Assembly: GCA_963575745.1 (NCBI GenBank)
Contig: CAUYUJ010000137.1
Location: 558,001 to 622,000 of the forward strand
Length of the DNA: 64,000 nt
Direction of reading: 5' to 3'
Source: Prorocentrum cordatum
Taxonomy: Eukaryota
Below the pieces are notes generated by a model. That model did not search any database. It worked only from the letters and a program-made list of their open reading frames with translations, and was not told where the DNA came from. Position numbers and translations under genes: made by a program. Positions 1 through 64,000 of the stretch are shown one piece after another (within the stretch, counting starts at the first letter, position 1; every line of letters begins with the position of its first letter).

Positions 1-1
1 C

Positions 2-1301
2 GTCAGCATCCGTGGCTGCGAAGCCACCCTCGCCAAGACGCGATACCGCATCACTGGCATTGCGGCACGCCACGCCACGCTGACCCAGCTGGCTAAGACT
101 CTCACGGGCCCGTCCGTCAAATGGGACTGTGAGGTCTACCGCACCGCCTGGGACCCAGCCACTTCGGCTCAGTTTGCCTTAGTGCGCGCCCATCGTCCCC
201 CACCCACATATACGGTACAGGTCGCAGGGTGCCCCATCCCGTGGAGCATCACCGAGGCCCCGTTGGCTGAGGTGGTGCCGAAGAGGGACAACGTTACCAT
301 TGTCACCCCTACCACTATCACAGAGCCTGTGACGCCGCAGCCCGTGGTGGCGGCTTCAGCCCCGCCACGGGCACACTCCTAACCAAAGCGGCCCAGAGCC
401 CTTACCTCCACGACCTCATGACTGCCACGCCCAAAGGCAAGGGCGTCGCACCGCTCCCGATCCCCAAGGAGGAGCCTCTAGCCAAGCGCCACCGATCCTC
501 CAGAGGGAAACGCGACGCCACGCCGCACGCAAGATCACACGGCGCCCCAGGCCGCAGCTCCTCTGCACCCCCGCACGGCACGGATGGAGCTGCCGAGCAG
601 ACGGCCGTCCAAGGACCAGGTGTCATGACCCGCAACTTGGCACGGTGGCGGCTGAAGGCGGGGGCCACACGGAAGGGGACGCTGCCACAGCCGCCGAGGT
701 ACCAGGCGACGCTGACGACGTCGAGATCCTCTCATCAGGTGATGAATTCAGCGTGGCATCTCGCGAACTGAACACCCTCGGCGAACGCTTCGCAACGGCC
801 CCTAAACTGTCAGACGCCGCCACGACCCGCATCCAACACATGGAACAACAGCACGAGCTGCTTGCCAACACGGTGGATAACATGCAGGTTCAGCTTGCGG
901 GCGTTCTCTCATCCCAGGCCACACTCACGGAGCACGTTTCAGGTTTGGAACGAGGGCTTGCCACCGTCGTCACTCAGCAACAGACGGCAACTACCGAAGC
1001 TGCTGCACTGCGTGGTGACATCCAGGCCCTCCTCGGGCACCTCACGGGGGGCACCATCCACCTGCCACAGGTGGCCACCCTCGAAACAAAAAAAGGAGGA
1101 ATACAGAAAAAAAAAAATAAAAAAAAAAAAAAAAAAAAAAAAAAGATAGAGAGAAAAAAAAAAAAAAAAAGAAGAAAACAAAAAGCATATAAAAAAAAAA
1201 AAAAAAGAAAAAAAAAAAAATAACAACAAATAATAAAAATAACATAAAAAGAAACAAAAAAAAAAAAATAAAAAAAAAAAACAAGAAAATACCAAAAAAA
1301 A

Positions 1302-1334
<33 letters not shown>

Positions 1335-1509
1335 CCCAAAACAAAAACAAACCACAGTAAACAAAGCAGCAATCAGATGCCGAATACCCGTGGCTGTCCT
1401 GCGGTGGAATAGGGAACCAGACACTTCTGCCAGGTCACCCCAGGGACGGGGCCCCCCAGGGGCTGACAAAGGCAAAGACAAGGGTCGGGTCACTCAGGAA
1501 CCCTATTGA
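2..1509 (+). pseudogene. ORF1/gag-like nucleic-acid-binding protein (RRM-like + coiled coil + degraded CCHC), frameshifted and partial
   Basis: Frame 2 from base 2 reads TRYRITGIAARHATLTQLAKTL...KWDCEVYR...LVRAHRPPP (RRM-like pattern). ORF 645-1085 has a heptad-rich coiled coil (IQHMEQQHELLANTVDNMQVQLAGVLSSQATL). 1391-1430 reads W-LSCGGIG-N-QT/HFC. Ends KGKDKGRVTQEPY-stop at 1509. Confidence 0.5.
1086..1372. repeat. A-rich low-complexity tract interrupting ORF1 (possible low-quality sequence)
   Basis: About 290 nt of mostly A inside GC-rich coding-like DNA. Confidence 0.85.
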
Positions 1510-1770
1510 AGGTGCCTCAGAGAGCCTGCCTCAGCCCTCCGAGGAAGCGCCTTCAGAGGCATCTCTTCTCTCTTCGCGTCGTATCTCTTTCTTGTCATAT
1601 CATGTCAGTTTTGGCAGCAGCACGAGCAAGCTATCTGGTGTAGGGACACCTGTCATCTTGCTGTGGGTGTGTTTGTTTCTATGTACATGAGCATGCAGGG
1701 GTATCTGAGGATGCGTGCTGACATGCAGCTTTTGGCTCATCGCTCGCGCCGCCCGCCAGGCCTCGCCATC

Positions 1771-4700
1771 ATGTGGCGCCTTGCCTGCAGCCTGGCCCTC
1801 CCCTCGCTAGCTGGAGCACACCCGTCTTCAGGCGGTGCGCCCCAGCATGGAGGTGAGGTTCTCCTGCGACACGCTGAACGTGGGACCCTTTTCTACCTCT
1901 ACGATGACAGCATCTACAAGTACGATCATTGCACCATTTTGGACCCGATCGTGAACGGCACCGTTGCCGCGGGTCCGTGCGGCATAGGCCAGGCACACAG
2001 TGGCGGCTTCAGCCCCGCTGTTGTGCCCCGCTATTGCCCTACGGGTCTCACCACTCCCCTGTGCGATAGGGGCGAACCCGAGGAGGACCCTGCTTTCTGG
2101 CACCTGATGATGATCCGCGCCCGGCTCATACCGTGTGCTGCGGCGTGGGCACCAGGTGAGGACAACCAGGACATGTTCTGGGCATGGCTCGAAGACTGCG
2201 TCCCGTACATCCTGGCGACGCTTCATCTGCCACAGCACGATCACCCCTTCCAGGAGGATTCTGAGGACACAACCGACGCCCTGCGTCAGCGCACCGCGGT
2301 CGACATGTGCGAGGACATCTGGCACAGAGCGGGCCCCGACAGGCAGCGCATCAACCGCAACCTCACTCGTATCCAGAGCAGCCGCGAGTACGCCACCCGC
2401 TACTTTGGCCTCCTTCTTGAATACCAGGGCGCTCGTGCCACGCTCGTCGGCCCTGAGGCTTTCACGGCACCTTTGCCGCCATACCTCTCACGGGCCCATG
2501 CTCTGCTGCCAAGAGGCCTCCCTCCACCCGACCAAGACGCCATGGCGTACCTCGCCGACGTGATTCTGCACCAACCGCCAGACATGCTTCCGCTCGTCGA
2601 GGCGGAGCTCGCCGCGGCGCCGATGGACGGCACCGATCAGGCCGCAGATGATCCCGTATCATGGCTGCTACAGCACATCGCGGCCAGCGATATCGGCAAC
2701 ATATCCATGGACTCGTTCCACGCGTCGGACGATAGCCAGGACGGCATTGATACCCAGGATCGAGACGGCACGACACCACCAGGCGACTCGGCCCAGCGTG
2801 ACCGCGACAGTGAACCCTACTTTGGGCACACCTCGTTGCACAGCAGTCCGCCCCACAACTCAGCTCAGGCCGACCCCGGCGCACAGCTCAACGACGCTGA
2901 AGGCGTCACTGCCGCTGACGCGACAAGCCATTCCACTGCGTCGCCAGCTCATGCCAGCCCGTGCAGTGGCGGCTTCAGCCCCGCTGCACCACTGGCTAGA
3001 CCTGGACATCCCCAGACCGCAGGTGGCAGCACCACGCCCTTCACCTCCGTACACCGTGACAACGTGACTGACTCCAACCCCAGTGCCATTGACCACTGGC
3101 AGGCCGACATCGACAACGACCCCATCGATGATGAGTACCCAGATGCCAGCGGTTCCCACGAGCCCCAGCACAGCGCAGCGGCATCACGACATTGTGGCTG
3201 CCTCATCTGCCTTTTTGTGGCCACGTACGCCATCGCGATAGCAATGCCGTACAAGGACCAGATCGATGGGTACTTGCCGACACCGAGCCGAGACCCCAGC
3301 TACCGACAACGACGACGACGCAAAGCGACGGCACCAGGCCCATCGGTGTCCACCACATCCCGACGCAAAACGACATACAATGTCACGTCCACATGGTGGG
3401 CCACTCTCAAATGGACCAGCGTCAAACTCAGAGATAGCGTCTCGGGCGGAGCCACTGCAGTCGGGGTCGGCCTCGGGGGTGTCCTGAAATGGGCCAGCGG
3501 CAAGCTAGGGGCTATTGCCACGGGTGGAGTCGTGTGTGGTCTTCAACTCGTCGGTGCCAAACTTCTTGCCCAGGGAGCTGTCGGACACGTAGGAGCCCGC
3601 ATCTGTGCGCGGGCCCTGGACTCATCCACAGCCCAGTGGTGCCTCCGCTGTTGCCAACCGAGCAGGAGGCCGCGCGATGAGGCCACATACAAAATGCCGT
3701 GCACGCTTGCCGACGAACACGACGACCAACACGTGCACTCACTCCGACATCCGCTGCTGCAGGAACACTACACCGCAGCAGTTGCCGCTGCAGTCGCCGA
3801 TGTCACCACCGCCACCACCGCCGCCATCGTCGAAGTCACTGCCGCCGTATCGCGAGCCTCGTCTGTCACACCAAGATCGACCAGCCCGTCCCCGCGAGAC
3901 GGCTCCAAAAGCGGCGCGGCATTCGGTAACCTACCGACTAACGAGGATGCCACAGCACACGGCAGCGACACCGAGGCAAGGGAAACACGTGAGTGCACCC
4001 ACGATAGCCCGTGGTCCATCTTCCGACATGCTGATGCTCGTGGCTCCTCTCCCGACGCGGACACCCAACCACCGCGACGGCGAGCACGCTATGCATCACC
4101 CAACAGGCCCCAGGCGCCTTCAGGCCCTGGTATGCCTTACACAGCCCTCAAGCCACCGACACGCAACCTACGCAACACTATCCAGCGCGACCCAGCGGTC
4201 CCCGTGCCGCCGAAGAGCATACTTAACGCCCTGTATCAAAACGGCTTTGCGCTTGGTAACAGTGGCGTGTCTACAGAGGACATCAAAGACGCTCTGCGAC
4301 TCCACGACCATCCTCGATTTACTCATGATCCCACACTCCAAGCGCTGGGGCCGTGGACGGACATCATGCAGAGGCCACCGAACCGCCTCACTTGGGTGCT
4401 GGAAGACTCGGGCGGGAACTCAGGCGAGACAATCTTCCCATACCTCACGTGGGACCTCCGCCAACCCACCACCGACGCGCCCACTGTCTTCTGGCATGGG
4501 ACCCGCGGCGACCTTGCGGCCCGTCTTGCTGCCAGTGGGGGGCACCTCTTGCCAGGTCCCCGCCGTGAAGCGAAGGGCCGAACTGGCACCAACGTTGGCC
4601 GCACGTACGCGAGCGTGCACCCTTCGCTGGCCGCGTGGTACGCAATGCCGCCCCACCCGCCCTACAGTCTTGAAGACGACACCCTCGCGTGGGGACCCAT

Positions 4701-4881
4701 CGCACTCTGGATGGGCGAGGCCACCCAACCACCGCGCGGGGAAAACAGGCACAACTACGTGAAAGGGGAGGCCCACGGAGCGCGCCTCATTTACCCTCGG
4801 GTCCTGAGCCTCCTCATCCGCATGGACTGGTGTGCCCCCACAGAAGCTGCTTCCAGGTGCCGTGCCCTTCCACACGCCTAG
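1771..4881 (+). CDS. Element cargo ORF: signal-peptide-like N-terminus, hydrophobic/Gly-rich segments, C-terminal PARP/ADP-ribosyltransferase-like domain
   Basis: Open frame 1663-4881. ATG 1771 gives MWRLACSLALPSLAGA. Hydrophobic CLICLFVATYAIAIAM and GGATAVGVGLGGV segments. C-terminal VFWHGT (4486-4503)...GRTYAS (Y 4606)...LAAWYA (Y 4639). Confidence 0.6.
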   Translation: MWRLACSLALPSLAGAHPSSGGAPQHGGEVLLRHAERGTLFYLYDDSIYKYDHCTILDPIVNGTVAAGPCGIGQAHSGGFSPAVVPRYCPTGLTTPLCDRGEPEEDPAFWHLMMIRARLIPCAAAWAPGEDNQDMFWAWLEDCVPYILATLHLPQHDHPFQEDSEDTTDALRQRTAVDMCEDIWHRAGPDRQRINRNLTRIQSSREYATRYFGLLLEYQGARATLVGPEAFTAPLPPYLSRAHALLPRGLPPPDQDAMAYLADVILHQPPDMLPLVEAELAAAPMDGTDQAADDPVSWLLQHIAASDIGNISMDSFHASDDSQDGIDTQDRDGTTPPGDSAQRDRDSEPYFGHTSLHSSPPHNSAQADPGAQLNDAEGVTAADATSHSTASPAHASPCSGGFSPAAPLARPGHPQTAGGSTTPFTSVHRDNVTDSNPSAIDHWQADIDNDPIDDEYPDASGSHEPQHSAAASRHCGCLICLFVATYAIAIAMPYKDQIDGYLPTPSRDPSYRQRRRRKATAPGPSVSTTSRRKTTYNVTSTWWATLKWTSVKLRDSVSGGATAVGVGLGGVLKWASGKLGAIATGGVVCGLQLVGAKLLAQGAVGHVGARICARALDSSTAQWCLRCCQPSRRPRDEATYKMPCTLADEHDDQHVHSLRHPLLQEHYTAAVAAAVADVTTATTAAIVEVTAAVSRASSVTPRSTSPSPRDGSKSGAAFGNLPTNEDATAHGSDTEARETRECTHDSPWSIFRHADARGSSPDADTQPPRRRARYASPNRPQAPSGPGMPYTALKPPTRNLRNTIQRDPAVPVPPKSILNALYQNGFALGNSGVSTEDIKDALRLHDHPRFTHDPTLQALGPWTDIMQRPPNRLTWVLEDSGGNSGETIFPYLTWDLRQPTTDAPTVFWHGTRGDLAARLAASGGHLLPGPRREAKGRTGTNVGRTYASVHPSLAAWYAMPPHPPYSLEDDTLAWGPIALWMGEATQPPRGENRHNYVKGEAHGARLIYPRVLSLLIRMDWCAPTEAASRCRALPHA

Positions 4882-4884
4882 GGC

Positions 4885-5925
4885 ATGGGCGACTGCGCGC
4901 ACGCCCTCCACATCGCTGGCTACGATCATCCAGATCTCCGTGAGGCGGCTGAAGCTCACGACCAGGAAGCTAGCACCAGGCGCAGACCAGCCATCGCGGC
5001 AGCATGGCCACCGCCGCAGGCACTATACTCGCCAGAGGCAGCGCAAATATGGGCCAAACAGCACTACGACACGGAAGCAGCCACCAGGGATGACCCTAAC
5101 CAGCCCCGCCCACGCGTCTCGCTTCACATGCTCCAGCTGGACCCGAAACCACTCATCGACCTGGTGTACACTGGCTTGCAAGCTGTCCCCGTGCGGGGGC
5201 ACCCTGACGCACGCGGATCGCGCCCCAGCGGCTCCAGCCCTGGGGCCGCGTCGGGCCCACCACGCACGTACAAGTCAGGCACAGCCCTGGCGCACAGTCC
5301 AGACCGCTCATCGACGTCATCTGGAGCCGACGAACGCCGTACGCCTTCCCTCATCAGCGCGGCCGCCGCCCTCGCCCGAGGCCGTGCCCGCCCACGACGA
5401 TCTGCCTCTCGCTCGTCACGGCAGAGTGGCGAGAACTCCACCTCAGACAACAATGGCATCGAGACGTGGGAGCACATTGTGACGGAAGAGGAGCCGACTG
5501 CCTACCACGTCCTCGCCTACCACGTCCGTGATGTGCGGACCCGTGTCAATGCCCCTGGCATCGAGGTCTGGCTTGACCCTGGTGATCACCACGATGGTGC
5601 CTACTTACCGTGGGGGACGACAGTCATGGGCCACCGCGTTATCGACCCTGCGGTGGCGGGGCGGGACGGCTGGGTCATCCTCCACCACGACCACGGCGAC
5701 ACCACTACTAAGCTCTGGCACCGACCCAAGTCCACGTCAAAGCGGACGACACCTGGCGCACCGTCATGGTACCAGCGGACATGGGGCCCCAGTGGATCAG
5801 GTGCCATGCCGAGGACGCTCGCCACCCCGCCGAGGTTGTCCGCACTACAGGCCAATCCTGGTTTGCTGACGTCTGGCCCTTGTGGGATCGCCCGCGACCC
5901 CACCCAGACGACCAGGCACAAATGA
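4885..5925 (+). CDS. Element cargo ORF (346 aa), possible SH3-like segment; probably shifts into frame 3 near 5712
   Basis: Same frame as the upstream ORF, separated only by TAG-GGC. Segment VRTRVNAPGIEVWLDPG...LPWGTTV...DGWVIL loosely resembles SH3b patterns. Confidence 0.4.
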   Translation: MGDCAHALHIAGYDHPDLREAAEAHDQEASTRRRPAIAAAWPPPQALYSPEAAQIWAKQHYDTEAATRDDPNQPRPRVSLHMLQLDPKPLIDLVYTGLQAVPVRGHPDARGSRPSGSSPGAASGPPRTYKSGTALAHSPDRSSTSSGADERRTPSLISAAAALARGRARPRRSASRSSRQSGENSTSDNNGIETWEHIVTEEEPTAYHVLAYHVRDVRTRVNAPGIEVWLDPGDHHDGAYLPWGTTVMGHRVIDPAVAGRDGWVILHHDHGDTTTKLWHRPKSTSKRTTPGAPSWYQRTWGPSGSGAMPRTLATPPRLSALQANPGLLTSGPCGIARDPTQTTRHK

Positions 5926-6278
5926 GCATGCGCTCCCGCCTTTACCAGGACGCTGGTCTTGCCTACAGTGTCGATTCCAATGCTGTCAGTACTGTGCGGC
6001 TCGCCGCAACACGCAGCTCGGCACCTCGGGCCAACCAACGTGCCCAGACTGCGCCCGCAGCGGACTGCGTACACTTATGGACTGGTCCACGGACTACTCG
6101 TGCAACAGTTGACGTGTGCATACAGCACCAACTACAGGGACTCCGACACATGCTGCCTGTCCAGCAGGTGCCCCCATCCCCCCAGTCCACACAGCCTGCT
6201 CGACGTCCGTGCCACAGGGATGCCGCCGCACATCCTTGCCCGCCAATTCGGCAACGCGCCAGCCCTCCACGACCTTAA
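5712..6278 (+). CDS. Frame-3 segment with possible ubiquitin-like (beta-grasp) domain
   Basis: Open from 5712: TQVHVKADDTWRTVMVPADMGPQWIR...SRLYQDAGL...STVRL, pattern comparable to MQIFVK...TLSDYNI...STLHL. Confidence 0.3.
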   Translation, partial: ALAPTQVHVKADDTWRTVMVPADMGPQWIRCHAEDARHPAEVVRTTGQSWFADVWPLWDRPRPHPDDQAQMSMRSRLYQDAGLAYSVDSNAVSTVRLAATRSSAPRANQRAQTAPAADCVHLWTGPRTTRATVDVCIQHQLQGLRHMLPVQQVPPSPQSTQPARRPCHRDAAAHPCPPIRQRASPPRP

Positions 6279-9200
6279 GGAACCCCCCCGAGCGCCTTCA
6301 GGCCCCGGGGGGGAACCACCACAACCAGGGCAAGCAGGCTACCAGGGTCAATGGTACTTCCCACCGCAGCCGCGGCGCGTCCCCAGGCAGGGACTGCCTG
6401 ACGGCACAAGGCGGCCACCTGGATTCACAGGAACGGGGATGCCCGAAGAACCTTCCCCCGACCAACCGCTTTGGAGGGAAGGCTACGTGCTCTTCAGCCC
6501 CCACCAGGCCCTCAAGGAGGAATTCACCTTCAACAAGACGGTCCGCCGACCCTACTCCCTAGCCATCACCAACATGTACAGGGACCGTGTCACGGTCAGG
6601 ACCGTCTGCGAGTCGATCGCCGAGCGCATCCACATTACCCGCACCCGCTGGCGAGATGTGGTACTGTACTGGGACGCCGAGGGTGGCCCTGGGCCTCAAG
6701 CCCTCGACTACGACATGCGACTCTGCGACGCGATGGTGAGCCGTGCCACGACCGAAGCCGAGCTAAACCACGACCGCAGCAACCGTGGTAGCTTCTGCCT
6801 CTATGGACCAGCGCACCAGCGAGCTGTCAACATCACGGCGATCTCCGAGCCGCAGAACATCGACTACATGGAGCATGCGCGGCGATACTCACCCGTAGGG
6901 GGGACCTACCCTGACCACGCCTTCGAGCACGTCTATCGGGGCTGGCAGCGGCCCGACGTGCCCACCATCCTCCCCGACACCCGTCCCCTCTCGAGAGCCG
7001 ACTGGCAGCGTCACCAACAGCACCAGCAGCGCAGCCAGCAGCGGGACCAACGTGACGCAGGACAGCAGGGCACACCACGCTACCGCTCCCCTGCGCGAGT
7101 CCCGACAGGCGGTAACACGGCCTACGACGGGGTTGCCGCCAACTACCGTGGCCCCATAGGTGCCAGGCCCGCGGCTGCTGGAGCAGCCGCCTCCAGCTAC
7201 GGCCACGCCCCCCACGCCAGGGTACACCCAGCGGTCCTCGGCTACCCGCGTGCACCCGTGCAGGCCCTAAGGGCCACCTCGCCAGTGCCAGGGTCCACGC
7301 GCGCCTGGGGCCTTTACTCAGGCCGACATGATGGCACCTCCAGAAACCAGCCCGCAGTGATAACCCCTGCGGCTTCAGCCCAGGGGGCTGCAACAAACCG
7401 TGGCAGGGCTGGGCGCCCCGAAGGACGGCGTGATGCGAACGTGCGCGCTTGGCAACCGCGCCAGCACACGCCCCCGCCAAACGTGGCTGCAGCACTGCGC
7501 CCTGCCCAGGCAAAACCTGCCCCACCTGAGCGGGAGAGGCAGCCGCTTACCCCGCTCGTCCTCACGCACATCCAGGCGCATCACAGCGCCCTCCCGCGGC
7601 ACAGCGAGGGAAGCGCCCACCACGTCAGCCCCCGCCCCGACGCTGTCGACCCCGACCAGGCCACAGCCACGGCGGAGGGCGGCACAAGCGCCTCTCGCCA
7701 GCCCAGCCCATCACCCTGCGCGGCGCCGATCCGATCCCCGAGCCGGGCGGATTCCGAGCGCGCTAATGCCCAGGCGACCTCGCCACGCGACCGCCACACG
7801 GGCGGGCGCGTCCCGCGCAGCAGGACCTGCAGCCGCCACAGTTCACGCAAGGCCCCAGGGAGCTCCACGAGCTCGCCGCCTCGCGAGACTCAGGCTGATG
7901 GCCAAGTCCCCGAAGTGGTGCCACGCTTCGGAGCCAGCGTCATCGAACCTGGCCAGGCGGTTGACCTCGAGCCGACGCCGTCCACGGACCACGAGCCGCC
8001 GCTGACCACCCGCGTGATCGTCCCCATCGACGAGGCGCCAACCTTCGACCCGTTCAAGAACAAGTACCGTGTCAAGAACCTGGTGGCGGGTTTCGGCGGT
8101 GGCTCACCGCTCTCACCTCAGAGTCGGGGCGGAGCCCCCGCCACCTCAGCTGCTGCCGCGGCAGCGGCGGCCCCGCGGGGAATCAGCCCTGTCCGCAACG
8201 TGGGCCTCACGGCAGCGGGCATGGACGAGGCCCAGCGCCAGGCCTCAGACCGTGCTGCTGGAGCTGTTCCACCAGATGCTGCTCATCAAGATACTGACGG
8301 GGCGGGCGCGCCACCGCAGGAGGGACCAGCGGTGTCGCGTGCGCAGTATATGCGCGTGCGTTGTGCCGCCGCCGCGCCTAGCCGCCGCCGCTGGTTCGCT
8401 TTTGATTTTGTGTTCGGCAGGACGGATCGAGGAGTCGCCTCCCTCTCCCTCTGCTGCCGTCTCACCTCTCCTCCCCTCGTCCCCTACGGTACTGGAGTGA
8501 GGAGGATTTTTCGTGACATTTTTACTGACGTTTATGAACCCCCCCTGGCGCGGTGCCGACCGTGTCCCGCCTATACTTCTGGCCTGACGGCGGCTTCAGC
8601 CCCGGTCAAGCTAATCCATAGGAACGCCATGAGCTCCTACTGTGGCCAAGCCTCCTACCTGGGCGAGGGTCAGGCTGACCTTCACCGTGCGGGGCGTGCA
8701 AACCCCAGTTCCACCGATGGAGACGGGCCAGGTCGCTCCTTACACCTCGTCAGCCTTAACATCACCAGTCTCTCAGCGAATTGGCCAACCATCACCGCCC
8801 TTGGTGTCGACCACAACGCCGCAGTCATAGCACTGCAGGAGACCCGACATGCCAAGCCGACTAGGCAAGCCTTCGCTACCAGCGCCGCCAATCCACTCCA
8901 CGGAGGATACCACGCCAGTCTTGGACCTGACCTTGATCTGGCGCGAGCCCAGCGCAGAGCTGCCCACGGCGGCACAGACCACACCGTCGTGGGCAACACT
9001 GGCGCCTCGGGAGGGGTCGCCATCCTCTCTAAGGATGCCATTGTCGACTCCACTGTCGACGACAATGCGCACTGTATCGTCGCCCTCAAGGCCAAGAAAA
9101 GATGGCACGAGGTCTTTCTCCCGCTCTGCACTCAACACCGCCGCAGGCGGCGACGAAACAACCACGGGCCCGAGGGGATCTACATAGCGAGCCTCTACGG

Positions 9201-9648
9201 GATTGCTGGAGGAGACAGCACAGCTCTTTTTCGGCTCGCTGACTGCGCCGCCGCTAGGGTCGGCTCAGCCCCCTACTTCATCTGCATGGACGCCAAAACG
9301 AACATCGACGACAATCCACACCTTCTGCACATGTTGCAGCACGGATGGTTCAACGTTGCTGAGGGCACACCAGACCACACCATGCACGCCACCCCAATAC
9401 AAGGAAAAAGCATCTCACACCCTGAGACTAGTAAGGGAAAAAAGCAAGAACCCTACCATGATACAACCCCGACATACAAATATACACATACGGCAATATC
9501 CCTGACTGGGACCGCGTCACCAAGTGCCCCCGCACTTCGCGCATCGATTATATCATTGCCAACCAAGCGGCGCGATCCCTTGTCACCGACTTCTGCTACC
9601 TTCGCGACTTGCCAGCGAAGTCTCATGTTGGCCTGCAGGTCACGCTAG
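5959..9648 (+). CDS. 1229-aa ORF: ubiquitin-like segment, long disordered linker, then N-terminal part of APE endonuclease
   Basis: TVRTVCESIAERIHI...VVLYW...ALDYDMRLCDAMV (about 6590-6740). APE motifs LVSLNITSL, IALQETR, GGVAILSK, IYIASLYG, FICMDAK in 8740-9300. Confidence 0.65.
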   Translation: MPTVSIPMLSVLCGSPQHAARHLGPTNVPRLRPQRTAYTYGLVHGLLVQQLTCAYSTNYRDSDTCCLSSRCPHPPSPHSLLDVRATGMPPHILARQFGNAPALHDLKEPPRAPSGPGGEPPQPGQAGYQGQWYFPPQPRRVPRQGLPDGTRRPPGFTGTGMPEEPSPDQPLWREGYVLFSPHQALKEEFTFNKTVRRPYSLAITNMYRDRVTVRTVCESIAERIHITRTRWRDVVLYWDAEGGPGPQALDYDMRLCDAMVSRATTEAELNHDRSNRGSFCLYGPAHQRAVNITAISEPQNIDYMEHARRYSPVGGTYPDHAFEHVYRGWQRPDVPTILPDTRPLSRADWQRHQQHQQRSQQRDQRDAGQQGTPRYRSPARVPTGGNTAYDGVAANYRGPIGARPAAAGAAASSYGHAPHARVHPAVLGYPRAPVQALRATSPVPGSTRAWGLYSGRHDGTSRNQPAVITPAASAQGAATNRGRAGRPEGRRDANVRAWQPRQHTPPPNVAAALRPAQAKPAPPERERQPLTPLVLTHIQAHHSALPRHSEGSAHHVSPRPDAVDPDQATATAEGGTSASRQPSPSPCAAPIRSPSRADSERANAQATSPRDRHTGGRVPRSRTCSRHSSRKAPGSSTSSPPRETQADGQVPEVVPRFGASVIEPGQAVDLEPTPSTDHEPPLTTRVIVPIDEAPTFDPFKNKYRVKNLVAGFGGGSPLSPQSRGGAPATSAAAAAAAAPRGISPVRNVGLTAAGMDEAQRQASDRAAGAVPPDAAHQDTDGAGAPPQEGPAVSRAQYMRVRCAAAAPSRRRWFAFDFVFGRTDRGVASLSLCCRLTSPPLVPYGTGVRRIFRDIFTDVYEPPLARCRPCPAYTSGLTAASAPVKLIHRNAMSSYCGQASYLGEGQADLHRAGRANPSSTDGDGPGRSLHLVSLNITSLSANWPTITALGVDHNAAVIALQETRHAKPTRQAFATSAANPLHGGYHASLGPDLDLARAQRRAAHGGTDHTVVGNTGASGGVAILSKDAIVDSTVDDNAHCIVALKAKKRWHEVFLPLCTQHRRRRRRNNHGPEGIYIASLYGIAGGDSTALFRLADCAAARVGSAPYFICMDAKTNIDDNPHLLHMLQHGWFNVAEGTPDHTMHATPIQGKSISHPETSKGKKQEPYHDTTPTYKYTHTAISLTGTASPSAPALRASIISLPTKRRDPLSPTSATFATCQRSLMLACRSR

Positions 9649-10062
9649 ACCTCAGTCGCCTCGACATACGGCCCGACGTCTTCTTGCCCCCACGCCCTAC
9701 CCTCCCGACGATGGAGCTCATGAGGGTCACGAGCTGCAGGCACTAGGGACCCTCATCGCTGGGCAATATCAGGACCGCATGGAACAGGCCGACACACGCG
9801 ACGACGTGGAGCGCATGTTCGCCCTGGCTAACGAGGCCAGTCATGAGTACCATCTCACCCGTCTGCGCGACCTGCCACCTCCACCGCCCGACCACCCCAA
9901 AAAGAAGCCCCCCACCATGCACGGGCTCACGCCCACGTTCGAAGATCGACCAGTTGTCCCCCGCGCCTTCCCCACCTACGGAGCTTCCACGATACACATG
10001 AACCGACTGCGCAAGCTCCATCGGCAACTCTGTGAGCTCCGTTTCATCGGACAGCACATCAT

Positions 10063-12843
10063 TTGGATTGCCGTGCTATCCCGCCGTACCTCGCGCAGCG
10101 CATCGACTGCACGTGGACCGCGGCCCGCCTCTTATGCCACAAGCTGCGCCCCACGGTTCTCCTAGACTTCCCCGAGGCCTGGACCCCCGACGAGCCAGTG
10201 CCTCACGGAGAGCACCTCGACGTTTTGATCCAACACCTCGACTTGGAGCTGGCGCGACGTGCGAACCGTGCCAAAGCTGAACGCATCAAGATATGGGCTG
10301 AGGGCGTCCGCGAGCCAAGCGGGCGAAAGGCGGCCATATACGCACGGGCTGCTGACAGCTCGCCCACGGCGTATCTCCGCACGCCTACCACACCTGACGA
10401 TACGCAACTCCACTGCGACACAAACGCCTTTAAACCTGACGAAGCTTGCACGGACGACAGCGACGCTGACACCGAAGCTGGCGGCTTCAGCCCCAGCGAC
10501 GGTAGTTCGCCCGACACGGACAGCGACGAAGACCACACTCGTGAACCACCACCTGCGCAAGTCCCCGACATCCTCCCTTCCAACGCCATTGTTGCTAACA
10601 CCAAGGACATGCTGAAGCTCATGGTCGACACCTGGGAGCCCATCTTGGGCAGGTACCGTGCACGTGCGGGACATGACGCCGAAGCCATGCCGACGTGGGC
10701 CGACTTCTACGACGAGTACCGACAGGAGCTGCCTACGTCATCACCAGCTACCCCTTTCCACCTCACCGACGACCAACTCATCCACTTCATTCGCACCCGT
10801 TCACCGCGCCGCGCGGGGGGACTGGACGGCTGGACTACAAAGGAGGCTAAGGAGTTACCCGACGACATTCTTCGCCTCTTCGCCAGCGTCCTACGCGCTA
10901 TGCAACGCACTGGCACCATCCCAGAACCCCTCCTCCACGTGCCAAACCCGTGCCTCCGAAAAGGCCGAGGCGAACTCCCAACGGACCAACGACTTCTCTC
11001 GGTGCTTTCCGTTTGGATGTATGCGTGGGAAGCGCCAGCATACCGCAGCCTCACGGACTGGCGGAAAGGATGGACCCACGCCACGAGTTTTGGCGCTGTC
11101 CCCAAAGCTACCATTGGGGACGTCAGCACCTCTCTTGCCCTGCGCATCGAGCACGCCAGGGCCTTACTCCTTCCCTTAGCTGGAGCTGCCCTGGACCGAC
11201 AGAAGTGTTTCGACTACCTCATCACGGACATCTGCCTTAACCTTGCGCGTCACGCGGGGTGCCCCCAAGACATCGTTACTGTCCGCAGAAACTTCTACAG
11301 TCGCCACAAACGCTACATCCGCATGAACGGTGCGTACTCTAAGGAACTGGCCAGGACAAACGGTCACCTCCAGGGAAGCTCTTGGTCCCTGGACGACATT
11401 AAGCTGCTCATGTTTGTGTGGACCAAGAGACAGCATCGATACGTTCCGCGATCACTCAGCACTACCTTTGTTGACGACAGCAACTCCACTACTCACACCG
11501 CGCCTGAGTTGCAGAAATCTCTAGATGAAACCGCCAAGTTTGATCGATTTTCAGGTCAACGCATTCACCCTGGCAAAGTGGCGGGGTGGGCGCTCACCGA
11601 CGAGCTTCACACCGCCGTTACCCAGCTCACTCTGGCGGAACGGCCCATACGCGTGGTCGACTCCTTTAAGCTCGTCGGGAGTTACATCAACGCCGAGGCA
11701 GCGCCGGCTCCAGCCGCGCTTAACCTCACGGCCACCGCTGACGCCCGAGTTCGCAGGGCGACTAGTCGCCTGCCGCGCATTGGCAAGCTCCCATCACCGA
11801 TGCTTATTAAGGCGCGGCACGCCCGTTCCCTTGCTGCCAGCGTCTGTACCACGGGCAACGACATTCAAGCCCCATCAGGCCCCGTCAAAACTGCCTACAA
11901 CCATGCCCTTAAGGCGGCTATCCGCCCCAAGGGAAACAGGTGGGTCGAGTTTTGGACCCTCATGGCCGTGTGCGTCCCAGGACACGCCCTGGAGATTGAC
12001 GCCATTATGCAGCGTGAAGTCTTCCTGTGTCTGCGGCGACAGGTTAACCGCGACGCTACTCTCAGCGGTCTCGTCAGGGATCTCCAACACCATGTCCAGA
12101 CCCTTTTCGGGGGAGGACCTGTAGGACGACTTGTCCAGACGCTTCAGCAGCTCCGTTGGACCTGGCCCACATTTGGCATCATGTACGACGACTGGGGCTG
12201 TCAGATCAGTTGGCTGAACCTACCCCAAAACTCCTTCCTTCACATGCTGCGAGCCTCACAACGCAGAGCCTTTCTGAGAAAAATCAAGCCACGGCGTCAT
12301 GACCTTGGACACCTGGCCTCTGTCAGACAGGGCCTCGACCTCTTCGCCAGCACGTGGCTCGCCCGAACGAAAGGAGCAGCCAAATGCAACGCATGCAGCT
12401 GGCGCTCCTCCTTAACTACCTGTCGGGCGGGGACCACACCCAACAGCGACGATCCCGATCAAACACGTCCGCTGACCCCAGCCCCATCTGCCGATACTGC
12501 GACGAGGAAGAGGAAACACAGGAGCACACTGTTCGCGACTGCAAGTGCTGGGCCCGAGAAAGAGTCCCTCTTACCACCCTCATCAGTGACGAGCAGTGGG
12601 CCCGTCTTCCGCCGCACACAAGACACTGCGGGCTCTTCGATGAAGACCCAGCCCTCCTCGACCTGCAGGCCGACCTCGCGAGGGTCCCGCTACCTCAGCC
12701 CATACCGCGGCCCCCACCTGAGGGAGATCCTGCGGCTTCAGCCCAGGACTCCTACACCACCTACCTTGACCACGACACTGGTTGGACATGGGTCTACGCC
12801 GCCACGGACGGTGCATGCACCAACCAAGCCATCCCATTGCTAG
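10063..12843 (+). CDS. Non-LTR reverse transcriptase domain
   Basis: AGGLDGW, QRLLSVLS, LDRQKCFDYL, GHLQGSSWS, TFVDDS (FVDD 11467-11478), IHPGKV, FKLVGS: LINE RT motifs in canonical order. Confidence 0.92.
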   Translation: MDCRAIPPYLAQRIDCTWTAARLLCHKLRPTVLLDFPEAWTPDEPVPHGEHLDVLIQHLDLELARRANRAKAERIKIWAEGVREPSGRKAAIYARAADSSPTAYLRTPTTPDDTQLHCDTNAFKPDEACTDDSDADTEAGGFSPSDGSSPDTDSDEDHTREPPPAQVPDILPSNAIVANTKDMLKLMVDTWEPILGRYRARAGHDAEAMPTWADFYDEYRQELPTSSPATPFHLTDDQLIHFIRTRSPRRAGGLDGWTTKEAKELPDDILRLFASVLRAMQRTGTIPEPLLHVPNPCLRKGRGELPTDQRLLSVLSVWMYAWEAPAYRSLTDWRKGWTHATSFGAVPKATIGDVSTSLALRIEHARALLLPLAGAALDRQKCFDYLITDICLNLARHAGCPQDIVTVRRNFYSRHKRYIRMNGAYSKELARTNGHLQGSSWSLDDIKLLMFVWTKRQHRYVPRSLSTTFVDDSNSTTHTAPELQKSLDETAKFDRFSGQRIHPGKVAGWALTDELHTAVTQLTLAERPIRVVDSFKLVGSYINAEAAPAPAALNLTATADARVRRATSRLPRIGKLPSPMLIKARHARSLAASVCTTGNDIQAPSGPVKTAYNHALKAAIRPKGNRWVEFWTLMAVCVPGHALEIDAIMQREVFLCLRRQVNRDATLSGLVRDLQHHVQTLFGGGPVGRLVQTLQQLRWTWPTFGIMYDDWGCQISWLNLPQNSFLHMLRASQRRAFLRKIKPRRHDLGHLASVRQGLDLFASTWLARTKGAAKCNACSWRSSLTTCRAGTTPNSDDPDQTRPLTPAPSADTATRKRKHRSTLFATASAGPEKESLLPPSSVTSSGPVFRRTQDTAGSSMKTQPSSTCRPTSRGSRYLSPYRGPHLREILRLQPRTPTPPTLTTTLVGHGSTPPRTVHAPTKPSHC

Positions 12844-14147
12844 CACGAGTGGGCTACGGCGTCTACTACGGCATCGACCACCGCATGAACTACTGTGCAC
12901 GCGTTCACGGCATTACGCAGAACGCACAGCTTGCGGAGACCCTCGCCATTGTCCACCTCACGGCATGTGCTGAACGGCCCGTGCACGTTTTCGTGGACAA
13001 CCAGGCGGTGGTTGATGGTTTCCAAAGGATCATCGACGGACACTCACCACCGCAGGGCACGCACGAGGAGCTCTGGGAAAAGATCCACCGATGCGTCATG
13101 GCCAAGCCCAACATGTTCCGCGTCGAGAAAGTCGCTAGCCACCAGGGCGACATGGGCATCGACCTCGGTCTCATCGGGCCCATCGCGGAGGAGTTCAATC
13201 GTCAGGCTGACGCCCTCGCCACAACGGCGGCACGTACTCATAACCTTCCAGACGACATTGTCGAAGCTGCCAAATCAAGACATCGCCAAGCGACCGTGCT
13301 TCATGGAGTCGCTGTCGCCATCTACGAGCGTAGACACCGTACACTCCCCCTCCCACACCGCAGGGCTGGGTTCACAGCTGCGGAACAAAACAAAATGGAA
13401 CCAAATCCCCTGCTGTCTGACCAGGCACCACCCGCGGCTGGACCAGACATCCCACAGAACCCGGACGAGCTCTGGGCCGAGGCCCAACGGGCGATATTCG
13501 ACGCACAGGAGGACGACCCGTTCGGCTTTGGTGGGGGCCTGGACTTCCTGGGCGACGGGCCAGCCAGCGCCAACCCTGCCCCGTCGGGTACCCGCACGGC
13601 GCCCCCGACTCCGCCATCGAGAGCGGCAGCGCACCCACATGACAACGCAGCTCATTTTCAAGACGCTGACGAACAGGAGGATGACCTGTTCAGCTTCGGT
13701 GGGGGATCGGACGCTTTGGACGACGGACCAGCCAGCGAAAACCCCGCCCCGTCGGGAAACCTCTCGATCCCTACTGCGACTCCGTCCCCGAGAGCGGTAT
13801 CGCCCACATACGATGATATCGGCCACCTCCAAGACGCCGACCATGACCTGGGTGACCCCCGCGGACTGAGTGGCATGGAGGACGCACCGCCGATACCACA
13901 CGCTGCCGACCATGCCGCCCTACCGAGACGCCAACCTTCTACACGACCGACCTCAGAGCCCTTGCACGGCATCATGACTGGTCCCACCGCGCAAACCACT
14001 CCGCCCCCCCACCGCCGGCAGCCCGCGGGGGCGGCTTCAGCCCCCCGCAGGGCACTAAACCAGACAGGCCCTCGTGCCCCGTCCACGCTTCCATCGTTGC
14101 TGAGCGAGAGGAAGCGGCTCTCCCGACCTCTCGGGGCGTGGCCCTAG
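12354..14147 (+). CDS. CCHC zinc knuckle plus RNase H domain of pol
   Basis: CRYC-x8-H-x4-C (12489-12542). RNase H catalytic set ATDGAC (D 12807), LAETLAI (E 12936), FVDNQAV (D 12996), KVASHQ, NRQADALA (D 13209). Confidence 0.9.
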   Translation: MARPNERSSQMQRMQLALLLNYLSGGDHTQQRRSRSNTSADPSPICRYCDEEEETQEHTVRDCKCWARERVPLTTLISDEQWARLPPHTRHCGLFDEDPALLDLQADLARVPLPQPIPRPPPEGDPAASAQDSYTTYLDHDTGWTWVYAATDGACTNQAIPLLARVGYGVYYGIDHRMNYCARVHGITQNAQLAETLAIVHLTACAERPVHVFVDNQAVVDGFQRIIDGHSPPQGTHEELWEKIHRCVMAKPNMFRVEKVASHQGDMGIDLGLIGPIAEEFNRQADALATTAARTHNLPDDIVEAAKSRHRQATVLHGVAVAIYERRHRTLPLPHRRAGFTAAEQNKMEPNPLLSDQAPPAAGPDIPQNPDELWAEAQRAIFDAQEDDPFGFGGGLDFLGDGPASANPAPSGTRTAPPTPPSRAAAHPHDNAAHFQDADEQEDDLFSFGGGSDALDDGPASENPAPSGNLSIPTATPSPRAVSPTYDDIGHLQDADHDLGDPRGLSGMEDAPPIPHAADHAALPRRQPSTRPTSEPLHGIMTGPTAQTTPPPHRRQPAGAASAPRRALNQTGPRAPSTLPSLLSERKRLSRPLGAWP

Positions 14148-14921
14148 CGGCTCCAGCCCTGGGGTCGCGTCGGCCCCTCCAGCCACCCTTCAAGGGTGAC
14201 GGACGTCAGCGTACAGGGTCCCGCACTACGCTAGTCCACCATTTGGACAGGCGTACCGAGGACCTCGCCTCTGTCTCGAGGCCCACGGCTGCTGGCACTG
14301 AGCAGCCACCCCTCACCGACCGCGAAACCGAGCTGTCACAGGCTATGGCTGCCCTCCAGCAGAGGTGCTTAGCTCTCGCCGCGGACCTCGCCGCCGCCCA
14401 AGCTCGTCAAGGCCCTCTACTCCAGCGCCTCCACAGCGCTGGGCGAGCCTTTGCCGAGCTGCTCACGGCCTCGCCCGATGGTGCCGTGCCGTCACTCAAC
14501 ATCCAAGCTATGTTGTCATCGCTCCGCGGCGCTCCACCTGGTGCCCCGCGCTAATCTCCTCCTTTCTGCCTGCCCGTGTGTACGCGTGGCTCCGCGTCCA
14601 CGGTGTCAGGGCGTGGGGGCGGGGGGTGCCCCGTCACTGCGCGCCGCATAGCGGCCAAGCGCCCAACTGGCGGTCTGCCAAGCCGCCTAGCCACGTGTCA
14701 GCACGTCGCCTTTCTTGTTGGGGCCTTTTTTCCTCACGCGGTCTGACAGGTGAGATCATCATCGTCTGTCCGCCGTCTGTAGCGTCTGTCGCACTGCGCC
14801 GGGGGAGGGGGTTTTTTGTTGCCCGCCCTCGTATCTAAAGGCTGCACCGCCGCAAATAGTGCATGCGAGTTGTCGCACCGCAGTGCGCCTCGCGGACGGA
14901 CCCTGGTCCGCCTACTTGTCC

Positions 14922-14923
<2 letters not shown>

Positions 14924-14975
<52 letters not shown>

Positions 14976-14988
14976 TTCTCTCTCTATA

Positions 14989-15041
<53 letters not shown>

Positions 15042-15358
15042 GCTCTCTCGCTCTCTCTTGCTCTCTCTCGCTCTCTGTCGCTCTCTCTCGCTCTCTCTCT
15101 CTCTCTCTCGCTCTCACTCGCTCCCTCTCGCTCTCTCTCGCTCTCCCTCGCTCTCTCCCGCTCTCTCTCTCTCTCTCTGCTCTCTCTCTCTCTCTCTCGC
15201 TCTCACTCGCTCCCTCTCGTCTCTCCTCGCTCTCCCTCGCTATCTCCCGCTCTCTCTCTCTCTCTCTCTCATCGCTCCTCTCAGGAGAGTGTCTCTCACT
15301 TCTCCTCACTCATTCGCTTCTCTCGCCGCTCTCTCTCTCTCTCTCTCTCTTTCTCTCA

Positions 15359-15391
<33 letters not shown>

Positions 15392-15691
15392 ACTCTCTCT
15401 TCTCTGCTCCTCTCTCTCTCTCTCTCTCTCTCCTCTCTCGTCCCTCTCTCTCTCCTCTCTCTCGTCTCCGTCTCTCTCTTCTCTCTCTCTCTCTCTCTCT
15501 CCTCCCCTCCCCCCCCCCTCTCTCCACTTTTCTCTCCCTCATCCTCTCTCTCTCTCTCTCCCTCTCTCTCTCTCTCTCTCCATCTCTCCCCTCAACTCCC
15601 TCTCTTCTATCTCTATCCTCTCTTCTCTTCTCTCATTTTTCTCCCCCCTCCTCTCTCTCTCATCTCTCTCTTCTCATCTTCCTCTTCTCTG

Positions 15692-15724
<33 letters not shown>

Positions 15725-15744
15725 TCTCTTCTCTTCGCTTCTCT

Positions 15745-15780
<36 letters not shown>

Positions 15781-16028
15781 CTCTCCACTTTCTCTCTCCA
15801 CTTTCTCTCTCTCCACTTTCTCTCTCTCTCTCTCCTCTCTCTCTCGCTCTTCTATCTCTATCTCTCTCTCTCTCTTCTCTCTTCCCTCTTCTCTCTCTCT
15901 CTCTTCTCTCTTTCTCTCGCCTGTCTCCTCTCTCAACTCCCCCTCTCTCTCTCTCTATCCGCTCTCTCTCTCTCTCTCTTTCTCTCTCCTCTCCCTCTCT
16001 CTCGCTTCCTCTCTCTCTCTCTCTCTTG

Positions 16029-16063
<35 letters not shown>
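14924..16063. repeat. (TC)n microsatellite, about 1.1 kb, imperfect
   Basis: Direct reading. Confidence 0.97.
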
Positions 16064-16066
<3 letters not shown>

Positions 16067-16068
16067 AC

Positions 16069-16906
16069 GGGCTCGTGAGATCAGCCAGGGTGGCTCCCCC
16101 TTGGGGCTCCCAAATGATGCCCCTGGCAGCGTTTTGTGACCATGAGGCTCTCAAGAGATACATGTTGGGGAGGCCAAACGGCAATTCTAGCTGAGACGTC
16201 CCACCAAAATCGGCGCGAACGGGCTCGAGAGATCAGCCAGGGTGGCTCCCCCTTGGGGCTCCCAAATGATGCCCCTGGCAGCGTTTTGTGACCATGAGGC
16301 TCTCAAGAGATACATGTTGGGGAGGCCAAACGGCAATTCTAGCTGAGACGTCCCACCAAAATCGGCGCGAACGGGCTCGTGAGATCAGCCAGGGTGGCTC
16401 CCCCTTGGGGCTCCCAAATGATGCCCCTGGCAGCGTTTTGTGACCATGAGGCTCTCAAGAGATACATGTTGGGGAGGCCAAACGGCAATTCTAGCTGAGG
16501 CGTCCCACCAAAATCGGCGCGAACGGGCTCGTGAGATCAGCCAGGGTGGCTCCCCCTTGGGGCTCCCAAATGATGCCCCTGGCAGCGTTTTGTGACCATG
16601 AGGCTCTCAAGAGATACATGTTGGGGACGCCAAACGGCAATTCTAGCTGAGGCGTCCCACCAAAATCGGCGCGAACGGGCTCGTGAGATCAGCCAGGGTG
16701 GCTCCCCCTTGGGGCTCCCAAATGATGCCCCTGGCAGCGTTTTGTGACCATGAGGCTCTCAAGAGATACATGTTGGGGGCGCCAAACGGCAATTCTAGCT
16801 GAGACGTCCCACCAAAATCGGCGCGAACGGGCTCGTGAGATCAGCCAGGGTGGCTCCCCCTTGGGGCTCCCAAATGATGCCCCTGGCAGCGTTTTGTGAT
16901 CATGAG
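16069..16906. repeat. 152-bp tandem satellite, about 5.5 near-identical copies
   Basis: Unit starts GGGCTCG at 16069, 16221, 16373, 16525, 16677, 16829. Confidence 0.97.
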
Positions 16907-17359
16907 AGAGTGTGAGTGTGAGCTTAACTTATCTTATCTTATCTGGAAATCTCTTCTTATCATATCTTGTGCTATCTTATCTTATCTTGTAGTATATTAT
17001 CTTGTCTTGTCTTATCTGGTGATTATCATTGGGAGGAGGGAGGCGCGAGCGGGAGGAAGGAGGAAGGAGGAGCAGTGGGAGGCGTCAGAGTAATAACAAG
17101 AACCCCAATCCTTAGGATATGGGGAAAAACGACGACCCTCACGAGGATTCTGGCCCCGACGGGGGGGCACTCTTGTAGCCCCCTCCTTTTCTGTGAAGCC
17201 AAAACCATTGCTTTTACGATGGTGTTGGCCCCATTTTGGCCTCCCGAAGGGGGCCGCGCTCATCTTCCTTCATAGCAAAATAATTGATTTTACTAGGGTT
17301 TTGGGCTCATTTTGTCCTTCTCAGGGGGCAGCGCTTTTTTGCGCTTCTGAGGAGGTCGC

Positions 17360-18180
17360 AAGAGGCCCCAAGATGGCCCCAAGAGGCCCCCAGGAGCTCC
17401 CCAAGAGGCCCCCAAGAGGCCCCCAAGAGGCCCCCAAGAGGCCCCAAGAGGCCCCCAAGAGGCACCCAAGAGGCCCCCAAGAGGCCCCCGGAGGCCCCAG
17501 GAGGCCCCCAAGAGGCCCCCAAGAGGCCCCCAAGAGGCCCCCAAGAGGCCCCAAGAGGCTCCAAGAGGCCGCCAAGAGGCCCCACGAGGAGCCCGAACGA
17601 CTCACACCAGGACGAGGGGCCCGAACGACTCATACCACGAAGAACCCGAACGACTCACGCCAGAAGGAGGACCCCGAACGACTCACACCAGGACGAGGCG
17701 CCCGACCCATTCACACCACGAGGAGCCCGAGCGACTCACACCACGACGCGGGCCTCGAACGACTCACACCACGAGGAGCCCGAACGAGTCACACCAGGAG
17801 GAGGGGCAGCGCTCATACAAGCCCCCCAAGAGGGCCCCCAGAGGTCCACCATATGGCCCCAAGAGGTCCCCAGATGGGCCACAAGAGATCCCCAGGAGGC
17901 ACCACGACGCGCCCGAACGACTCACACCACGACGCGGGCCCCGAACGACTCACACCACGAGGAGCCCGAACGAGTCACACCAGGAGGAGGGGCCCGAACG
18001 ACTCACACCAGGATGAGGGGCCCGAACAACTCACACCACGAGAAGCCCGAACGACTCACACCAGGACGAAGAGCCCGAACGACTCACACCACGAAGAGCC
18101 CGAACGACTCACACCAGGAAGAAGGGCCCGAACGACTCACACCAGGACGAGAAACCCCAAACGACTCAAATCACGAGGAG
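17360..18180. repeat. GGCCCC(C)AAGA 10-11-mer array followed by CCCGAACGACTCACACCA minisatellite
   Basis: Direct reading. The 10-11-mer family (reverse TCTTGGGGGCC) recurs throughout 25-64 kb. Confidence 0.9.
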
Positions 18181-19146
18181 CGCTTTCTCTCCCTCCTCCT
18201 CCGCCTCGTCCTTCTCCCGCTCCCCCCACAAGGAGGATGTACAAGGAGGCGGGAGGAAGGAGGAACAGGGGAGATATGCGGGGCCAAACGGACACACGCC
18301 TGAAAAACACGACTGTCGGCATGCTTCGCATGAGTTGCTGTTGTGAGATGGGCTGGTGGGGATACGCGAAGCGTAAATAATTTATAGGAACCAGGTAAAC
18401 ACCTAGGATTGGGGCCACAGAGGAAGGACAATCTAGAGAAACATGCGTAAAACACGAAGGAAGCGTGTGCCAGGAGAGTCCCAACCTATATGAACATACG
18501 TGATACACCTAGATTGGAGCCGTTCCTGGAGCCTCCTGTGGCCTCCTGATGCCTCCTGGGGACTCCTGGGGCATCCTGGGGTTTCCTGGGACCTCCTGGC
18601 GCGTCCTGTGGCCTCCTGGAAGCTCTTGGGAGCCTCTGGGGGTTTCCTGGGGCATCCTGAAGCCTCTTAGGGCCTCCAGGGGTCCCGAGTGGCCTTCCAG
18701 GAGGCGGACCGTGAGTCTTCCCATCAAGTTTTTCTTCGCTGGGGTTGTAGGGCTTCCGTGGGCCTCCTGGAACTTCTTGGGGCCTCCTGGAGCGTCCTGG
18801 AGCCTCTTGAGGAGGATTCGTGCCCACGAGTCTGGCCACCAAACAGAACAAAACGCCAGAGACATCCTCGCAATCTGAGCCGGGGCGCAAACAAGCGAAC
18901 CGCTCGAAACATCCCCGCAATTCTGGGCGCGAGCGGGAGAAGGAGATATTCACTGGCGCCCCCCCCCCCTTGGGTGTTGAAACCAGCGCCTCGCCCGAGA
19001 CATCATCAGAACCTGCTCTGAACGCACACGAATCTGGCCACTAAAACAGGCAACATCAGGCAAATCAGCAGAGACGTCCTCGCAACATGCCCCCTTCTGT
19101 GGTGCAAAGCCAGCGCCTCGCCCGAGGCATCCTCAAAGTTGCTCCA

Positions 19147-19360
19147 ACATCATCATCATGGTCGCTATCATCACCATCATCATAATTATTACCATCGTCA
19201 TTTTCATTCATCACCATCGCCATCGTCGCCATCATCGCCATCATCACCATCATCATCATCATCAGTATCATCGCCGTCGTCCTCGCCATCATCACTTTCG
19301 CCATCACTACCATCAACATCGTCACCTCCGTCGGCATCATCATCACCACCATCAACATCT
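19147..19360. repeat. (CAT)n-like microsatellite
   Basis: Direct reading. Confidence 0.9.
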
Positions 19361-19674
19361 ACTAACAAGAACGCAACCCACGAACACTGCTGCGGCATCA
19401 CCATTGCAAGAAAAATCCGCATGATATCATGACGTAAGTAGCCACCCTGATTGTGACATGGCACTGAGTATGAATACCTCTGGGTGAGGAAAACGATGAG
19501 AAAAAGACGGAGGAGGATGAAGGCTGTGGAGGAGACGGTGCGGTCAGAGTAGTAACAATAACCCCGTCTTACGATATGGGGACCCAACCAGATGGGCAAG
19601 AGGAAGCGCGACGGGAGAGGAGGGCGCAATACTTCACATACTGGAGGAGGGGAGTGGAACGATGGTTTTGTTTG

Positions 19675-19721
<47 letters not shown>

Positions 19722-20593
19722 CATATATATATGTATGAAAAAATGATGCGGGTGGTGAAAGAGAGAAACGGGGAATCACGGACGGAAGACGAAAACAGGA
19801 TGTGGTTGCAAATGCCTGTGAACACGATGGCAGTTGCGAGAAGGCTGGCGCCTGTGAGTGCAACGCACTTGGGCACTCGCCGGAACGCACCAAAATGCGT
19901 GCGGGTATCGCGCTACCTTGAGAGCACCACGGAGACGTGCGAGCACCAAAGCGTTTGCGACGACATTCCCCCCATGATCGCTGCAAAACGACAGTTCAAG
20001 ACATGGCAACGACGGAACACCCTAACGGGCTCGGCCATGTGCCCACCCAGTGGTACGACATGCACAGAGTGACGCCCCATTCCCCCTCCTTTTTCTCCCC
20101 TGCCCCCCCCCCCGCCCACGAGAATTATCCTGACGAAGAACCCAACCATATGCAGTTGTGAGTACCGCGGAATCGGCACCGCTGTCCCTAAACCCTAAAT
20201 TGCAAGCCGCGGGCGGTGCAACGTTCGTAGCCCGTGGCGCCTGGCCGAGCGCTCAGCGAGCCTGCCCAATACAGCGTGCGCCGCACCGACGAAGCGCGCA
20301 GCGCTGAGGAGGCATTCGCCCGCCGCGCGTATGCGGCCGCCGGTTGTTCGCTGAGATGAATAGAGCCCTTAACCCAAAACCCAGCCAGTGGGTTCGCCGC
20401 GCTTGGTCCCATCCCCTGGGGCTCCAAACCTATGAAAATACAACATGCGGCGACCTTTCGGCCGTCCGTGGGGCCGCAAAACGTATGAAAATACAGCATG
20501 CGGTGTCCTTTCGGCTGGCGCACGTCCCAGGTGCTCCCAAGCGCTCCCAAGCGCTCCCAGGCGCTGCCCGTTGGGGTCCCGCCCGTTATGGTC

Positions 20594-23500
20594 CACCTCT
20601 GCTTCGCTACGCTATGCTATGCTACAGCCACGCTATAACATCAGGTTCCTCAAATTTTAATGACCTCGTCTCTTTGCTAAGCGCTTGCTATGCTATGCTA
20701 TGCTATGCTACAACCACGGTGTAACATGAGAGGGGAGATGATCTTTATGTGGGGGTGGAGATGCGGGGGGGATTGATAGCCACCGCAGGTGAGTGCCTAT
20801 GCAGGTAGGTATTCCTGGCCTTGCCCTGTTAGACCCTAAACCCGAAATCTCTAAACCTTATAATTATTAAACCCTAAAGCCCGCGAAACCGGCCGCTATG
20901 CATCCCCCCCTCCATCCTATGCAAAAAATATGATTTCCTGATCATGCGATCAGAAAATTTGTTGTTACAATATATTGTGCCCGGCCCGGGTCGCAACCCG
21001 GGTCGTTCCATTGCAAAAAATACTAAATCCTGATCATGCGATCAGACAGCCCTGTTTTTTACCATATAAAGTGCCCGGCCCCGGTCGCAACCGGGGCCTT
21101 TTCATTGCAAAAAATACTATATCCTGATCACGCGATCAGAAAACCTTATGTTTTACCATACAAAGTGCCCGGCCCAGGTTGCAAACCCGCATGTAAACCC
21201 GGGTTTTATATTGCAGCAAATACTACAAACTTAACATTCTGCTCTTGCAAAATGTGTCCATGCTCATATTCCATTGCAACAAATACGACAAAGTGCGCAC
21301 GCGCGCGGCGGCCGCGCGATCATGGCGAAATCTTTTGAAACACAATGTGTTTTCAATGTTTTTTTTTCCAGAAGCGATATCAACAAAACATATGAAAACA
21401 TATGATTTTCTCGTACCACAATTGTGCAGGATCGCTCTCCGCGTGCATCCTGAATCATTGAAAAACCAATGGGTTTTGCAACATTCTTGAAAAATCGAGA
21501 CGTCACAAACAACTTTTGAACGCCTGATCGAATGTGGCCATGCTTATATTCCATTGCAAAAAATACGACAAAGTGCACACGCGCGCGGCCGCCGCCTCTT
21601 TGTTAAGCGCTTGCTCCCAGGCGCACTCCTGGATCGAGCCACGCTTGCTATGGTATGCTATGCTATGCTACACCCACGGTGTAACATGAGAGGGGAGATG
21701 ATCTCTATGTGGGGGTGGAGATGCGGGGGGGATCGATAGCCACCGCAGGTGAGTGCCTATGCAGGTAGGTATTCCTGGCCTTGCCCTGTTAGACCCTAAA
21801 TATCTAATTCCTATAATTATTAAACCCTAAATCCTTCCAAACCGGCCGCTATGCAACCCGGCCTCCATCCCTTGCAAAAAATACGATTTCCTGATCATGC
21901 GATCAAAAAGCGTTATGTTTAACAATACATTCTGCCCGGCCCCGGTCGCGACCCGGGCTCATCCATTGCAGAAAAGACTATATCCTGATCATGCGATCAG
22001 AAAACCTTATTTGTTACAATACAAAGTGCCCGACCCGGGTTGCGGCCGGGTATGTAAACCGGAGTTCTATATTGGAAAAAACACTATAAACTCAACATCC
22101 TGTTCTTGCAAATGTGTCCATGGTCATATGCCATTGCAAAAAAATACCACAAAGTGCGCACGCGCGCGGCGGCCCCGCATGCGTACCGGAGTTTTATATT
22201 GTAAAACATATTATAAACTGAAGATTCTGCTCTTGCAAGATGCGTGCATGGTAATATTCCATTGCAGAAAATACGACAAAGTGCACAAGCGCGCGGCGGT
22301 CGTCATCATGGCCAACTCCTTTGGAAATTTCAATGTTTTTCAGCACTGGTGCTATGCGACAGCCACGCTAGAGGCTGCGGTTATCCAGATGTTGTGGAAC
22401 TCGCCTTTGTGCTAATCTATGTTATGCTGGCATAGCATACGAGAAGCGTTGCATAGCAAAGCACGTTGAGGTCGGGCGAACCCTACAGTCCGCCCGACCC
22501 GAACCGACCCGCTGGTTAGGGTTCACGCGTGTCAAGTGTATACGCACCATACTTTAATGTCCCGCCCGCCCGACCCGACCCGCCCGTTAGGGTCCGCGAG
22601 ACCCGACCCGACCCGCCCCGTTAGGGTCCGCCCGCCCGACCCGACCCGACCGGCCCGTCAGGGTTCACGCGTGTCAAGTGCACACGCACCATACTTTAAT
22701 GTCCCGCCCGCCGGGCCCGACCCGCCCGCTACGGTCCGCCCGACCCGACCCGACCCGCCCGTTCGGGTCCGCCCGCCCGACCCGACCCGACCCGCCCGTT
22801 AGGGTCCCGCCCGCCCGACCCGCCCGTTAGGGTCCCGCCCGCCCGACCCGCCCGCTAGGGTATAACATGAGATGAGAGATGATCTTTATGTGGGGGTGGA
22901 GATGCGGGGGGGATTGATAGCCGCCGCAGGTGGGTGCCTATGCGGGTAGGTATTATTGGCCTTGCCCTGTTAGACCCTAAACCCTAAACCCTGAACCCTA
23001 AATTTCTAATCGCTATAATTATTAATTCCTAAAGACCTAAATTCCGGTCGCTATGTAAGTCGGCCTTTCCCCTATGCAAAAAATACTGTTTCCTGATCGT
23101 GCGATCAGAAAACCCTATCTTTTACAATGCATTGTGCCCGGTCCCGGTCGCGACCCCGCTCTATCCATTGCAAAAAATACTATATCCTGATCATGCGATC
23201 AGAAAACCATATGTTTTACAATACAAAGTGCCCGGCCCGGGTTGCGCACCCGCATGTAAACCCGGGTTTTACATTGCAACAAATACTACAAACTTAACAT
23301 TCTGCTCTTGCAAGATGTGTCCATGCTCATATTCCATTGCAAAAAATACGACAAAGTGCACACGCGCGCGGCGGCCGCGCGATCATGGCGAAATCCTTTG
23401 AAACACAATGTGTTTTCAATGTTTTTCAGAAGCGTTATCAGCAAAACATATGAAAACATATGATTTTCTCATACCACAATTGTGCAGGATCGCCCTCCGC

Positions 23501-23840
23501 GTGCATCCTGAATCATTGAAAAACCAATGGGTTTTGCAACATTCTTGTACATCGGGGCGTCACAAACAACTTTTGAGCGCACGGCGAACGGCTTCAACCA
23601 AGTCTGCGCGCGACCAGGGGCTCCCGCTGTCGGTGCTGGGCCCCAGAGCTCGAAAGGGGTCTGAGAACATCAGGGAGTGCTATCTTACGGCCACTGCGCT
23701 CGACACCTCACAAGCTTCGTGTTGTAGCACGCGCGCCATCTGTTAGAGCGATGTTGTCACAAGGAGAGGAGAGATGATCTTTATGTGGGGGTGGAGATGC
23801 GGGGGGGATTGATAGCCACCGCAGGTGAGTGCCTATGTAG
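20594..23840. repeat. Composite repeat block: telomere-tailed ~115-bp modules, ~93-bp hairpin units, CCCGACCCG/GTTAGGGTCC arrays
   Basis: Modules at 20721, 21681, 22861, 23762. Paralogous block at 57340-60075 (22960-23838 closely matches 59130-60012). Confidence 0.88.
22975..23002 (-). repeat. Interstitial telomere-type (TTTAGGG)n repeats (also 20186-20199, 59145-59172, 60045-60071)
   Basis: CCCTAAA CCCTAAA CCCTGAA CCCTAAA. TTTAGGG is the plant/dinoflagellate telomere motif. Confidence 0.85.
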
Positions 23841-24649
23841 TCTTCGCACGCGCCGCAGCCCAACAGTGGACCGGGGGTGGCTGGCGGTGGCCTTGGGGTG
23901 TCCCGCGGTGTCCTGCGGTGTCTCGTCGTGTCTGGTGCTATGCGATGCTGTGCTGTGCTGTGCTATGCCATGCTGTACAACGCTACGCTATGTTATCAAT
24001 GCGATGCTAAATTATGCGGTCTGATGCGATGCGATACTATGCTGCGCAATGCGATGCTATGCTATGCTACGCCGTACTGTGCCATGCGATGCGATGCTAT
24101 TGTATGCGATGCGATGCGATGCGATGCGATGACATGCTATGCAATGCTATGTTGTGCTATGATACGCGATGCTCGTCTATGCGATGCTATGTTGTAGCTC
24201 CAGTTGGTCCCCCTTCCTCCCCCACACCGCCACACACACAACCTCCTTATCACCCGAAGGGTGGTCGTACATGTAGGTATGCACTGGCAGGATCTCGCGG
24301 CCAGAGACGCAACCGCCTCGCGCACACCTGCCTGGAGCGGGGAGGGATGGGGAGGAATGAGAACGATCTGGGAGGAGCGGGGAGGGGTATGGAGTGAGGT
24401 GCCTTGTGGGCCTCTTGGACTGCCTCAGAGCGCTCTGGGATCCACAGGCGCCTACGGAAGTCGTCTTGGAGGGCTCTGTGGGACGTCTTGGGGCGATCCT
24501 GGGAGCTTCTTGGGCCGTCTTGGAGGCCTTGTTGGGATGTCTTGCGGCGCTCTTGGGGTTCTCTGAGGCCGTCGTGGACGCTATGTACTTCTATATATAG
24601 ATATACATACAGACATACATACATGCATACATACATACATACATACAAG

Positions 24650-24680
<31 letters not shown>

Positions 24681-25069
24681 GTGTATATATACATATATAT
24701 ATATATACAAATAGGAACGCATAGGCCAAACATACGAGGAATCAGGGCGATGTGTGTTCCTTGCGGCCCTCATAAGTGTCCTCTTGGAGCCCTCTTCAAG
24801 CGCTTGGGGGGCCTCTCGGGCCGTCTTGAAGCCATCTTGGGCGTCTTGGCGCACTCTTGGACCGTCTCGGACGCCTCCTGGACCGTCTGGGGAGCGCCTT
24901 CGGGCCCTCCGAGAGCCCCCCGAAGGACCCCGAGGGATACAGTGGGCACCGCGGAGGGAGGGGGGAGTTTGGGAAACGTGGGCAGCCTCGGGCCCCAGGG
25001 GCCTGGTCGCGGGGTCTGCATGGTGATGGGCAACTATGATGAGCGCTTGCGCACTGCAGTCAGAGCCAC

Positions 25070-25091
25070 CTTGAGCCAAAATGGCTACGGA
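25070..25091 (-). ncRNA. Dinoflagellate spliced leader (DinoSL) 22-nt exon; SL RNA gene or retroposed SL
   Basis: Minus strand TCCGTAGCCATTTTGGCTCAAG, exact match to DCCGTAGCCATTTTGGCTCAAG, immediately followed by GT. Confidence 0.8.
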
Positions 25092-27900
25092 TGCTCGTGG
25101 GGCGTCTTTTGGGGCTCCTGTGGGGCCTCGTGGAGCCTCTAGGGGGCCTCTAGGGGGCCTCCTGGTCTCTCTTGGGGGCCTCTTGGGGGCCTCCTGGAGG
25201 CCTACTGGGGCGGAAGGCTCGAATTGTCGGTTCGTGTTCCCCCTCTTGGGCCCCTCTTAGGGCCCTCTTGGGGCGATCTTGGGCGCCTCTGGGGCCGCCT
25301 TGGGGCACTCGTTGGGCCGTCTTGGGGCTCTCTATTGCGCCGTCGTGGCGCCCTCTTTGGGTGCCTCTTGGGCCGTCTTGAGCTGGTTTCTGGGGCCTCA
25401 TGGGCTGTCTTGGACCGTGGGAGGCACGAAACAACGAGAACACGAACAACCGTCAAAAACCATTGAGGAAGCCTACTTGGTTCGCCTCCCGAGAGCCTCG
25501 TGGGAACCCTTGAGGGCATCGTGGCCATCGTGACGCCCTCTTAGGCTGTCTTCAAAGCCATGTTGGACCAATTTTGGAACGCTCTTGTGCGGTCTTGGGC
25601 TCTCTTGGAGCGCTCTTGGGCCATCAATGCGCCCTCGTGGACGTCTCTCGCCCCCTTTGACGTTGTTTGCCGCCCCCCGCCGGGCCCGAAACGGCCAGAA
25701 GACAAATCAGTGCACGTCGGGGGGCCCGGGATCCCCTCCCCTATACATAAATATATATATAGAGAGAGAGATACATACATACATACATACATACATACAT
25801 ACATACATACATGCATACATACATACATGCATGCATGCATGCATGCATGCATACACATACATACATACATACATACATACATACATACATACATACATAC
25901 ATACACACACATACATACATACACACATACATACATACATACATACATACACACGTACATACACACATACATACATACATACATACATACATGCATGCAT
26001 ACCTACACATATACATACATACATGCATACATACATACATACATGCACTTGCGGGGTCTCGCGCCAGAGACACAACAACCTCGCGCGCACTTATCTGGTC
26101 GATTGCCCAAGGATGTGCGCGCAAGGTGGAGCGACCCGCTCTTAAAAGTAAAGCAAAGCATCAAATTCACTGGGCTGACCGCAGGCGGACGTCACCTGCA
26201 AGCCAGCATTGCAGCCTGACGCGCCTTGGCGCGAAGGGCACACATACTGAGGCGCCGACCAATTCCCTTTCTGAACATTCGAACGCCAACAATGAAACTC
26301 CGCCACCCTGTCGCAGGCACGTTGGGGCCATATGAGAGCGCTCGTTGGCTTTCGGGAAATGTTTCTGCTGTTCTCTGGGAGCGACGCCCCCCTGCCGCGC
26401 GCATCCACACAAAATCGCGCCCTCTGCACTTTGCTCCACGGCTCCACGGCGCCCTGAGCCAGAGACCGCCTCAAAACGGCCGCAAGACTCTCCAAAGACG
26501 GCCCAGCGGACTCTGTTGGCCCTCTCTTGAAATCCCGTTGGGATTTCTTGGGACCCTCTTGGGCAGACTCCGGAACCTCTGGGGCCGTTTTTGGGGTCCT
26601 GTTGGGCCGTCCTCGAGCCCTAGGAAGGGGGGGGGAGGAGGGGCCAGGCGGAGCGAAACAAACGATTGTCTCCGCAGCAAGCAGATAGAATCCGAGGTTG
26701 GGAAAGAGATCGACGTGAACAAGAGACCCCCCGCCAAGAAGTCGTTTTCGGTTTCGTGTCGTGCGTGTGGGCGAGGCTGCTTCGGCGGGCGAGGGGGATG
26801 ATCCCGCCGTGCTCAGACAAAACCGAACAAAATTCTGCTGCGCACCCCGGTTGGCCAGTGGTTGCCCGGGGGTGTCCCGCGGTGTCCCGTGGTGTGACAG
26901 AATCCGAGGTTGGGAAAGAGATCGAAGCGAACAGGAGCCCCCCGCCAGGAAATCGTTTTCGGTTTCGTGTTCGTGTCGCGCGTGTGGGCGCGGCGAAGCT
27001 GCGTCGGAAGGCGAGAGGAAAGAACCATCTGTGCTTACGGCAAAACTGGGCCAAATTTTGCTGCGCCCCCCGGTTGGCCAACAGTGGACCGGGGGTGGCT
27101 GGCGGTGGCCTTGGGGTGTCCCGCGGTGTCCCGCGGTGTCTCGTCGTGTCTGGTGCTATGCGATGCTGTGCTGTGCTGTGCTATGCCATGCTGTACAATT
27201 CTACGCTATGTTATCAATGCGATGCTAAATTATGCGGTATGATGCGATGCGATACTATGCTGCGCAATGCGATGCTATGCTATGCTACGCCGTACTGTGC
27301 CATGCGATGCTATGCTATTATATGCGATGCGATGCGATGCGATGACATGTTATGCAATGCTATGTTGTGCTATGATACGCGATGCTCGTCTATGCTGTGC
27401 TATGCGATGCTATGCGATGCTATGTTGTAGCTCCAGTTGGTCCCCCTTCCTCCCCCACACCGCCACACACACAACCTCCTTATCACCCGAAGGGTGGTCG
27501 TACATGTAGGTATGCACTGGCAGGATCTCGCGGCCAGAGACGCAACCGCCTCGCGCACACCTGCCTGGAGCGGGGAGGGATGGGGAGGAATGAGAACGAT
27601 CTGGGAGGAGCGGGGAGGGGTATGGAGTGAGGTGCCTTGTGGGCCTCTTGGACTGCCTCAGAGCGCTCTGGGATCCACAGGCGCCTACGGAAGTCGTCTT
27701 GGAGGGCTCTGTGGGACGTCTTGGGGCGATCCTGGGAGCTTCTTGGGCCGTCTTGGAGGCCTTGTTGGGATGTCTTGCGGCGCTCTTGGGGTTCTCTGAG
27801 GCCGTCGTGGACGCTATTTACTTCTATATATATATATACATACAGACATACATACATGCATGCATACATACATACATACATACATACATACATACAAGCA

Positions 27901-27944
<44 letters not shown>

Positions 27945-28306
27945 CAAATAGGAACGCATAGGCCAAACATACGAGGAATCAGGGCGATGTGTGTTCCTTG
28001 CGGCCCTCATAAGTGTCCTCTTGGAGCCCTCTTCAAGCGCTTGGGGGGCCTCTCGGGCCGTCTTGAAGCCATCTTGGGCGTCTTGGCGCACTCTTGGACC
28101 GTCTCGGACGCCTCCTGGACCGTCTGGGGAGCGCCTTCGGGCCCTCCGAAAGCCACCCGAAGGACCCCTAGGGAAACAGTGGGCACCGCGGGGGGAGGGG
28201 GGAATTTGGGAAACGTGGGCAGCCTCGGGCCCCAGGGGCCTGGTCGCGGGGTCTGCATGGTGATGGGCAACTATGATGAGCGCTTGCGCACTGCAGTCAG
28301 AGCCAC

Positions 28307-28328
28307 CTTGAGCCAAAATGGCTACGGA
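28307..28328 (-). ncRNA. Second DinoSL copy in next tandem unit
   Basis: Same exact 22-mer followed by GTGGCTCTG. Confidence 0.8.
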
Positions 28329-31289
28329 TGCTCGTGGGGCGTCTTTTGGGGCTCCTGTGGGGCCTCGTGGAGCCTCTAGGGGGCCTCTAGGGGGCCTCCT
28401 GGTCTCTCTTGGGGGCCTCTTGGGGGCCTCCTGGAGGCCTACTGGGGCGGAAGGCTCGAATTGTCGGTTCGTGTTCCCCCTCTTGGGCCCCTCTTAGGGC
28501 CCTCTTGGGGCGATCTTGGGCGCCTCTGGGGCCGCCTTGGGGCACTCGTTGGGCCGTCTTGGGGCTCTCTATTGCGCCGTCGTGGCGCCCTCTTTGGGTG
28601 CCTCGTGGGCCGTCTTGAGCTGGTTTCTGGGGCCTCATGGGCTGTCTTGGACCGTGGGAGGCACGAAACAACGAGAACACGAACAACCGTCAAAAACCAT
28701 TGAGGAAGCCTACTTGGTTCGCCTCTCGAGAGCCTCGTGGGAACCCTTGAGGGCATCGTGGCCATCTTGAAGCCCTCTTAGGCTGTCTTCAAAGCCATGC
28801 TGGACCAATTTTGGAACGCTCTTGTGCGGTCTTGGGCTCTCTTGGAGCGCTCTTGGGCCATCAATGCGCCCTCGTGGACGTCTCTCGCCCCCTTTGACGT
28901 TGTTTGCCGCCCCCCGCCGGGCCCGAAACGGCCAGAAGACAAATCAGTGCACTTCGGGGGGGCCCGGGACCCCCTCCCCTATACATAAATATATATAGAG
29001 AGAGATACATACATACATACATACATACATACATACATACATACATACATACATACATACATACATACATACATACATACATACATACATACATACATAC
29101 ATACATACATACATACATACATGCATGCATACATACATACATACATACATACACGCACGCACGCACGCACGCACACACACATACATACATACATACATAC
29201 ACACATACATACATACATACATACATACATACATGCATGCATGCATGCATGCATGCATGCATGCACATGCATACATACATGCATGCACGCATGCATACAT
29301 ACATACATACATACATACATACATACATACACAAATACATACATACACACACATACATACATACATACATACATTACATACATACATACTTACATACATA
29401 CATACATACATACATACATGCATGCATGCATGCATACCTACACATATACATACATACATACATGCATACATACATACATACATACATACATGCACTTGCG
29501 GGGTCTCGCGCCAGAGACACAACAACCTCGCGCGCACTTATCTGGTCGATTGCCCAAGGATGTGCGCGCAAGGTGGAGCGACCCGCTCTTAAAAGTAAAG
29601 CAAAGCATCAAATTCACTGGGCTGACCGCAGGCGGACGTCACCTGCAAGCCAGCATTGCAGCCTGATGCGCCTTGGCGCGAACGGCACACATACTGAGGC
29701 GCCGACCAATTCCCTTTCTGAACATTCGAACGCCAACAATGAAACTCCGCCACCCTGTCGCAGGCACGTTGGGGCCATATGAGAGCGCTCGTTGGCTTTC
29801 GGGAAATGTTTCTGCTGTTCTCTGGGAGCGACGCCCCCCCGCCGCGCGCGTCCACAAAATCGCGCCCTCTGCGCTTTGCTCCACGGCTCCACGGCGCCCT
29901 GAGCCAGAGACCGCCTCAAAACGGCCGCAAGACTCCCCAAGCCCGTCCAAAGACGGCCCAGCGGACTCTGTTGGCCCTCTCTTGAAATCCCGTTGGGATT
30001 TCTTGGGACCCTCTTGGGCGGACTCCGGAACCTCTGGGGCCGTTTTTGGGGTCCTGTTGGGCCGTCCTCGAGCCCTAGGAAGGGGGGGGGAGGAGGGGCC
30101 AGGCGGAGCGAAACAAACGATTGTCTCCGCAGCAAGCAGATAGAATCCGAGGTTGGGAAAGAGATCGACGTGAACAAGAGACCCCCCGCCAAGAAGTCGT
30201 TTTCGGTTTCGTGTCGTGCGTGTGGGCGAGGCGAGGCTGCTTCGGCGGGCGAGGGGGATGATCCCGCCGTGCTCAGGCAAAACCGAACAAAATTCTGCTG
30301 CGCCCCCCGGTTGGCCAGTGGTTGCCCGGGGGTGTCCCGCGGTGTCCCGTGGTGTGACAGAATCCGAGGTTGGGAAAGAGATCGAAGTGAACAGGAGCCC
30401 CCCGCCAGGAAATCGTTTTCGGTTTCGTGTTCGTGTCGCGCGTGTGGGCGCGGCGAAGCTGCGTCGGAAGGCGAGAGGAAAGAACCATCTGTGCTTACGG
30501 CAAAACTGGGCCAAATTTTGCTGTGCCCCCCGGTTGGCCAACAGTGGACCGGGGGTGGCTGGCGGTGGCCTTGGGGTGTCCCGCGGTGTCCCGCGGTGTC
30601 TCGTCGTGTCTGGTGCTATGCGATGCTGTGCTGTGCTGTGCTATGCCATGCTGTACAATTCTACGCTATGTTATCAATGCGATGCTAAATTATGCGGTCT
30701 GATGCGATGCGATACTATGCTGCGCAATGCGATGCTATGCTATGCTACGCCGTACTGTGCCATGCGATGCTATGCTATTATATGCGATGCGATGCGATGC
30801 GATGACATGCTATGCAATGCTATGTTGTGCTATGATACGCGATGCTCGTCTATGCTGTGCTATGCGATGCTATGCGATGCTATGTTGTAGCTCCAGTTGG
30901 TCCCCCTTCCTCCCCCACACCGCCACACACACAACCTCCTTATCACCCGAAGGGTGGTCGTACATGTAGGTATGCACTGGCAGGATCTCGCGGCCAGAGA
31001 CGCAACCGCCTCGCGCACACCTGCCTGGAGCGGGGAGGGATGGGGAGGAATGGGAACGATCTGGGAGGAGCGGGGAGGGGTATGGAGTGAGGTGCCTTGT
31101 GGGCCTCTTGGACTGTCTCAGAGCGCTCTGGGATCCACAGGCGCCTACGGAAGTCGTCTTGGAGGGCTCTGTGGGACGTCTTGGGGCGATCCTGGGAGCT
31201 TCTTGGGCCGTCTTGGAGGCCTTGTTGGGATGTCTTGCGGCGCTCTTGGGGTTCTCTGAGGCCGTCGTGGACGCTATTTACTTCTATAC

Positions 31290-31855
31290 ATATAGATATA
31301 CATATATACATACATACATACATACATACATACATACATACATACATGCATACATGCATACATGCATACATGCATACATGCATACATACATACATACATA
31401 CGTGCATGCATGCATGCATGCATGCATACATACATACATACATACATACATACACATACATACATACATACAGACAGACATACATACATACGACATACGT
31501 ACGTACGTACGTACGTACATACATACATACATACATACATACATGCGTGCATGCAGGCATGCATACATACATACATACACACGTACATACATACATCCAC
31601 ACATACATACATACATACATGCATACATACATACATATACATACATACATACATACATGCATGCATGCATGCATGCATGCATGCATGCATACATACATAC
31701 ATACATACATACATACATACATACATACATACATACATACATGCATACGTACATATATACATACCTACATACATACATACATGCATGCATGCATGCATAC
31801 ATACATACGCACATAAACCTACGCACCCATATATATACATACATATACATACATA
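31290..31855. repeat. (TACA)n/(TGCA)n microsatellite (also 25771-26045, 29005-29492, 39670-39970)
   Basis: Direct reading. Confidence 0.95.
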
Positions 31856-33939
31856 TTGGAAGGCTTCTGGGCCGTGTATTGACATTGTTGGGCCTGTTCT
31901 GCCTCTTGGTACCCTCTTGGGAAGGCCTCTTGGAGACCGCTAGCCGCGTTTTGGAGGCCACTGAAGCCGTCTTGGGATCATCGTGGGCGTCTTGGAGCGA
32001 TCTTTCGGCGTCTCGGGGCCCTCTGGGACCACTTGGGGGCCTCCTCGGCCTTCTTGGGGCCGTCTCGGAGCCCCTGGGGACGCCGCCAGGGGAGGGACAC
32101 ACGCATATACAAGGGAGGTTCCGGCCCGGGGCGCGGGGGCCCGGATCTCCCATATATGTATATTCTTCGAAAGCTCAGGAGGAAAAGGAAGAGGAGGAGG
32201 AGGAGGAGGAAGAGGAGGAGGAGAAGGAGAGGAAGGAGAGAAAGAGGAGGAGGAGGAGGAGGAGGAGGAGGAGGAGGAGGAGGAGGAGGAGGGAGGAGGG
32301 GCAGGAGGAGGAAGAGGACGAGAAGGAGGAGGAAGAACAGGAGGAGGAGGAGGAGAAGGAGGAGGAGAAGGCAAGTTTGGAAGGAGAAGGGGGGTGAGAA
32401 GGGGCGGGCCTTCTCAGAAGGCTCGGAAGTCCCCCGGACTTCTGAGAAGTTTTCTAAGCCTTCCCCGAAGACACAAAAAACTTCTCAGAAGCCGCAAGGA
32501 CTTCTGAGAAGTCCCACCGCCTTCTGCGAAGCCCCTCTCCTTCTCACTTCCCCCCCTCGCTCGCCGCCGAAAGACGGCTCAAGAGACCCCCAGGACGGCC
32601 CAATAGGGCCCCTAAGACAGGCCCAAGGAGCGAGCCGAGACGGGGGAGCCCGAACGCAAGTGACCCCCGTTTGGAGTTCCGACGCCGCTTCACGACGGCG
32701 CCCGGGCCTCACAGCAGAGCTCTTGCATGCCCCTCCGAGACACACTGGGTGTTGCTAGAAGCGCCCCTGGCCCAGGGTGCCCCCGGCTTTTCGCTCCGTC
32801 TTGGAGTCCCTGGGGCCCTCTGGGCCTCGTGATGGGGGGCCCTGGAGGCCGCCTGGGCCACCCTGAGAAGCCTGGGGGTACCTTGGGCCAGGGGTACTTC
32901 TAGCAACACCCGAAGAGAGGGGGCCGGCGGCAGGGGAAGACTTCCTTCCAGATGCTTACAAGTACGAGGAGCCGAACAAGAGGGATCGAGCTGCGCATGC
33001 ACAGTAGTCTAGGCTGGTGGTGACGTGACCTGACTTGCCAGATGTTCGTCTCGGACCCCAAAAGGGCAACAGCCTCACGGGGAAGCTGGGCCGCTTAGGA
33101 CCTCTTCCACCACGGAGAGCTCCATGCCCCGCCACTTCTTCACTCGGCGACCCGCCGAGCCGATCCCAGTCTCGGCCACCTGGCTCGTAGTCCAAAACCT
33201 GTTTGAGTTTCCGCTCTAGCCATGGCTTTAGCCGAGATAGAGGAGAGGAGAAGGAGGAGGAGGAGGAGGAGGAGGAGGAGAAGAAGAAGGAGGAGGAGGA
33301 GGAGGAGGAGGAGGAGGAGAAGCGGGACGCCGACGACGGCGACGACGACGACCCCGCAAAAAGCAGCTTTCGATCGGGCGCGCGGGCGCCCCCACGTGCG
33401 TGTGGCCAGCGGCCAGCAGCGAAAAAAAAAAGGCCCTGACTCTCATTCGGCACATTTTTGGGGGGTGGACAGAACCCCTAGGGCTCCCAACTTCGCGCTT
33501 CGCGCTGCGCGAAGCGCGAAGCGCGAATAACTTCGCGCTCTCGCGCCGCCCCCCCAAAGGGAGAAAAGGAGGACGAGGAGGAGGGGGAGAAGGAGCGAGG
33601 ACCGCGAAGCGCGAAGCGCGAATAACTTCGCGCCCTCGTGGGAGCCCTTGTTTTTGGGGGTGGACAGAACCCCCAACAGTGACACGTCGATTAGTGAATT
33701 GTCCGTTTTCGGTTCTCGAGAGGGCGCCGTGGCCGTTATGTTTCCAGGCTGGCGCCCGCCAGGTTTGGGCCTCAGGTCGTTTTCACGACAGGCAACAACT
33801 ATATGTGTGTATATATATTTATACTAGAACCACGCGCGCGCTTCGCGCGCGCTTAGGTTCTAGCCGTGGCCACGGAACAGCTCCGAACACGGTATGACCA
33901 GGCACAGGTCCAAGTATGTGGCGTTAGCCCAGAAAACCG

Positions 33940-34037
33940 ACCTCCTCCCCGTCCTCCTCCTCCCCCTCTGCCTCCTCCTGCCTCTCCGCCCCCTCCTCCC
34001 CCTCCCCCTCCTTCCCTCCCCCCTCCCCCTCCTCCTC

Positions 34038-34068
<31 letters not shown>

Positions 34069-34670
34069 TTGTCCTCCTCCCCCTCCTCCTCCTCCTCCTC
34101 CCCCTCCTCCTCCTTCTCCTCCCCCTCCTTCTCCTTCCCCTCCTCCCCCCGTCCTTTTCCTTCCCCTCCTCCCCCTCCCCCCCTCCTCCTCCCCCTCTTT
34201 CCTCCCCCCCCCCTCTCCCCTTCCGCATCCTCCGACTCGTCGTCGTCCTCCTCCTTCTCCTCCTCCGCCTCCTCCTCCTCGTCCTCCTCGTCCTCCTGTT
34301 CCTCCTCCTCCTCCCTCCTCTCCACTCCCGTCCTCCTCCATATTATCCCCCCCCTCCTCCCCCTCTCCTCCTTTTCCCCCTCCTCTACCTCCTCCTCCTC
34401 CTCCTCCGCCTCCTCCTCTCTCCTCCTCTCCTCCTTCCTTGTCCTCCTCCTCCTCATCTCATCATCCTCCTTCTCCTACTCATCCTCATCATCATCCTCC
34501 CTCCCCCTCATATCCCTCCTCCTCCCGCCTCCCTCCTCCTCCTCCTCCTCCTCCTCCTTTTCCTCTTCCTCCCTCTCTTCTTCCTCCTCCTCTTCCTCCA
34601 TCTCCGCCTGCTCCTCGTCCCCTCCTCCTCCTCCTCCTTATCCCTCTTCCTCATCCCCCTCCTCCACCTC
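33940..34670. repeat. (CCT)n pyrimidine-rich low-complexity tract
   Basis: Direct reading. (GTG)n follows at 35001-35088. Confidence 0.93.
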
Positions 34671-36949
34671 GCAAAACACTCGACGCCGGGATGTGTTCAC
34701 AACGTGGGCCCAGCATATCCGGACGACTTCCCGGGGCCGCCTGTTCATCCCGCCTTGTGTCTTACGGTCCAGGGGCCCCGCAAGGGCCCCCTGGAGGCTG
34801 GAACTTGTGCAAAAGCTTCCCGTCGTGTTTTTTCGTCCCGACGCGAGGTGGGAGCAAAGAAAAGCGACACCACCACCACCACCAGGGCGAGGAGCCAGGG
34901 GATGCCCCCTGGTGGTGTGGCCACACCTCCCCGCTCGAGACATCCCCAACCTCCAGCTTGAAGGGGCATCGCGGACCTTCTCGATGAAGGTGGCTCCCCT
35001 GGTGGTGGTGGTGGTGGTGGTGGTGGTGGTGGTGGTGGTGGTGGTGGTGGTGGTGGTGGTGGTGGTGGTGGTGGTGGTGGTGGTGGTGTCGCTTCTCCTT
35101 CCCCGAGCGAGAGGGACTGGGTCCTGCACTCTGCCCCGGGCCTCAACGGCCTCCGGACGGGAGGCGCCCACCCTCGAGGGCGGCGCGGCGGGCCCGACGC
35201 GACGCCGACGGCGTTCCCTCGGGGCCTCTCCTGCCTTTCATTTTGGGGGAGCCGGTTTCGGCCCCAGGGGCCGTCGAGAAACAGGAACCGGGGCAAAAAA
35301 CTACTCCAGGAAGATGCGAATGCGGCCCCGGTCGGGCCGGGGCGGGGGGAACGCAGCCCCGGGAGGGAGGGAGGGTGGGAGGAAGGAGCAGCAGGAGAAG
35401 GAGGGAGCAGGAGGAAGCGAGTCAGAAGCAGGGATCGTGTGCATCCTGAAGGACGCGTCATGAACCTGTGAATTTCCCACCTAATATTTGTACTACCACG
35501 GTCAGGGGAGAAGCAGATCCCACGGGGAATGCAATGGCATCGGGGTAGAGCAAGGCAAGACCGATCTCTGGGAGCTGGTGGTAAGCCACGATGACTTCCG
35601 AACCCTCAACAGGCTTCCGAAAACCACTCCATCTTCTCCTCGTCGTCGTCGTCCTCCTCTTCCTCCTCCTCTTCCTCCTCCTCCTCCTCCTCCTCCTCCT
35701 CATCGCCGGGGCCCGCGATGGTGGAAAATAGCCTCCACAAGGCACGGCGCCCACCCGGGGCCGAAGACGGCGAAGAAGCGTATCCTAATGGAGGCTCGAA
35801 GCCTGACGATGAACCAAGGGAACATGTGATCCTGCAGCGTCTCCCGCGAGACCAGCACAGGGGGAGAGACCACCAGCATGGCCCATGGCATCTGTTTGTC
35901 GCGCACCCGTGACATGCATCTTGGGAGCCCTTCGGGGGCTTCTGGCGGCGTCTTGGGGGCCTCCGGGGCGCTTCTTGGAGTCTCCTGGGAGCTTTCTGGG
36001 GCCGAAGGCTCGAAAGTCCGTTCGGATTCCCTGTCTGGGTCCCTTCTTAGAGCCGTCTTGGGGCTATCTTGGACCGTCTTGGAGGCCTCTTGGGCTGCTT
36101 GGGTCCCTCTTGGGCTGTCTTGGGGCCGTCTTGGGAGCCTCTTGGGCCGTCTTTGGGCGATCTCGGGAATCTCTTTGGCTATCTTGGAGCGCCAGGAAGC
36201 CGCAAAGGTGAGAACCACAAAACATCCTCCCACCAAACCCTTGAAAAACAACAATTGTTAGCCTCTTGTGGCCCTCTTGAAAAAGCCTCTTGGAGGCCTT
36301 TTGGGGTGTCTTGGAAGCCTCTTGGGCCGTGTAGGGACTATCTTGACTGTATTGGACCGATCTTGTGGCGTCTCGGAGCCCTCATGGACATCTTGGGTGC
36401 TTCCTGAGGCCGTCTTGGAGGCCTTCTGGAGGCCTCCTGGGCCGTCTGGAGGCCCCTTGGAGGCGCCAGGGCGGGGGTATTGAAAAAGGAGGGCCCAAGG
36501 GTTTTGAGGTGGGCGGGGCCCCCGGGCTGGGGACCTGGTATTCATGCATCCACATATATCCTCTGGGGGCCTCCTTGGCGCCTTCTGGCGGTCTTCTGTG
36601 AGGCCCCGGGGCTCTCCGAGGGCCCCGGGGCCCACATTTGCGGCCGTCTTGGGCCTTTCGTGGGCCGTCCTGGAGCTCTCTGGGGCTGTATTGGGTCCCT
36701 CTGGGGCGCGTCCTGGGCCGGACCGACAGCGAAAACAAGCAATATGTTAAACATATACGTTTTACAAAGACATATACGTTTTACAAAGGGAATGGGGCTA
36801 TTTTGGCCCCTTGGGGCTCTCTTTGGGGCCCAATTGGGGGTCGCTTGGGGTGTCTTGGGGGCTTCTGAAGCCTCCTTGGCGGGGCTGCCCGAGGGCCCCG
36901 GGCCCACATTTGCGGCCGTCTTGGGCACTTCGTGGGCCGTCCTGGAGCT

Positions 36950-37410
36950 CTCTCCTTGTAGGGCCACGAAACAATGTACTGGGTGGGGGAGACGCATGCG
37001 CCACTGGAACCTTCGGTGGAGCTCCCTACGGGGCCACGAAGCGCTGCACTGGTGGGGGAGACGCATGCGGGCTGCGCCACTGGACCTTCGTCGGAGCTCC
37101 CTATAAGGCCACAAAGCGAAGTACTCGGTGGGTGAGACGCATGCGGGCTGCGCAATTGAGACCTTCGGTGGAGCTCCCTATGGGGCCACGAAATGCTGTA
37201 TTGGGTGGGAGGGACTCATGCGGGGTGCGCTAGTGGAACCTTCGGTGGAGCTCCCTATGTGGCCACGATCGGTGTACTTGGTGTGGGAGACGCATGCGGG
37301 GTGCGCCACTGGGGCCTTCGGTGGAGCTCCCCATGGGGCCACGAAGCGCTGTACCGGGTGTGGCGGACGCATGCGGGCTGCGCCACTGGGACCTTCGGAG
37401 GAGCTCCATA
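36950..37410. repeat. ~70-78-bp tandem repeat (GGCCACGAAGCGCTGTAC...GAGACGCATGCGG...CCTTCGGTGGAGCTCCC); block 36950-37860 paralogous to 47640-48470
   Basis: Units at about 36961, 37031, 37108, 37184, 37261, 37337. Degenerate copies at 60080-60620. Confidence 0.88.
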
Positions 37411-37869
37411 GGGCCCTTTCGGGCCGTCCTGTGCGCCTCTGGCGCCGTCTTGGGGCCCCCTTGGGCCGTCTTGGGGCCGTCTTCGAAGCCCCTGGGGCTG
37501 TCTTGGAGCGGACAATATGACATCTTGGGTCGTCGTGGAGCGTCAGAACACTGAAAAGGCGAGAACTTGGAAATCCTTCCAAAACCTTTGGAAAATCATT
37601 AACAAGTTGTGCCTCGCGGGACTCCTTTGGAGGCATCTTATCTAGGAGGTTTCTGGGGGCGTCTTGGAGGCCTCTTGGATAGTCAGGGGCTAATTCTGGC
37701 CGCCTTGGCCGTCTTGGCCGTCATTGGTCGTTCCCGCAATCTGGAAGCGCCATGTTTGGCGATCCTGGGGCCGTCTTCGGGCGATCTTAGGGGGCCCCCG
37801 GCGCCTCGGCAAAACCCCCGGAACTTCCCAGTCCCCCAGATGGGGACACATGTTTGGGGACCGCGGGTC

Positions 37870-37907
<38 letters not shown>

Positions 37908-38520
37908 CACACGCACCTCTCCGAGGGAGTAGAGCTCAGAGCCGATTAGTGCGTACGCGGGGCGCCGCGTCCGCGATTTGTCTGGCCGTTTTGCTAGGGA
38001 CATCCTCGAAATTCTGAAAATCGGTGTCACCCCTAACGCAGATCGTGACGTCAGGGTCCAAAAACACATGGGGAATTTCAACATTCTAACATAAAACCTC
38101 CAAAAAGCACATTGTAATTTCAATGATTTTAACCCCGATTCACAAAGAATGGCGATTTCGCCTAAGACATCCTCCCAAAATCGAGCCCCGACGTACCTTC
38201 TGGTACCCCAGACCCCGCCTCGGAGCCTCTTGGGAACCTCCTGGAACCTCCTGGGGCCTCCTGGGGCTTTCTGTACCTTCTGGTACCCCAGACCCCGCAT
38301 TGGAGCCTCCTGGGGGTCTCCTGGAACCTCCTGGGGCCTCCTGCGGCCTCCTGGAGCCTCTTGGGGCCTCCTGGAGCCTCCTGGGGTCTTCTGGAGATTC
38401 CTGTGGTCTTCTGGGGCCTCCTGAGGCCGCCTGGGGCCTCCTGGGGCCTCCTGGGGCCTCGGAACTACATGCGCACACAAAGACACAAATCACACCCAAC
38501 ACATCACACGCTAGACAAAC

Positions 38521-38524
<4 letters not shown>

Positions 38525-38580
<56 letters not shown>

Positions 38581-38613
38581 CGCACACACGCACACACGCA
38601 CACACACACACAC

Positions 38614-38680
<67 letters not shown>

Positions 38681-39270
38681 ACGCACACGCACACGCACAC
38701 GCACACGCACACGCACACGCACACGCACACGCACACGCACACGCACACGCACACGCACGCGCACACGCACGCGCACGCGCACACGCACACGCACACACGC
38801 ACACGCACACGCACACGCACACGCACACGCACACGCACACGCACACGCACACGCACACGCACACGCACACGCACACGCACACGAACACGCACACGCACAC
38901 GCACACGCACACGCACACGCACACGCACACGCACACGCACACGCACACGCACACGCACACGCACACGCACACGCACACGCACACGCACACGCACACGCAC
39001 ACGCACACGCACACGCACACGCACACGCACACGCACGCACACGCACACGCACACGCACACGCACACGCACGCGCACACGCACACGCACACGCACACGCAC
39101 ACGCACACGCACACGCACACGCACACGCACACGCACACGCACACGCACACGCACACGCACACGCACACACGCACACACGCACACGCACACACACACACAC
39201 GCACACGCACACACACACACACACACGCGCACACACACACACACACGCACACACACACACACGCACACGC

Positions 39271-39301
<31 letters not shown>

Positions 39302-39360
39302 ACACCTACAACGCACAGGAAACACGCACAACACAGAGCACACATCACACACACACAACA
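38525..39360. repeat. (CA)n / (CACACG)n microsatellite
   Basis: Direct reading. Confidence 0.97.
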
Positions 39361-39989
39361 CTCACACTCCCGGGGCCTCCTGGAGCCTTTCCCGGTATCC
39401 AGGTCGGGCCTCCTGACGTTTCCCGGGGGGCCCTGGTGCACGCATCGCAAGGTGTGGCAAACCCCGCTTGCGCTCGATTGCGACCACGATATTAGATTCT
39501 GTTGCGTTCACCTCCTGCCACTTCCCCTTTTCTTAGGCACGCCCTGGCGGCGCCGCCCCAGCGCCGCCCCAGCTTCCCTCCATCTCCGATCCTGCAGTCA
39601 TGGTGTTTTCCGGCTTCAAACGCCCTTTCAGTTTGTTGTATGAACCTGGGCACGCACGCGCCACGTGTATATATATATATGTATATGTATATGTGTGTAT
39701 ACACAAATGTCTAGATGCATGTATAGTCGCACACACACATCCATACATACATGCATTCATACGTACATACATACATACATACACACATACATGCAAACAA
39801 ACATACAAACACACATGCGCACGTACATACAAGCATACGTACACACATGCATACATGCATGCATTCACACATACATACACATACATACCTATAGTTATGC
39901 ATATATGCATGCACCTATATAGGAGTGTATACTGTATACAGGTATATATATGTATAGTTATATATAGCATGATGCCAGAAAAGTGGCGC

Positions 39990-42540
39990 GCGGGGGCCAG
40001 GTAAGCGCCACGGCCCGCAGGGCCTGGCGTGGCACTGCGCGAGACTTTCCTCTCCCGCGCACCCCTGGCCTTGGCGGCGGCCTTCGCTCCTCCAAGATTG
40101 CGCCCTGGCCGCCCGCTTGGCGACAGAGCCGACGACTGTTGCAGACGGGCGGGCTGGATCTGCGACGCTCGCCTGGGCCGCCTCCTGCGCCGCCGCAGCG
40201 AGATCGGGGGCGGCCTCCGCGAGACGGCGAGTGCGCTGGCTCGGGGAAGCGGCCGCCATAGCGTCGATGGCAGCTGCTCGCTTGCGACCGAAGCCTACCT
40301 CTGACCGACGTCTTGGCCGAGGCTCCCTCGTAATTCCCTTGTCGGTCTCTCGGCCCTCCTCGCTGCTGCGGTCTTTCAAATTGAGCGCTCGTGTTGCTGG
40401 AGCACGCGCCTGCGCCGGCGCCTGCCAGGCTCGCCCCGCTCGCGCTGCTCCAGCCACGCGCGCGGGAACTGCCGGGGGACGCCGCGCCCGCGAGAGCGCA
40501 GTCCTCCGCGGGCACGTCGAGCATTCGAACCCTGTCGGGGCAATGGCGCTCGGAGAAACGGCGCAATCGCCGCCCCACGTTGCCCGTGGACGTCTTCCAC
40601 ACGAAGAAGAGCTCCACCGGCAGCCGGCCGCTGGCACTCTCAGGCCACTCCGCTGCACCGCGGCCCAAGCCTGCCGCGCGGTGCCCCCATCTCGACGATG
40701 CATCTCGGCGCGCTTCAAAATGCGCCGCAGCTGGGCGATGGCCTGCCGCTTAGGAAGGCCTGCCCCCGTGCAGATGCGCATCAAACATGCCTTGGCCTCT
40801 GGCGCAGACTCAGTTGCGCCCGCGTCTGTTGCAGACAAAGAAGAAGGCAAACGGGGCGCCGCACAAGCATGCGACCAATAATGATCTGGCCGATGCAGCT
40901 TCATGTTCTCCTTCGCGTTCGCCGCGATCACCTGCGCCCGTCGCTCGGCCGCGCGGGCGGTTTCCCTGGCCCGGGGCGCCGCGATCAAATCGCCGACGCT
41001 TACAATGTGCGCGCTGTTGCGGCATGGGCACCTGGGCATCTGCCGCAAAAGCTCGAGGGCGATGACAATGGAACTGCAGGGGGCGCCCAACGTCGCCCCA
41101 TCGATGAACAACGCGTTCAGCCTGGCGAGGAACGAGGCGGCCCTGGCATGGGCGGCGGCGGCGGCGGGGTCGTCAGCGCCCCCAGCTGCGGCCCGCGAGT
41201 AATGCTCCGCCGCCAAGTCCGCCGGCAAGCCGCCGAGCCGCAGACGCGAGCTGTTCTCGCCTCCGAGCCCTTCCAGGAAAGATCGGGCGCGAATGCGCCG
41301 ATCCTCGCTCTCCTTGGATTCCTCTCCGAGCGCATTGAGTGCGACGCTCCAACGTCGGCTTTCCCGCGCCAGGGGCCCCGCCCGACTGTTGAAACGCTGG
41401 GGGGGCCCAACCATAGTTTTGGGCGAACGCGATCTCGCCTTCCAGCTGGCGCGCCCCCGCTGCGGTGCGGAACGCGCTGGGCGCAGTCAGACACCTGGCC
41501 AGACTTGGAGGCTGCTTGCCCGTTACCCGCTGCATGTCAGATATCGCGATATCGCTGCCCTCCTTTGTCATTGAATTGCCGAGCAGCTTCTGGGCCGAAT
41601 GCGCTTCGCCCCATGCGTGAAACGCCAGCCGCGAGAACGTGCCCGTTGCAGCCAGGGGTGCGTATTGATCCGCCCCATCGCTGCACCATGCCCGCATCTC
41701 CTCTCGCACATGCTCGTGCAGCTCCACGCCCGCCCCCCCCCCTGCCGCCTGGCCCGCGCGACGCGCGCGTTCCTCCAGCATGGGGGCCTTGCCGTCGCAA
41801 TCCACGGCCCGCGGGAACTCCCGCGCCCCGCTCGCCCGGTCCACGATCCAGGTCCCTTCAGGGCCCAGCTGTTCCAGCCAGCCTGCCCTGAGACCGTCGC
41901 TCGGGAGAAAGTCCAGGGTCTTTGGAATAGACCGCAGCGCGGTGCCGATCTCGGCCCGGCACGCGCGGTCGAGACCGTCCGCGCCAACCGAAAACCACAC
42001 TCTCTTTGAGAATCCTCTGGGTTCTGAGTTTTTCGCATTGAGCCATTACGGACACCACCTGGCGGCGCTCTTGCGAAGACTCCAAAGCTCCGCGGTAGCC
42101 CCCGAGCCGAGGAACGCGCCCCGCCGCGCATCGAAACTTCTGATGGAACTGGACGTCTCCAAGAGTGCGCGGGCGGCGGCCACTGCGCGGCAACCAGGGC
42201 GCGGGTCGGCAGCTGTTGCGGTTTGGGACGGCTGTGGCTGTTGCGCAGCTGTTGCAGCTGATATCCAAGAAGCTGTCGCGGCTGCTGCGGCTTGGAACGC
42301 CTGCACGGGGGGGCCCTAGTGCGCGCCTCCCAATCGAACCCGCTCTTGCCGCGCCGCTTCTGCTGCCTGGCACCCCTCGCTCTGCGCGTAGTGCACGAGG
42401 TTCTCGCGACGTCGGAAACTCCCGCCACCCTGGCCTATGGTGGATTTGCAACGAGAGCACGTGAACGCCGAGCACAACAAGCATACTGCAAATTGACCAC
42501 CTGCGCAGCCCATGCAAGTTTCAGGCTTCAGGGTTACTGG
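39990..42540 (-). pseudogene. Decayed hAT-like DDE transposase
   Basis: In order on minus strand across frames: zinc-finger-like CLLC...FRRRENLVHY, WFSVGADG (D1, about 41978), WCSDGAD (D2, about 41678), AWGEAHS (CxxH position, about 41605), KTSTGNVGRRL (SxxxERxF position, about 40580). Confidence 0.6.
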
Positions 42541-42759
42541 GCTCGTCGCAGACAGGGTGGCGCTCCAAGACATCTTGTTGCTGGAGCAGCTGCCCTCTGC
42601 GGAGCCGCGGCTGGAGCTGCTGCTGGAACCGCTGCTGGAGACATGTTTGCAACCGTCGGCCTCGGCAACTCCAGCGGCGTCGGCAACTCCGTCGGCGTAG
42701 TCGGCGTCGGCGTCGTCGGCGTCGGACACTACTACGTCGGCTTCGGCGCCCGAGCTGTT

Positions 42760-43050
42760 GCAACCAGGGCTCGAAGGGGCCGCAGGACTCGAGGGGGCCG
42801 CAGGGCTCGAGGGGGCCGCGCGGCTCGAAGAAGTCGCGGGGCTCGAGGAGGCCGCGCGGCTCGAGGGGGCCGCGCGGCTCGATGAAACCGCGCGGCTCGA
42901 GGGGGCCGCAAGTCTCGAGGAGGCCGCGGGGCTCGATGGGGCCGCGCGGCTCGAAGGGGCCGCACGGCTCGAGGAAGCCGCGCGGCTCGAGGGGGCCGCG
43001 CGGTTTGAGGAGGCCGCAGGGCTGAAGTGGGCCGCGCGGCTCGAAAAGGG
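42760..43050. repeat. 18-bp minisatellite GCGGCTCGAGGGGGCCGC
   Basis: About 16 imperfect copies. (GAT)n follows at 43140-43260. Confidence 0.9.
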
Positions 43051-43171
43051 GCGCAGGGGACGACGACATTGCCTGGCTTGAGCCATGTCGTACGGAAGAT
43101 GATGGTGGCGGTGACGGTGACGGTGACGGTGACGGTGACGGTGATGATGATGGTGATGGTGATGGTGATGG

Positions 43172-43233
<62 letters not shown>

Positions 43234-43769
43234 GTGATGGTGCTGGTGGTGATGGAGATGATATGTGTTCTCTCTCTGAAATAGGATGGTCACCATCATC
43301 ACCATCGACAACAGCATCACCAGGAAAACCAGACTGGTTTTCCTGGAGATCCCGAGGATGTCTCAAGCGAAACGGGCCTGAGCACTTCGCGAACAGCTTC
43401 TAGGAACCCTGAGTTGTGATCAGCCGAATCGGGCCAACGCACCTCAAGTCGGGGCATCTTGGAGCCTGGGGTTCCAAGGATATCTCAGTCGCGAGCACCT
43501 CGCGAAACGCATCTTGGAACCCAACGGTGTGAGGACGTGTTGGAAGAAATGTTCCAGAACACCTCACGTCAGGGCATCTCGGAGCTTGAACGTGACTGGA
43601 TCCCCATCAACACTCGGCTGGCACGCGCCAGAGGCGGCTTTGGACTCCGTTCGCTTGGTTCCCCAGACAACTGTGCTGACTGGGATTCTGTTCAGATGTG
43701 CCGCGCTGTGCTGCGAGTTATGGGCGACGATACCTTCGCCCACACTGCTACCTTCGCCGCAGACTTTCG

Positions 43770-46230
43770 CACGAGACATCCTCGCGACTCTGAGCTCAGA
43801 GATGCTCCGACCTGAGGTGGTCTGGCCAATTTCGCCTGAGACATCCTCTCAACTCTGGGCTCGGCAACTCCATGACCTGAGGTGGTGTTGCTCGTTTCGC
43901 GTGAGACATCCTCCCACCTTTGGGTTCCGAGATGCCGTGACCTGAGTGGTCCAGCCCTTTTCTCCAAAGGCATTTTCGCCACTCTGAGCTCAGAGATGCC
44001 CTGACCTGAGGTGGTCCAGCCAATTTCGCCTGAGACATCCTCGCAGCGCTGAGCCCAACGATGCTGCGCGCGAGGTTGTCGGGCCAATGTCGCCTGAAAC
44101 ATCCTCGAAATTCTGGGTTTCGAGATGCTGCGCGCAGGGTGGTCTGGCCCGTTTCGCCAGAGACGTCTTTGCAACACTGCGCTCGAAGATGCTCTGATCT
44201 GACATGGTCCAGCCCGCCTCGCCTCAGACAATCTTACAACTCTGGGCTGAGAGATGCCGTGACCTGAGATGGTCCGGCCCTTTTCGCCTGGGACATATTC
44301 GATGGGGCTCCGAAGTGTCCGGACTTAAAGTGATCCAGCCAATTTTGCCTGCGACATCCTCGCCGCTCGGAGCTCACGGATGCCGCGCAAGAGGTTGCCC
44401 AGCCAATTGCGCCTGAGACATCCTCGCAACACCAGGGCTCGAAGATGCTGCACGGGAAGTGGTCCGACCAAGTTCGCCCGAGACATCCTCGCGCCTCCTG
44501 GGACATCCTCGCGACTCTGGGCTTGGAGACCTGCAATGGTCCAGCCTGTTTTGCCTGCGGCCTTCCTCGCAACTCTGATATCCGAGGTGCCGCGTGCGAG
44601 GTGGTCTGACCGACTGCGCCAGGGGCATCTTCCCGACTCTGACCTCCGAAATGCCGTTTCACCTGACACATCTGCGAAACTCTGGCCTCCCAGTTGTCGC
44701 GCTGGGGGTGCTTCCTCGTCGCCATCGTCGTCGTCGTCGGCGTCGTCATTGACATCGTACCCGTCGTCGTCGTCTCCGTTGTCGTCGTCGTCGTCGTCGT
44801 CTCTTCGTCGTCGTCATCACCACCGCTGTCCTCGTCGTCGCCGCCGCCGCCGAAGCCGCCGCTGTCGCCGCCGTCGTCGCCATTGTCTTGGGCATGGTCG
44901 TCGTCGGTGTCGTCGTTGCCGGCGCCGCCAAGGCCGCCGGCGCTGTCGTCATCGTTGTCGTCGTTGACATCATCGCGGCACGCGCCGCTTTCACCCTGGT
45001 GGTCGTGACAGCCGTCGCCGCCACCGTTTCGGATGATGGCGTCGTCGTCGTTGCGTGGTCCTTCTCCTCATTTTCTGCCTCGTCCCCGCCCTCCTCGTTG
45101 CCTTCTCATTATCTTGCCCCTGCCTTTCCCCCCCGTCGCCGGACCCCACATAAGGTTCACAAAAAATCCACATAGGAAATCGGCGTCGTCCACGTCGCCG
45201 CCGCAGCGGTGGTGATCGTCGTCGCTGTCGTCGTCGTCGCATCGCCATCGTGGTCGCCGCCGCCGCCGCTGCCGTCGTCGCCGTCGTTGCGGTCGCCCCC
45301 GCACACGTCGTCCGCGCCACCGTCGCCGTCGACGCTGTCGCGTCGTCATCTTACTCGTCGCTGTCGCCGCGTTCGTCGTACCGTAGTCGGCATCGCCTTC
45401 ACCGTCGCCGCTGCCACGGGGCGCTTCGTCGTCGCCGCCGTCGTCAACGCCGACGCCGCCAAGGACTCTACCAAGGGAGTTCTACAATGGCGCAGCGACA
45501 AAACCAGGGAATGCCCTTCAATGCTCTGCCTGCTCCTTGCGCGCGCTCGCCGCCCTCTTGGCGCCGCGGGAGCGCGTCGGCTGCCCCGCAGCGCGTGCGC
45601 TGGCTGCCCCCCAGCGGGAACATCATTTCGAATCCACTTGCCAACCACTCACCAGAACTGCTCGTCACAACCGTTCGTCAGGTCACAGGGGGGATGCGCA
45701 GATTCCTTCGACGCCTATAAACAAAAAGAAGCACAAGGAAAACAACGAAGAGCTCTGAGTTACAAGGATGTCTCGGGCGAGTCGAAGATCACCATAGGTC
45801 AGGACATACATGGGCCCAGAGTTGCGACGATGTCTAAGGCGAAAAATGCCCCAAGCCAAGAGTTGCGAGGATGTCTCAGGCGAAACTGACAGGACCACCA
45901 GTTTCGTGGCATCTCGGGGCTCACAGATGCCGCAAGAAAGAGTGTCCGACCTCTTTCGCATGAGAGGTCCTCGCAATTCTGAGCTCCCAGATGCCGTGAC
46001 CTGAGGTCCAGCCCGTCTCGCCTAAAACTCCCTCGTAACTCTGGGATCCTATGCCGTGACCTGAAATGGTCCAACCCCTTTCGCCTGAGACATCCTCGCA
46101 ACTCTGAACTCCCAGATGCCGCGCGAACGTTGGTCCGGCCCGTTCGCCGGACGCATCCTCGCAACTCGAAGCTCTCAGATGCCGTCACCTGATTTGGTCC
46201 GGCCCGTTTCGCCTGAAACATCCTTGCAAG
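43770..46230. repeat. Diverged ~60-65-bp repeat family with core TTCGCCTGAGACATCCTCGC, interrupted by (GTC)n-rich tracts
   Basis: Cores at about 43832, 43900, 44027, 44410, 44478, 46081, 46210. Reverse core GAGGATGTCTCAGGCGAAA at 45867, 54473, 54546, 54621, 61525, 62502. Confidence 0.85.
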
Positions 46231-49200
46231 TCTGGCTGTTGCTGGCGCTCTGGCGAGAGTGCCATCCCAGAAACGGGTGTGGCCGGCGCGCAGGCGACAG
46301 CACCATTCCTTCGACAGAACTGTTGCCAGCGCTCAGGCGACAGCGCACCACTCCCGATCAGGGATGTGGCCAGCGCTCAAGCGAGAGCAACATTCCGACA
46401 CAGGAGCATGGCTGGACTTCCAGGTGTAGGCCGCGCTGGCTGTCTTCCTCCTTCTCCTGCTGCTCCTCCTTCTAGTCCTTCTCCCCCTAGCTCTTCCCAA
46501 ACCTCCCCAGTCTTACCCCGTACTCCTCCTCCTCCTCCTCCGCCTCCTCCTCCTCCTCCTCCCCTTCTTTTGCCTCCTTGTCTCCTCTGCCCGCTTCTCC
46601 TGCGCCCTCCCCCCCCTCCCTTCCTCCTCCTTCTCCTTCTACCATTCCTTTGCCTCCTTGTCTCCTCTGCCTGCTTCCCCTCCTTCTCCTCCTCCTCCCC
46701 CTCCTGCTCCTCCTGCTCCTCCTCCTCCTCCTCCTCCTCCTCCTCCTTCTCCTCGAAAGAGCGTGGACTCGGCTTGGGAACTGCGCGTGGCAGCCAAACT
46801 CTGAAAGTATGGGGGGGGGAGGGGGAAGGAACGGCGGGACGGAAGGGGAGAGACGGAAGGAGTGGAGGACACGGAGGGGAGAGAGGAGCTTTTTTCCTTC
46901 CAGTCGCGCGGGCGCGGGTCAAATTACTCGCGTCCAAAACCGCCCGTCGACGCGACAAACGCCAGCCAATTCGGCCGTGATGCGCAGAAGAGTGCATTAG
47001 AATATTGCTTGCGCAGAGCAGGTACGGAGGTAGAGGTATGGATGTATGGAGGAATGGTGGTATGGATAAGAAGAGAGTAAGGAGGAGTGGAAGCATAAAA
47101 CTCTGAACGCATGTAGGTGCATGCAGCTATGGGCGCGCGCGGGCATGGATGAAGGGCCGCATGGATGCGTGGAGTCTGAGAGTGTGGGACTATGGATATG
47201 TGGATGTATGGTGTTACATGGTCAAGGACATCTGGAGGCATGGAACTATATATACACACAGATATAAACATATCTGATGTAACCATATTATAACCATCGC
47301 GCGCTTCGCGAGCGCTCAAGTTCTAGCTAGGCCCGACAGGCTAACGCATGGAATATCACTTGTTGAATCGCCTTGTGCATCTAACGACCTTGTTGGAGTC
47401 CCTGCGCAAGCCTCGGAAGCGTATAGAAGGGGAAATGCGGAAACCACATAATCATCAATTTCCTTTAGGTGTTCGATGATTTGGGACCCTCGAAGGCTTC
47501 CTGGGATATTTGTTCGATGGTGACGGGGGCCTTAATGATGGTCTGATGTGCAACAATAAACGGGGGGTCAATTTAAATTGGCCTGGCGAAGGACCCAACC
47601 AGATGCAGTTGTGAGCACCGCTGTTGTAGCCATCGTCTTCGGTGGAGCCCCCTTGTAGGGCCACGAAGCGTTGTACTGTGTGGGGGAGACGCATGCGGAC
47701 TACGCCACTGGAACATTTGGTGGAGCCCCCTTGTAGGGCCACGAAGCGCTGTACTGTGTGGGGGAGACGCATGCGGACTGCACAATTGAGACCTTCGGTG
47801 GAGCTCCCTATGGGGCCACGAAGCGCTGCACTGGTGGGGGAGACGCATGCGGGCTGCGCCTCTGGGACCTTCGTCGGAACTCCCTGTGGGGCCACGACGC
47901 GCTGTACTCGGTGGGTGAGACGCATGCGGGCTGCGCAATTGAGACCTTCGGTGGAGCTCTCTATGGGGCCGCGAAGCGCTGTACTGGGTGTGGCGGACGC
48001 ATGCGGGCACCCCCACTGGGGCATTTGGTGGAGGTCCATAAAACCCTCTCGGGCCGTCCTGTGCGCCTCCGGCGCCGTCTTGGGGCCCTCTTGGGCCGTT
48101 TTGGGGCCGTTTTCAAAGCCTCTGGGGCTGTCTTGCAACGGAAAATATGACCTCTGGGGCCGTTGTGGAGCGTCGGAAAATTTAAAAGGCGAGAACATGG
48201 AAATCCTTCAAAAACCTTTGGATAAGCAACAAGTTGTGCCTCCCGGGGCTCATTTGGAGGCATCTTGGAAGTTTCTGGGGGCGTCTTGGAGGCCTCTTGG
48301 ATAGTCAAGGGCTAATTCTGGCCGCCTTGGCCGTCTTGGCCGCCATTGGTCGTTCCCGCGGTCTGGAAGCGCCATGTTTGGCGATCCGCAGGCCGTATCC
48401 GGGCGATCTTACGGCGCCCCCGGCGCCCCAGCAGAACCCCCGGAACACCCCAGTCCCCCAATGGGGACACAGGTCACGGACGGAAAACCGTAGGTTTTCG
48501 CTCGAAGAGGTTCCCAGGAGGGCTCTAGGGTCAAGCAAAAGGCACCAAGAGGCCCCCAGGAGGCCCAGAAGACGCTCCAAGACAAATTCAAAGAAACGTC
48601 CCAAAAATGTCTAAACGCACTGCAAACTCGCTCTGCGGATGAAGCCGGGAGGCGCGGTACCGGCCAGATGTCAGGGGATATGTAGGACCCCCGAGTAGGA
48701 GTTCCACTTTGATGAAACACAATTTTTGTAATTCCCTCTCCTTTTTCCCAAATCCTCGATCTTTGAGGGCTGGAAGCGGGAAAACGTGAGAAGGCGAAAA
48801 ACATAGGAAAAACCATTGGAAATCAACGATGTTACCCTCTCTGGGCTCTCTCGGGACGGCTCTCGCAGCTCTCTTGGGTTGTTCTTGGAGCCTCGTCGGG
48901 GTCTGTTTGGGGCCTCTCAAGGATCGGGGGTGTGCTGGGGGCCTCTGGGGGGTCCCGGAGGCCTCGGAGGTCTCTGGAAGCCTCCTGCTCCCGCTCTTGG
49001 GCCCATCTTGGGCCTGTTCTGGGGTGGTCTGGGGCTGTGCTGGGCGCCTCTTCGGGAGTGTTGGAGCCTTCTTGGCCCGTCTTGGGGCCGTCCTGAAGGT
49101 ATCTTGGGTGGTCTTGGGGCGGTCTTGGGAAGCTCTTCGACGCTCTTGGACCGTTGAAGCTCGAAAACGCGAGAAGTCAAAAACATTGAAAAGACAATTG

Positions 49201-51789
49201 AACATATACGACTTTGGCCTCTTCGGGCCGTACCGTGATACCTATCAGACTTCTTGGGGTCTCTTGGAGGCCACCTGGGAGCCTCGAGAGACGTCGGAAG
49301 GCTGACTTGGGCTGCTCGGGAGCGTCTTGGGCCATCCTTTCGCATTCTGGGGGCTCCTGGGGGGTGTCTTGGGCCCTCCTGGAGCGCTGTGGAGGCTGCC
49401 CGGAAAGGCTGGGGGAGCGGTGTCGGGAGCGTCCCCGAGATGTGGCCATATCTTTTCAGCGCGTTCCGGGAGCATCTTCCCGGAACGCGCTCGTGGCAGG
49501 GCACCCACGTCCGAGGACGTTGGCATGGGAAACCGCAGCGCGTGATCATTCCAGCGCGTTCCGGCGAAGACCGTCCGGAACGCGCTTGGGCAAGCGCTGG
49601 GTTTGGGGAACCGTTCAGGCAGTTTGGGATGATCGGGGCAAGAGGCGGAAGCCATCCTCATAAGACATGCAGTCTGCCTGGAGCCGTCTTGCAGAAAACA
49701 CAAGAAAAATGAGACCCTGCAGTCGTTCCTGGAGCCGTCTTGGAGCCCTCTTGGGCTGCCCTGGAGCCTATTGGAGCCCTCTGCGGAATGGTCTTGGAGC
49801 CCGCGCCGAGGATCTGGAAAATGTCCGGGACCATCGCGGCGGCCTCCGAGGCCCGGGACGCCGAAACCCAATAAAAACATAGGGGAAATGAGCCCCGGTA
49901 CTCCCATGGAGTGTCGGGCAGCTGTTTTCGGGCCCCTGGGCTAGAAACATCGCGCGCGCTTCGCGCGCGCTCAGGTTCTAGCCCAGGCCGGGGGGGCGCT
50001 GGACGATCTTGGACAACGCTATCAAGCACAGGCGCGCGACGGCATCTGAGGAGCTTCTGGGGTGTTCCGCATGCTTCGTCAACTGGCTGTTGGAGGCACC
50101 TCTTGGGTGCTTCTTGGGGGGGCGTCTGAGGGTCCCTTGGGGGCATCGGTTCTGCAATCTGAAGCCGTCAGTGGCCGTCTTGGCTGCGTGGAGGCCCGAC
50201 TTGAGGCCACCTGCGGCCAGATTGAGACAATCCGGAAGCCTCCCGGGGGCCTGCTGGAAGCAGTTTCGGCGCATCGAGGGCTCTCTTGGGCTATTTTAAA
50301 ACCTCTTGGACGTCTCCTAGGGGCCTTTTAGGCCCTCGGGAAGCTTTTGGGGTCCTCGTCGGACCACTTGGGGGCCTCTTGCGGCCTCCTGTGGGCCTTT
50401 TGGGGGGAACGCTCTGCTGTTGGGTCGCGTTCCCCTTCTTGGGCCTCTCTTGGGGCTCTTGGGGCCCTCTCGGGCCGTCTTGGGCGCCTCAAGCACCGTC
50501 TTGGGGCCCTCGCGGGCAGTCTTGGGGGTCTCTTGGAGACCTCTTCCTCTATGTTGGAGCGGTATTGGAAGCCTCTTGGGCCGTCTTGGAGCATCGGGAT
50601 GCCAAAAGGCAGAAAAAAAAACATGAAAACCCGTCAAAGCCCAATCTTAACACGATGAGTTGTGCCTCTTGGGGCCATCTTGGGAGATTTCTTGGAACCT
50701 CGTCGGCCCTCTTAGGAATTTCTTGGGGGCCTCTTGGATCCGATTGGGGGCCTCTTGGGACTTCCCGAGAACCTCACGGGGTAGAAAGCTCGGATTCTCG
50801 GTTCGTGTTTCCCTTCTTGGGCCTCTCTTGGAGCCGTCTTGGGGCCCTCTCGGGTCGTCTTGGGCGCCTCAGGCACCGCCTTGGGGCCCTCGTGGGCCGC
50901 CCAGGGCCCTCTTGGAAGCCTCTTCGGCTATCTTGGAGCTGTCTTGGAGGCCTCTTCCTTCTCCTCGTCCCCCTCCTCCTCCTCCCACTCCAGCTCTCTC
51001 TCCTCCTGATCTTCCTCCTCCTCCTGCAGCGTGTTCTGGAAGGCTCTCGCCGGAACATGCTGTGCACAAGTGCTGTCACTGCCCCCGCCACCGTGCCCTG
51101 GGTGGTGGGTCAGAGGCCTCATGGGTGTTAGTTTGGATCTCGTGGTTGGCCTGTCGGGGACGTCGTGAAGGCAGTTTCGCAGCTTCTCGGTAGCCGTTTT
51201 GGGACCGTTGTGGGGCCTCCTCGGGGCTGTTTTGTGGCCTCTTCAGGCCTCGTTCGGGCCTCCTGGGTGCCTCTTGGAGGCCTCCTGGGGCCTCTTGGGG
51301 GCTCCTTGGGTCCTCCTGGGGCACTCTTCAAGCGGGAGGGTCGAATTTTGGAGTCGTGGTCCCCCTCTTGGGCGCATCTTGGGGTCGTCTTGGGGCTCTG
51401 TGGGGCTGTCTTGGGCGACTCTGGGGCCGTCCTGGGGCCCTCTTGGACCGTCTTGGGGCGCTCTTGGGGGCCTATTGAGCCGTCGTGGAACGTCGGACAG
51501 CCGAAAAAGCTGGAAGGTCAAAATCGTTCGAAAACCTTCGTAAAATTGACGATCTCGGCCTCTTGAAGCGCTCTGGAGAGGCGTCTTGAAGCGTCGTGGA
51601 GTGCCTTGGGGGGCCTCTCGGGCCGTCTTGGGCCTTTCTTGGGCGTCCTGGAGCGGTCTTTCGGCGACTCGGGGCCCGCTTGGGCCGTCTTGGGAGCCTT
51701 TGGAGGCCCTCCTGGATTTTTTTGGACCTCCCCGGCCGCCCCGTCCTCCCATGGGGGGTCGGAGGCGGCGGCCTCCGAGGCTCAGGACG

Positions 51790-53395
51790 CCCGAAAATTG
51801 ACAAAAACCGCCGTCGTGATTTTTCCAAGACGTCGGAGGTCCAGGTCGTGCTTCCCGCCTCCCCAGACCTCCGACGTCGTAATTTTTGCGACCTCGGGCC
51901 CAGGAATCGATTGGGAAAACGCACATGGGAAGGCAAGAAATGATGGACCCATCATTTCGTACCTGTGCCTTGATCAGTGGGACGGGCTTCGCACCGCCGC
52001 ACATCACAAGACACGCTCGAGTGGATCCAGCCATGGCGACGTCGGGGACTGCAGAAGGTCGCAAGGACACGGAATCTGAAAGGAAGAGAGAGAAAGATAG
52101 AGAGAAAGAGAGGCAGAGAGAGACAGACAGACAGAGAGCGAAGGAAAGAGAGAGAGAGAGAGAGATGGAGAGAGAGAGAGAGAGAGAAAAAAAAAAAGAC
52201 AGAGAGAGAGAGAGAGGCAGAGAGAGGCAATGGAGAGGAGGCGAGCTTGAGTCAACGAAAGTCGCAGGGAAGGGGGCAGGGGGAAGAAGGCCAGAGAGCG
52301 CTGAAAGATACAAATACTGGAACCCTCTTGGGATTTTTTGGGGGGCCTCGTCCGGCCGCTCGCTGGGAGTTTGACGTAGCTTCTCGGGAGCCTCTGAACC
52401 TGTCGGGGGCCTCTTGGAAACAGGTTCGAAGCATTTTGGGGGCCGACATTCCCCCCGCCAGGGCTAATGTACATCGTTTCTGGATGCTTCTGGCCGGAAT
52501 ACGAAAGGAGTTTCTGTAGTTAGAGTCTCTGGGGGAAGTCGCGGGGAAGCTTTTGTTGTCTTTGGTGTTGCGTCGCCAGGAGGTCTGGGCTCCCTCCTCC
52601 TCGTGTTCCTACCTCCTCTCTGGACGTCCGATGTCGTGATGCTTTCTGTGCGCGGCCCCTGGACCTCTCGACGACTTCCTGGGGATGTTTTTTTTTTTCA
52701 TCCTGAGTCGTTTTCTGACGGTCCCGGGACCCTGCGAGGGGCCCCGGAGGCCGAAAATTGACCGAAACCGCCGTCGTGATTTTTCCAAGACGTCGGAGGT
52801 CCAGGTCGTGCTTCCCGCCTCCCCAGACCTCCGACGTCGTAATTTTTGCGACCTCGGGCCCAGGAATCGATTGGGAAAACGCACATGGGAAGGCAAGAAA
52901 TGATGGACCCATCATTTCGTACCTGTGCCTTGATCAGTGGGACGGGCTTCGCACCGCCGCACATCACAAGACACGCTCGAGCGGATCCAGCCGTGGCGAC
53001 GTCGGGGACTGCAGAAGGTCGCAAGGACACGGAATCTGAAAGGAAGAAAGAGAAAGAGAGAGAAAGAGAGGGAGAGAGAGAGAGACAGACAGACAGAGAG
53101 CGAAGGAGAGAGAGAGAGAGAGATGGAGAGAGAGAGAGAGAAGAAGACAGAGAGAGAGAGAGGCAGAGAGAGGAAATGGAGAGGAGGCGAGCTTGAGTCA
53201 ACGAAAGTCGCAGGGAAGGGGGCAGGGGGAAGAAGGCCAGAGAGCGCTGAAGGATACAAATACTGGAACCCTCTTGGGATTTTTTGGGGGGCCTCGTCCG
53301 GCCGCTCGCTGGGAGTTTGACGTAGCTTCTTGGGAGCCTCTGAACCTGTCGGGGGCCTCCTGGAAGCAGGTTCGAAGCATTGTGGGGGCCGATTT
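51790..53395. repeat. Direct duplication, 960-bp offset (51790-52440 vs 52750-53395), each with 13-bp inverted repeat and (GA)n
   Basis: GACGTCGGAGGTC...GACCTCCGACGTC at 51829-51878 and 52789-52838. Confidence 0.9.
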
Positions 53396-54894
53396 GGGGC
53401 TTCTCGGGGCCTCCTTTGGGCCTCTTGGGGGTCTCCTGGGGCCTCTTGAGGGGCCTCCTGGGGGCCTCCTGGCGGCCTCTTGGGGCGGAAGGCTCGAGCT
53501 TGCGGTTCGTGGTCCCCCTCTGGGCCCCCTCTTGGGCCCGTCTTGGGGCCCTCTTGGGCCATCTTGGGCGCCTCTTGGGCCGTCTTGGGGCCCTCTTGGG
53601 CTGTCCTGGGGCCCTCTGGGAAGCTTCTTGGGCCGTCTTGGGGCGGTCTTGGGCGCCTCTTGGGCCGTCCTGTAACGTCGGAAAGCCCAAAAGACAACTT
53701 TGTTGAAAATGTACGTTTTACGAAGGGAATGGGCCAATTTTTGCGTCTAGGGGCCCTCTTGGGACGCATGTTGGAGGCTTCTTGGGGCCTCTTGGGGGCG
53801 TCCTTGGACGTCTGGAGGCCATCTTCAGCATCTCGGAGCCCTCTTGGAGGCCTCTTGGAAGTTTCTTGGGCCGTCTTGGGCGCTTCTTGGGCCGTCTTGT
53901 CTGACTGGGGAGGCCTCCGGCAAGCCCCGACGAGCCTCCGGCCCCCCCGGGGTGCACATTTGCGGTCGGGGTCCCGGCCCCGGGCCCCCGGACCCGGTGC
54001 GCCGATATATGTATATTCTTCGAAAGCTCAGGAGGAAAAGGAAGAGGAGGAGGAGGAGGAAGAGGAGGAGGAGAAGGAGAGGAAGGAGAGAAAGAGGAGG
54101 AGGAGGAGGAGGAGGAGGAGGAGGAGGAGGGAGGAGGGGCAGGAGGAGGAAGAGGACGAGAAGGAGGAGGAAGAACAGGAGGAGGAGGAGGAGAAGGAGG
54201 AGGAGAAGGCAAGTTTGGAAGGATGTCTCGAGCGAAACGCTCTGTGTTTTAACAACGCTGATGAAAGTCAATGATTTGTTCAATGATTTCGCCTTCGAGG
54301 ACCTGTCCGAATTCAATGTTTGGAGGATGTCGCGAGCGAAACGCTCATGTTTTGACCAAACTGTCCAAAACCCATGGGTTAAAAACATCGTATATTGGGA
54401 CATCTTGGAGGTCATCCGAGATCGCTCCGAAAAGATACCTTACAAGAGCTCTTGGCGCATCCCACTGTTTCGAGGATGTCTCAGGCGACACCCACTTTCG
54501 AGGATCCGAAAATTAGGCGAGCAACTTCAAGATCTCCATTCTTGGAGGATGTCTCAGGCGAAATCGTCATGTTTGACATTAAACGTCTTAGGCGAGAACC
54601 CCCCGATATCCCCGATGTGTGAGGATGTCTCAGGCGAAACGCTGTTTTTTTCAAACCGTTCCTGACATGAACGGGAAGCGCGTAAAAGAAAAGCTGTGCA
54701 AGAACGTGCAACATCATCACGATGAACCGTAATGTGGGCGAGCTCCCCGAACGTCCACAGGGGATACCCATGGACGCGCGCTCCCTCGACGTTGACGACC
54801 CTGTTCCTGAGTATCCGAGGAGCGTCTTCTCTACGGCGTGGCGTTTTTAACCGGCGTCGCTCTTTGAACCGAACCGTTAACATACGACGACGGC

Positions 54895-54932
<38 letters not shown>

Positions 54933-55570
54933 TGATGGAGACAGATATACCACAGGTCGGCTGAGGTTCAATTAAGAGACTGGAGCCACCTTTGCCAAAT
55001 CTCCTGGGGGGTCCTCGGAATCCAGCGCGGCCCCCCGCGGCTTCTCGCGTGACTTTGGGGAAGGTTATTTTTCGTCACCCCTCGCGAGCATCGTGGCCTC
55101 CGCAGGGGTGCCCGAACTCTGGGGAGCCTAATTTTTCGACACCCATCGCGAGGATCGTGGCCTCTGGCGTTCTCCGCCACTTCTCCCATGATTTTTGCGA
55201 GGGCAATTGTTCGACACCACATCGCGAGAATCGTGGCCTCCGAGGAGGGAGCTGCAATCGACTACTCCCCCCCTCCCCAAAAGGCCCCCAAGAGCCCGCC
55301 AAGAGGCCCCAGGGGCCCCCAAGACGCCGCCAAGGAGCCCCAAGAGGCCCCAAAGTGGCCCCCAAGAGGCCCCCAAGAGGCCCCAAGAGGCTCCAAAACT
55401 GCCCCCAAAAAGGCCTCCAGAGGCCTCGAACCTGCCTCCCAGAGGCCCTAAAGAGGCCAACCACCCAAGCACTAACTCCCAACCGACATCCAGGACCCAG
55501 GCCGCCTCTGACCCACCAGCCAGGCACGGTGACAGGAGATGCCGAGGGCAACTAATAGATACAAACGCCT

Positions 55571-57052
55571 TCACGGGATTGCACAGAGCGATGCAGCAAT
55601 GCCAACGGTGCTGCACAAACCACGTGCCTCGTGCTTTAAGTCCGCCAATCGGTTTCCACAAACAATCCGCTTTCCAGTCATTCTGAAGATGAAATCCAGC
55701 TGCCTTTCAAACAAGGCCAAACCATGAGCAAAGAGCTGTACGTCAATGTGGACCAGTCTCGACGTAAGTTTGAGCTGGTCCGAGGTCAACTGGTCGACCG
55801 AATGGTCGGGGGATCTGTACGCTATGTGTTGGAGCTGTGCACCCTTTTCAACGCTGTTTACGCACTCGCAATCGGGCGGAAGAGCGCCGGACACGTAAAA
55901 CTGGTAGCCGCATATCGTTTCAGGATATAAATCCACAATCCCAACATAAGTCAAGTTCTGGAGCCCGAATTTTGCAGCCTGCGCATCAGGTTCCGCCAGC
56001 CTTGTTACAACATGGTGTGAATGCGTTGTCGCCAAGTATCGCGCCTGCATGTTCCAAGGGTTGTAACATCCATAATCAAACATAGGTTTAGCTTTGTCGT
56101 GCAAATCAGCCTCGGTAAATGTCTTCAGCCACTCGCTCAGACCAACCAATGGATGCTCCAAATCATCGTAACCAGGGAAACCATGTTGTTTCGCGATTGC
56201 AAAGTCCTTGAATTTTGTATATCTGCAATGCAAGAACTGGGACAACACGTGCTTCAAAGGATTCCGTAACAACGTCACACTGCACGCGCTCCGCTTGAGT
56301 GCCCACCGTCTGGTCTCTTGGACCCACAGCGCAAGTTCGGCGTTGCCCTTGAACAGGAGGTCCTTCGGCAGGATTTTTTTCTGGTCATTAATGAAGGAGC
56401 TGCCGCCACTCTTCGGTATGTGGACCAGGTAAACGTACTTGAAGCGCCTCTGCTGCGCCACGGGGTCTCCAGACGCCGCCGCCAACGCGCCGCTGTCGGC
56501 TGCCTCACCGCTCCGCGGACCGCCGCCTAGCTGCCCCTCTGGTGCGCGGCCGCCGCCGTCCGAGCCGTTTCTGGGCACGGCGGCCAGCTCCTCTGGTCCC
56601 GAAGTACTGGTCTCGTGCGGCCCCAGAGGCGCGCGGCTGCCGCTGTCCGAGCCGCCTGCGGGCACGGCGGCCGCCTCCTCTGGTCCCGAAGCACTGGTCT
56701 CGTGCGGCCTCTCTGGCGCGCGGCTGCCGCCGTCCGAGCCGCCTGTGGGCACGGCGGCCGCGCGGAGAGCAGCAACGCGACGGCCTCCAACTGGCCAGGG
56801 GCTGCCCCACCCGAGCGCCCCGAGGGCCACGAGCACGGCAGAGGGCAAGAGGACCAGGCGGCACGCGGAGGCGCACGCCGCGGAGGGCACCGGCGCGCCT
56901 CCACGACGAGGCCGGGGCAGCAGCCTCGGCGGGGGGGCGGGCGTGCACCCTCCGCCGCCGGCGCCCGGCCACGAGTTTGCTGCGGGGCCGCCCAGCCCTG
57001 CGATCGAGGCCTCCGTCGCCGGTGCGGCGCGCGAGCCCTCGCTGCCGGCCAT
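55571..57052 (-). CDS. Type II membrane (Golgi-type) sulfotransferase, Sulfotransfer_2-like, intronless
   Basis: TM LVLLPSAVLVALGALGWG, 26-aa stem repeats, 5'-PSB motif VHIPKSGGSSF, 3'-PB motif LLRNPLKHVLSQF, C-terminal YVGIVD and DVQLF. Uninterrupted 493-aa ORF. Confidence 0.85.
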   Translation of the reverse strand: MAGSEGSRAAPATEASIAGLGGPAANSWPGAGGGGCTPAPPPRLLPRPRRGGAPVPSAACASACRLVLLPSAVLVALGALGWGSPWPVGGRRVAALRAAAVPTGGSDGGSRAPERPHETSASGPEEAAAVPAGGSDSGSRAPLGPHETSTSGPEELAAVPRNGSDGGGRAPEGQLGGGPRSGEAADSGALAAASGDPVAQQRRFKYVYLVHIPKSGGSSFINDQKKILPKDLLFKGNAELALWVQETRRWALKRSACSVTLLRNPLKHVLSQFLHCRYTKFKDFAIAKQHGFPGYDDLEHPLVGLSEWLKTFTEADLHDKAKPMFDYGCYNPWNMQARYLATTHSHHVVTRLAEPDAQAAKFGLQNLTYVGIVDLYPETICGYQFYVSGALPPDCECVNSVEKGAQLQHIAYRSPDHSVDQLTSDQLKLTSRLVHIDVQLFAHGLALFERQLDFIFRMTGKRIVCGNRLADLKHEARGLCSTVGIAASLCAIP

Positions 57053-57339
57053 GGGCGCGTTTCTCGAGACTGTTTTTGTTGGATTCCTGGTATCGGCTGT
57101 TACCGGGGGGGGGACGCGGGGGACGCGCGAGGGGTTCGAGCCTCCAGGATGGCCCTGGATGGATCCAAGGAGGGCCCAGATGCTGCAAGATACCCCTCAG
57201 GATGGCGCAATATGCTTCAAGATGCTCCGACATACCTCCAAGATGCCCCGAGACAGCCCCAGCACGGTTCCAATTTCCCTTCGATCCTTCCAAGGCAACT
57301 CCCCAAGACTTCCTCCCCACGCGTCCCCATGGCATCCGA

Positions 57340-60075
57340 ACTCCCTGAATCGAGCCTCATATGGGGATCTTTACGGCCCGCTATGTAAACCACCCACAAT
57401 CCTATGCAAAAAACAAAATAAACTGATCATGCGTGCTCCCAGGCGCACCCCTGGATCGAGCCTGCTATGGGGATCTTTACGACCCGCGATGTAAACCACC
57501 CGCAATCCTATGCAAAAAAAACTATTTCCTGATCATGCGTGTTCCCTGGCGCACCCCTGGATCGAGCCTGCTATGGGGATTTTTACGACCCGCTGTGTAA
57601 ACCACCCACAATCCTATGCAAAAAAATGGTATTTCCTGATCATGCGTCCTCCCAGGCGCACTCCTAGATCGAGCCTGATATGGGGATCTTTACGACCCGC
57701 TATGTACACCACTCGCCCGTCAGGGTCCCGCCCGTTAGGGTCCCGCCCGCCCGTTAGGGTCCCGCCCGCCCGACCCGCCCGTTAGGGTCTCGCCCGTTGG
57801 GGTCCCGCCCGTTAGGGTCCACTTCTGCTTCGCTACGCCCACGTTACAACATCAGGTTCCTCAAATTTTGGTGACCTCGCCTTTTTGCTAAGCGCTTGCT
57901 ATGCTATGCTATGCTATGCTACAACCGCGGTATAACATGAGAGGAGCGATGATCTTTATGTGGGGGTGGAGATGCGGGGGGATTGATAGCCACCGCAGGT
58001 GAGTGCCTATGCAGGTAGGCCTTGCCCTGTTAGACCCTAAACCCGAAATCTCTAATCTCTATTATTAATAAACCCTAAATCCTTCCAAACCAGCCGCTAT
58101 GCAAACCGGGCTTCATCCTATGCCAAAAAATATTATTTCCTGATCATGCGCGCTCTATTTGATCAGAAAACGATGTTTTTTACAATGGATCGTGGTCGGG
58201 TCCATAAACGGGCCCCCATCCATCCTATGCAAAAAATACTATATCCTGACCATGCGAATTTTATTCATCAGAAAACCTTATTTTTTACGACACATTCTGC
58301 CCGACCCGGTTCGCGGGCCCGGTCGCGGGCCGGGAAGTGTACCGGAGCTTTCTCTTGTAAAAAATACGATATCCTTCAAATCCCGCTCTTGCAAGACGTG
58401 TCCATGTTCATATTCCATTGCAAAAAGTACGACAAAGTGCACACGCGCGTCGCGGGCGTGGAAGTGTACCGGAGCTTTCTCTTGTAAAAAACACTATAAC
58501 CTTAACATCATGCTCTTGCAAGATGTGTCCATGTGCATATTCCATTGCTAAAAAAAATGACGAAGTGCACACGCGCGCGGCTGAGCCTTTGTCGCATGCA
58601 TCCAGTGTTCTCCTGTGGCAGTTCTCATCGCGTGCTTCTCAGGGTTACTTTCTTGTGCTGTTGACACGGTTCGGCGGACGCGCTTCGGTTGACACGGTTC
58701 GGTTGGCACGTTTCGGCTGACGCGGTTCTGTCGACACGCTTTGGCTGAGAGTGTTCGTCTGACATGGTTTGGCTGATACTGTTCGGTTCGGTTCGGCTGA
58801 TACGGTTCGGCTGACACGGTTTTGCAGAGTCGGTTATGATGACACGGTGTGGTTGGGACGGAGCGTCTGACACGGCATGGCTGACACGGCGCCAGTGACA
58901 CGGTTGGGCTGAACCAGGTGCGGGTCTGGCTACATCATGCGTGTAGGCAATGCTATGCGATGTCATGCTGTATCTGCTAAGCGCTTGCTCCCAGGCTTGC
59001 TATACTTTGCCATGCTATGCTACAGCCACGCTATGACATGATAGAAGATATGATCTTTATGGGGGGGTGGAGATGCGGGGGGGAATTATGGCCACCGCAG
59101 GTGGGTTCCGTTGAAAGTTGTAATCGTGGTCTTGCCCTGTTAGACCCTAAACCCTAAACCCTAAACCCTAAATCTCTAATCGCTATAATTTTTAATTCCT
59201 AAAGACCTGAATTCCGGTCGATATGTAAGTCGGCCTTTCTCCTATGCAAAAAATGCTATGTCCTGATCGTGCGATCAGAAACCATATTTTAAAAAATGCA
59301 TTGTGCCCGGTCCCGGTCGCGACCCCGCTCTACCCATTGCAAAAAATACTATATCCTGATCGTGCGATCAGAAAACCCCACTTTTACAATACAAAGTGCC
59401 CGGCCCAGGTTGCGCACCCGCATGTAAACCCGGGTTTTATATTCTAAAAAATACTATAAACTTAACATTTTGCTCTTGCAAGATGCGTCCATGCTCATAT
59501 TCCATTGCAAAAAAATACGACAAAGTGCACACGCGCGCGGCGGCCGCGCGATCATGGCGAAATCCTTTGAAACACAATGTGTTTTCAATGTTTTTTTTTT
59601 TCAGAAGCGATATCAGCAAAACATATGAAAACCTATGATTTTATCATACCACAATTGTGCAGGATCGCCTTCCGCGTGCATCCTGAATCATTGAAAAACC
59701 AATGGGTTTTGCAACATTCTTGTAAATCGGGGCGTCACAAACAACTTTTGAGCGCACGGCGAACGGCTTCAACCAAGTCTGCGCGCGACCAGGGGCTCCC
59801 GCTGTCGGTGCTGGGCCCCAGAGCTCGAAAGGGGTCTGATCACATCAGGGAGTGCTATCTTACGGCCACTGCGCTCGACACCTCACAAGCTTCGTGTTGT
59901 AGCACGCGCGCCATCTGTTAGAGCGATGTTGGCACAAGGAGAGGAGAGATGATCTTTATATGGGGGGGGATATGCGGGGGGGATTGATAGCCACCGCAGG
60001 TGAGTGCCCATGCAGGTAGGTATTCCTGGCCTTGCCCTGTTAGACCCTAAACCCTAAACCCTAACCCTAAACCCT
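57340..60075. repeat. Composite repeat block paralogous to 20594-23840, with ~106-bp tandem (57349-57710) and GACACGGTTCGGCT array (58660-58910)
   Basis: ATCGAGCC units at about 57349, 57455, 57561, 57668. Modules at 57931, 59033, 59938. Confidence 0.88.
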
Positions 60076-61519
60076 CCCCATGGGGCTGCGGCGCGTGCAA
60101 AGACTGTGCCAAAACTTGTTTTTGGGGACGCGCGTAAGCCCTGCCACTGGGGGCCTTCGGTGGGGCTCCCTGTGGGACCACGCACCGTGTGAGGGTTGCA
60201 CCGAAGCGGGTCTGGGGACGCGCGCGGGCCCTGCCACTGGGGCTTTCGGCTGGGGGACGGACAGATACGGAGACGTGTTGTCCCCGGACCTCTCTTGGGG
60301 TGCGTCCCGACGAGAATTCCGAGGCGAATCCAGCGGTGACAGCGAGGATTCCCCAGGAGGACCAGGAAAGGCCGAAAACGAAGGGGGACAACACGTATCC
60401 GTATCTTTTTCTCCCCCGATTCGGTGGACGAACTGAGTGACGGGTGCGCGAAAGTGGGCCTCGGGACGCCGTCGAACGGTGCCACAAAGGGTCTTCGGCG
60501 GAGCTCCCCGAAGATTCCTTATAAGGGGGCCACGCGCCGTGTGAGGGGCGTGCCAAACCTAGACTCTTGGAATGCACGTGCACCCTGCTATGGAAGTGTT
60601 CGGTGGAGGTCCCTGCGAAGCCACGAGCCCTGAGACGTCCAACGGAAGAGGAGAAAAAGGACGAGGAAAACGAAGAGAAGGAGGACGAAGAAGAGAAGGA
60701 GAACGAGGACGAGGAGCAAAGCAAGGATATATTTGACCCCAAATATCCCTGAGTTACGGGACATAAAAAGATTTGGATATAAGTAGGTAGTGAAAGCGAT
60801 GTCTCACTGGGTTGTGTGTGTATGTGCATGCGTCTGCCCAGATTTGCCAGGTGACACATTTGAACCCTGACGCTGGGGCCTTCGGTGGCGCCCTCCATCT
60901 GGCCACGCGCCCCGAGGATGCCCGCGAGCAAGCCGCGGTCCGCCTCACGCGCGCCAGAAAACGCCGAGGAACCCTGGAGAAAAACCGGCGACGAAAGATC
61001 CTGCGAAGACTTAGTGCGCTCCCCGAGAAAACAGGAAAGGACAACGCCAGACCTCGGGGGGGTACCCACTGGAGTCTCCGCTGAGGGGAATGATGAATAT
61101 AGCACAGGTCGACTGGCGACAAATATACCGCAGGACGGCTGGTAGAATTCTGACGTGGCGCTGGCCACGAGCGTCCACACAAGATCCCAAGAGGAATTCA
61201 CTACCCGCGCGACTTCAGACGTGGCGCAGACAGGAGAAGAAGGAACGGAGGAGGAAACGTGATGGTATCAAGGACACGTTCGAAGGCAATGTTTGTGGGA
61301 TGTCTCAAGCAAAACGCTGATTTTTAACGAAACGGTTAAAAACCCAAGGGTTTGTTCAACAGGTTCGCCTTCTTCGGCCATCTTGGAAGTCATCCTAGAT
61401 CGCTCTGACAAGATATTTGAAGACAGCCCTTCGTACACCCATCTTGTTCGAGGATGTCCCAGGCAAAACTGCCATTTCCGAGGATCCGAGAATTAGGCGA
61501 GCGATATCAATATTTCAAG

Positions 61520-62300
61520 TGCTAGAGGATGTCTCAGGCGAAATCGTCACTTTTGACATACAACGCCCTAAGCCATAACCCCCAATATCCCGATGTTGTC
61601 GACAGGACGTCTCGAGCAAACCGCTTCATTTGTCAAACCTTTCCTGACATGAACGGGAAACGCGTAAAAACGAAGAACTGTGCAAAAACGTACAGGGCCA
61701 TCACAATGAACCGTAATGTGGGCGAGCTCCCCGAACGTCCACAGGGGATACCTATGGACGCGCGCTCCCCGAACGTTGACAACCCTGTTCCTGAGTATCC
61801 TACGAACGTCTTCTCTACGGCGTGGCGTTTTTTAACGGCGTCGCCCTTTGAACCGAACCGTTACCATACGACGACGGCGACGACGATGACGACGACGACG
61901 ATGACGACGACGATGATGGAGACAAATATACCACAGGTCGGCTGGAGACAAATATACCGCCGGACGGACGGTGATCGGATGGCCGCCAAGGGGACAAATA
62001 TACCACAGGTCGGCTGGCGACAAATATACCACAGGTCGGCTGGAGACAAATATACCGCAGGACGGATCGTGATTGGATGGCCGCTCGGGAGGCGCATGTA
62101 CGACACGTCGACTGGAAACAACTATAGCGCAGGACGGATCGAGACAAATATACCACAGCCCGGCTGGAGACTCATATACCACAGGTCGTCATCGTCATCA
62201 GCATCAACATCATCGTCATCAGCATCATCATCATCATCGTCATCACCATTATCATTAGAATCAGCATCATCATCACCATTGTCATCAGCATATTCATCAT
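61520..62300. repeat. Paralog of 54540-54965 followed by ACAAATATACCACAGGTCGGCTGG minisatellite and (CAT)n
   Basis: Shared ATGAACCGTAATGTGGGCGAGCTCCCCGAACGTCCACAGGGGATACC segment. Confidence 0.85.
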
Positions 62301-63782
62301 AATATTGTCCGTTCAAAAACCCTCGAGACTGCACTTATTTGAGGATGCCTCGAGCGGAACGCATACTTCCGAGAAAAAGTGTTGAATAATCATTGTAGAT
62401 TGTTTTTCTTTAAGGGTTTGCCTCTTGGGCCGTCTTGGGTGTCCTCCAGGAGCGCCCCCCAAAGATGTCGCAAGACAGCTTACTCAACAACTCATTTGCT
62501 TGAGGATGTCTCAGGCGAGAGCTTCATTTTTGAGAATATAACGAATTCGCGAGCTCCCTGGACATTCCCGTGTTTGGAGGATTTCTCTAGCGAGAGGTCT
62601 TTCGTTTCCACCGCGGCGCCCCAACAGAACTTGCCACGATTTCGAACTCACTTTTTTTTCAGAAAATCAACGTGTTCTATAACACACATCGTGACCCCAA
62701 ATCACAGGCGATGGCGCGAGTAGGGTCGTAGTGGAAATCACGGGAGAAGCGGGCGCAGCAGGGGTTGGCGGAGAGAGGGGGGGGGGAACGACCCTGGCCG
62801 CCACGAGGGGGGCCCGAAGAGGTCTGATAACATTCTGGCGCGCTCCCTGCAAGAACGGGCGATTTGCACACCCCCGGGGGTCAACGCCCGAAACGACGAA
62901 TTTAACGCACCTTGACACAGCAGCCGCGAACACAAATATTGGATTGTGACCAGTATAATCATCGAATCGAACCTGCGTGTGGCTGGACCTGCAATTTATC
63001 CTAATTGGTTTCGCTGAGCGGCTGAATATATAGAGTTTGTTTTATTTAGTGTGTCCACGCTATATGCAAAGAACGCTGGCAAAACAGAAGACGACGAGGA
63101 GGACGATCGCCCGCCAGGAGCGCCCCAACCACGGGAATTACCTGCACATGCTCCGCGTCGGCGGGGACACACGTTGCAGTTACCCCCGCCCTCCTCCCAC
63201 CCCCATCCGCCGCAGAGGAAGAAAAGGGGAGCATAATGAACGAGAGTGAAGAGGATGGGAGGAAGGCGCGGAAAAGGAGCGGAGGGAGCGAATGACAGGA
63301 GACTGGGAGACAAGCGAGGGACGGTGGGAAGGCGTATCTGGGCTCTCTCGGGCTCTCTTGAAGCTCTCTTGGGCTCTCTAGATCTGTATGAGGGGCCTCG
63401 GCGAGGCCCCAGGGGGGGCTCTTCGAAGCCTTCTTCAGTACCGCCTGGGGCTCGCCTCACTACAGCTGCCTGCGTGTTGGCGCGGTCGGAGTCGAAGTTC
63501 GTTGTTTCAAGCGCTATCTACGCATGTATCGAAATCTGGCTTGCTTGTATTACACCGCATATCAGAAATACGCAATGCAAAAAGTGCCAGCACTGTTTGA
63601 TGAAACTATTTCGCACGATCGCTATGCTCGCGTACAGGCAGTGGAACTTCGCATTTCCTCGGAATCGCGTCGCGATTGCGAAGCGCAGACGCATATCACC
63701 AGGAAGCTCCCGCACGATTGCGGCGCACAAGGCCAAATAAGCAAGGCCCAAGAGGGCTCTAAGAGGGCCCTAAAGGGCCTCC

Positions 63783-64000
63783 AAAAGCAGTGAAAGTGAA
63801 GACACTCGAGCGCCCTTTCGCGTGACATAAGTTACATTCCTCTTGGGGGCCTGTTGGTATTTTCCCGGGGCTCTTTTTGGCCTTTCTGGGGCCGTTAGGA
63901 ACGCCTGTGGGGGTCCAAGAGAACCCCCGGAGGCCCCCAATGGAAGTGAAAGTTAAATCACGCGAAAGGGCGTTCGCGTGAATTCACTTTCACTGCTTTT
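63783..64000. mobile_element. MITE-like element with 43-bp inverted repeats (may extend past window end)
   Basis: 63783-63825 vs reverse complement of 63958-64000: 39/43 identical, outer 18 bp AAAAGCAGTGAAAGTGAA perfect. Confidence 0.6.

What the first reader, a model, noticed from the sequence alone, without database searches (positions are those of the whole stretch)
1..14924. >14.9-kb LINE with about 7 kb of cargo coding sequence between ORF1 and pol
Typical LINEs are about 5-7 kb with ORF1 next to APE-RT. Here ORF1-like sequence (1-1509) and APE-RT-CCHC-RNase H (8629-14554) flank long co-oriented, apparently intronless ORFs, and the shared hairpins argue for one transcription unit. Cargo capture by dinoflagellate LINEs is established for cytosine methyltransferases in Symbiodinium; this cargo set is different.
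Basis: partly seen in the sequence, partly recalled or inferred. Interest (0 to 1): 0.78.

Follow-up and report, generated by a model that had tools for sequence, protein, structure and literature searches.

The report
Giant hairpin-studded LINE, dead copy
This is a broken copy of a very abundant, unusually long (over 16 kb) jumping gene of the LINE type from a dinoflagellate, in which the extra 7 kb is not separate cargo genes but a conserved 2,300-codon front part of the copying enzyme itself, and which carries a row of evenly spaced look-alike hairpins.

Summary
Bases 1-1509 are the C-terminal 390 codons of a roughly 850-codon ORF1, cut by the window start. Bases 8707-14551 hold endonuclease, reverse transcriptase, a zinc knuckle and RNase H. 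A (TC)n tail starts at 14924.

The 7 kb between them is real, conserved coding sequence. It has 33 relatives by exhaustive search, at 32-92% identity, and their fragments read through both apparent stops. It lies in the same reading frame as the endonuclease, so it is an N-terminal extension of ORF2 (about 4,230 codons in all), not a set of captured genes.

One domain of the extension is weakly PARP-like. The rest matches no known family.

Thirteen hairpins (core C-GGC-UUCA-GCC, covarying stems) lie on the sense strand only, about 1.1 kb apart, through ORF1, extension and pol. There are none in the other 49 kb.

In four public runs, contigs cover every part of bases 1340-14923.

This copy is dead: one nonsense codon, about ten frameshifts, a 98-bp insert and an A-rich expansion.

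The scan noted a similar 16-kb hairpin-studded LINE on other DNA of this genome (e1-7626980). No sequence look-up linked the two.

Capture of the extension from the host is unproven.

The parts
1..1509 (+). C-terminal ~390 codons of ORF1 (about 850 codons in relatives), cut by the window start. Read in frame 2 (2-340), frame 1 (340-621), frame 3 (621-1452) and frame 1 (1452-1506). Stop TGA at 1507-1509. Predicted coiled coil at about 770-1085.
   Evidence: P0041 and P0042 cover it at 83-87% identity, mapped by tblastn. No Pfam family in P0041 or P0042.
1086..1350 (+). A-rich tract inside ORF1, a copy-specific expansion or insertion and not a poly(A) tail.
   Evidence: TRF row 1107-1332. P0041 has 16 residues here and then the same last 27 residues as the window.
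1510..1770 (+). Spacer between the ORF1 stop and the conserved ORF2 Met. It is open and in the same frame as both ORFs. Protein-level likeness to relatives starts at about 1609.
   Evidence: P0027 maps to 1609-1965.
1771..8706 (+). N-terminal extension of ORF2, about 2,310 codons. Features in order: signal-peptide-like start MWRLACSLALPSLAGA; conserved block 2050-2650; hydrophobic segments at 3184 and 3511; PARP-like domain; small domain 5356-5715; Cys-rich motif 5911-6110; conserved domain 6154-6975; low-complexity linker 7000-8580. Damage: TAG at 4879; one base missing at each of 5716, 5911 and 6110.
   Evidence: 33 relatives. Fragments tile 1609-7113. P0007 is 59% identical. Frames. Majority letters in other copies. 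Hydropathy.
4342..4848 (+). PARP-like (ADP-ribosyltransferase-fold) domain, weakly supported. A helical subdomain follows to about 5091.
   Evidence: AlphaFold model with pLDDT 64.5. Foldseek best E 0.033, PARP rows. VIA ranks 1-15 are all PARP domains, Z 3.2-4.2. Pfam PARP at E 0.0047 in 1 of 12 members.
8707..9710 (+). Apurinic-type endonuclease, split by a 98-bp insert at 9386-9483.
   Evidence: Pfam Exo_endo_phos E 5.1e-5, 23.6 bits against a cut-off of 24.5. tblastn of P0005. Joint 9385>9484 in 4 of 4 runs. L002 reads through.
10582..12372 (+). Reverse transcriptase, with motifs LDRQKCFD, LQGSSWS and FVDD. One base is missing at 9664 and at 10056 upstream of it.
   Evidence: P0004 46% and P0005 53% identical. 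Pfam RVT_1 E 0.011, below the cut-off. Motifs read.
12354..13232 (+). Zinc knuckle (about 12489-12555) and RNase H (12801-13232), in frame 3 after a missing base at 12394.
   Evidence: Pfam RNase_H E 2.6e-7, 31.4 bits against a cut-off of 25.8; zf-RVT E 0.034..
13233..14554 (+). C-terminal tail of ORF2. It holds an internal 89-bp duplication (13500-13588 and 13668-13756), a missing base at 14040, a predicted coiled coil and the stop TAA at 14552.
14555..14923 (+). 3' untranslated region.
   Evidence: Covered in all 4 runs.
14924..16063 (+). (TC)n 3' tail of the element.
   Evidence: TRF gives 587 units. Loose ends reading CTCTCT... behind 14922 in runs X5 and X3.
340..14170 (+). Row of 13 hairpins, each 34 nt, starting at 340, 1993, 2959, 4104, 5218, 6282, 7359, 8580, 10471, 11694, 12722, 14021 and 14137. 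The core is C-GGC-UYCA-GCC (GCC-UUCA-GGC at 4104 and 6282), with a variable outer stem.

Best explanation
Bases 1-16063 are the 3' 15-16 kb of one defective copy of a high-copy LINE (an endonuclease-type non-LTR retrotransposon) of a dinoflagellate.

The intact element, inferred from relatives and from the majority letters of other copies, is at least 16.4 kb long and has two genes in one frame.
- ORF1 has about 850 codons. It matches no known family and ends in a predicted coiled coil.
- After a single TGA comes ORF2, of about 4,230 codons.
- ORF2 begins with a roughly 2,310-codon extension. In order it holds a signal-peptide-like start, a conserved block, two hydrophobic segments, a PARP-like domain, a Cys-rich motif, a second conserved domain and a long disordered linker.
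- ORF2 then continues into endonuclease, reverse transcriptase, zinc knuckle, RNase H and a predicted coiled-coil tail.

Inferred: the element copies itself by target-primed reverse transcription from a (TC)n-tailed RNA.

Thirteen look-alike hairpins, about 1.1 kb apart on the sense strand, mark the whole transcript. Also inferred: they are protein-binding sites on the RNA, most likely for ORF1p, that help this very long RNA to be recognised and coated in cis.

The 'cargo' is therefore a built-in, selected part of ORF2p. Its PARP-like domain may bind NAD or ADP-ribose, or modify a host or element protein. That function is a guess.
For: ORF1:
- P0041 (853 aa) and P0042 (847 aa) match window 2-1506 in frames 2, 1, 3 and 1. 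They end at the window's TGA at 1507.

One ORF2:
- Frame 1 is open over 1510-4878, 4882-5922, 5926-9645 and 10036-12840.
- P0019, P0022, P0014 and P0037 carry Cys or Asn where the window has TAG at 4879, and they continue into the next stretch.
- P0007 spans 5356-7113.
- Frames 3 and 2 of 5712-6130 carry the part of P0007 that frame 1 lacks.
- The frame changes 1>3>2>1, 1>3, 3>2, 2>1, 1>3 and 3>2 fall exactly where many contigs of other copies have one more base (behind 5716, 5911, 6110, 9664, 10056, 12394, 14040) or lack 98 bp (9386-9483).
- L002 reads the endonuclease through the 98-bp site.

Conserved coding:
- 33 proteins at E <= 1e-3, 22 of them at E <= 1e-10, 32-92% identical, tile residues 34-1121 of the first stretch.
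- GC2 is lower than GC1 and GC3 across 1801-7200, as in the RT.

Pol:
- RNase H is above Pfam's cut-off.
- The endonuclease scores 23.6 bits against a cut-off of 24.5, and the RT reaches E 0.011.

Unity and abundance:
- All 13 covariance-model matches of 23 bits or more lie on the + strand within 340-14170. The next match scores 15.9 bits.
- All 30 bins of 1340-14923 are covered in 4 of 4 runs, with 77,915, 5,994, 949 and 1,921 contigs laid.
- Summed depth of the extension relative to pol is 0.74, 0.66, 1.01 and 0.74 (my arithmetic; the tool warns that this depth is no copy number).
- 20 runs of 14 studies hold 24-74% of the sampled words.
- (CT)n loose ends lie behind 14922 in X5 and X3.
Against: - No single outside record was seen that joins extension and pol. 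The protein fragments stop at 7113 and start again at 8707, and the laid contigs are 100-380 nt long. The physical link therefore rests on this copy's own open frame 5926-9645, on the hairpin row and on even cover.
- The 5' end and target-site duplication lie outside the window, and no genome is held.
- P0005, a 53% RT relative, starts with a Met only about 45 residues before its endonuclease. Close relatives may therefore lack the extension, or that copy may be broken.
- The RT and endonuclease Pfam scores are below the curated cut-offs. A profile search of solved structures found nothing.
- The PARP likeness is weak. Z is at most 4.2, Foldseek E is at least 0.033, and a profile of the domain found no solved chain. 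The residue at the catalytic Glu position is mostly Arg or Lys (my placement of it is by eye).
- Some of the one-base gaps may be assembly errors.
Confidence: 0.8

Rival explanations
1. The 7 kb was captured from host genes (true cargo). One or more cellular genes, for example a PARP-family gene, were picked up by the LINE and later fused to ORF2.
For: - The PARP-like fold and motif.
- P0005 seems to start just before its endonuclease, so the extension may be a later gain.
- There is a precedent for DNMT capture in Symbiodinium LINEs (PMC5890265, passages read).
Against: - No free-standing cellular homologue was found. All 33 relatives are unnamed fragments that tile like the element.
- No Pfam family for the rest of the extension.
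- The extension is in frame with the endonuclease and carries the element's own hairpins.
Confidence: 0.3
2. Nested or adjacent unrelated elements. On this view the middle 7 kb is another transposon or gene inserted between a LINE ORF1 and pol, or bases 1-1350 are the poly(A) end of a separate retrocopy.
For: - The A-rich tract at 1086-1350 looks like a poly(A) tail.
- The middle part has no Pfam hit.
Against: - ORF1 relatives read across the A-rich site to the stop at 1507.
- The 5926-9645 frame joins extension and endonuclease without a stop.
- The hairpin row and its spacing run on across all the borders.
- No internal repeats that could be termini or duplications.
Confidence: 0.03
3. The long frames of the middle part are not translated. 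On this view they are chance open frames of GC-rich DNA or relics, and only ORF1 and pol matter.
For: - High GC makes long open frames more likely.
- Large parts are low-complexity.
- No RNA or protein evidence was obtained.
Against: - Blocks are conserved at 32-92% protein identity in 33 relatives.
- 59% identity over 300 residues in P0007, with an open frame there.
- Codon-position GC pattern.
- A conserved start Met with a signal-like peptide in 5 of 5 sequences that cover it: the window, P0011, P0017, P0026 and P0027.
Confidence: 0.05
4. The hairpins act at the DNA level or as host-defence targets, not as binding sites for the element's own proteins. Examples are pause sites on the cDNA or marks read by a host silencing system.
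For: - The complement can fold as well.
- Other transposon families of this genome are reported to carry one-strand hairpins (earlier notes e1-7628073 and e1-7630429, not tested here).
Against: - Sense-strand-only orientation, a conserved loop and compensatory stem changes fit a selected RNA element.
- Nothing here tells RNA from single-stranded DNA.
Confidence: 0.3

Closest known systems
SymbioLINE-Dnmt, LINEs of Symbiodinium with a DNA methyltransferase (de Mendoza et al. 2018, PMC5890265; passages read, supplements not opened)
   Same: - A dinoflagellate LINE with the order Exo_endo_phos, RVT_1, RNase_H.
- No poly(A) tail.
- Extra coding capacity that is under selection.
   Different: - There the extra domain is a DNMT in ORF1. 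Here ORF1 relatives have no DNMT hit, and the extra 2,300 codons are the front of ORF2.
- There CpG is depleted. Here CpG observed/expected is 0.87-0.97, like the flank at 0.89.
- 'Hairpin' occurs 0 times in that paper's main text.
L1-type LINEs (human L1 ORF2p: endonuclease and RT; RNase H in some clades)
   Same: - Two ORFs.
- An APE-type endonuclease before the RT, and a zinc knuckle after it.
- Inferred target-primed reverse transcription.
   Different: - ORF2 is about 3.3 times longer than human L1 ORF2p (about 1,275 residues, recalled).
- ORF1 has about 850 codons and no recognised domain.
- A (TC)n tail instead of a poly(A) tail.
- A periodic hairpin row.
- No sequence match to solved L1 ORF2p at E <= 0.01.
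LINEs with an added enzymatic domain in ORF2, such as TRAS elements of Lepidoptera with a viral helicase domain (PMC5563155, search listing and abstract only)
   Same: A LINE ORF2 enlarged by a foreign or extra domain and kept through evolution.
   Different: - A different domain, and far more added sequence (about 7 kb).
- The added part is N-terminal to the endonuclease.
Dispersed packaging signals of single-stranded RNA viruses (named as closest known by earlier notes e1-7628073 and e1-7630127; not read here)
   Same: Many short stem-loops with a shared loop motif and variable stems, spread along a long RNA and also inside coding sequence.
   Different: - No capsid is known here.
- The spacing is far more regular (coefficient of variation 0.22-0.35).
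- Binding has not been tested.

Membership tests
LINE (APE-type non-LTR retrotransposon) | Reverse transcriptase with catalytic motifs A, B and C | tested here: met
   - Pfam RVT_1 at E 0.011, 15.8 bits, below the cut-off of 29.6, over profile positions 55-192.
- Relative P0006 scores E 3.1e-5.
- LDRQKCFD, LQGSSWS and FVDD read. The motif definitions are recalled.
- The score alone would be inconclusive.
LINE (APE-type non-LTR retrotransposon) | Apurinic-type endonuclease N-terminal to the RT | tested here: met
   - Exo_endo_phos at E 5.1e-5, 23.6 bits against a cut-off of 24.5.
- It lies upstream of the RT in the window and in P0005 and P0006.
LINE (APE-type non-LTR retrotransposon) | No LTRs or TIRs; a simple-repeat or poly(A) 3' tail shared by copies | tested here: met
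   - No terminal repeats in the self-comparison.
- (TC)n at 14924-16063.
- (CT)n loose ends in 2 of 4 runs.
LINE (APE-type non-LTR retrotransposon) | Target-site duplication and a defined 5' end | not testable with these tools
   The 5' end lies before base 1 of the window, and no genome is held.
LINE (APE-type non-LTR retrotransposon) | Many dispersed copies | tested here: met
   - 949 to 77,915 contigs laid per run, with all 30 bins covered in 4 of 4 runs.
- 20 runs of 14 studies hold part of it.
- Dispersal in the genome was not seen directly.
SymbioLINE-Dnmt | Cytosine methyltransferase domain in ORF1 | tested here: not met
   No DNMT or any other significant Pfam family in the full-length ORF1 relatives P0041 and P0042, or in the window's ORF1 pieces.
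PARP / ADP-ribosyltransferase superfamily (for window 4342-4848) | ART fold | tested here: inconclusive
   - Model pLDDT 64.5.
- Foldseek best E 0.033 with TM 0.19-0.31.
- VIA ranks 1-15 of 48,161 chains are all PARP domains, but Z is only 3.2-4.2.
PARP / ADP-ribosyltransferase superfamily (for window 4342-4848) | H-Y-E (or R-S-E) NAD-binding and catalytic residues | tested here: inconclusive
   - WHGTR and R-x-Y are conserved.
- Pfam PARP at E 0.0047 over that stretch in 1 of 12 members.
- At the place I take for the catalytic Glu, 1 member has E and the others R, K or A. The placement is by eye and the triad is recalled.

The most novel reading that the evidence does not exclude
This is a LINE lineage that has turned ORF2p into a protein of about 4,200 residues. 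The protein would have a membrane-directed, PARP-like N-terminal machine. The lineage measures out its 16-kb RNA with a conserved hairpin every ~1.1 kb. Each hairpin would seed binding of the element's own protein, so that only its own very long transcript is coated and copied. That would be a packaging 'ruler' not known for any retrotransposon.
Probability: 0.2. Interest if true: 0.85.

Novelty: new variant of a known kind. Interest (0 to 1): 0.62.

Why it matters
LINEs are thought of as minimal two-gene elements of 5-7 kb. This one keeps about 7 kb of extra, conserved coding sequence inside its polymerase gene and still reaches very high copy number in a widespread marine protist. It may therefore account for a visible share of a giant dinoflagellate genome.

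Two points can be tested directly:
- Does a retrotransposon encode a PARP-like protein, when in vertebrates PARP-domain proteins such as ZAP and TASOR are host restriction factors for LINEs?
- What do evenly spaced sense-strand hairpins do on a long retrotransposon RNA?

My four paper searches listed no LINE-encoded PARP. The one paper whose text I searched, PMC5890265, does not contain the word hairpin.

Tried and rejected
- **My first idea, rejected.** I took bases 1-1085 plus the A-rich tract as the poly(A) end of a separate upstream retrocopy. ORF1 relatives read across the tract to the stop at 1507. tblastx of 1-1100 against the rest gave nothing meaningful.
- **Whole genome.** Not held, so there was no copy census, 5' end or target-site duplication.
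- **Second copy in the window.** None found.
- **The search for related loci with the cargo domain.** Nothing in metagenome contigs or viral contigs.
- **The search for related loci with the RT.** Only a 1,001-bp contig (L001) and a 1,451-bp contig (L002). With alignment A3 the call ended in an error and was not repeated.
- **Protein Atlas.** No usable hit for window 2-379 or 6154-6990.
- **AlphaFold on 6070-7002.** With 2 sequences it gave pLDDT 33.4, so the model was not searched.
- **Profile searches of solved structures.** Nothing for the PARP-like domain or for pol.
- **Rfam.** No family on 1-17000 or on the whole window.
- **RNA evidence.** No RNA holder is listed among the runs, so nothing can be said on expression.
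- **Depth.** It is summed over contigs and is no copy number. I use it only to say that all parts are covered.
- **Earlier findings by sequence.** Nothing for P0001, 1510-4878 or 1-1085.
- **RT phylogeny.** Not made, because no reference LINE sequences were on hand.
- **Supplements of PMC5890265.** Not opened. They may give lengths of Symbiodinium LINEs.
Full report
**What is there**

On the + strand, frame 1 is open over 1510-4878, 4882-5922, 5926-9645 and 10036-12840. Frames 3 and 2 carry 12303-14144 and 13856-14551.

Pfam finds three domains in the expected order:
- Exo_endo_phos, E 5.1e-5, 23.6 bits against a cut-off of 24.5.
- RVT_1, E 0.011, below the cut-off.
- RNase_H, E 2.6e-7, 31.4 bits against a cut-off of 25.8, with a weak zf-RVT hit just before it.

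The RT motifs LDRQKCFD, LQGSSWS and FVDD can be read directly (the motif definitions are recalled). A (TC)n array of 587 units follows at 14924-16063. The whole of 1-14924 has C>G and A>T skew on the + strand. The window holds no second copy and no genome is held.

**ORF1**

I first took 1-1085 plus the A-rich tract 1086-1350 for the poly(A) end of another retrocopy. That is wrong.
- A search for longer relatives of window 2-379 gave 4 proteins. Among them are P0041 (853 aa, 87% identical) and P0042 (847 aa, 83%), both starting MAPK....
- tblastn maps P0041 residues 448-853 onto window 2-559 (frame 2), 340-621 (frame 1), 396-1094 (frame 3) and 1417-1506 (frame 1). The match ends at the window's TGA at 1507.
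- P0041 has 16 residues where the window has the A-rich tract. The tract is therefore an expansion or insertion inside ORF1.

About 450 codons of it lie before the window start. ORF1 has no Pfam family.

**The 7 kb**

It is real coding sequence.
- An exhaustive phmmer search with 1510-4878 found 33 proteins at E <= 1e-3 (22 at <= 1e-10, 10 at <= 1e-30). They are 32-92% identical and all are short fragments.
- A word-based search with 5926-8706 found P0007, 59% identical over 300 residues.
- By tblastn the fragments tile 1609-7113 without a break.
- GC at codon position 2 is lowest across 1801-7200, as in the RT.

It is one frame, not several ORFs.
- At the window's TAG at 4879, P0019, P0022 and P0037 have Cys and P0014 and P0020 have Asn. 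P0019, P0020 and P0022 run on well into the next stretch, and P0014 and P0037 for a few residues more.
- The TGA at 5923 is not in the true frame. Between about 5716 and 6110 the part of P0007 that frame 1 lacks is found in frame 3 (5712-5910) and then in frame 2 (5900-6110, with the Cys-rich motif).

The stretch 5926-9645 then joins the conserved domain, a low-complexity linker and the endonuclease in one open frame of 1,240 codons. The '7 kb of cargo' is thus the N-terminal part of ORF2, about 2,310 codons. I count from the Met of MWRLACSLALPSLAGA at 1771, which is kept in all 5 sequences that cover it.

**Other copies**

- 20 public runs of 14 studies hold 24-74% of the sampled 31-mers of 1500-11400.
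- I laid the contigs of four runs on 1340-14923 at 85% likeness. All 30 bins were covered in all 4 runs, with 77,915, 5,994, 949 and 1,921 contigs laid.
- The ratio of summed depth, extension to pol, is 0.74, 0.66, 1.01 and 0.74. This is my arithmetic, and the tool warns that such depth is no copy number.
- Many contigs carry one more base behind 5716, 5911, 6110, 9664, 10056, 12394 and 14040. They skip 9386-9483 in 4 of 4 runs.
- These are exactly the places where the window's reading changes frame. Allowing for them, ORF2 runs from 1771 to 14551, about 4,230 codons.
- L002 is a 1,451-bp contig filed under a bacterial MAG. It is 88.7% identical to 9484-10734, lacks the 98 bp and reads the endonuclease through that site. 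It has a frame break of its own further on.
- Loose ends behind 14922 read CTCTCT in X5 and X3, so the (TC)n tail belongs to the family.
- Some one-base gaps sit in short runs and could be assembly errors.

**What the extension contains**

Pfam finds nothing at E <= 0.1. Two hydrophobic segments (starting at 3184 and 3511) and long Pro/Ala/Ser/Arg-rich linkers are seen.

The best-conserved domain (window about 4342-4848) has the motifs WHGTR, PGPRRE, R-x-Y, AAWYA and LIYPRV. The evidence that it is PARP-like is as follows:
- A 12-sequence AlphaFold model reached pLDDT 64.5.
- Foldseek's best rows are almost all PARP catalytic domains, but weak (E 0.033 and up, TM 0.19-0.31).
- The Foldseek-independent search ranked PARP domains 1-15 of 48,161 chains, at Z 3.2-4.2, which is low.
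- Pfam PARP matches 1 of 12 members at E 0.0047, over the WHGT...Y stretch.
- A profile search of solved chains found nothing.

I read this as a PARP-like fold with about 60% probability. Catalytic competence is open.

The second domain (6154-6975) could not be modelled (pLDDT 33.4). The Atlas gave nothing.

**Hairpins**

- The 17-mer GGCGGCTTCAGCCCCGC occurs 6 times against 0.01 expected.
- The 10-mer core occurs exactly 8 times, all on the + strand and all inside the element.
- Each folds as an outer stem, a bulged C, then GGC-UYCA-GCC.
- Over 11 sites chosen by core alone, 81% of cells pair against 63% in shuffles. Ten of 13 pairs change on both sides, and 0 of 500 shuffles reach the covariation score.
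- A covariance model run over the whole window without filters found the 11 training sites plus two new ones, at 4104 and 6282 (23-25 bits). Their inner stem is flipped to GCC-UUCA-GGC.
- All 13 are on the + strand between 340 and 14170. The next match scores 15.9 bits, E 0.42.
- The gaps are 1653, 966, 1145, 1114, 1064, 1077, 1221, 1891, 1223, 1028, 1299 and 116 nt. Such evenness arose in 52 of 200,000 random placements for all 13, and in 0 of 200,000 for the first 12.
- The core lies in three codon phases (GGFSP, AASA, PSGPG), so selection acts on the nucleic acid.
- Relatives keep the signature at five sites: GGFSP in P0041, P0010 and P0021, and PSGPG in P0008 and P0007. P0042 has GGGGSSP instead.
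- L002 keeps the hairpin at site 10471 with a compensatory U-A to C-G change.
- More distant RT relatives (P0004, P0005, L001) lack it at that site.

**Reading**

This is one defective copy of a high-copy LINE of at least 16.4 kb, with ORF1, a single TGA and a giant ORF2 in the same frame.
- Shown: the architecture, the conservation, the cover by other copies and the hairpin row.
- Inferred: target-primed reverse transcription, RNA-level protein binding by the hairpins and any activity of the PARP-like domain.

Capture of the extension from the host remains possible. P0005 seems to start just before its endonuclease. But no cellular homologue was seen.

A dinoflagellate origin fits two exact copies of the spliced-leader core at 25070 and 28307 (the motif is recalled).

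**Comparison and novelty**

SymbioLINE-Dnmt (PMC5890265, passages read) shares the host group, the pol order and the lack of poly(A). It places a DNMT in ORF1 and shows CpG depletion. Neither is seen here.

My four paper searches listed no LINE that encodes a PARP-like domain. The 10 listed of 11 papers concern host PARP-domain factors.

Earlier notes of this scan describe a 16-kb hairpin-studded LINE with about 2,300 extra codons on another piece of this genome (e1-7626980). They also describe a 26-kb LINE with other extras (e1-7628204). Sequence look-ups found no look-alike, so whether this is the same family is open.

I rate it a new variant of a known kind.

Noticed in passing
window 25070-25084 and 28307-28321 (- strand), inside the repeat 23860-31400: Two exact copies of the dinoflagellate spliced-leader core CCATTTTGGCTCAAG (0.22 matches expected at up to 2 mismatches). 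They lie in a tandemly duplicated unit of about 3.2-3.4 kb that is 95% alike. Rfam finds no RNA family there.
   Followed up: partly
window 1507-1770: ORF1 and ORF2 are in one frame, separated by a single TGA and 87 open codons. Protein-level likeness to relatives (P0027, FWQQHAQVIW) starts upstream of the conserved Met. Stop-codon read-through is possible.
   Followed up: partly
window 1340-14923 (table 1): Places where copies differ are strand-asymmetric. T>C (218-284) and C>T (166-226) outnumber A>G (90-124) and G>A (78-102) in all four runs, by more than base composition explains.
   Followed up: no
window 9383-9514: The 98-bp, AT-richer insert in the endonuclease is a variable spot. Run X1 shows a dozen different joints with different filler letters here.
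   Followed up: no
window 16067-16906: A 152-bp unit repeated 5.5 times at 98% identity lies directly after the (TC)n tail. Further 11-, 28- and 81-bp arrays lie at 17359-18176.
   Followed up: no
window 13500-13588 and 13668-13756: An internal 89-bp duplication (81% alike) in the C-terminal tail of ORF2. It gives two copies of a peptide like EDDxFxFGGGxDxLxDGPASxNPAPSG.
   Followed up: no
L002 (1-1451): A fragment of this eukaryotic LINE, 88.7% identical to the window, is filed in a genome bin labelled as a myxobacterium. This is most likely contamination of the bin.
   Followed up: partly
window 38474-39367: A long array of short tandem repeats, seen as many offset self-matches at 84-90% identity.
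   Followed up: no

What the first reader, a model, noticed from the sequence alone, without database searches (positions are those of the whole stretch)
340..14172. Quasi-periodic (~1.1 kb) conserved bulged hairpin along a giant retrotransposon RNA
Seen: consensus [arm]-C-G-N-C-T(T/C)CA-G-N'-C-[arm'] on the + strand, with bulged C at 351, 1823, 2004, 2970, 4115, 5229, 6293, 7370, 8591, 10482, 11705, 12733, 14032, 14148, plus a variant at 9261 (TAGGG-TC-GGC-TCA-GCC-CCCTA). Lower arms differ completely yet pair: CCCGTGGTGG/CCGCCACGGG, CACC/GGTG, GTGCAGTGG/CCGCTGCAC, CCAGG/CCTGG, GCCCCAG/CTGGGGC, CCCCTG/CAGGGG, GCTGG/CCAGC, AGCGC/GCGCT, TCCTG/CAGGA. The middle apical pair covaries: G-C in most, C-G at 4115 and 6293, U-G at 1823. 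Gaps from 2004 onward are 966, 1145, 1114, 1064, 1077, 1221, (670, 1221), 1223, 1028, 1299 nt. Copies sit inside ORF1, cargo, APE, RT and RNase H coding regions in different frames (GGFSP, AASAP, APSGP, SGSSP, APAPA), so selection appears nucleotide-level. None were noticed by eye in the other 49 kb. Known analogues: bulge-plus-tetraloop protein-binding hairpins such as the MS2 operator and iron-responsive elements. Inference: regularly spaced sites for an element-encoded (RRM-like ORF1) or host protein that coats, packages, exports or protects a >15-kb intronless RNA, or aids elongation or RT processivity. I know of no such system described for LINEs.
Basis: partly seen in the sequence, partly recalled or inferred. 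Interest (0 to 1): 0.93.

Follow-up and report, generated by a model that had tools for sequence, protein, structure and literature searches.

The report
Evenly spaced RNA hairpins in retrotransposon
A 13.6-kb jumping gene carries the same small bulged hairpin about once per 1.1 kb on its coding strand, written into protein linkers, which looks like a repeated docking site for a protein on its RNA and has no described counterpart in this class of elements.

Summary
All 14 canonical sites exist. Each folds as variable arm / bulged C / 3-bp stem / U(U/C)CA tetraloop. A covariance model scores them at 28.5-36.5 bits, against 17.3 bits or less for anything else in the 64 kb on either strand. Shuffles predict 0.007-0.07 such hairpins; 12 meet the strict rule. 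The spacing is more even than chance (P=0.003 with all 13 sites of the main element).

The motif sits in different codon phases, in linker-like stretches between the endonuclease, reverse transcriptase and RNase H parts. An 89%-identical copy from another record keeps hairpin 10482 through a compensatory U-A to C-G change. RT relatives at 58-76% protein identity lack the hairpin at the homologous places.

Site 351 belongs to a second, short element. That element has a further hairpin upstream, about 1.34 kb away.

The 9261 'variant' is not a member.

Best reading (0.4): repeated sequence- and structure-specific protein-binding sites on the sense RNA, used to build or recognise the retrotransposition particle. 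This function is inferred; no RNA or binding data could be obtained. I found no described equivalent for non-LTR elements.

The parts
340..372 (+). hairpin h351 (11-bp arms, one G.U). It lies in the second, short element B, 8 nt before a stop codon of B's frame.
   Evidence: (35.1 bits)
1816..1840 (+). hairpin h1823 (apical G-C, U.G, C-G; arms with one A.C mismatch)
   Evidence: (28.5 bits)
1997..2021 (+). hairpin h2004
   Evidence: 35.6 bits
2961..2989 (+). hairpin h2970 (arms shared with h2004)
   Evidence: 36.5 bits
4110..4130 (+). hairpin h4115 (apical GCC/GGC). Identical in the 97% copy L006.
   Evidence: (32.3 bits)
5222..5246 (+). hairpin h5229 (UCCA loop; shares arms and 3' flank with h14148)
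   Evidence: (35.2 bits)
6283..6313 (+). hairpin h6293 (apical GCC/GGC; one A.C mismatch in the arm)
   Evidence: 31.7 bits
7364..7386 (+). hairpin h7370
   Evidence: 34.5 bits
8588..8604 (+). hairpin h8591 (only 3 contiguous arm pairs; pair probability 0.62 in context), just upstream of the endonuclease match
   Evidence: (29.3 bits)
10477..10497 (+). hairpin h10482, in the acidic linker before the conserved RT block. The ortholog in L005 has a compensatory U-A to C-G change.
   Evidence: (31.7 bits)
11700..11720 (+). hairpin h11705 (UCCA loop), in a variable loop of the RT ORF. There is a 6-aa gap against P0001 here; L001 has the same length but no hairpin.
   Evidence: 29.4 bits
12728..12748 (+). 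hairpin h12733, between the RT block and RNase H. The window is 6 aa longer than L001 here.
   Evidence: 32.0 bits
14028..14046 (+). hairpin h14032. In this copy the 3' arm is one base shorter than in many other copies. About 80 nt around it align with h351.
   Evidence: table 4; 29.1 bits
14135..14171 (+). hairpin h14148 (13-bp arms with four G.U pairs, UCCA loop)
   Evidence: 33.0 bits
   Evidence: absent from the list (E<=10); arm pairing lost in L005
1341..14923 (+). main non-LTR retrotransposon. It has one long sense reading frame from ATG 1771, broken in this copy by an in-frame stop and several frame changes.
8806..9057 (+). endonuclease (Exo_endo_phos) match, weak (E 0.0011, below Pfam's cut-off)
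10582..12372 (+). reverse transcriptase block conserved with P0001 (46% identity; FVDD motif; Pfam RVT_1 only at E 0.024)
12801..13232 (+). RNase H domain (29.8 bits, cut-off 25.8)
14924..16063 (+). (TC)n tail of the main element
   Evidence: the same junction is seen in L009/L040
1..1340 (+). 3' part of the short element B (1-1079) and its A-rich tail (1080-1340). B's 5' part lies on L040 and carries a further hairpin (L040 709-733).

Best explanation
The hairpins are cis-acting elements of the sense RNA of this retrotransposon family. Each presents the same surface on top of an arbitrary lower stem: an unpaired C, a 3-bp G-N-C/G-N'-C stem, and a U(U/C)CA loop closed by C-G. Each acts as a high-affinity site for one sequence- and structure-specific RNA-binding protein. 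The protein is most simply a part of the element's own large polyprotein. About one site per 1.1 kb lets several protein units load along the 13.6-kb RNA, which marks it as the template for the retrotransposition particle. The short neighbouring element B carries the same hairpin at a similar density, so it could be recognised by the same factor in trans.

Shown: the motif, its pairing, its strand, its spacing, its independence of codon phase, and its restriction to this family.

Inferred: that the RNA is the folded species, that a protein is the ligand, and what the binding achieves.
For: - Eight positions are invariant (the bulged C, the loop, and the closing and basal pairs) over arms that vary yet pair. 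88.6% of cells pair, 8 of 10 pairs change on both sides, and 0 of 500 shuffles reach this. Mere stability would not fix the loop and bulge letters.
- All 14 sites in the window, the L005 and L006 orthologs and the L040 site are in sense orientation. The reverse complements score 11.8 bits or less.
- There are 8 G.U pairs against 2 A.C mismatches.
- In a 211-nt context, 12 of 14 sites have apical pair probability of 0.9 or more.
- The motif uses two codon phases in the main element and a third in B. Synonymous shuffles expect 0.07 hairpins.
- The spacing is even: P=0.003 with all 13 sites, and 9 of 12 gaps fall within 950-1310 nt. In B the two hairpins are about 1.34 kb apart.
- The ortholog of h10482 in an 89% copy differs from the window at exactly two positions of the 25, and these form one pair: U-A becomes C-G. 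h351 and h14032 differ by paired changes in their arms.
- The motif is shared by two otherwise unalignable elements. It is absent from the other 49 kb and from the bacterial part of a 6.5-Mb GC-rich MAG.
Against: - No RNA data of any kind exist, and no binding protein is identified. The N-terminal ~7 kb and B's ORF match no Pfam family and have no homologue in the protein search.
- RT relatives at 58-76% identity lack the hairpin: L001 at all three homologous places; L002 and L003 at the 10482 place. So the machinery can work without it, or it uses something else there.
- One 95% copy (L007) has a decayed hairpin, as expected for dead copies. The few copies I could read therefore cannot measure purifying selection.
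- The G.U excess is weak (8 against 2, one-sided binomial about 0.055), and 4 of the 8 are in one hairpin.
- Only one orthologous compensatory change was seen.
Confidence: 0.4

Rival explanations
1. The sites bind a host factor rather than an element protein. The hairpin would recruit a host RNA-binding protein that long intronless transcripts need, for example for nuclear export, stabilisation, modification or escape from silencing. One site per ~1.1 kb would keep the whole RNA covered.
For: The structural evidence is the same as for the best explanation. The motif is shared by two elements with otherwise unrelated sequence. It is absent from RT relatives recovered from other metagenome records, which fits a host-specific adaptor. 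No RNA-binding domain is recognisable in the element.
Against: No host sequence could be searched because no genome is held, so it is unknown whether host RNAs carry the motif. None occurs in the 49 kb of non-element sequence in the window. There is no binding evidence.
Confidence: 0.25
2. The motif is a selfish or neutral hairpin cassette. In this reading a ~20-40-nt cassette is copied to new places within the element, for example by template switching during reverse transcription, and is tolerated where the protein has linkers. It would have no function of its own.
For: Some hairpins are clearly copies of each other. 2004, 2970 and 351 share six arm pairs, and 5229 and 14148 share arms plus 18 nt of flank. 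At 12733 the window is 6 aa longer than L001. The flanks are enriched in small and polar residues (0.677 against 0.604, P=0.022). Mobile palindromes inside coding regions are known elsewhere (Rickettsia palindromic elements, yeast mitochondrial GC clusters; recalled).
Against: The even spacing (P=0.003) is not expected from random pasting. The arms have diverged widely while 8 core positions stay invariant. At 11705 the hairpin has the same length as the L001 sequence, so it arose by substitutions and not by insertion. There is a compensatory change in L005.
Confidence: 0.12
3. The hairpins act on translation. They would sit at domain boundaries and slow ribosomes so that the domains of a ~4,300-residue polyprotein fold in turn.
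For: The sites lie in linker-like stretches next to the endonuclease, RT and RNase H blocks. The spacing of about 350-400 codons is domain-sized.
Against: Pausing needs stability, not a fixed bulged C and a fixed loop. Several hairpins are weak, at -7 to -12 kcal/mol. h14148 and h14032 are only 116 nt apart, as are h1823 and h2004 at 181 nt. In B, one hairpin ends 8 nt before a stop codon.
Confidence: 0.08
4. The signal acts at the DNA or cDNA level, for example as hairpins in the first-strand cDNA that start second-strand synthesis at intervals, or as a DNA-binding motif such as a B-box-like site.
For: The element encodes its own RNase H. Long retroelements with several plus-strand primers are known (central polypurine tracts, caulimovirus gaps; recalled). 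Spacing at regular intervals would suit discontinuous synthesis.
Against: On the complementary strand the 8 G.U pairs become A.C mismatches; h14148 would lose 4 of its 13 arm pairs and h1823 its middle apical pair. The motif is not purine-rich. A duplex DNA site would not need covarying arms.
Confidence: 0.07

Closest known systems
Dispersed packaging signals of single-stranded RNA viruses (MS2, STNV, parechovirus, enterovirus-E): many stem-loops across the genome that share a loop motif and bind coat protein. I saw PMC6281560, PMC4751978, PMC5431903 and PMC7793301 only as the search listing with the starts of abstracts.
   Same: There are many copies of a small stem-loop with a shared apical motif on variable stems. 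They are spread through coding sequence on the sense RNA.
   Different: Here the core is nearly identical at every site rather than degenerate. The spacing is quasi-regular. The carrier is a non-LTR retrotransposon with no recognisable capsid or coat gene. No binding is shown.
Phage coat-protein operator hairpins (MS2, Qbeta, PP7). Their definitions are recalled, not from a call.
   Same: The architecture is the same: lower stem, a single unpaired base on the 5' strand, a short upper stem of 2-4 bp, and a small loop with fixed letters.
   Different: The unpaired base is C, not A. The loop is U(U/C)CA. There are 13 sites per RNA instead of one strong operator. The host is a eukaryote.
Iron-responsive element (definition recalled)
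   Same: An unpaired C on the 5' strand below a small apical hairpin, with variable lower stems and protein recognition of bulge plus loop.
   Different: The upper stem is 3 bp, not 5. The loop is a tetraloop, not the CAGUGN hexaloop. There is no Rfam hit. The sites are in coding sequence, not in UTRs.
3' stem-loop of 'stringent' LINEs, shared with their partner SINEs and recognised by the LINE reverse transcriptase (eel UnaL2 and similar; recalled)
   Same: A hairpin block of about 80 nt is shared between the autonomous element and a short neighbouring element that otherwise does not align.
   Different: The block is not at the 3' terminus. It is ~880 nt before the (TC)n tail in the main element and ~710 nt before the A-rich tail in B. 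It is also one of an array of 13 sites along the RNA.
Mobile palindromes inside coding regions (Rickettsia palindromic elements; yeast mitochondrial GC clusters and 'byps'; recalled)
   Same: Short hairpin-forming cassettes sit in frame in tolerant parts of proteins. Some sites here are copies of one another.
   Different: Here they occur on one strand only, only in the retrotransposons (0 in the other 49 kb), are evenly spaced, and have a fixed core over diverged arms.

Membership tests
Iron-responsive element | Unpaired C on the 5' strand, five base pairs below the loop (recalled definition) | tested here: not met
   An unpaired C is present, but the upper stem is 3 bp at all 14 sites
Iron-responsive element | Six-base apical loop CAGUGN; match to the Rfam IRE models | tested here: not met
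   The loop is UUCA (11 sites) or UCCA (3 sites). No Rfam family reaches gathering score in the 64 kb. At E<=1 in 1-15000 the only hit is an unrelated miRNA on the - strand.
Phage coat-protein operator hairpin (MS2 type) | Unpaired adenine on the 5' strand and an ANYA-type loop (recalled definition) | tested here: not met
   The unpaired base is C at 14 of 14 sites and the loop is U(U/C)CA. Only the architecture is alike.
Dispersed packaging signals | Multiple stem-loops along the genomic RNA that share an apical motif on variable stems | tested here: met
Dispersed packaging signals | Bound by the cognate coat protein during assembly of a capsid | not testable with these tools
   No capsid-like or RNA-binding family is found in the element.
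LINE 3' recognition stem-loop shared with a non-autonomous partner | The same stem-loop in the autonomous element and in a partner that otherwise differs | tested here: met
   332-412 aligns with 14012-14087, with paired arm changes. The rest of B does not align (blastn none; local alignment).
LINE 3' recognition stem-loop shared with a non-autonomous partner | Located at the 3' end, next to the tail repeat | tested here: not met
   h14032 lies ~880 nt before the (TC)n tail. h351 lies ~710 nt before the A-rich tail.
tRNA T-loop / box B mimic | Seven-base loop UUCRANN closed by a G-C pair (recalled definition) | tested here: not met
   The covarying partner of the middle stem base is the one predicted by the tetraloop fold (GC 11, CG 2, UG 1). 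In the T-loop register the closing pair would be C.C, and position 58 would be G, not A.
Histone 3' stem-loop | Six-bp stem with a four-base loop; Rfam model match | tested here: not met
   3-bp apical stem, then a bulge; no Rfam hit
Non-LTR (LINE) retrotransposon (the carrier element) | Reverse transcriptase | tested here: inconclusive
   Pfam RVT_1 only at E 0.024, below its cut-off. The FVDD motif and 46% identity over 599 aa to P0001 are seen; P0001 itself is unnamed.
Non-LTR (LINE) retrotransposon (the carrier element) | AP-type endonuclease upstream of RT, RNase H downstream, simple-repeat 3' tail, no LTRs | tested here: met
   Exo_endo_phos is weak (E 0.0011). RNase H passes its cut-off. 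The (TC)n tail is seen in the window and at the same junction in L009. No long direct repeats are found in the self-comparison. Target-site duplications were not examined.
Mobile palindromic insertions in coding regions | Copies scattered through the genome in either orientation | tested here: not met
   0 model hits above 17.3 bits outside the elements and none on the - strand in the window. The host genome itself could not be searched.

The most novel reading that the evidence does not exclude
The array would be a ruler-like assembly and recognition code for a non-LTR retrotransposon particle. One identical bulged hairpin per ~1.1 kb nucleates a fixed number of units of an element-encoded protein along a 13.6-kb RNA. 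A short non-autonomous partner carries the same code at the same density and is thereby mobilised. If so, this would be the first sequence-specific, multi-site RNA recognition system described for a LINE. It would also give a defined RNA-protein pair from an unexplored protein family.
Probability: 0.25. Interest if true: 0.9.

Novelty: new variant of a known kind. Interest (0 to 1): 0.8.

Why it matters
How LINE proteins choose their own RNA (cis preference), and how non-autonomous partners hijack them, is a long-standing question. Known LINE signals are a poly(A) tail or one 3' stem-loop.

An element that writes the same small hairpin into its coding sequence a dozen times, at even intervals and across codon phases, points to a different solution: multi-site, sequence-specific marking of a very long RNA.

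It gives a compact bait of 21-33 nt, with obvious bulge and loop mutants, to fish out the partner protein. It also gives a covariance model that can be run over the host genome to test spacing, strand bias and covariation.

It is also a clean example of an RNA structure overlaid on protein-coding sequence in several reading phases.

Tried and rejected
- Host genome: none is held, so family-wide counts, strand bias and host transcripts could not be examined.
- Sequencing runs: no RNA holder is listed. Only Logan contigs could be laid. That table shows 40 of 1606 differences, none of them in a hairpin, so it says nothing on conservation at the sites.
- 9261 'variant': rejected.
- Rfam: nothing at gathering score. 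At E<=1 the only hit is an unrelated miRNA model on the - strand.
- Tandem duplication of a ~1.1-kb coding module as the source of the period: the six inter-hairpin protein segments show no mutual similarity (best E 0.39). Ancient fold-level repeats are not excluded.
- A C-terminal relationship between B and the main element, seen by eye: BLASTP gives E=12. Dropped.
- 3' splice or trans-splice acceptor (invariant YCAG): considered. It does not explain the covarying stem or the bulged C, and it could not be tested without RNA.
- T-loop, box B and anticodon-loop mimicry, the IRE1-type loop, the NSUN6 CUCCA loop (only 3 of 14 sites have UCCA), and slippery-site frameshift stimulators: considered from recalled definitions. 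The registers do not fit.
- A different recurrent hairpin in relative L001: five stable local hairpins, with no shared motif and none at the homologous places.
- Protein searches: the RT query found one unnamed homologue. The cargo plus endonuclease ORF found none. Pfam finds nothing for the N-terminal ~7 kb or for B.
- Viral contigs: no relative.
- Earlier findings of this scan: nothing relevant.
- Literature searches found no paper describing regularly spaced hairpins in a retrotransposon RNA. The library lacks most subscription journals.
- Structure prediction of the cargo was not attempted, because no alignment depth is available.


Full report
**What is there**

At each of the 14 canonical coordinates the + strand reads [arm]-C-G-N-C-U-(U/C)-C-A-G-N'-C-[arm'].

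- The core pattern occurs 15 times on the + strand. Fourteen hits are within 340-14172. The fifteenth, at 61210, has no complementary arms and an A.A middle pair.
- The core occurs twice on the - strand.
- The exact 12-mer CGGCTTCAGCCC occurs 8 times, all on + and all inside the element.
- Each site has 3-13 contiguous arm pairs. The isolated hairpins fold at -7.3 to -28.8 kcal/mol.
- In a 211-nt context, 12 of 14 keep an apical pair probability of 0.9 or more. The exceptions are h8591 (0.62) and h14032 (0.15-0.27 in this copy).
- Beyond the core and the arms, no flanking position is conserved.

**Is it more than chance?**

- On the 25-column alignment of the 14 sites, 88.6% of cells pair. Shuffles give 62.4 +/- 2.8% (0 of 500 reach the observed value), and slid partners give 34-55%.
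- Eight of 10 pairs change on both sides. The middle apical pair is G-C at 11 sites, C-G at 2 and U-G at 1. These are paralogous sites, so this shows independent hairpins with one design, not phylogenetic covariation.
- A covariance model built from them scores the 14 sites at 28.5-36.5 bits. The next best hit in the whole 64 kb, on either strand, is 17.3 bits.
- One thousand dinucleotide shuffles of 1400-14900 give 0.545 cores and 0.007 armed hairpins (both strands together). One thousand synonymous-codon shuffles that keep the protein give 0.48 cores and 0.07 hairpins. Observed: 13 cores and 12 strict hairpins on +, and 0 on -.
- In a 6.5-Mb GC-rich bacterial MAG the core occurs 181 times, against 206 for the reversed control pattern. 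Of the 30 matches fetched, 0 have a paired middle base plus 3 or more arm pairs.

**Spacing**

The gaps in the main element are 181, 966, 1145, 1114, 1064, 1077, 1221, 1891, 1223, 1028, 1299 and 116 nt.

- With all 13 sites, the coefficient of variation (0.44) is matched by 0.3% of random placements.
- After dropping the two close partners (a post hoc choice), the CV is 0.21, and none of 200,000 simulations is as even.
- Nine of 12 gaps lie within 950-1310 nt.
- The long gap (8591 to 10482) spans the endonuclease region.

**The carrier**

The main element runs from about 1341 to 14923 and ends in a (TC)n tail (14924-16063).

- It matches Exo_endo_phos weakly (E 0.0011).
- It matches RNase H above Pfam's cut-off.
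- Its reverse transcriptase block has an FVDD motif, is 46% identical to one unnamed protein, and matches RVT_1 only at E 0.024.
- The ~7 kb upstream of the endonuclease matches no Pfam family and has no homologue in the protein search.

The separate ORFs of the window reflect an in-frame stop and several single-base length differences from other copies. Contigs from four runs show these differences near 5716, 5911, 6110, 9664, 10056, 12394 and 14040 (table 4). So the family's founder probably had one very long sense frame. This is an inference; I built no consensus.

The four runs lay 991 to 77,679 contig pieces on the stretch at 80% likeness or more. This fits a high-copy, diversified family in a eukaryote that I could not name.

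**Relation to coding**

- Within the frames that hold them, the bulged C is the second codon base at 8 sites and the third at 4. The same nucleotides are therefore read as GGFSP, AASAP, APSGP, SGSSP or APAPA.
- The flanks are modestly enriched in small and polar residues (0.677 against 0.604 at random positions, P=0.022).
- h8591 lies just upstream of the endonuclease match.
- h10482 lies in an acidic stretch about 100 nt before the conserved RT block.
- h11705 lies where P0001 has a 6-residue gap.
- h12733 lies between the RT block and RNase H, where the window is 6 residues longer than L001.
- h14032 lies after RNase H.

The hairpins are thus written into tolerant linkers, not into catalytic cores.

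**Relatives**

- Close copies keep the hairpins. A contig in a MAG (L005 = L008, 89% identical in DNA) holds the ortholog of h10482 at 36.0 bits. Within the 25 nt it differs from the window at two positions, and these are partners: U-A becomes C-G.
- A 97% copy (L006) has h4115 unchanged. A 95% copy (L007) has a decayed h10482, with one loop change and one C.C mismatch (13.3 bits). Such decay is expected in dead copies.
- Distant relatives lack them. The metagenome contigs L001-L003 (58-76% protein identity in RT) have no model hit above 10.7 bits and no hairpin at the homologous places. L001 lacks it at all three places; L002 and L003 lack it at the 10482 place. L004 does not cover a site.
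- At 11705, L001 has the same length and a related A-P-x-P peptide. There the hairpin arose by substitution. At 12733 the window is longer.

The array is therefore a recent, lineage-specific acquisition.

**A second element**

Site 351 is not part of the main element.

- Contig C329 of the same MAG (L009/L040) runs from the main element's 3' end through a short (CT)n into a different sequence with an ORF from ATG 374. Its last 108 nt match window 1-108 at 96%.
- So window 1-1079 plus the A-rich tail (1080-1340) is the 3' part of a short element, B, of roughly 2.8 kb.
- B has a further hairpin at L040 709-733. It scores 26.3 bits, was not in the training set, and sits in codon phase 0. It lies about 1.34 kb upstream of h351.
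- B and the main element do not align, except for about 80 nt around h351 and h14032, where the arms differ by paired changes.
- Whether B is a separate non-autonomous partner or the 5' part of one composite unit remains open.

**How some sites arose**

- h2004, h2970 and h351 share six arm pairs.
- h5229 and h14148 share arms and 18 nt of 3' flank.

Part of the array therefore spread by copying of whole cassettes. The inter-hairpin protein segments are not similar to each other (best E 0.39), so duplication of ~1.1-kb modules is not supported.

**Which strand and which molecule**

- All sites are in sense orientation.
- The reverse complements score 11.8 bits or less.
- The + strand has 8 G.U pairs and 2 A.C mismatches. 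This is suggestive only: the binomial probability is about 0.055, and four of the G.U pairs are in h14148.
- The sense strand exists single-stranded as RNA. In target-primed reverse transcription the single-stranded DNA intermediate is antisense (established knowledge of LINE replication).

I therefore read the hairpins as RNA structures.

**Mechanism**

Eight invariant positions sit on top of freely varying stems: the unpaired C, the loop letters, and the closing and basal pairs. This is the signature of a ligand that reads both shape and sequence, as coat proteins read phage operators or IRP reads the IRE (recalled).

Even spacing and multiplicity argue that coverage of the whole RNA is what is selected. 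The same hairpin at the same density in B argues for a factor shared by both RNAs.

My best explanation (0.4) is a set of binding sites for an element-encoded protein that assembles or recognises the retrotransposition particle. The rivals are:

- A host factor, for export, stability or modification (0.25).
- A neutral or selfish cassette (0.12).
- Translational pausing at domain boundaries (0.08).
- A cDNA- or DNA-level signal (0.07).

None of the functional steps is shown. No RNA run was available and no binding can be computed here.

**Comparison with known systems**

- The closest analogue in logic is the set of dispersed packaging signals of ssRNA viruses (listing and starts of abstracts only).
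- The closest analogues in architecture are the phage operator hairpins and the IRE.
- The defining features of the IRE, the MS2 operator, the histone stem-loop and the T-loop are not met.
- The shared 80-nt block resembles the LINE/SINE 3' stem-loop partnership, but it is not terminal.
- Three literature searches found no description of regularly spaced hairpins in a retrotransposon RNA. The library is incomplete.

**Verdict**

This is a real, statistically overwhelming and evenly spaced hairpin array, restricted to one family. Its function is untested. I score interest at 0.8 and file it as a new variant of a known kind.

Noticed in passing
window 1-1340; L040 1-1818: A second, short retroposed element (B, about 2.8 kb, A-rich tail) lies head-to-tail before the main element. 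In another record it directly follows the main element's (CT)n tail. It has its own ORF with no Pfam family and two copies of the hairpin. It is unclear whether it is a separate partner or part of a composite unit.
   Followed up: partly
window 9386-9483: A 98-nt AT-richer insert lies inside the endonuclease region of this copy. It is absent from the 89% copy L005 and is skipped in contigs of all four laid runs.
   Followed up: partly
window 13500-13809: A tandem duplication of a 168-nt coding block (75% identity) lies downstream of RNase H. It encodes a repeated acidic, Gly-rich peptide.
   Followed up: no
window 1771-1830: The long frame starts with a hydrophobic, signal-peptide-like N-terminus (read from the translation, context). 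Hairpin h1823 lies right behind it. No predictor was run.
   Followed up: no
window 16067-16906: A 152-nt satellite (5.5 copies, 98% matches) directly follows the (TC)n tail.
   Followed up: no
window 20920-21189, 21856-22044, 23075-23253, 59245-59419: A dispersed ~94-nt repeat unit with an internal short palindrome recurs in small tandem pairs on the + strand. It may be a miniature element.
   Followed up: no
window 36997-37407 and 47637-48037: The same 77/153-nt satellite occurs at two places 10 kb apart.
   Followed up: no
window 25771-26044, 29005-29491, 31286-31855: Three long (ATAC)n arrays lie within 6 kb. There are also long (CCT)n and (CACACA)n arrays at 33941-34670 and 38474-39367. 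The 49 kb outside the elements is mostly simple and satellite repeats.
   Followed up: no
L001 2140-2175: At the place homologous to h11705, the relative L001 has a 10-nt perfect palindrome (GGTCCGGACC) in an A-P-G-P-D coding stretch. It does not fit the model.
   Followed up: partly
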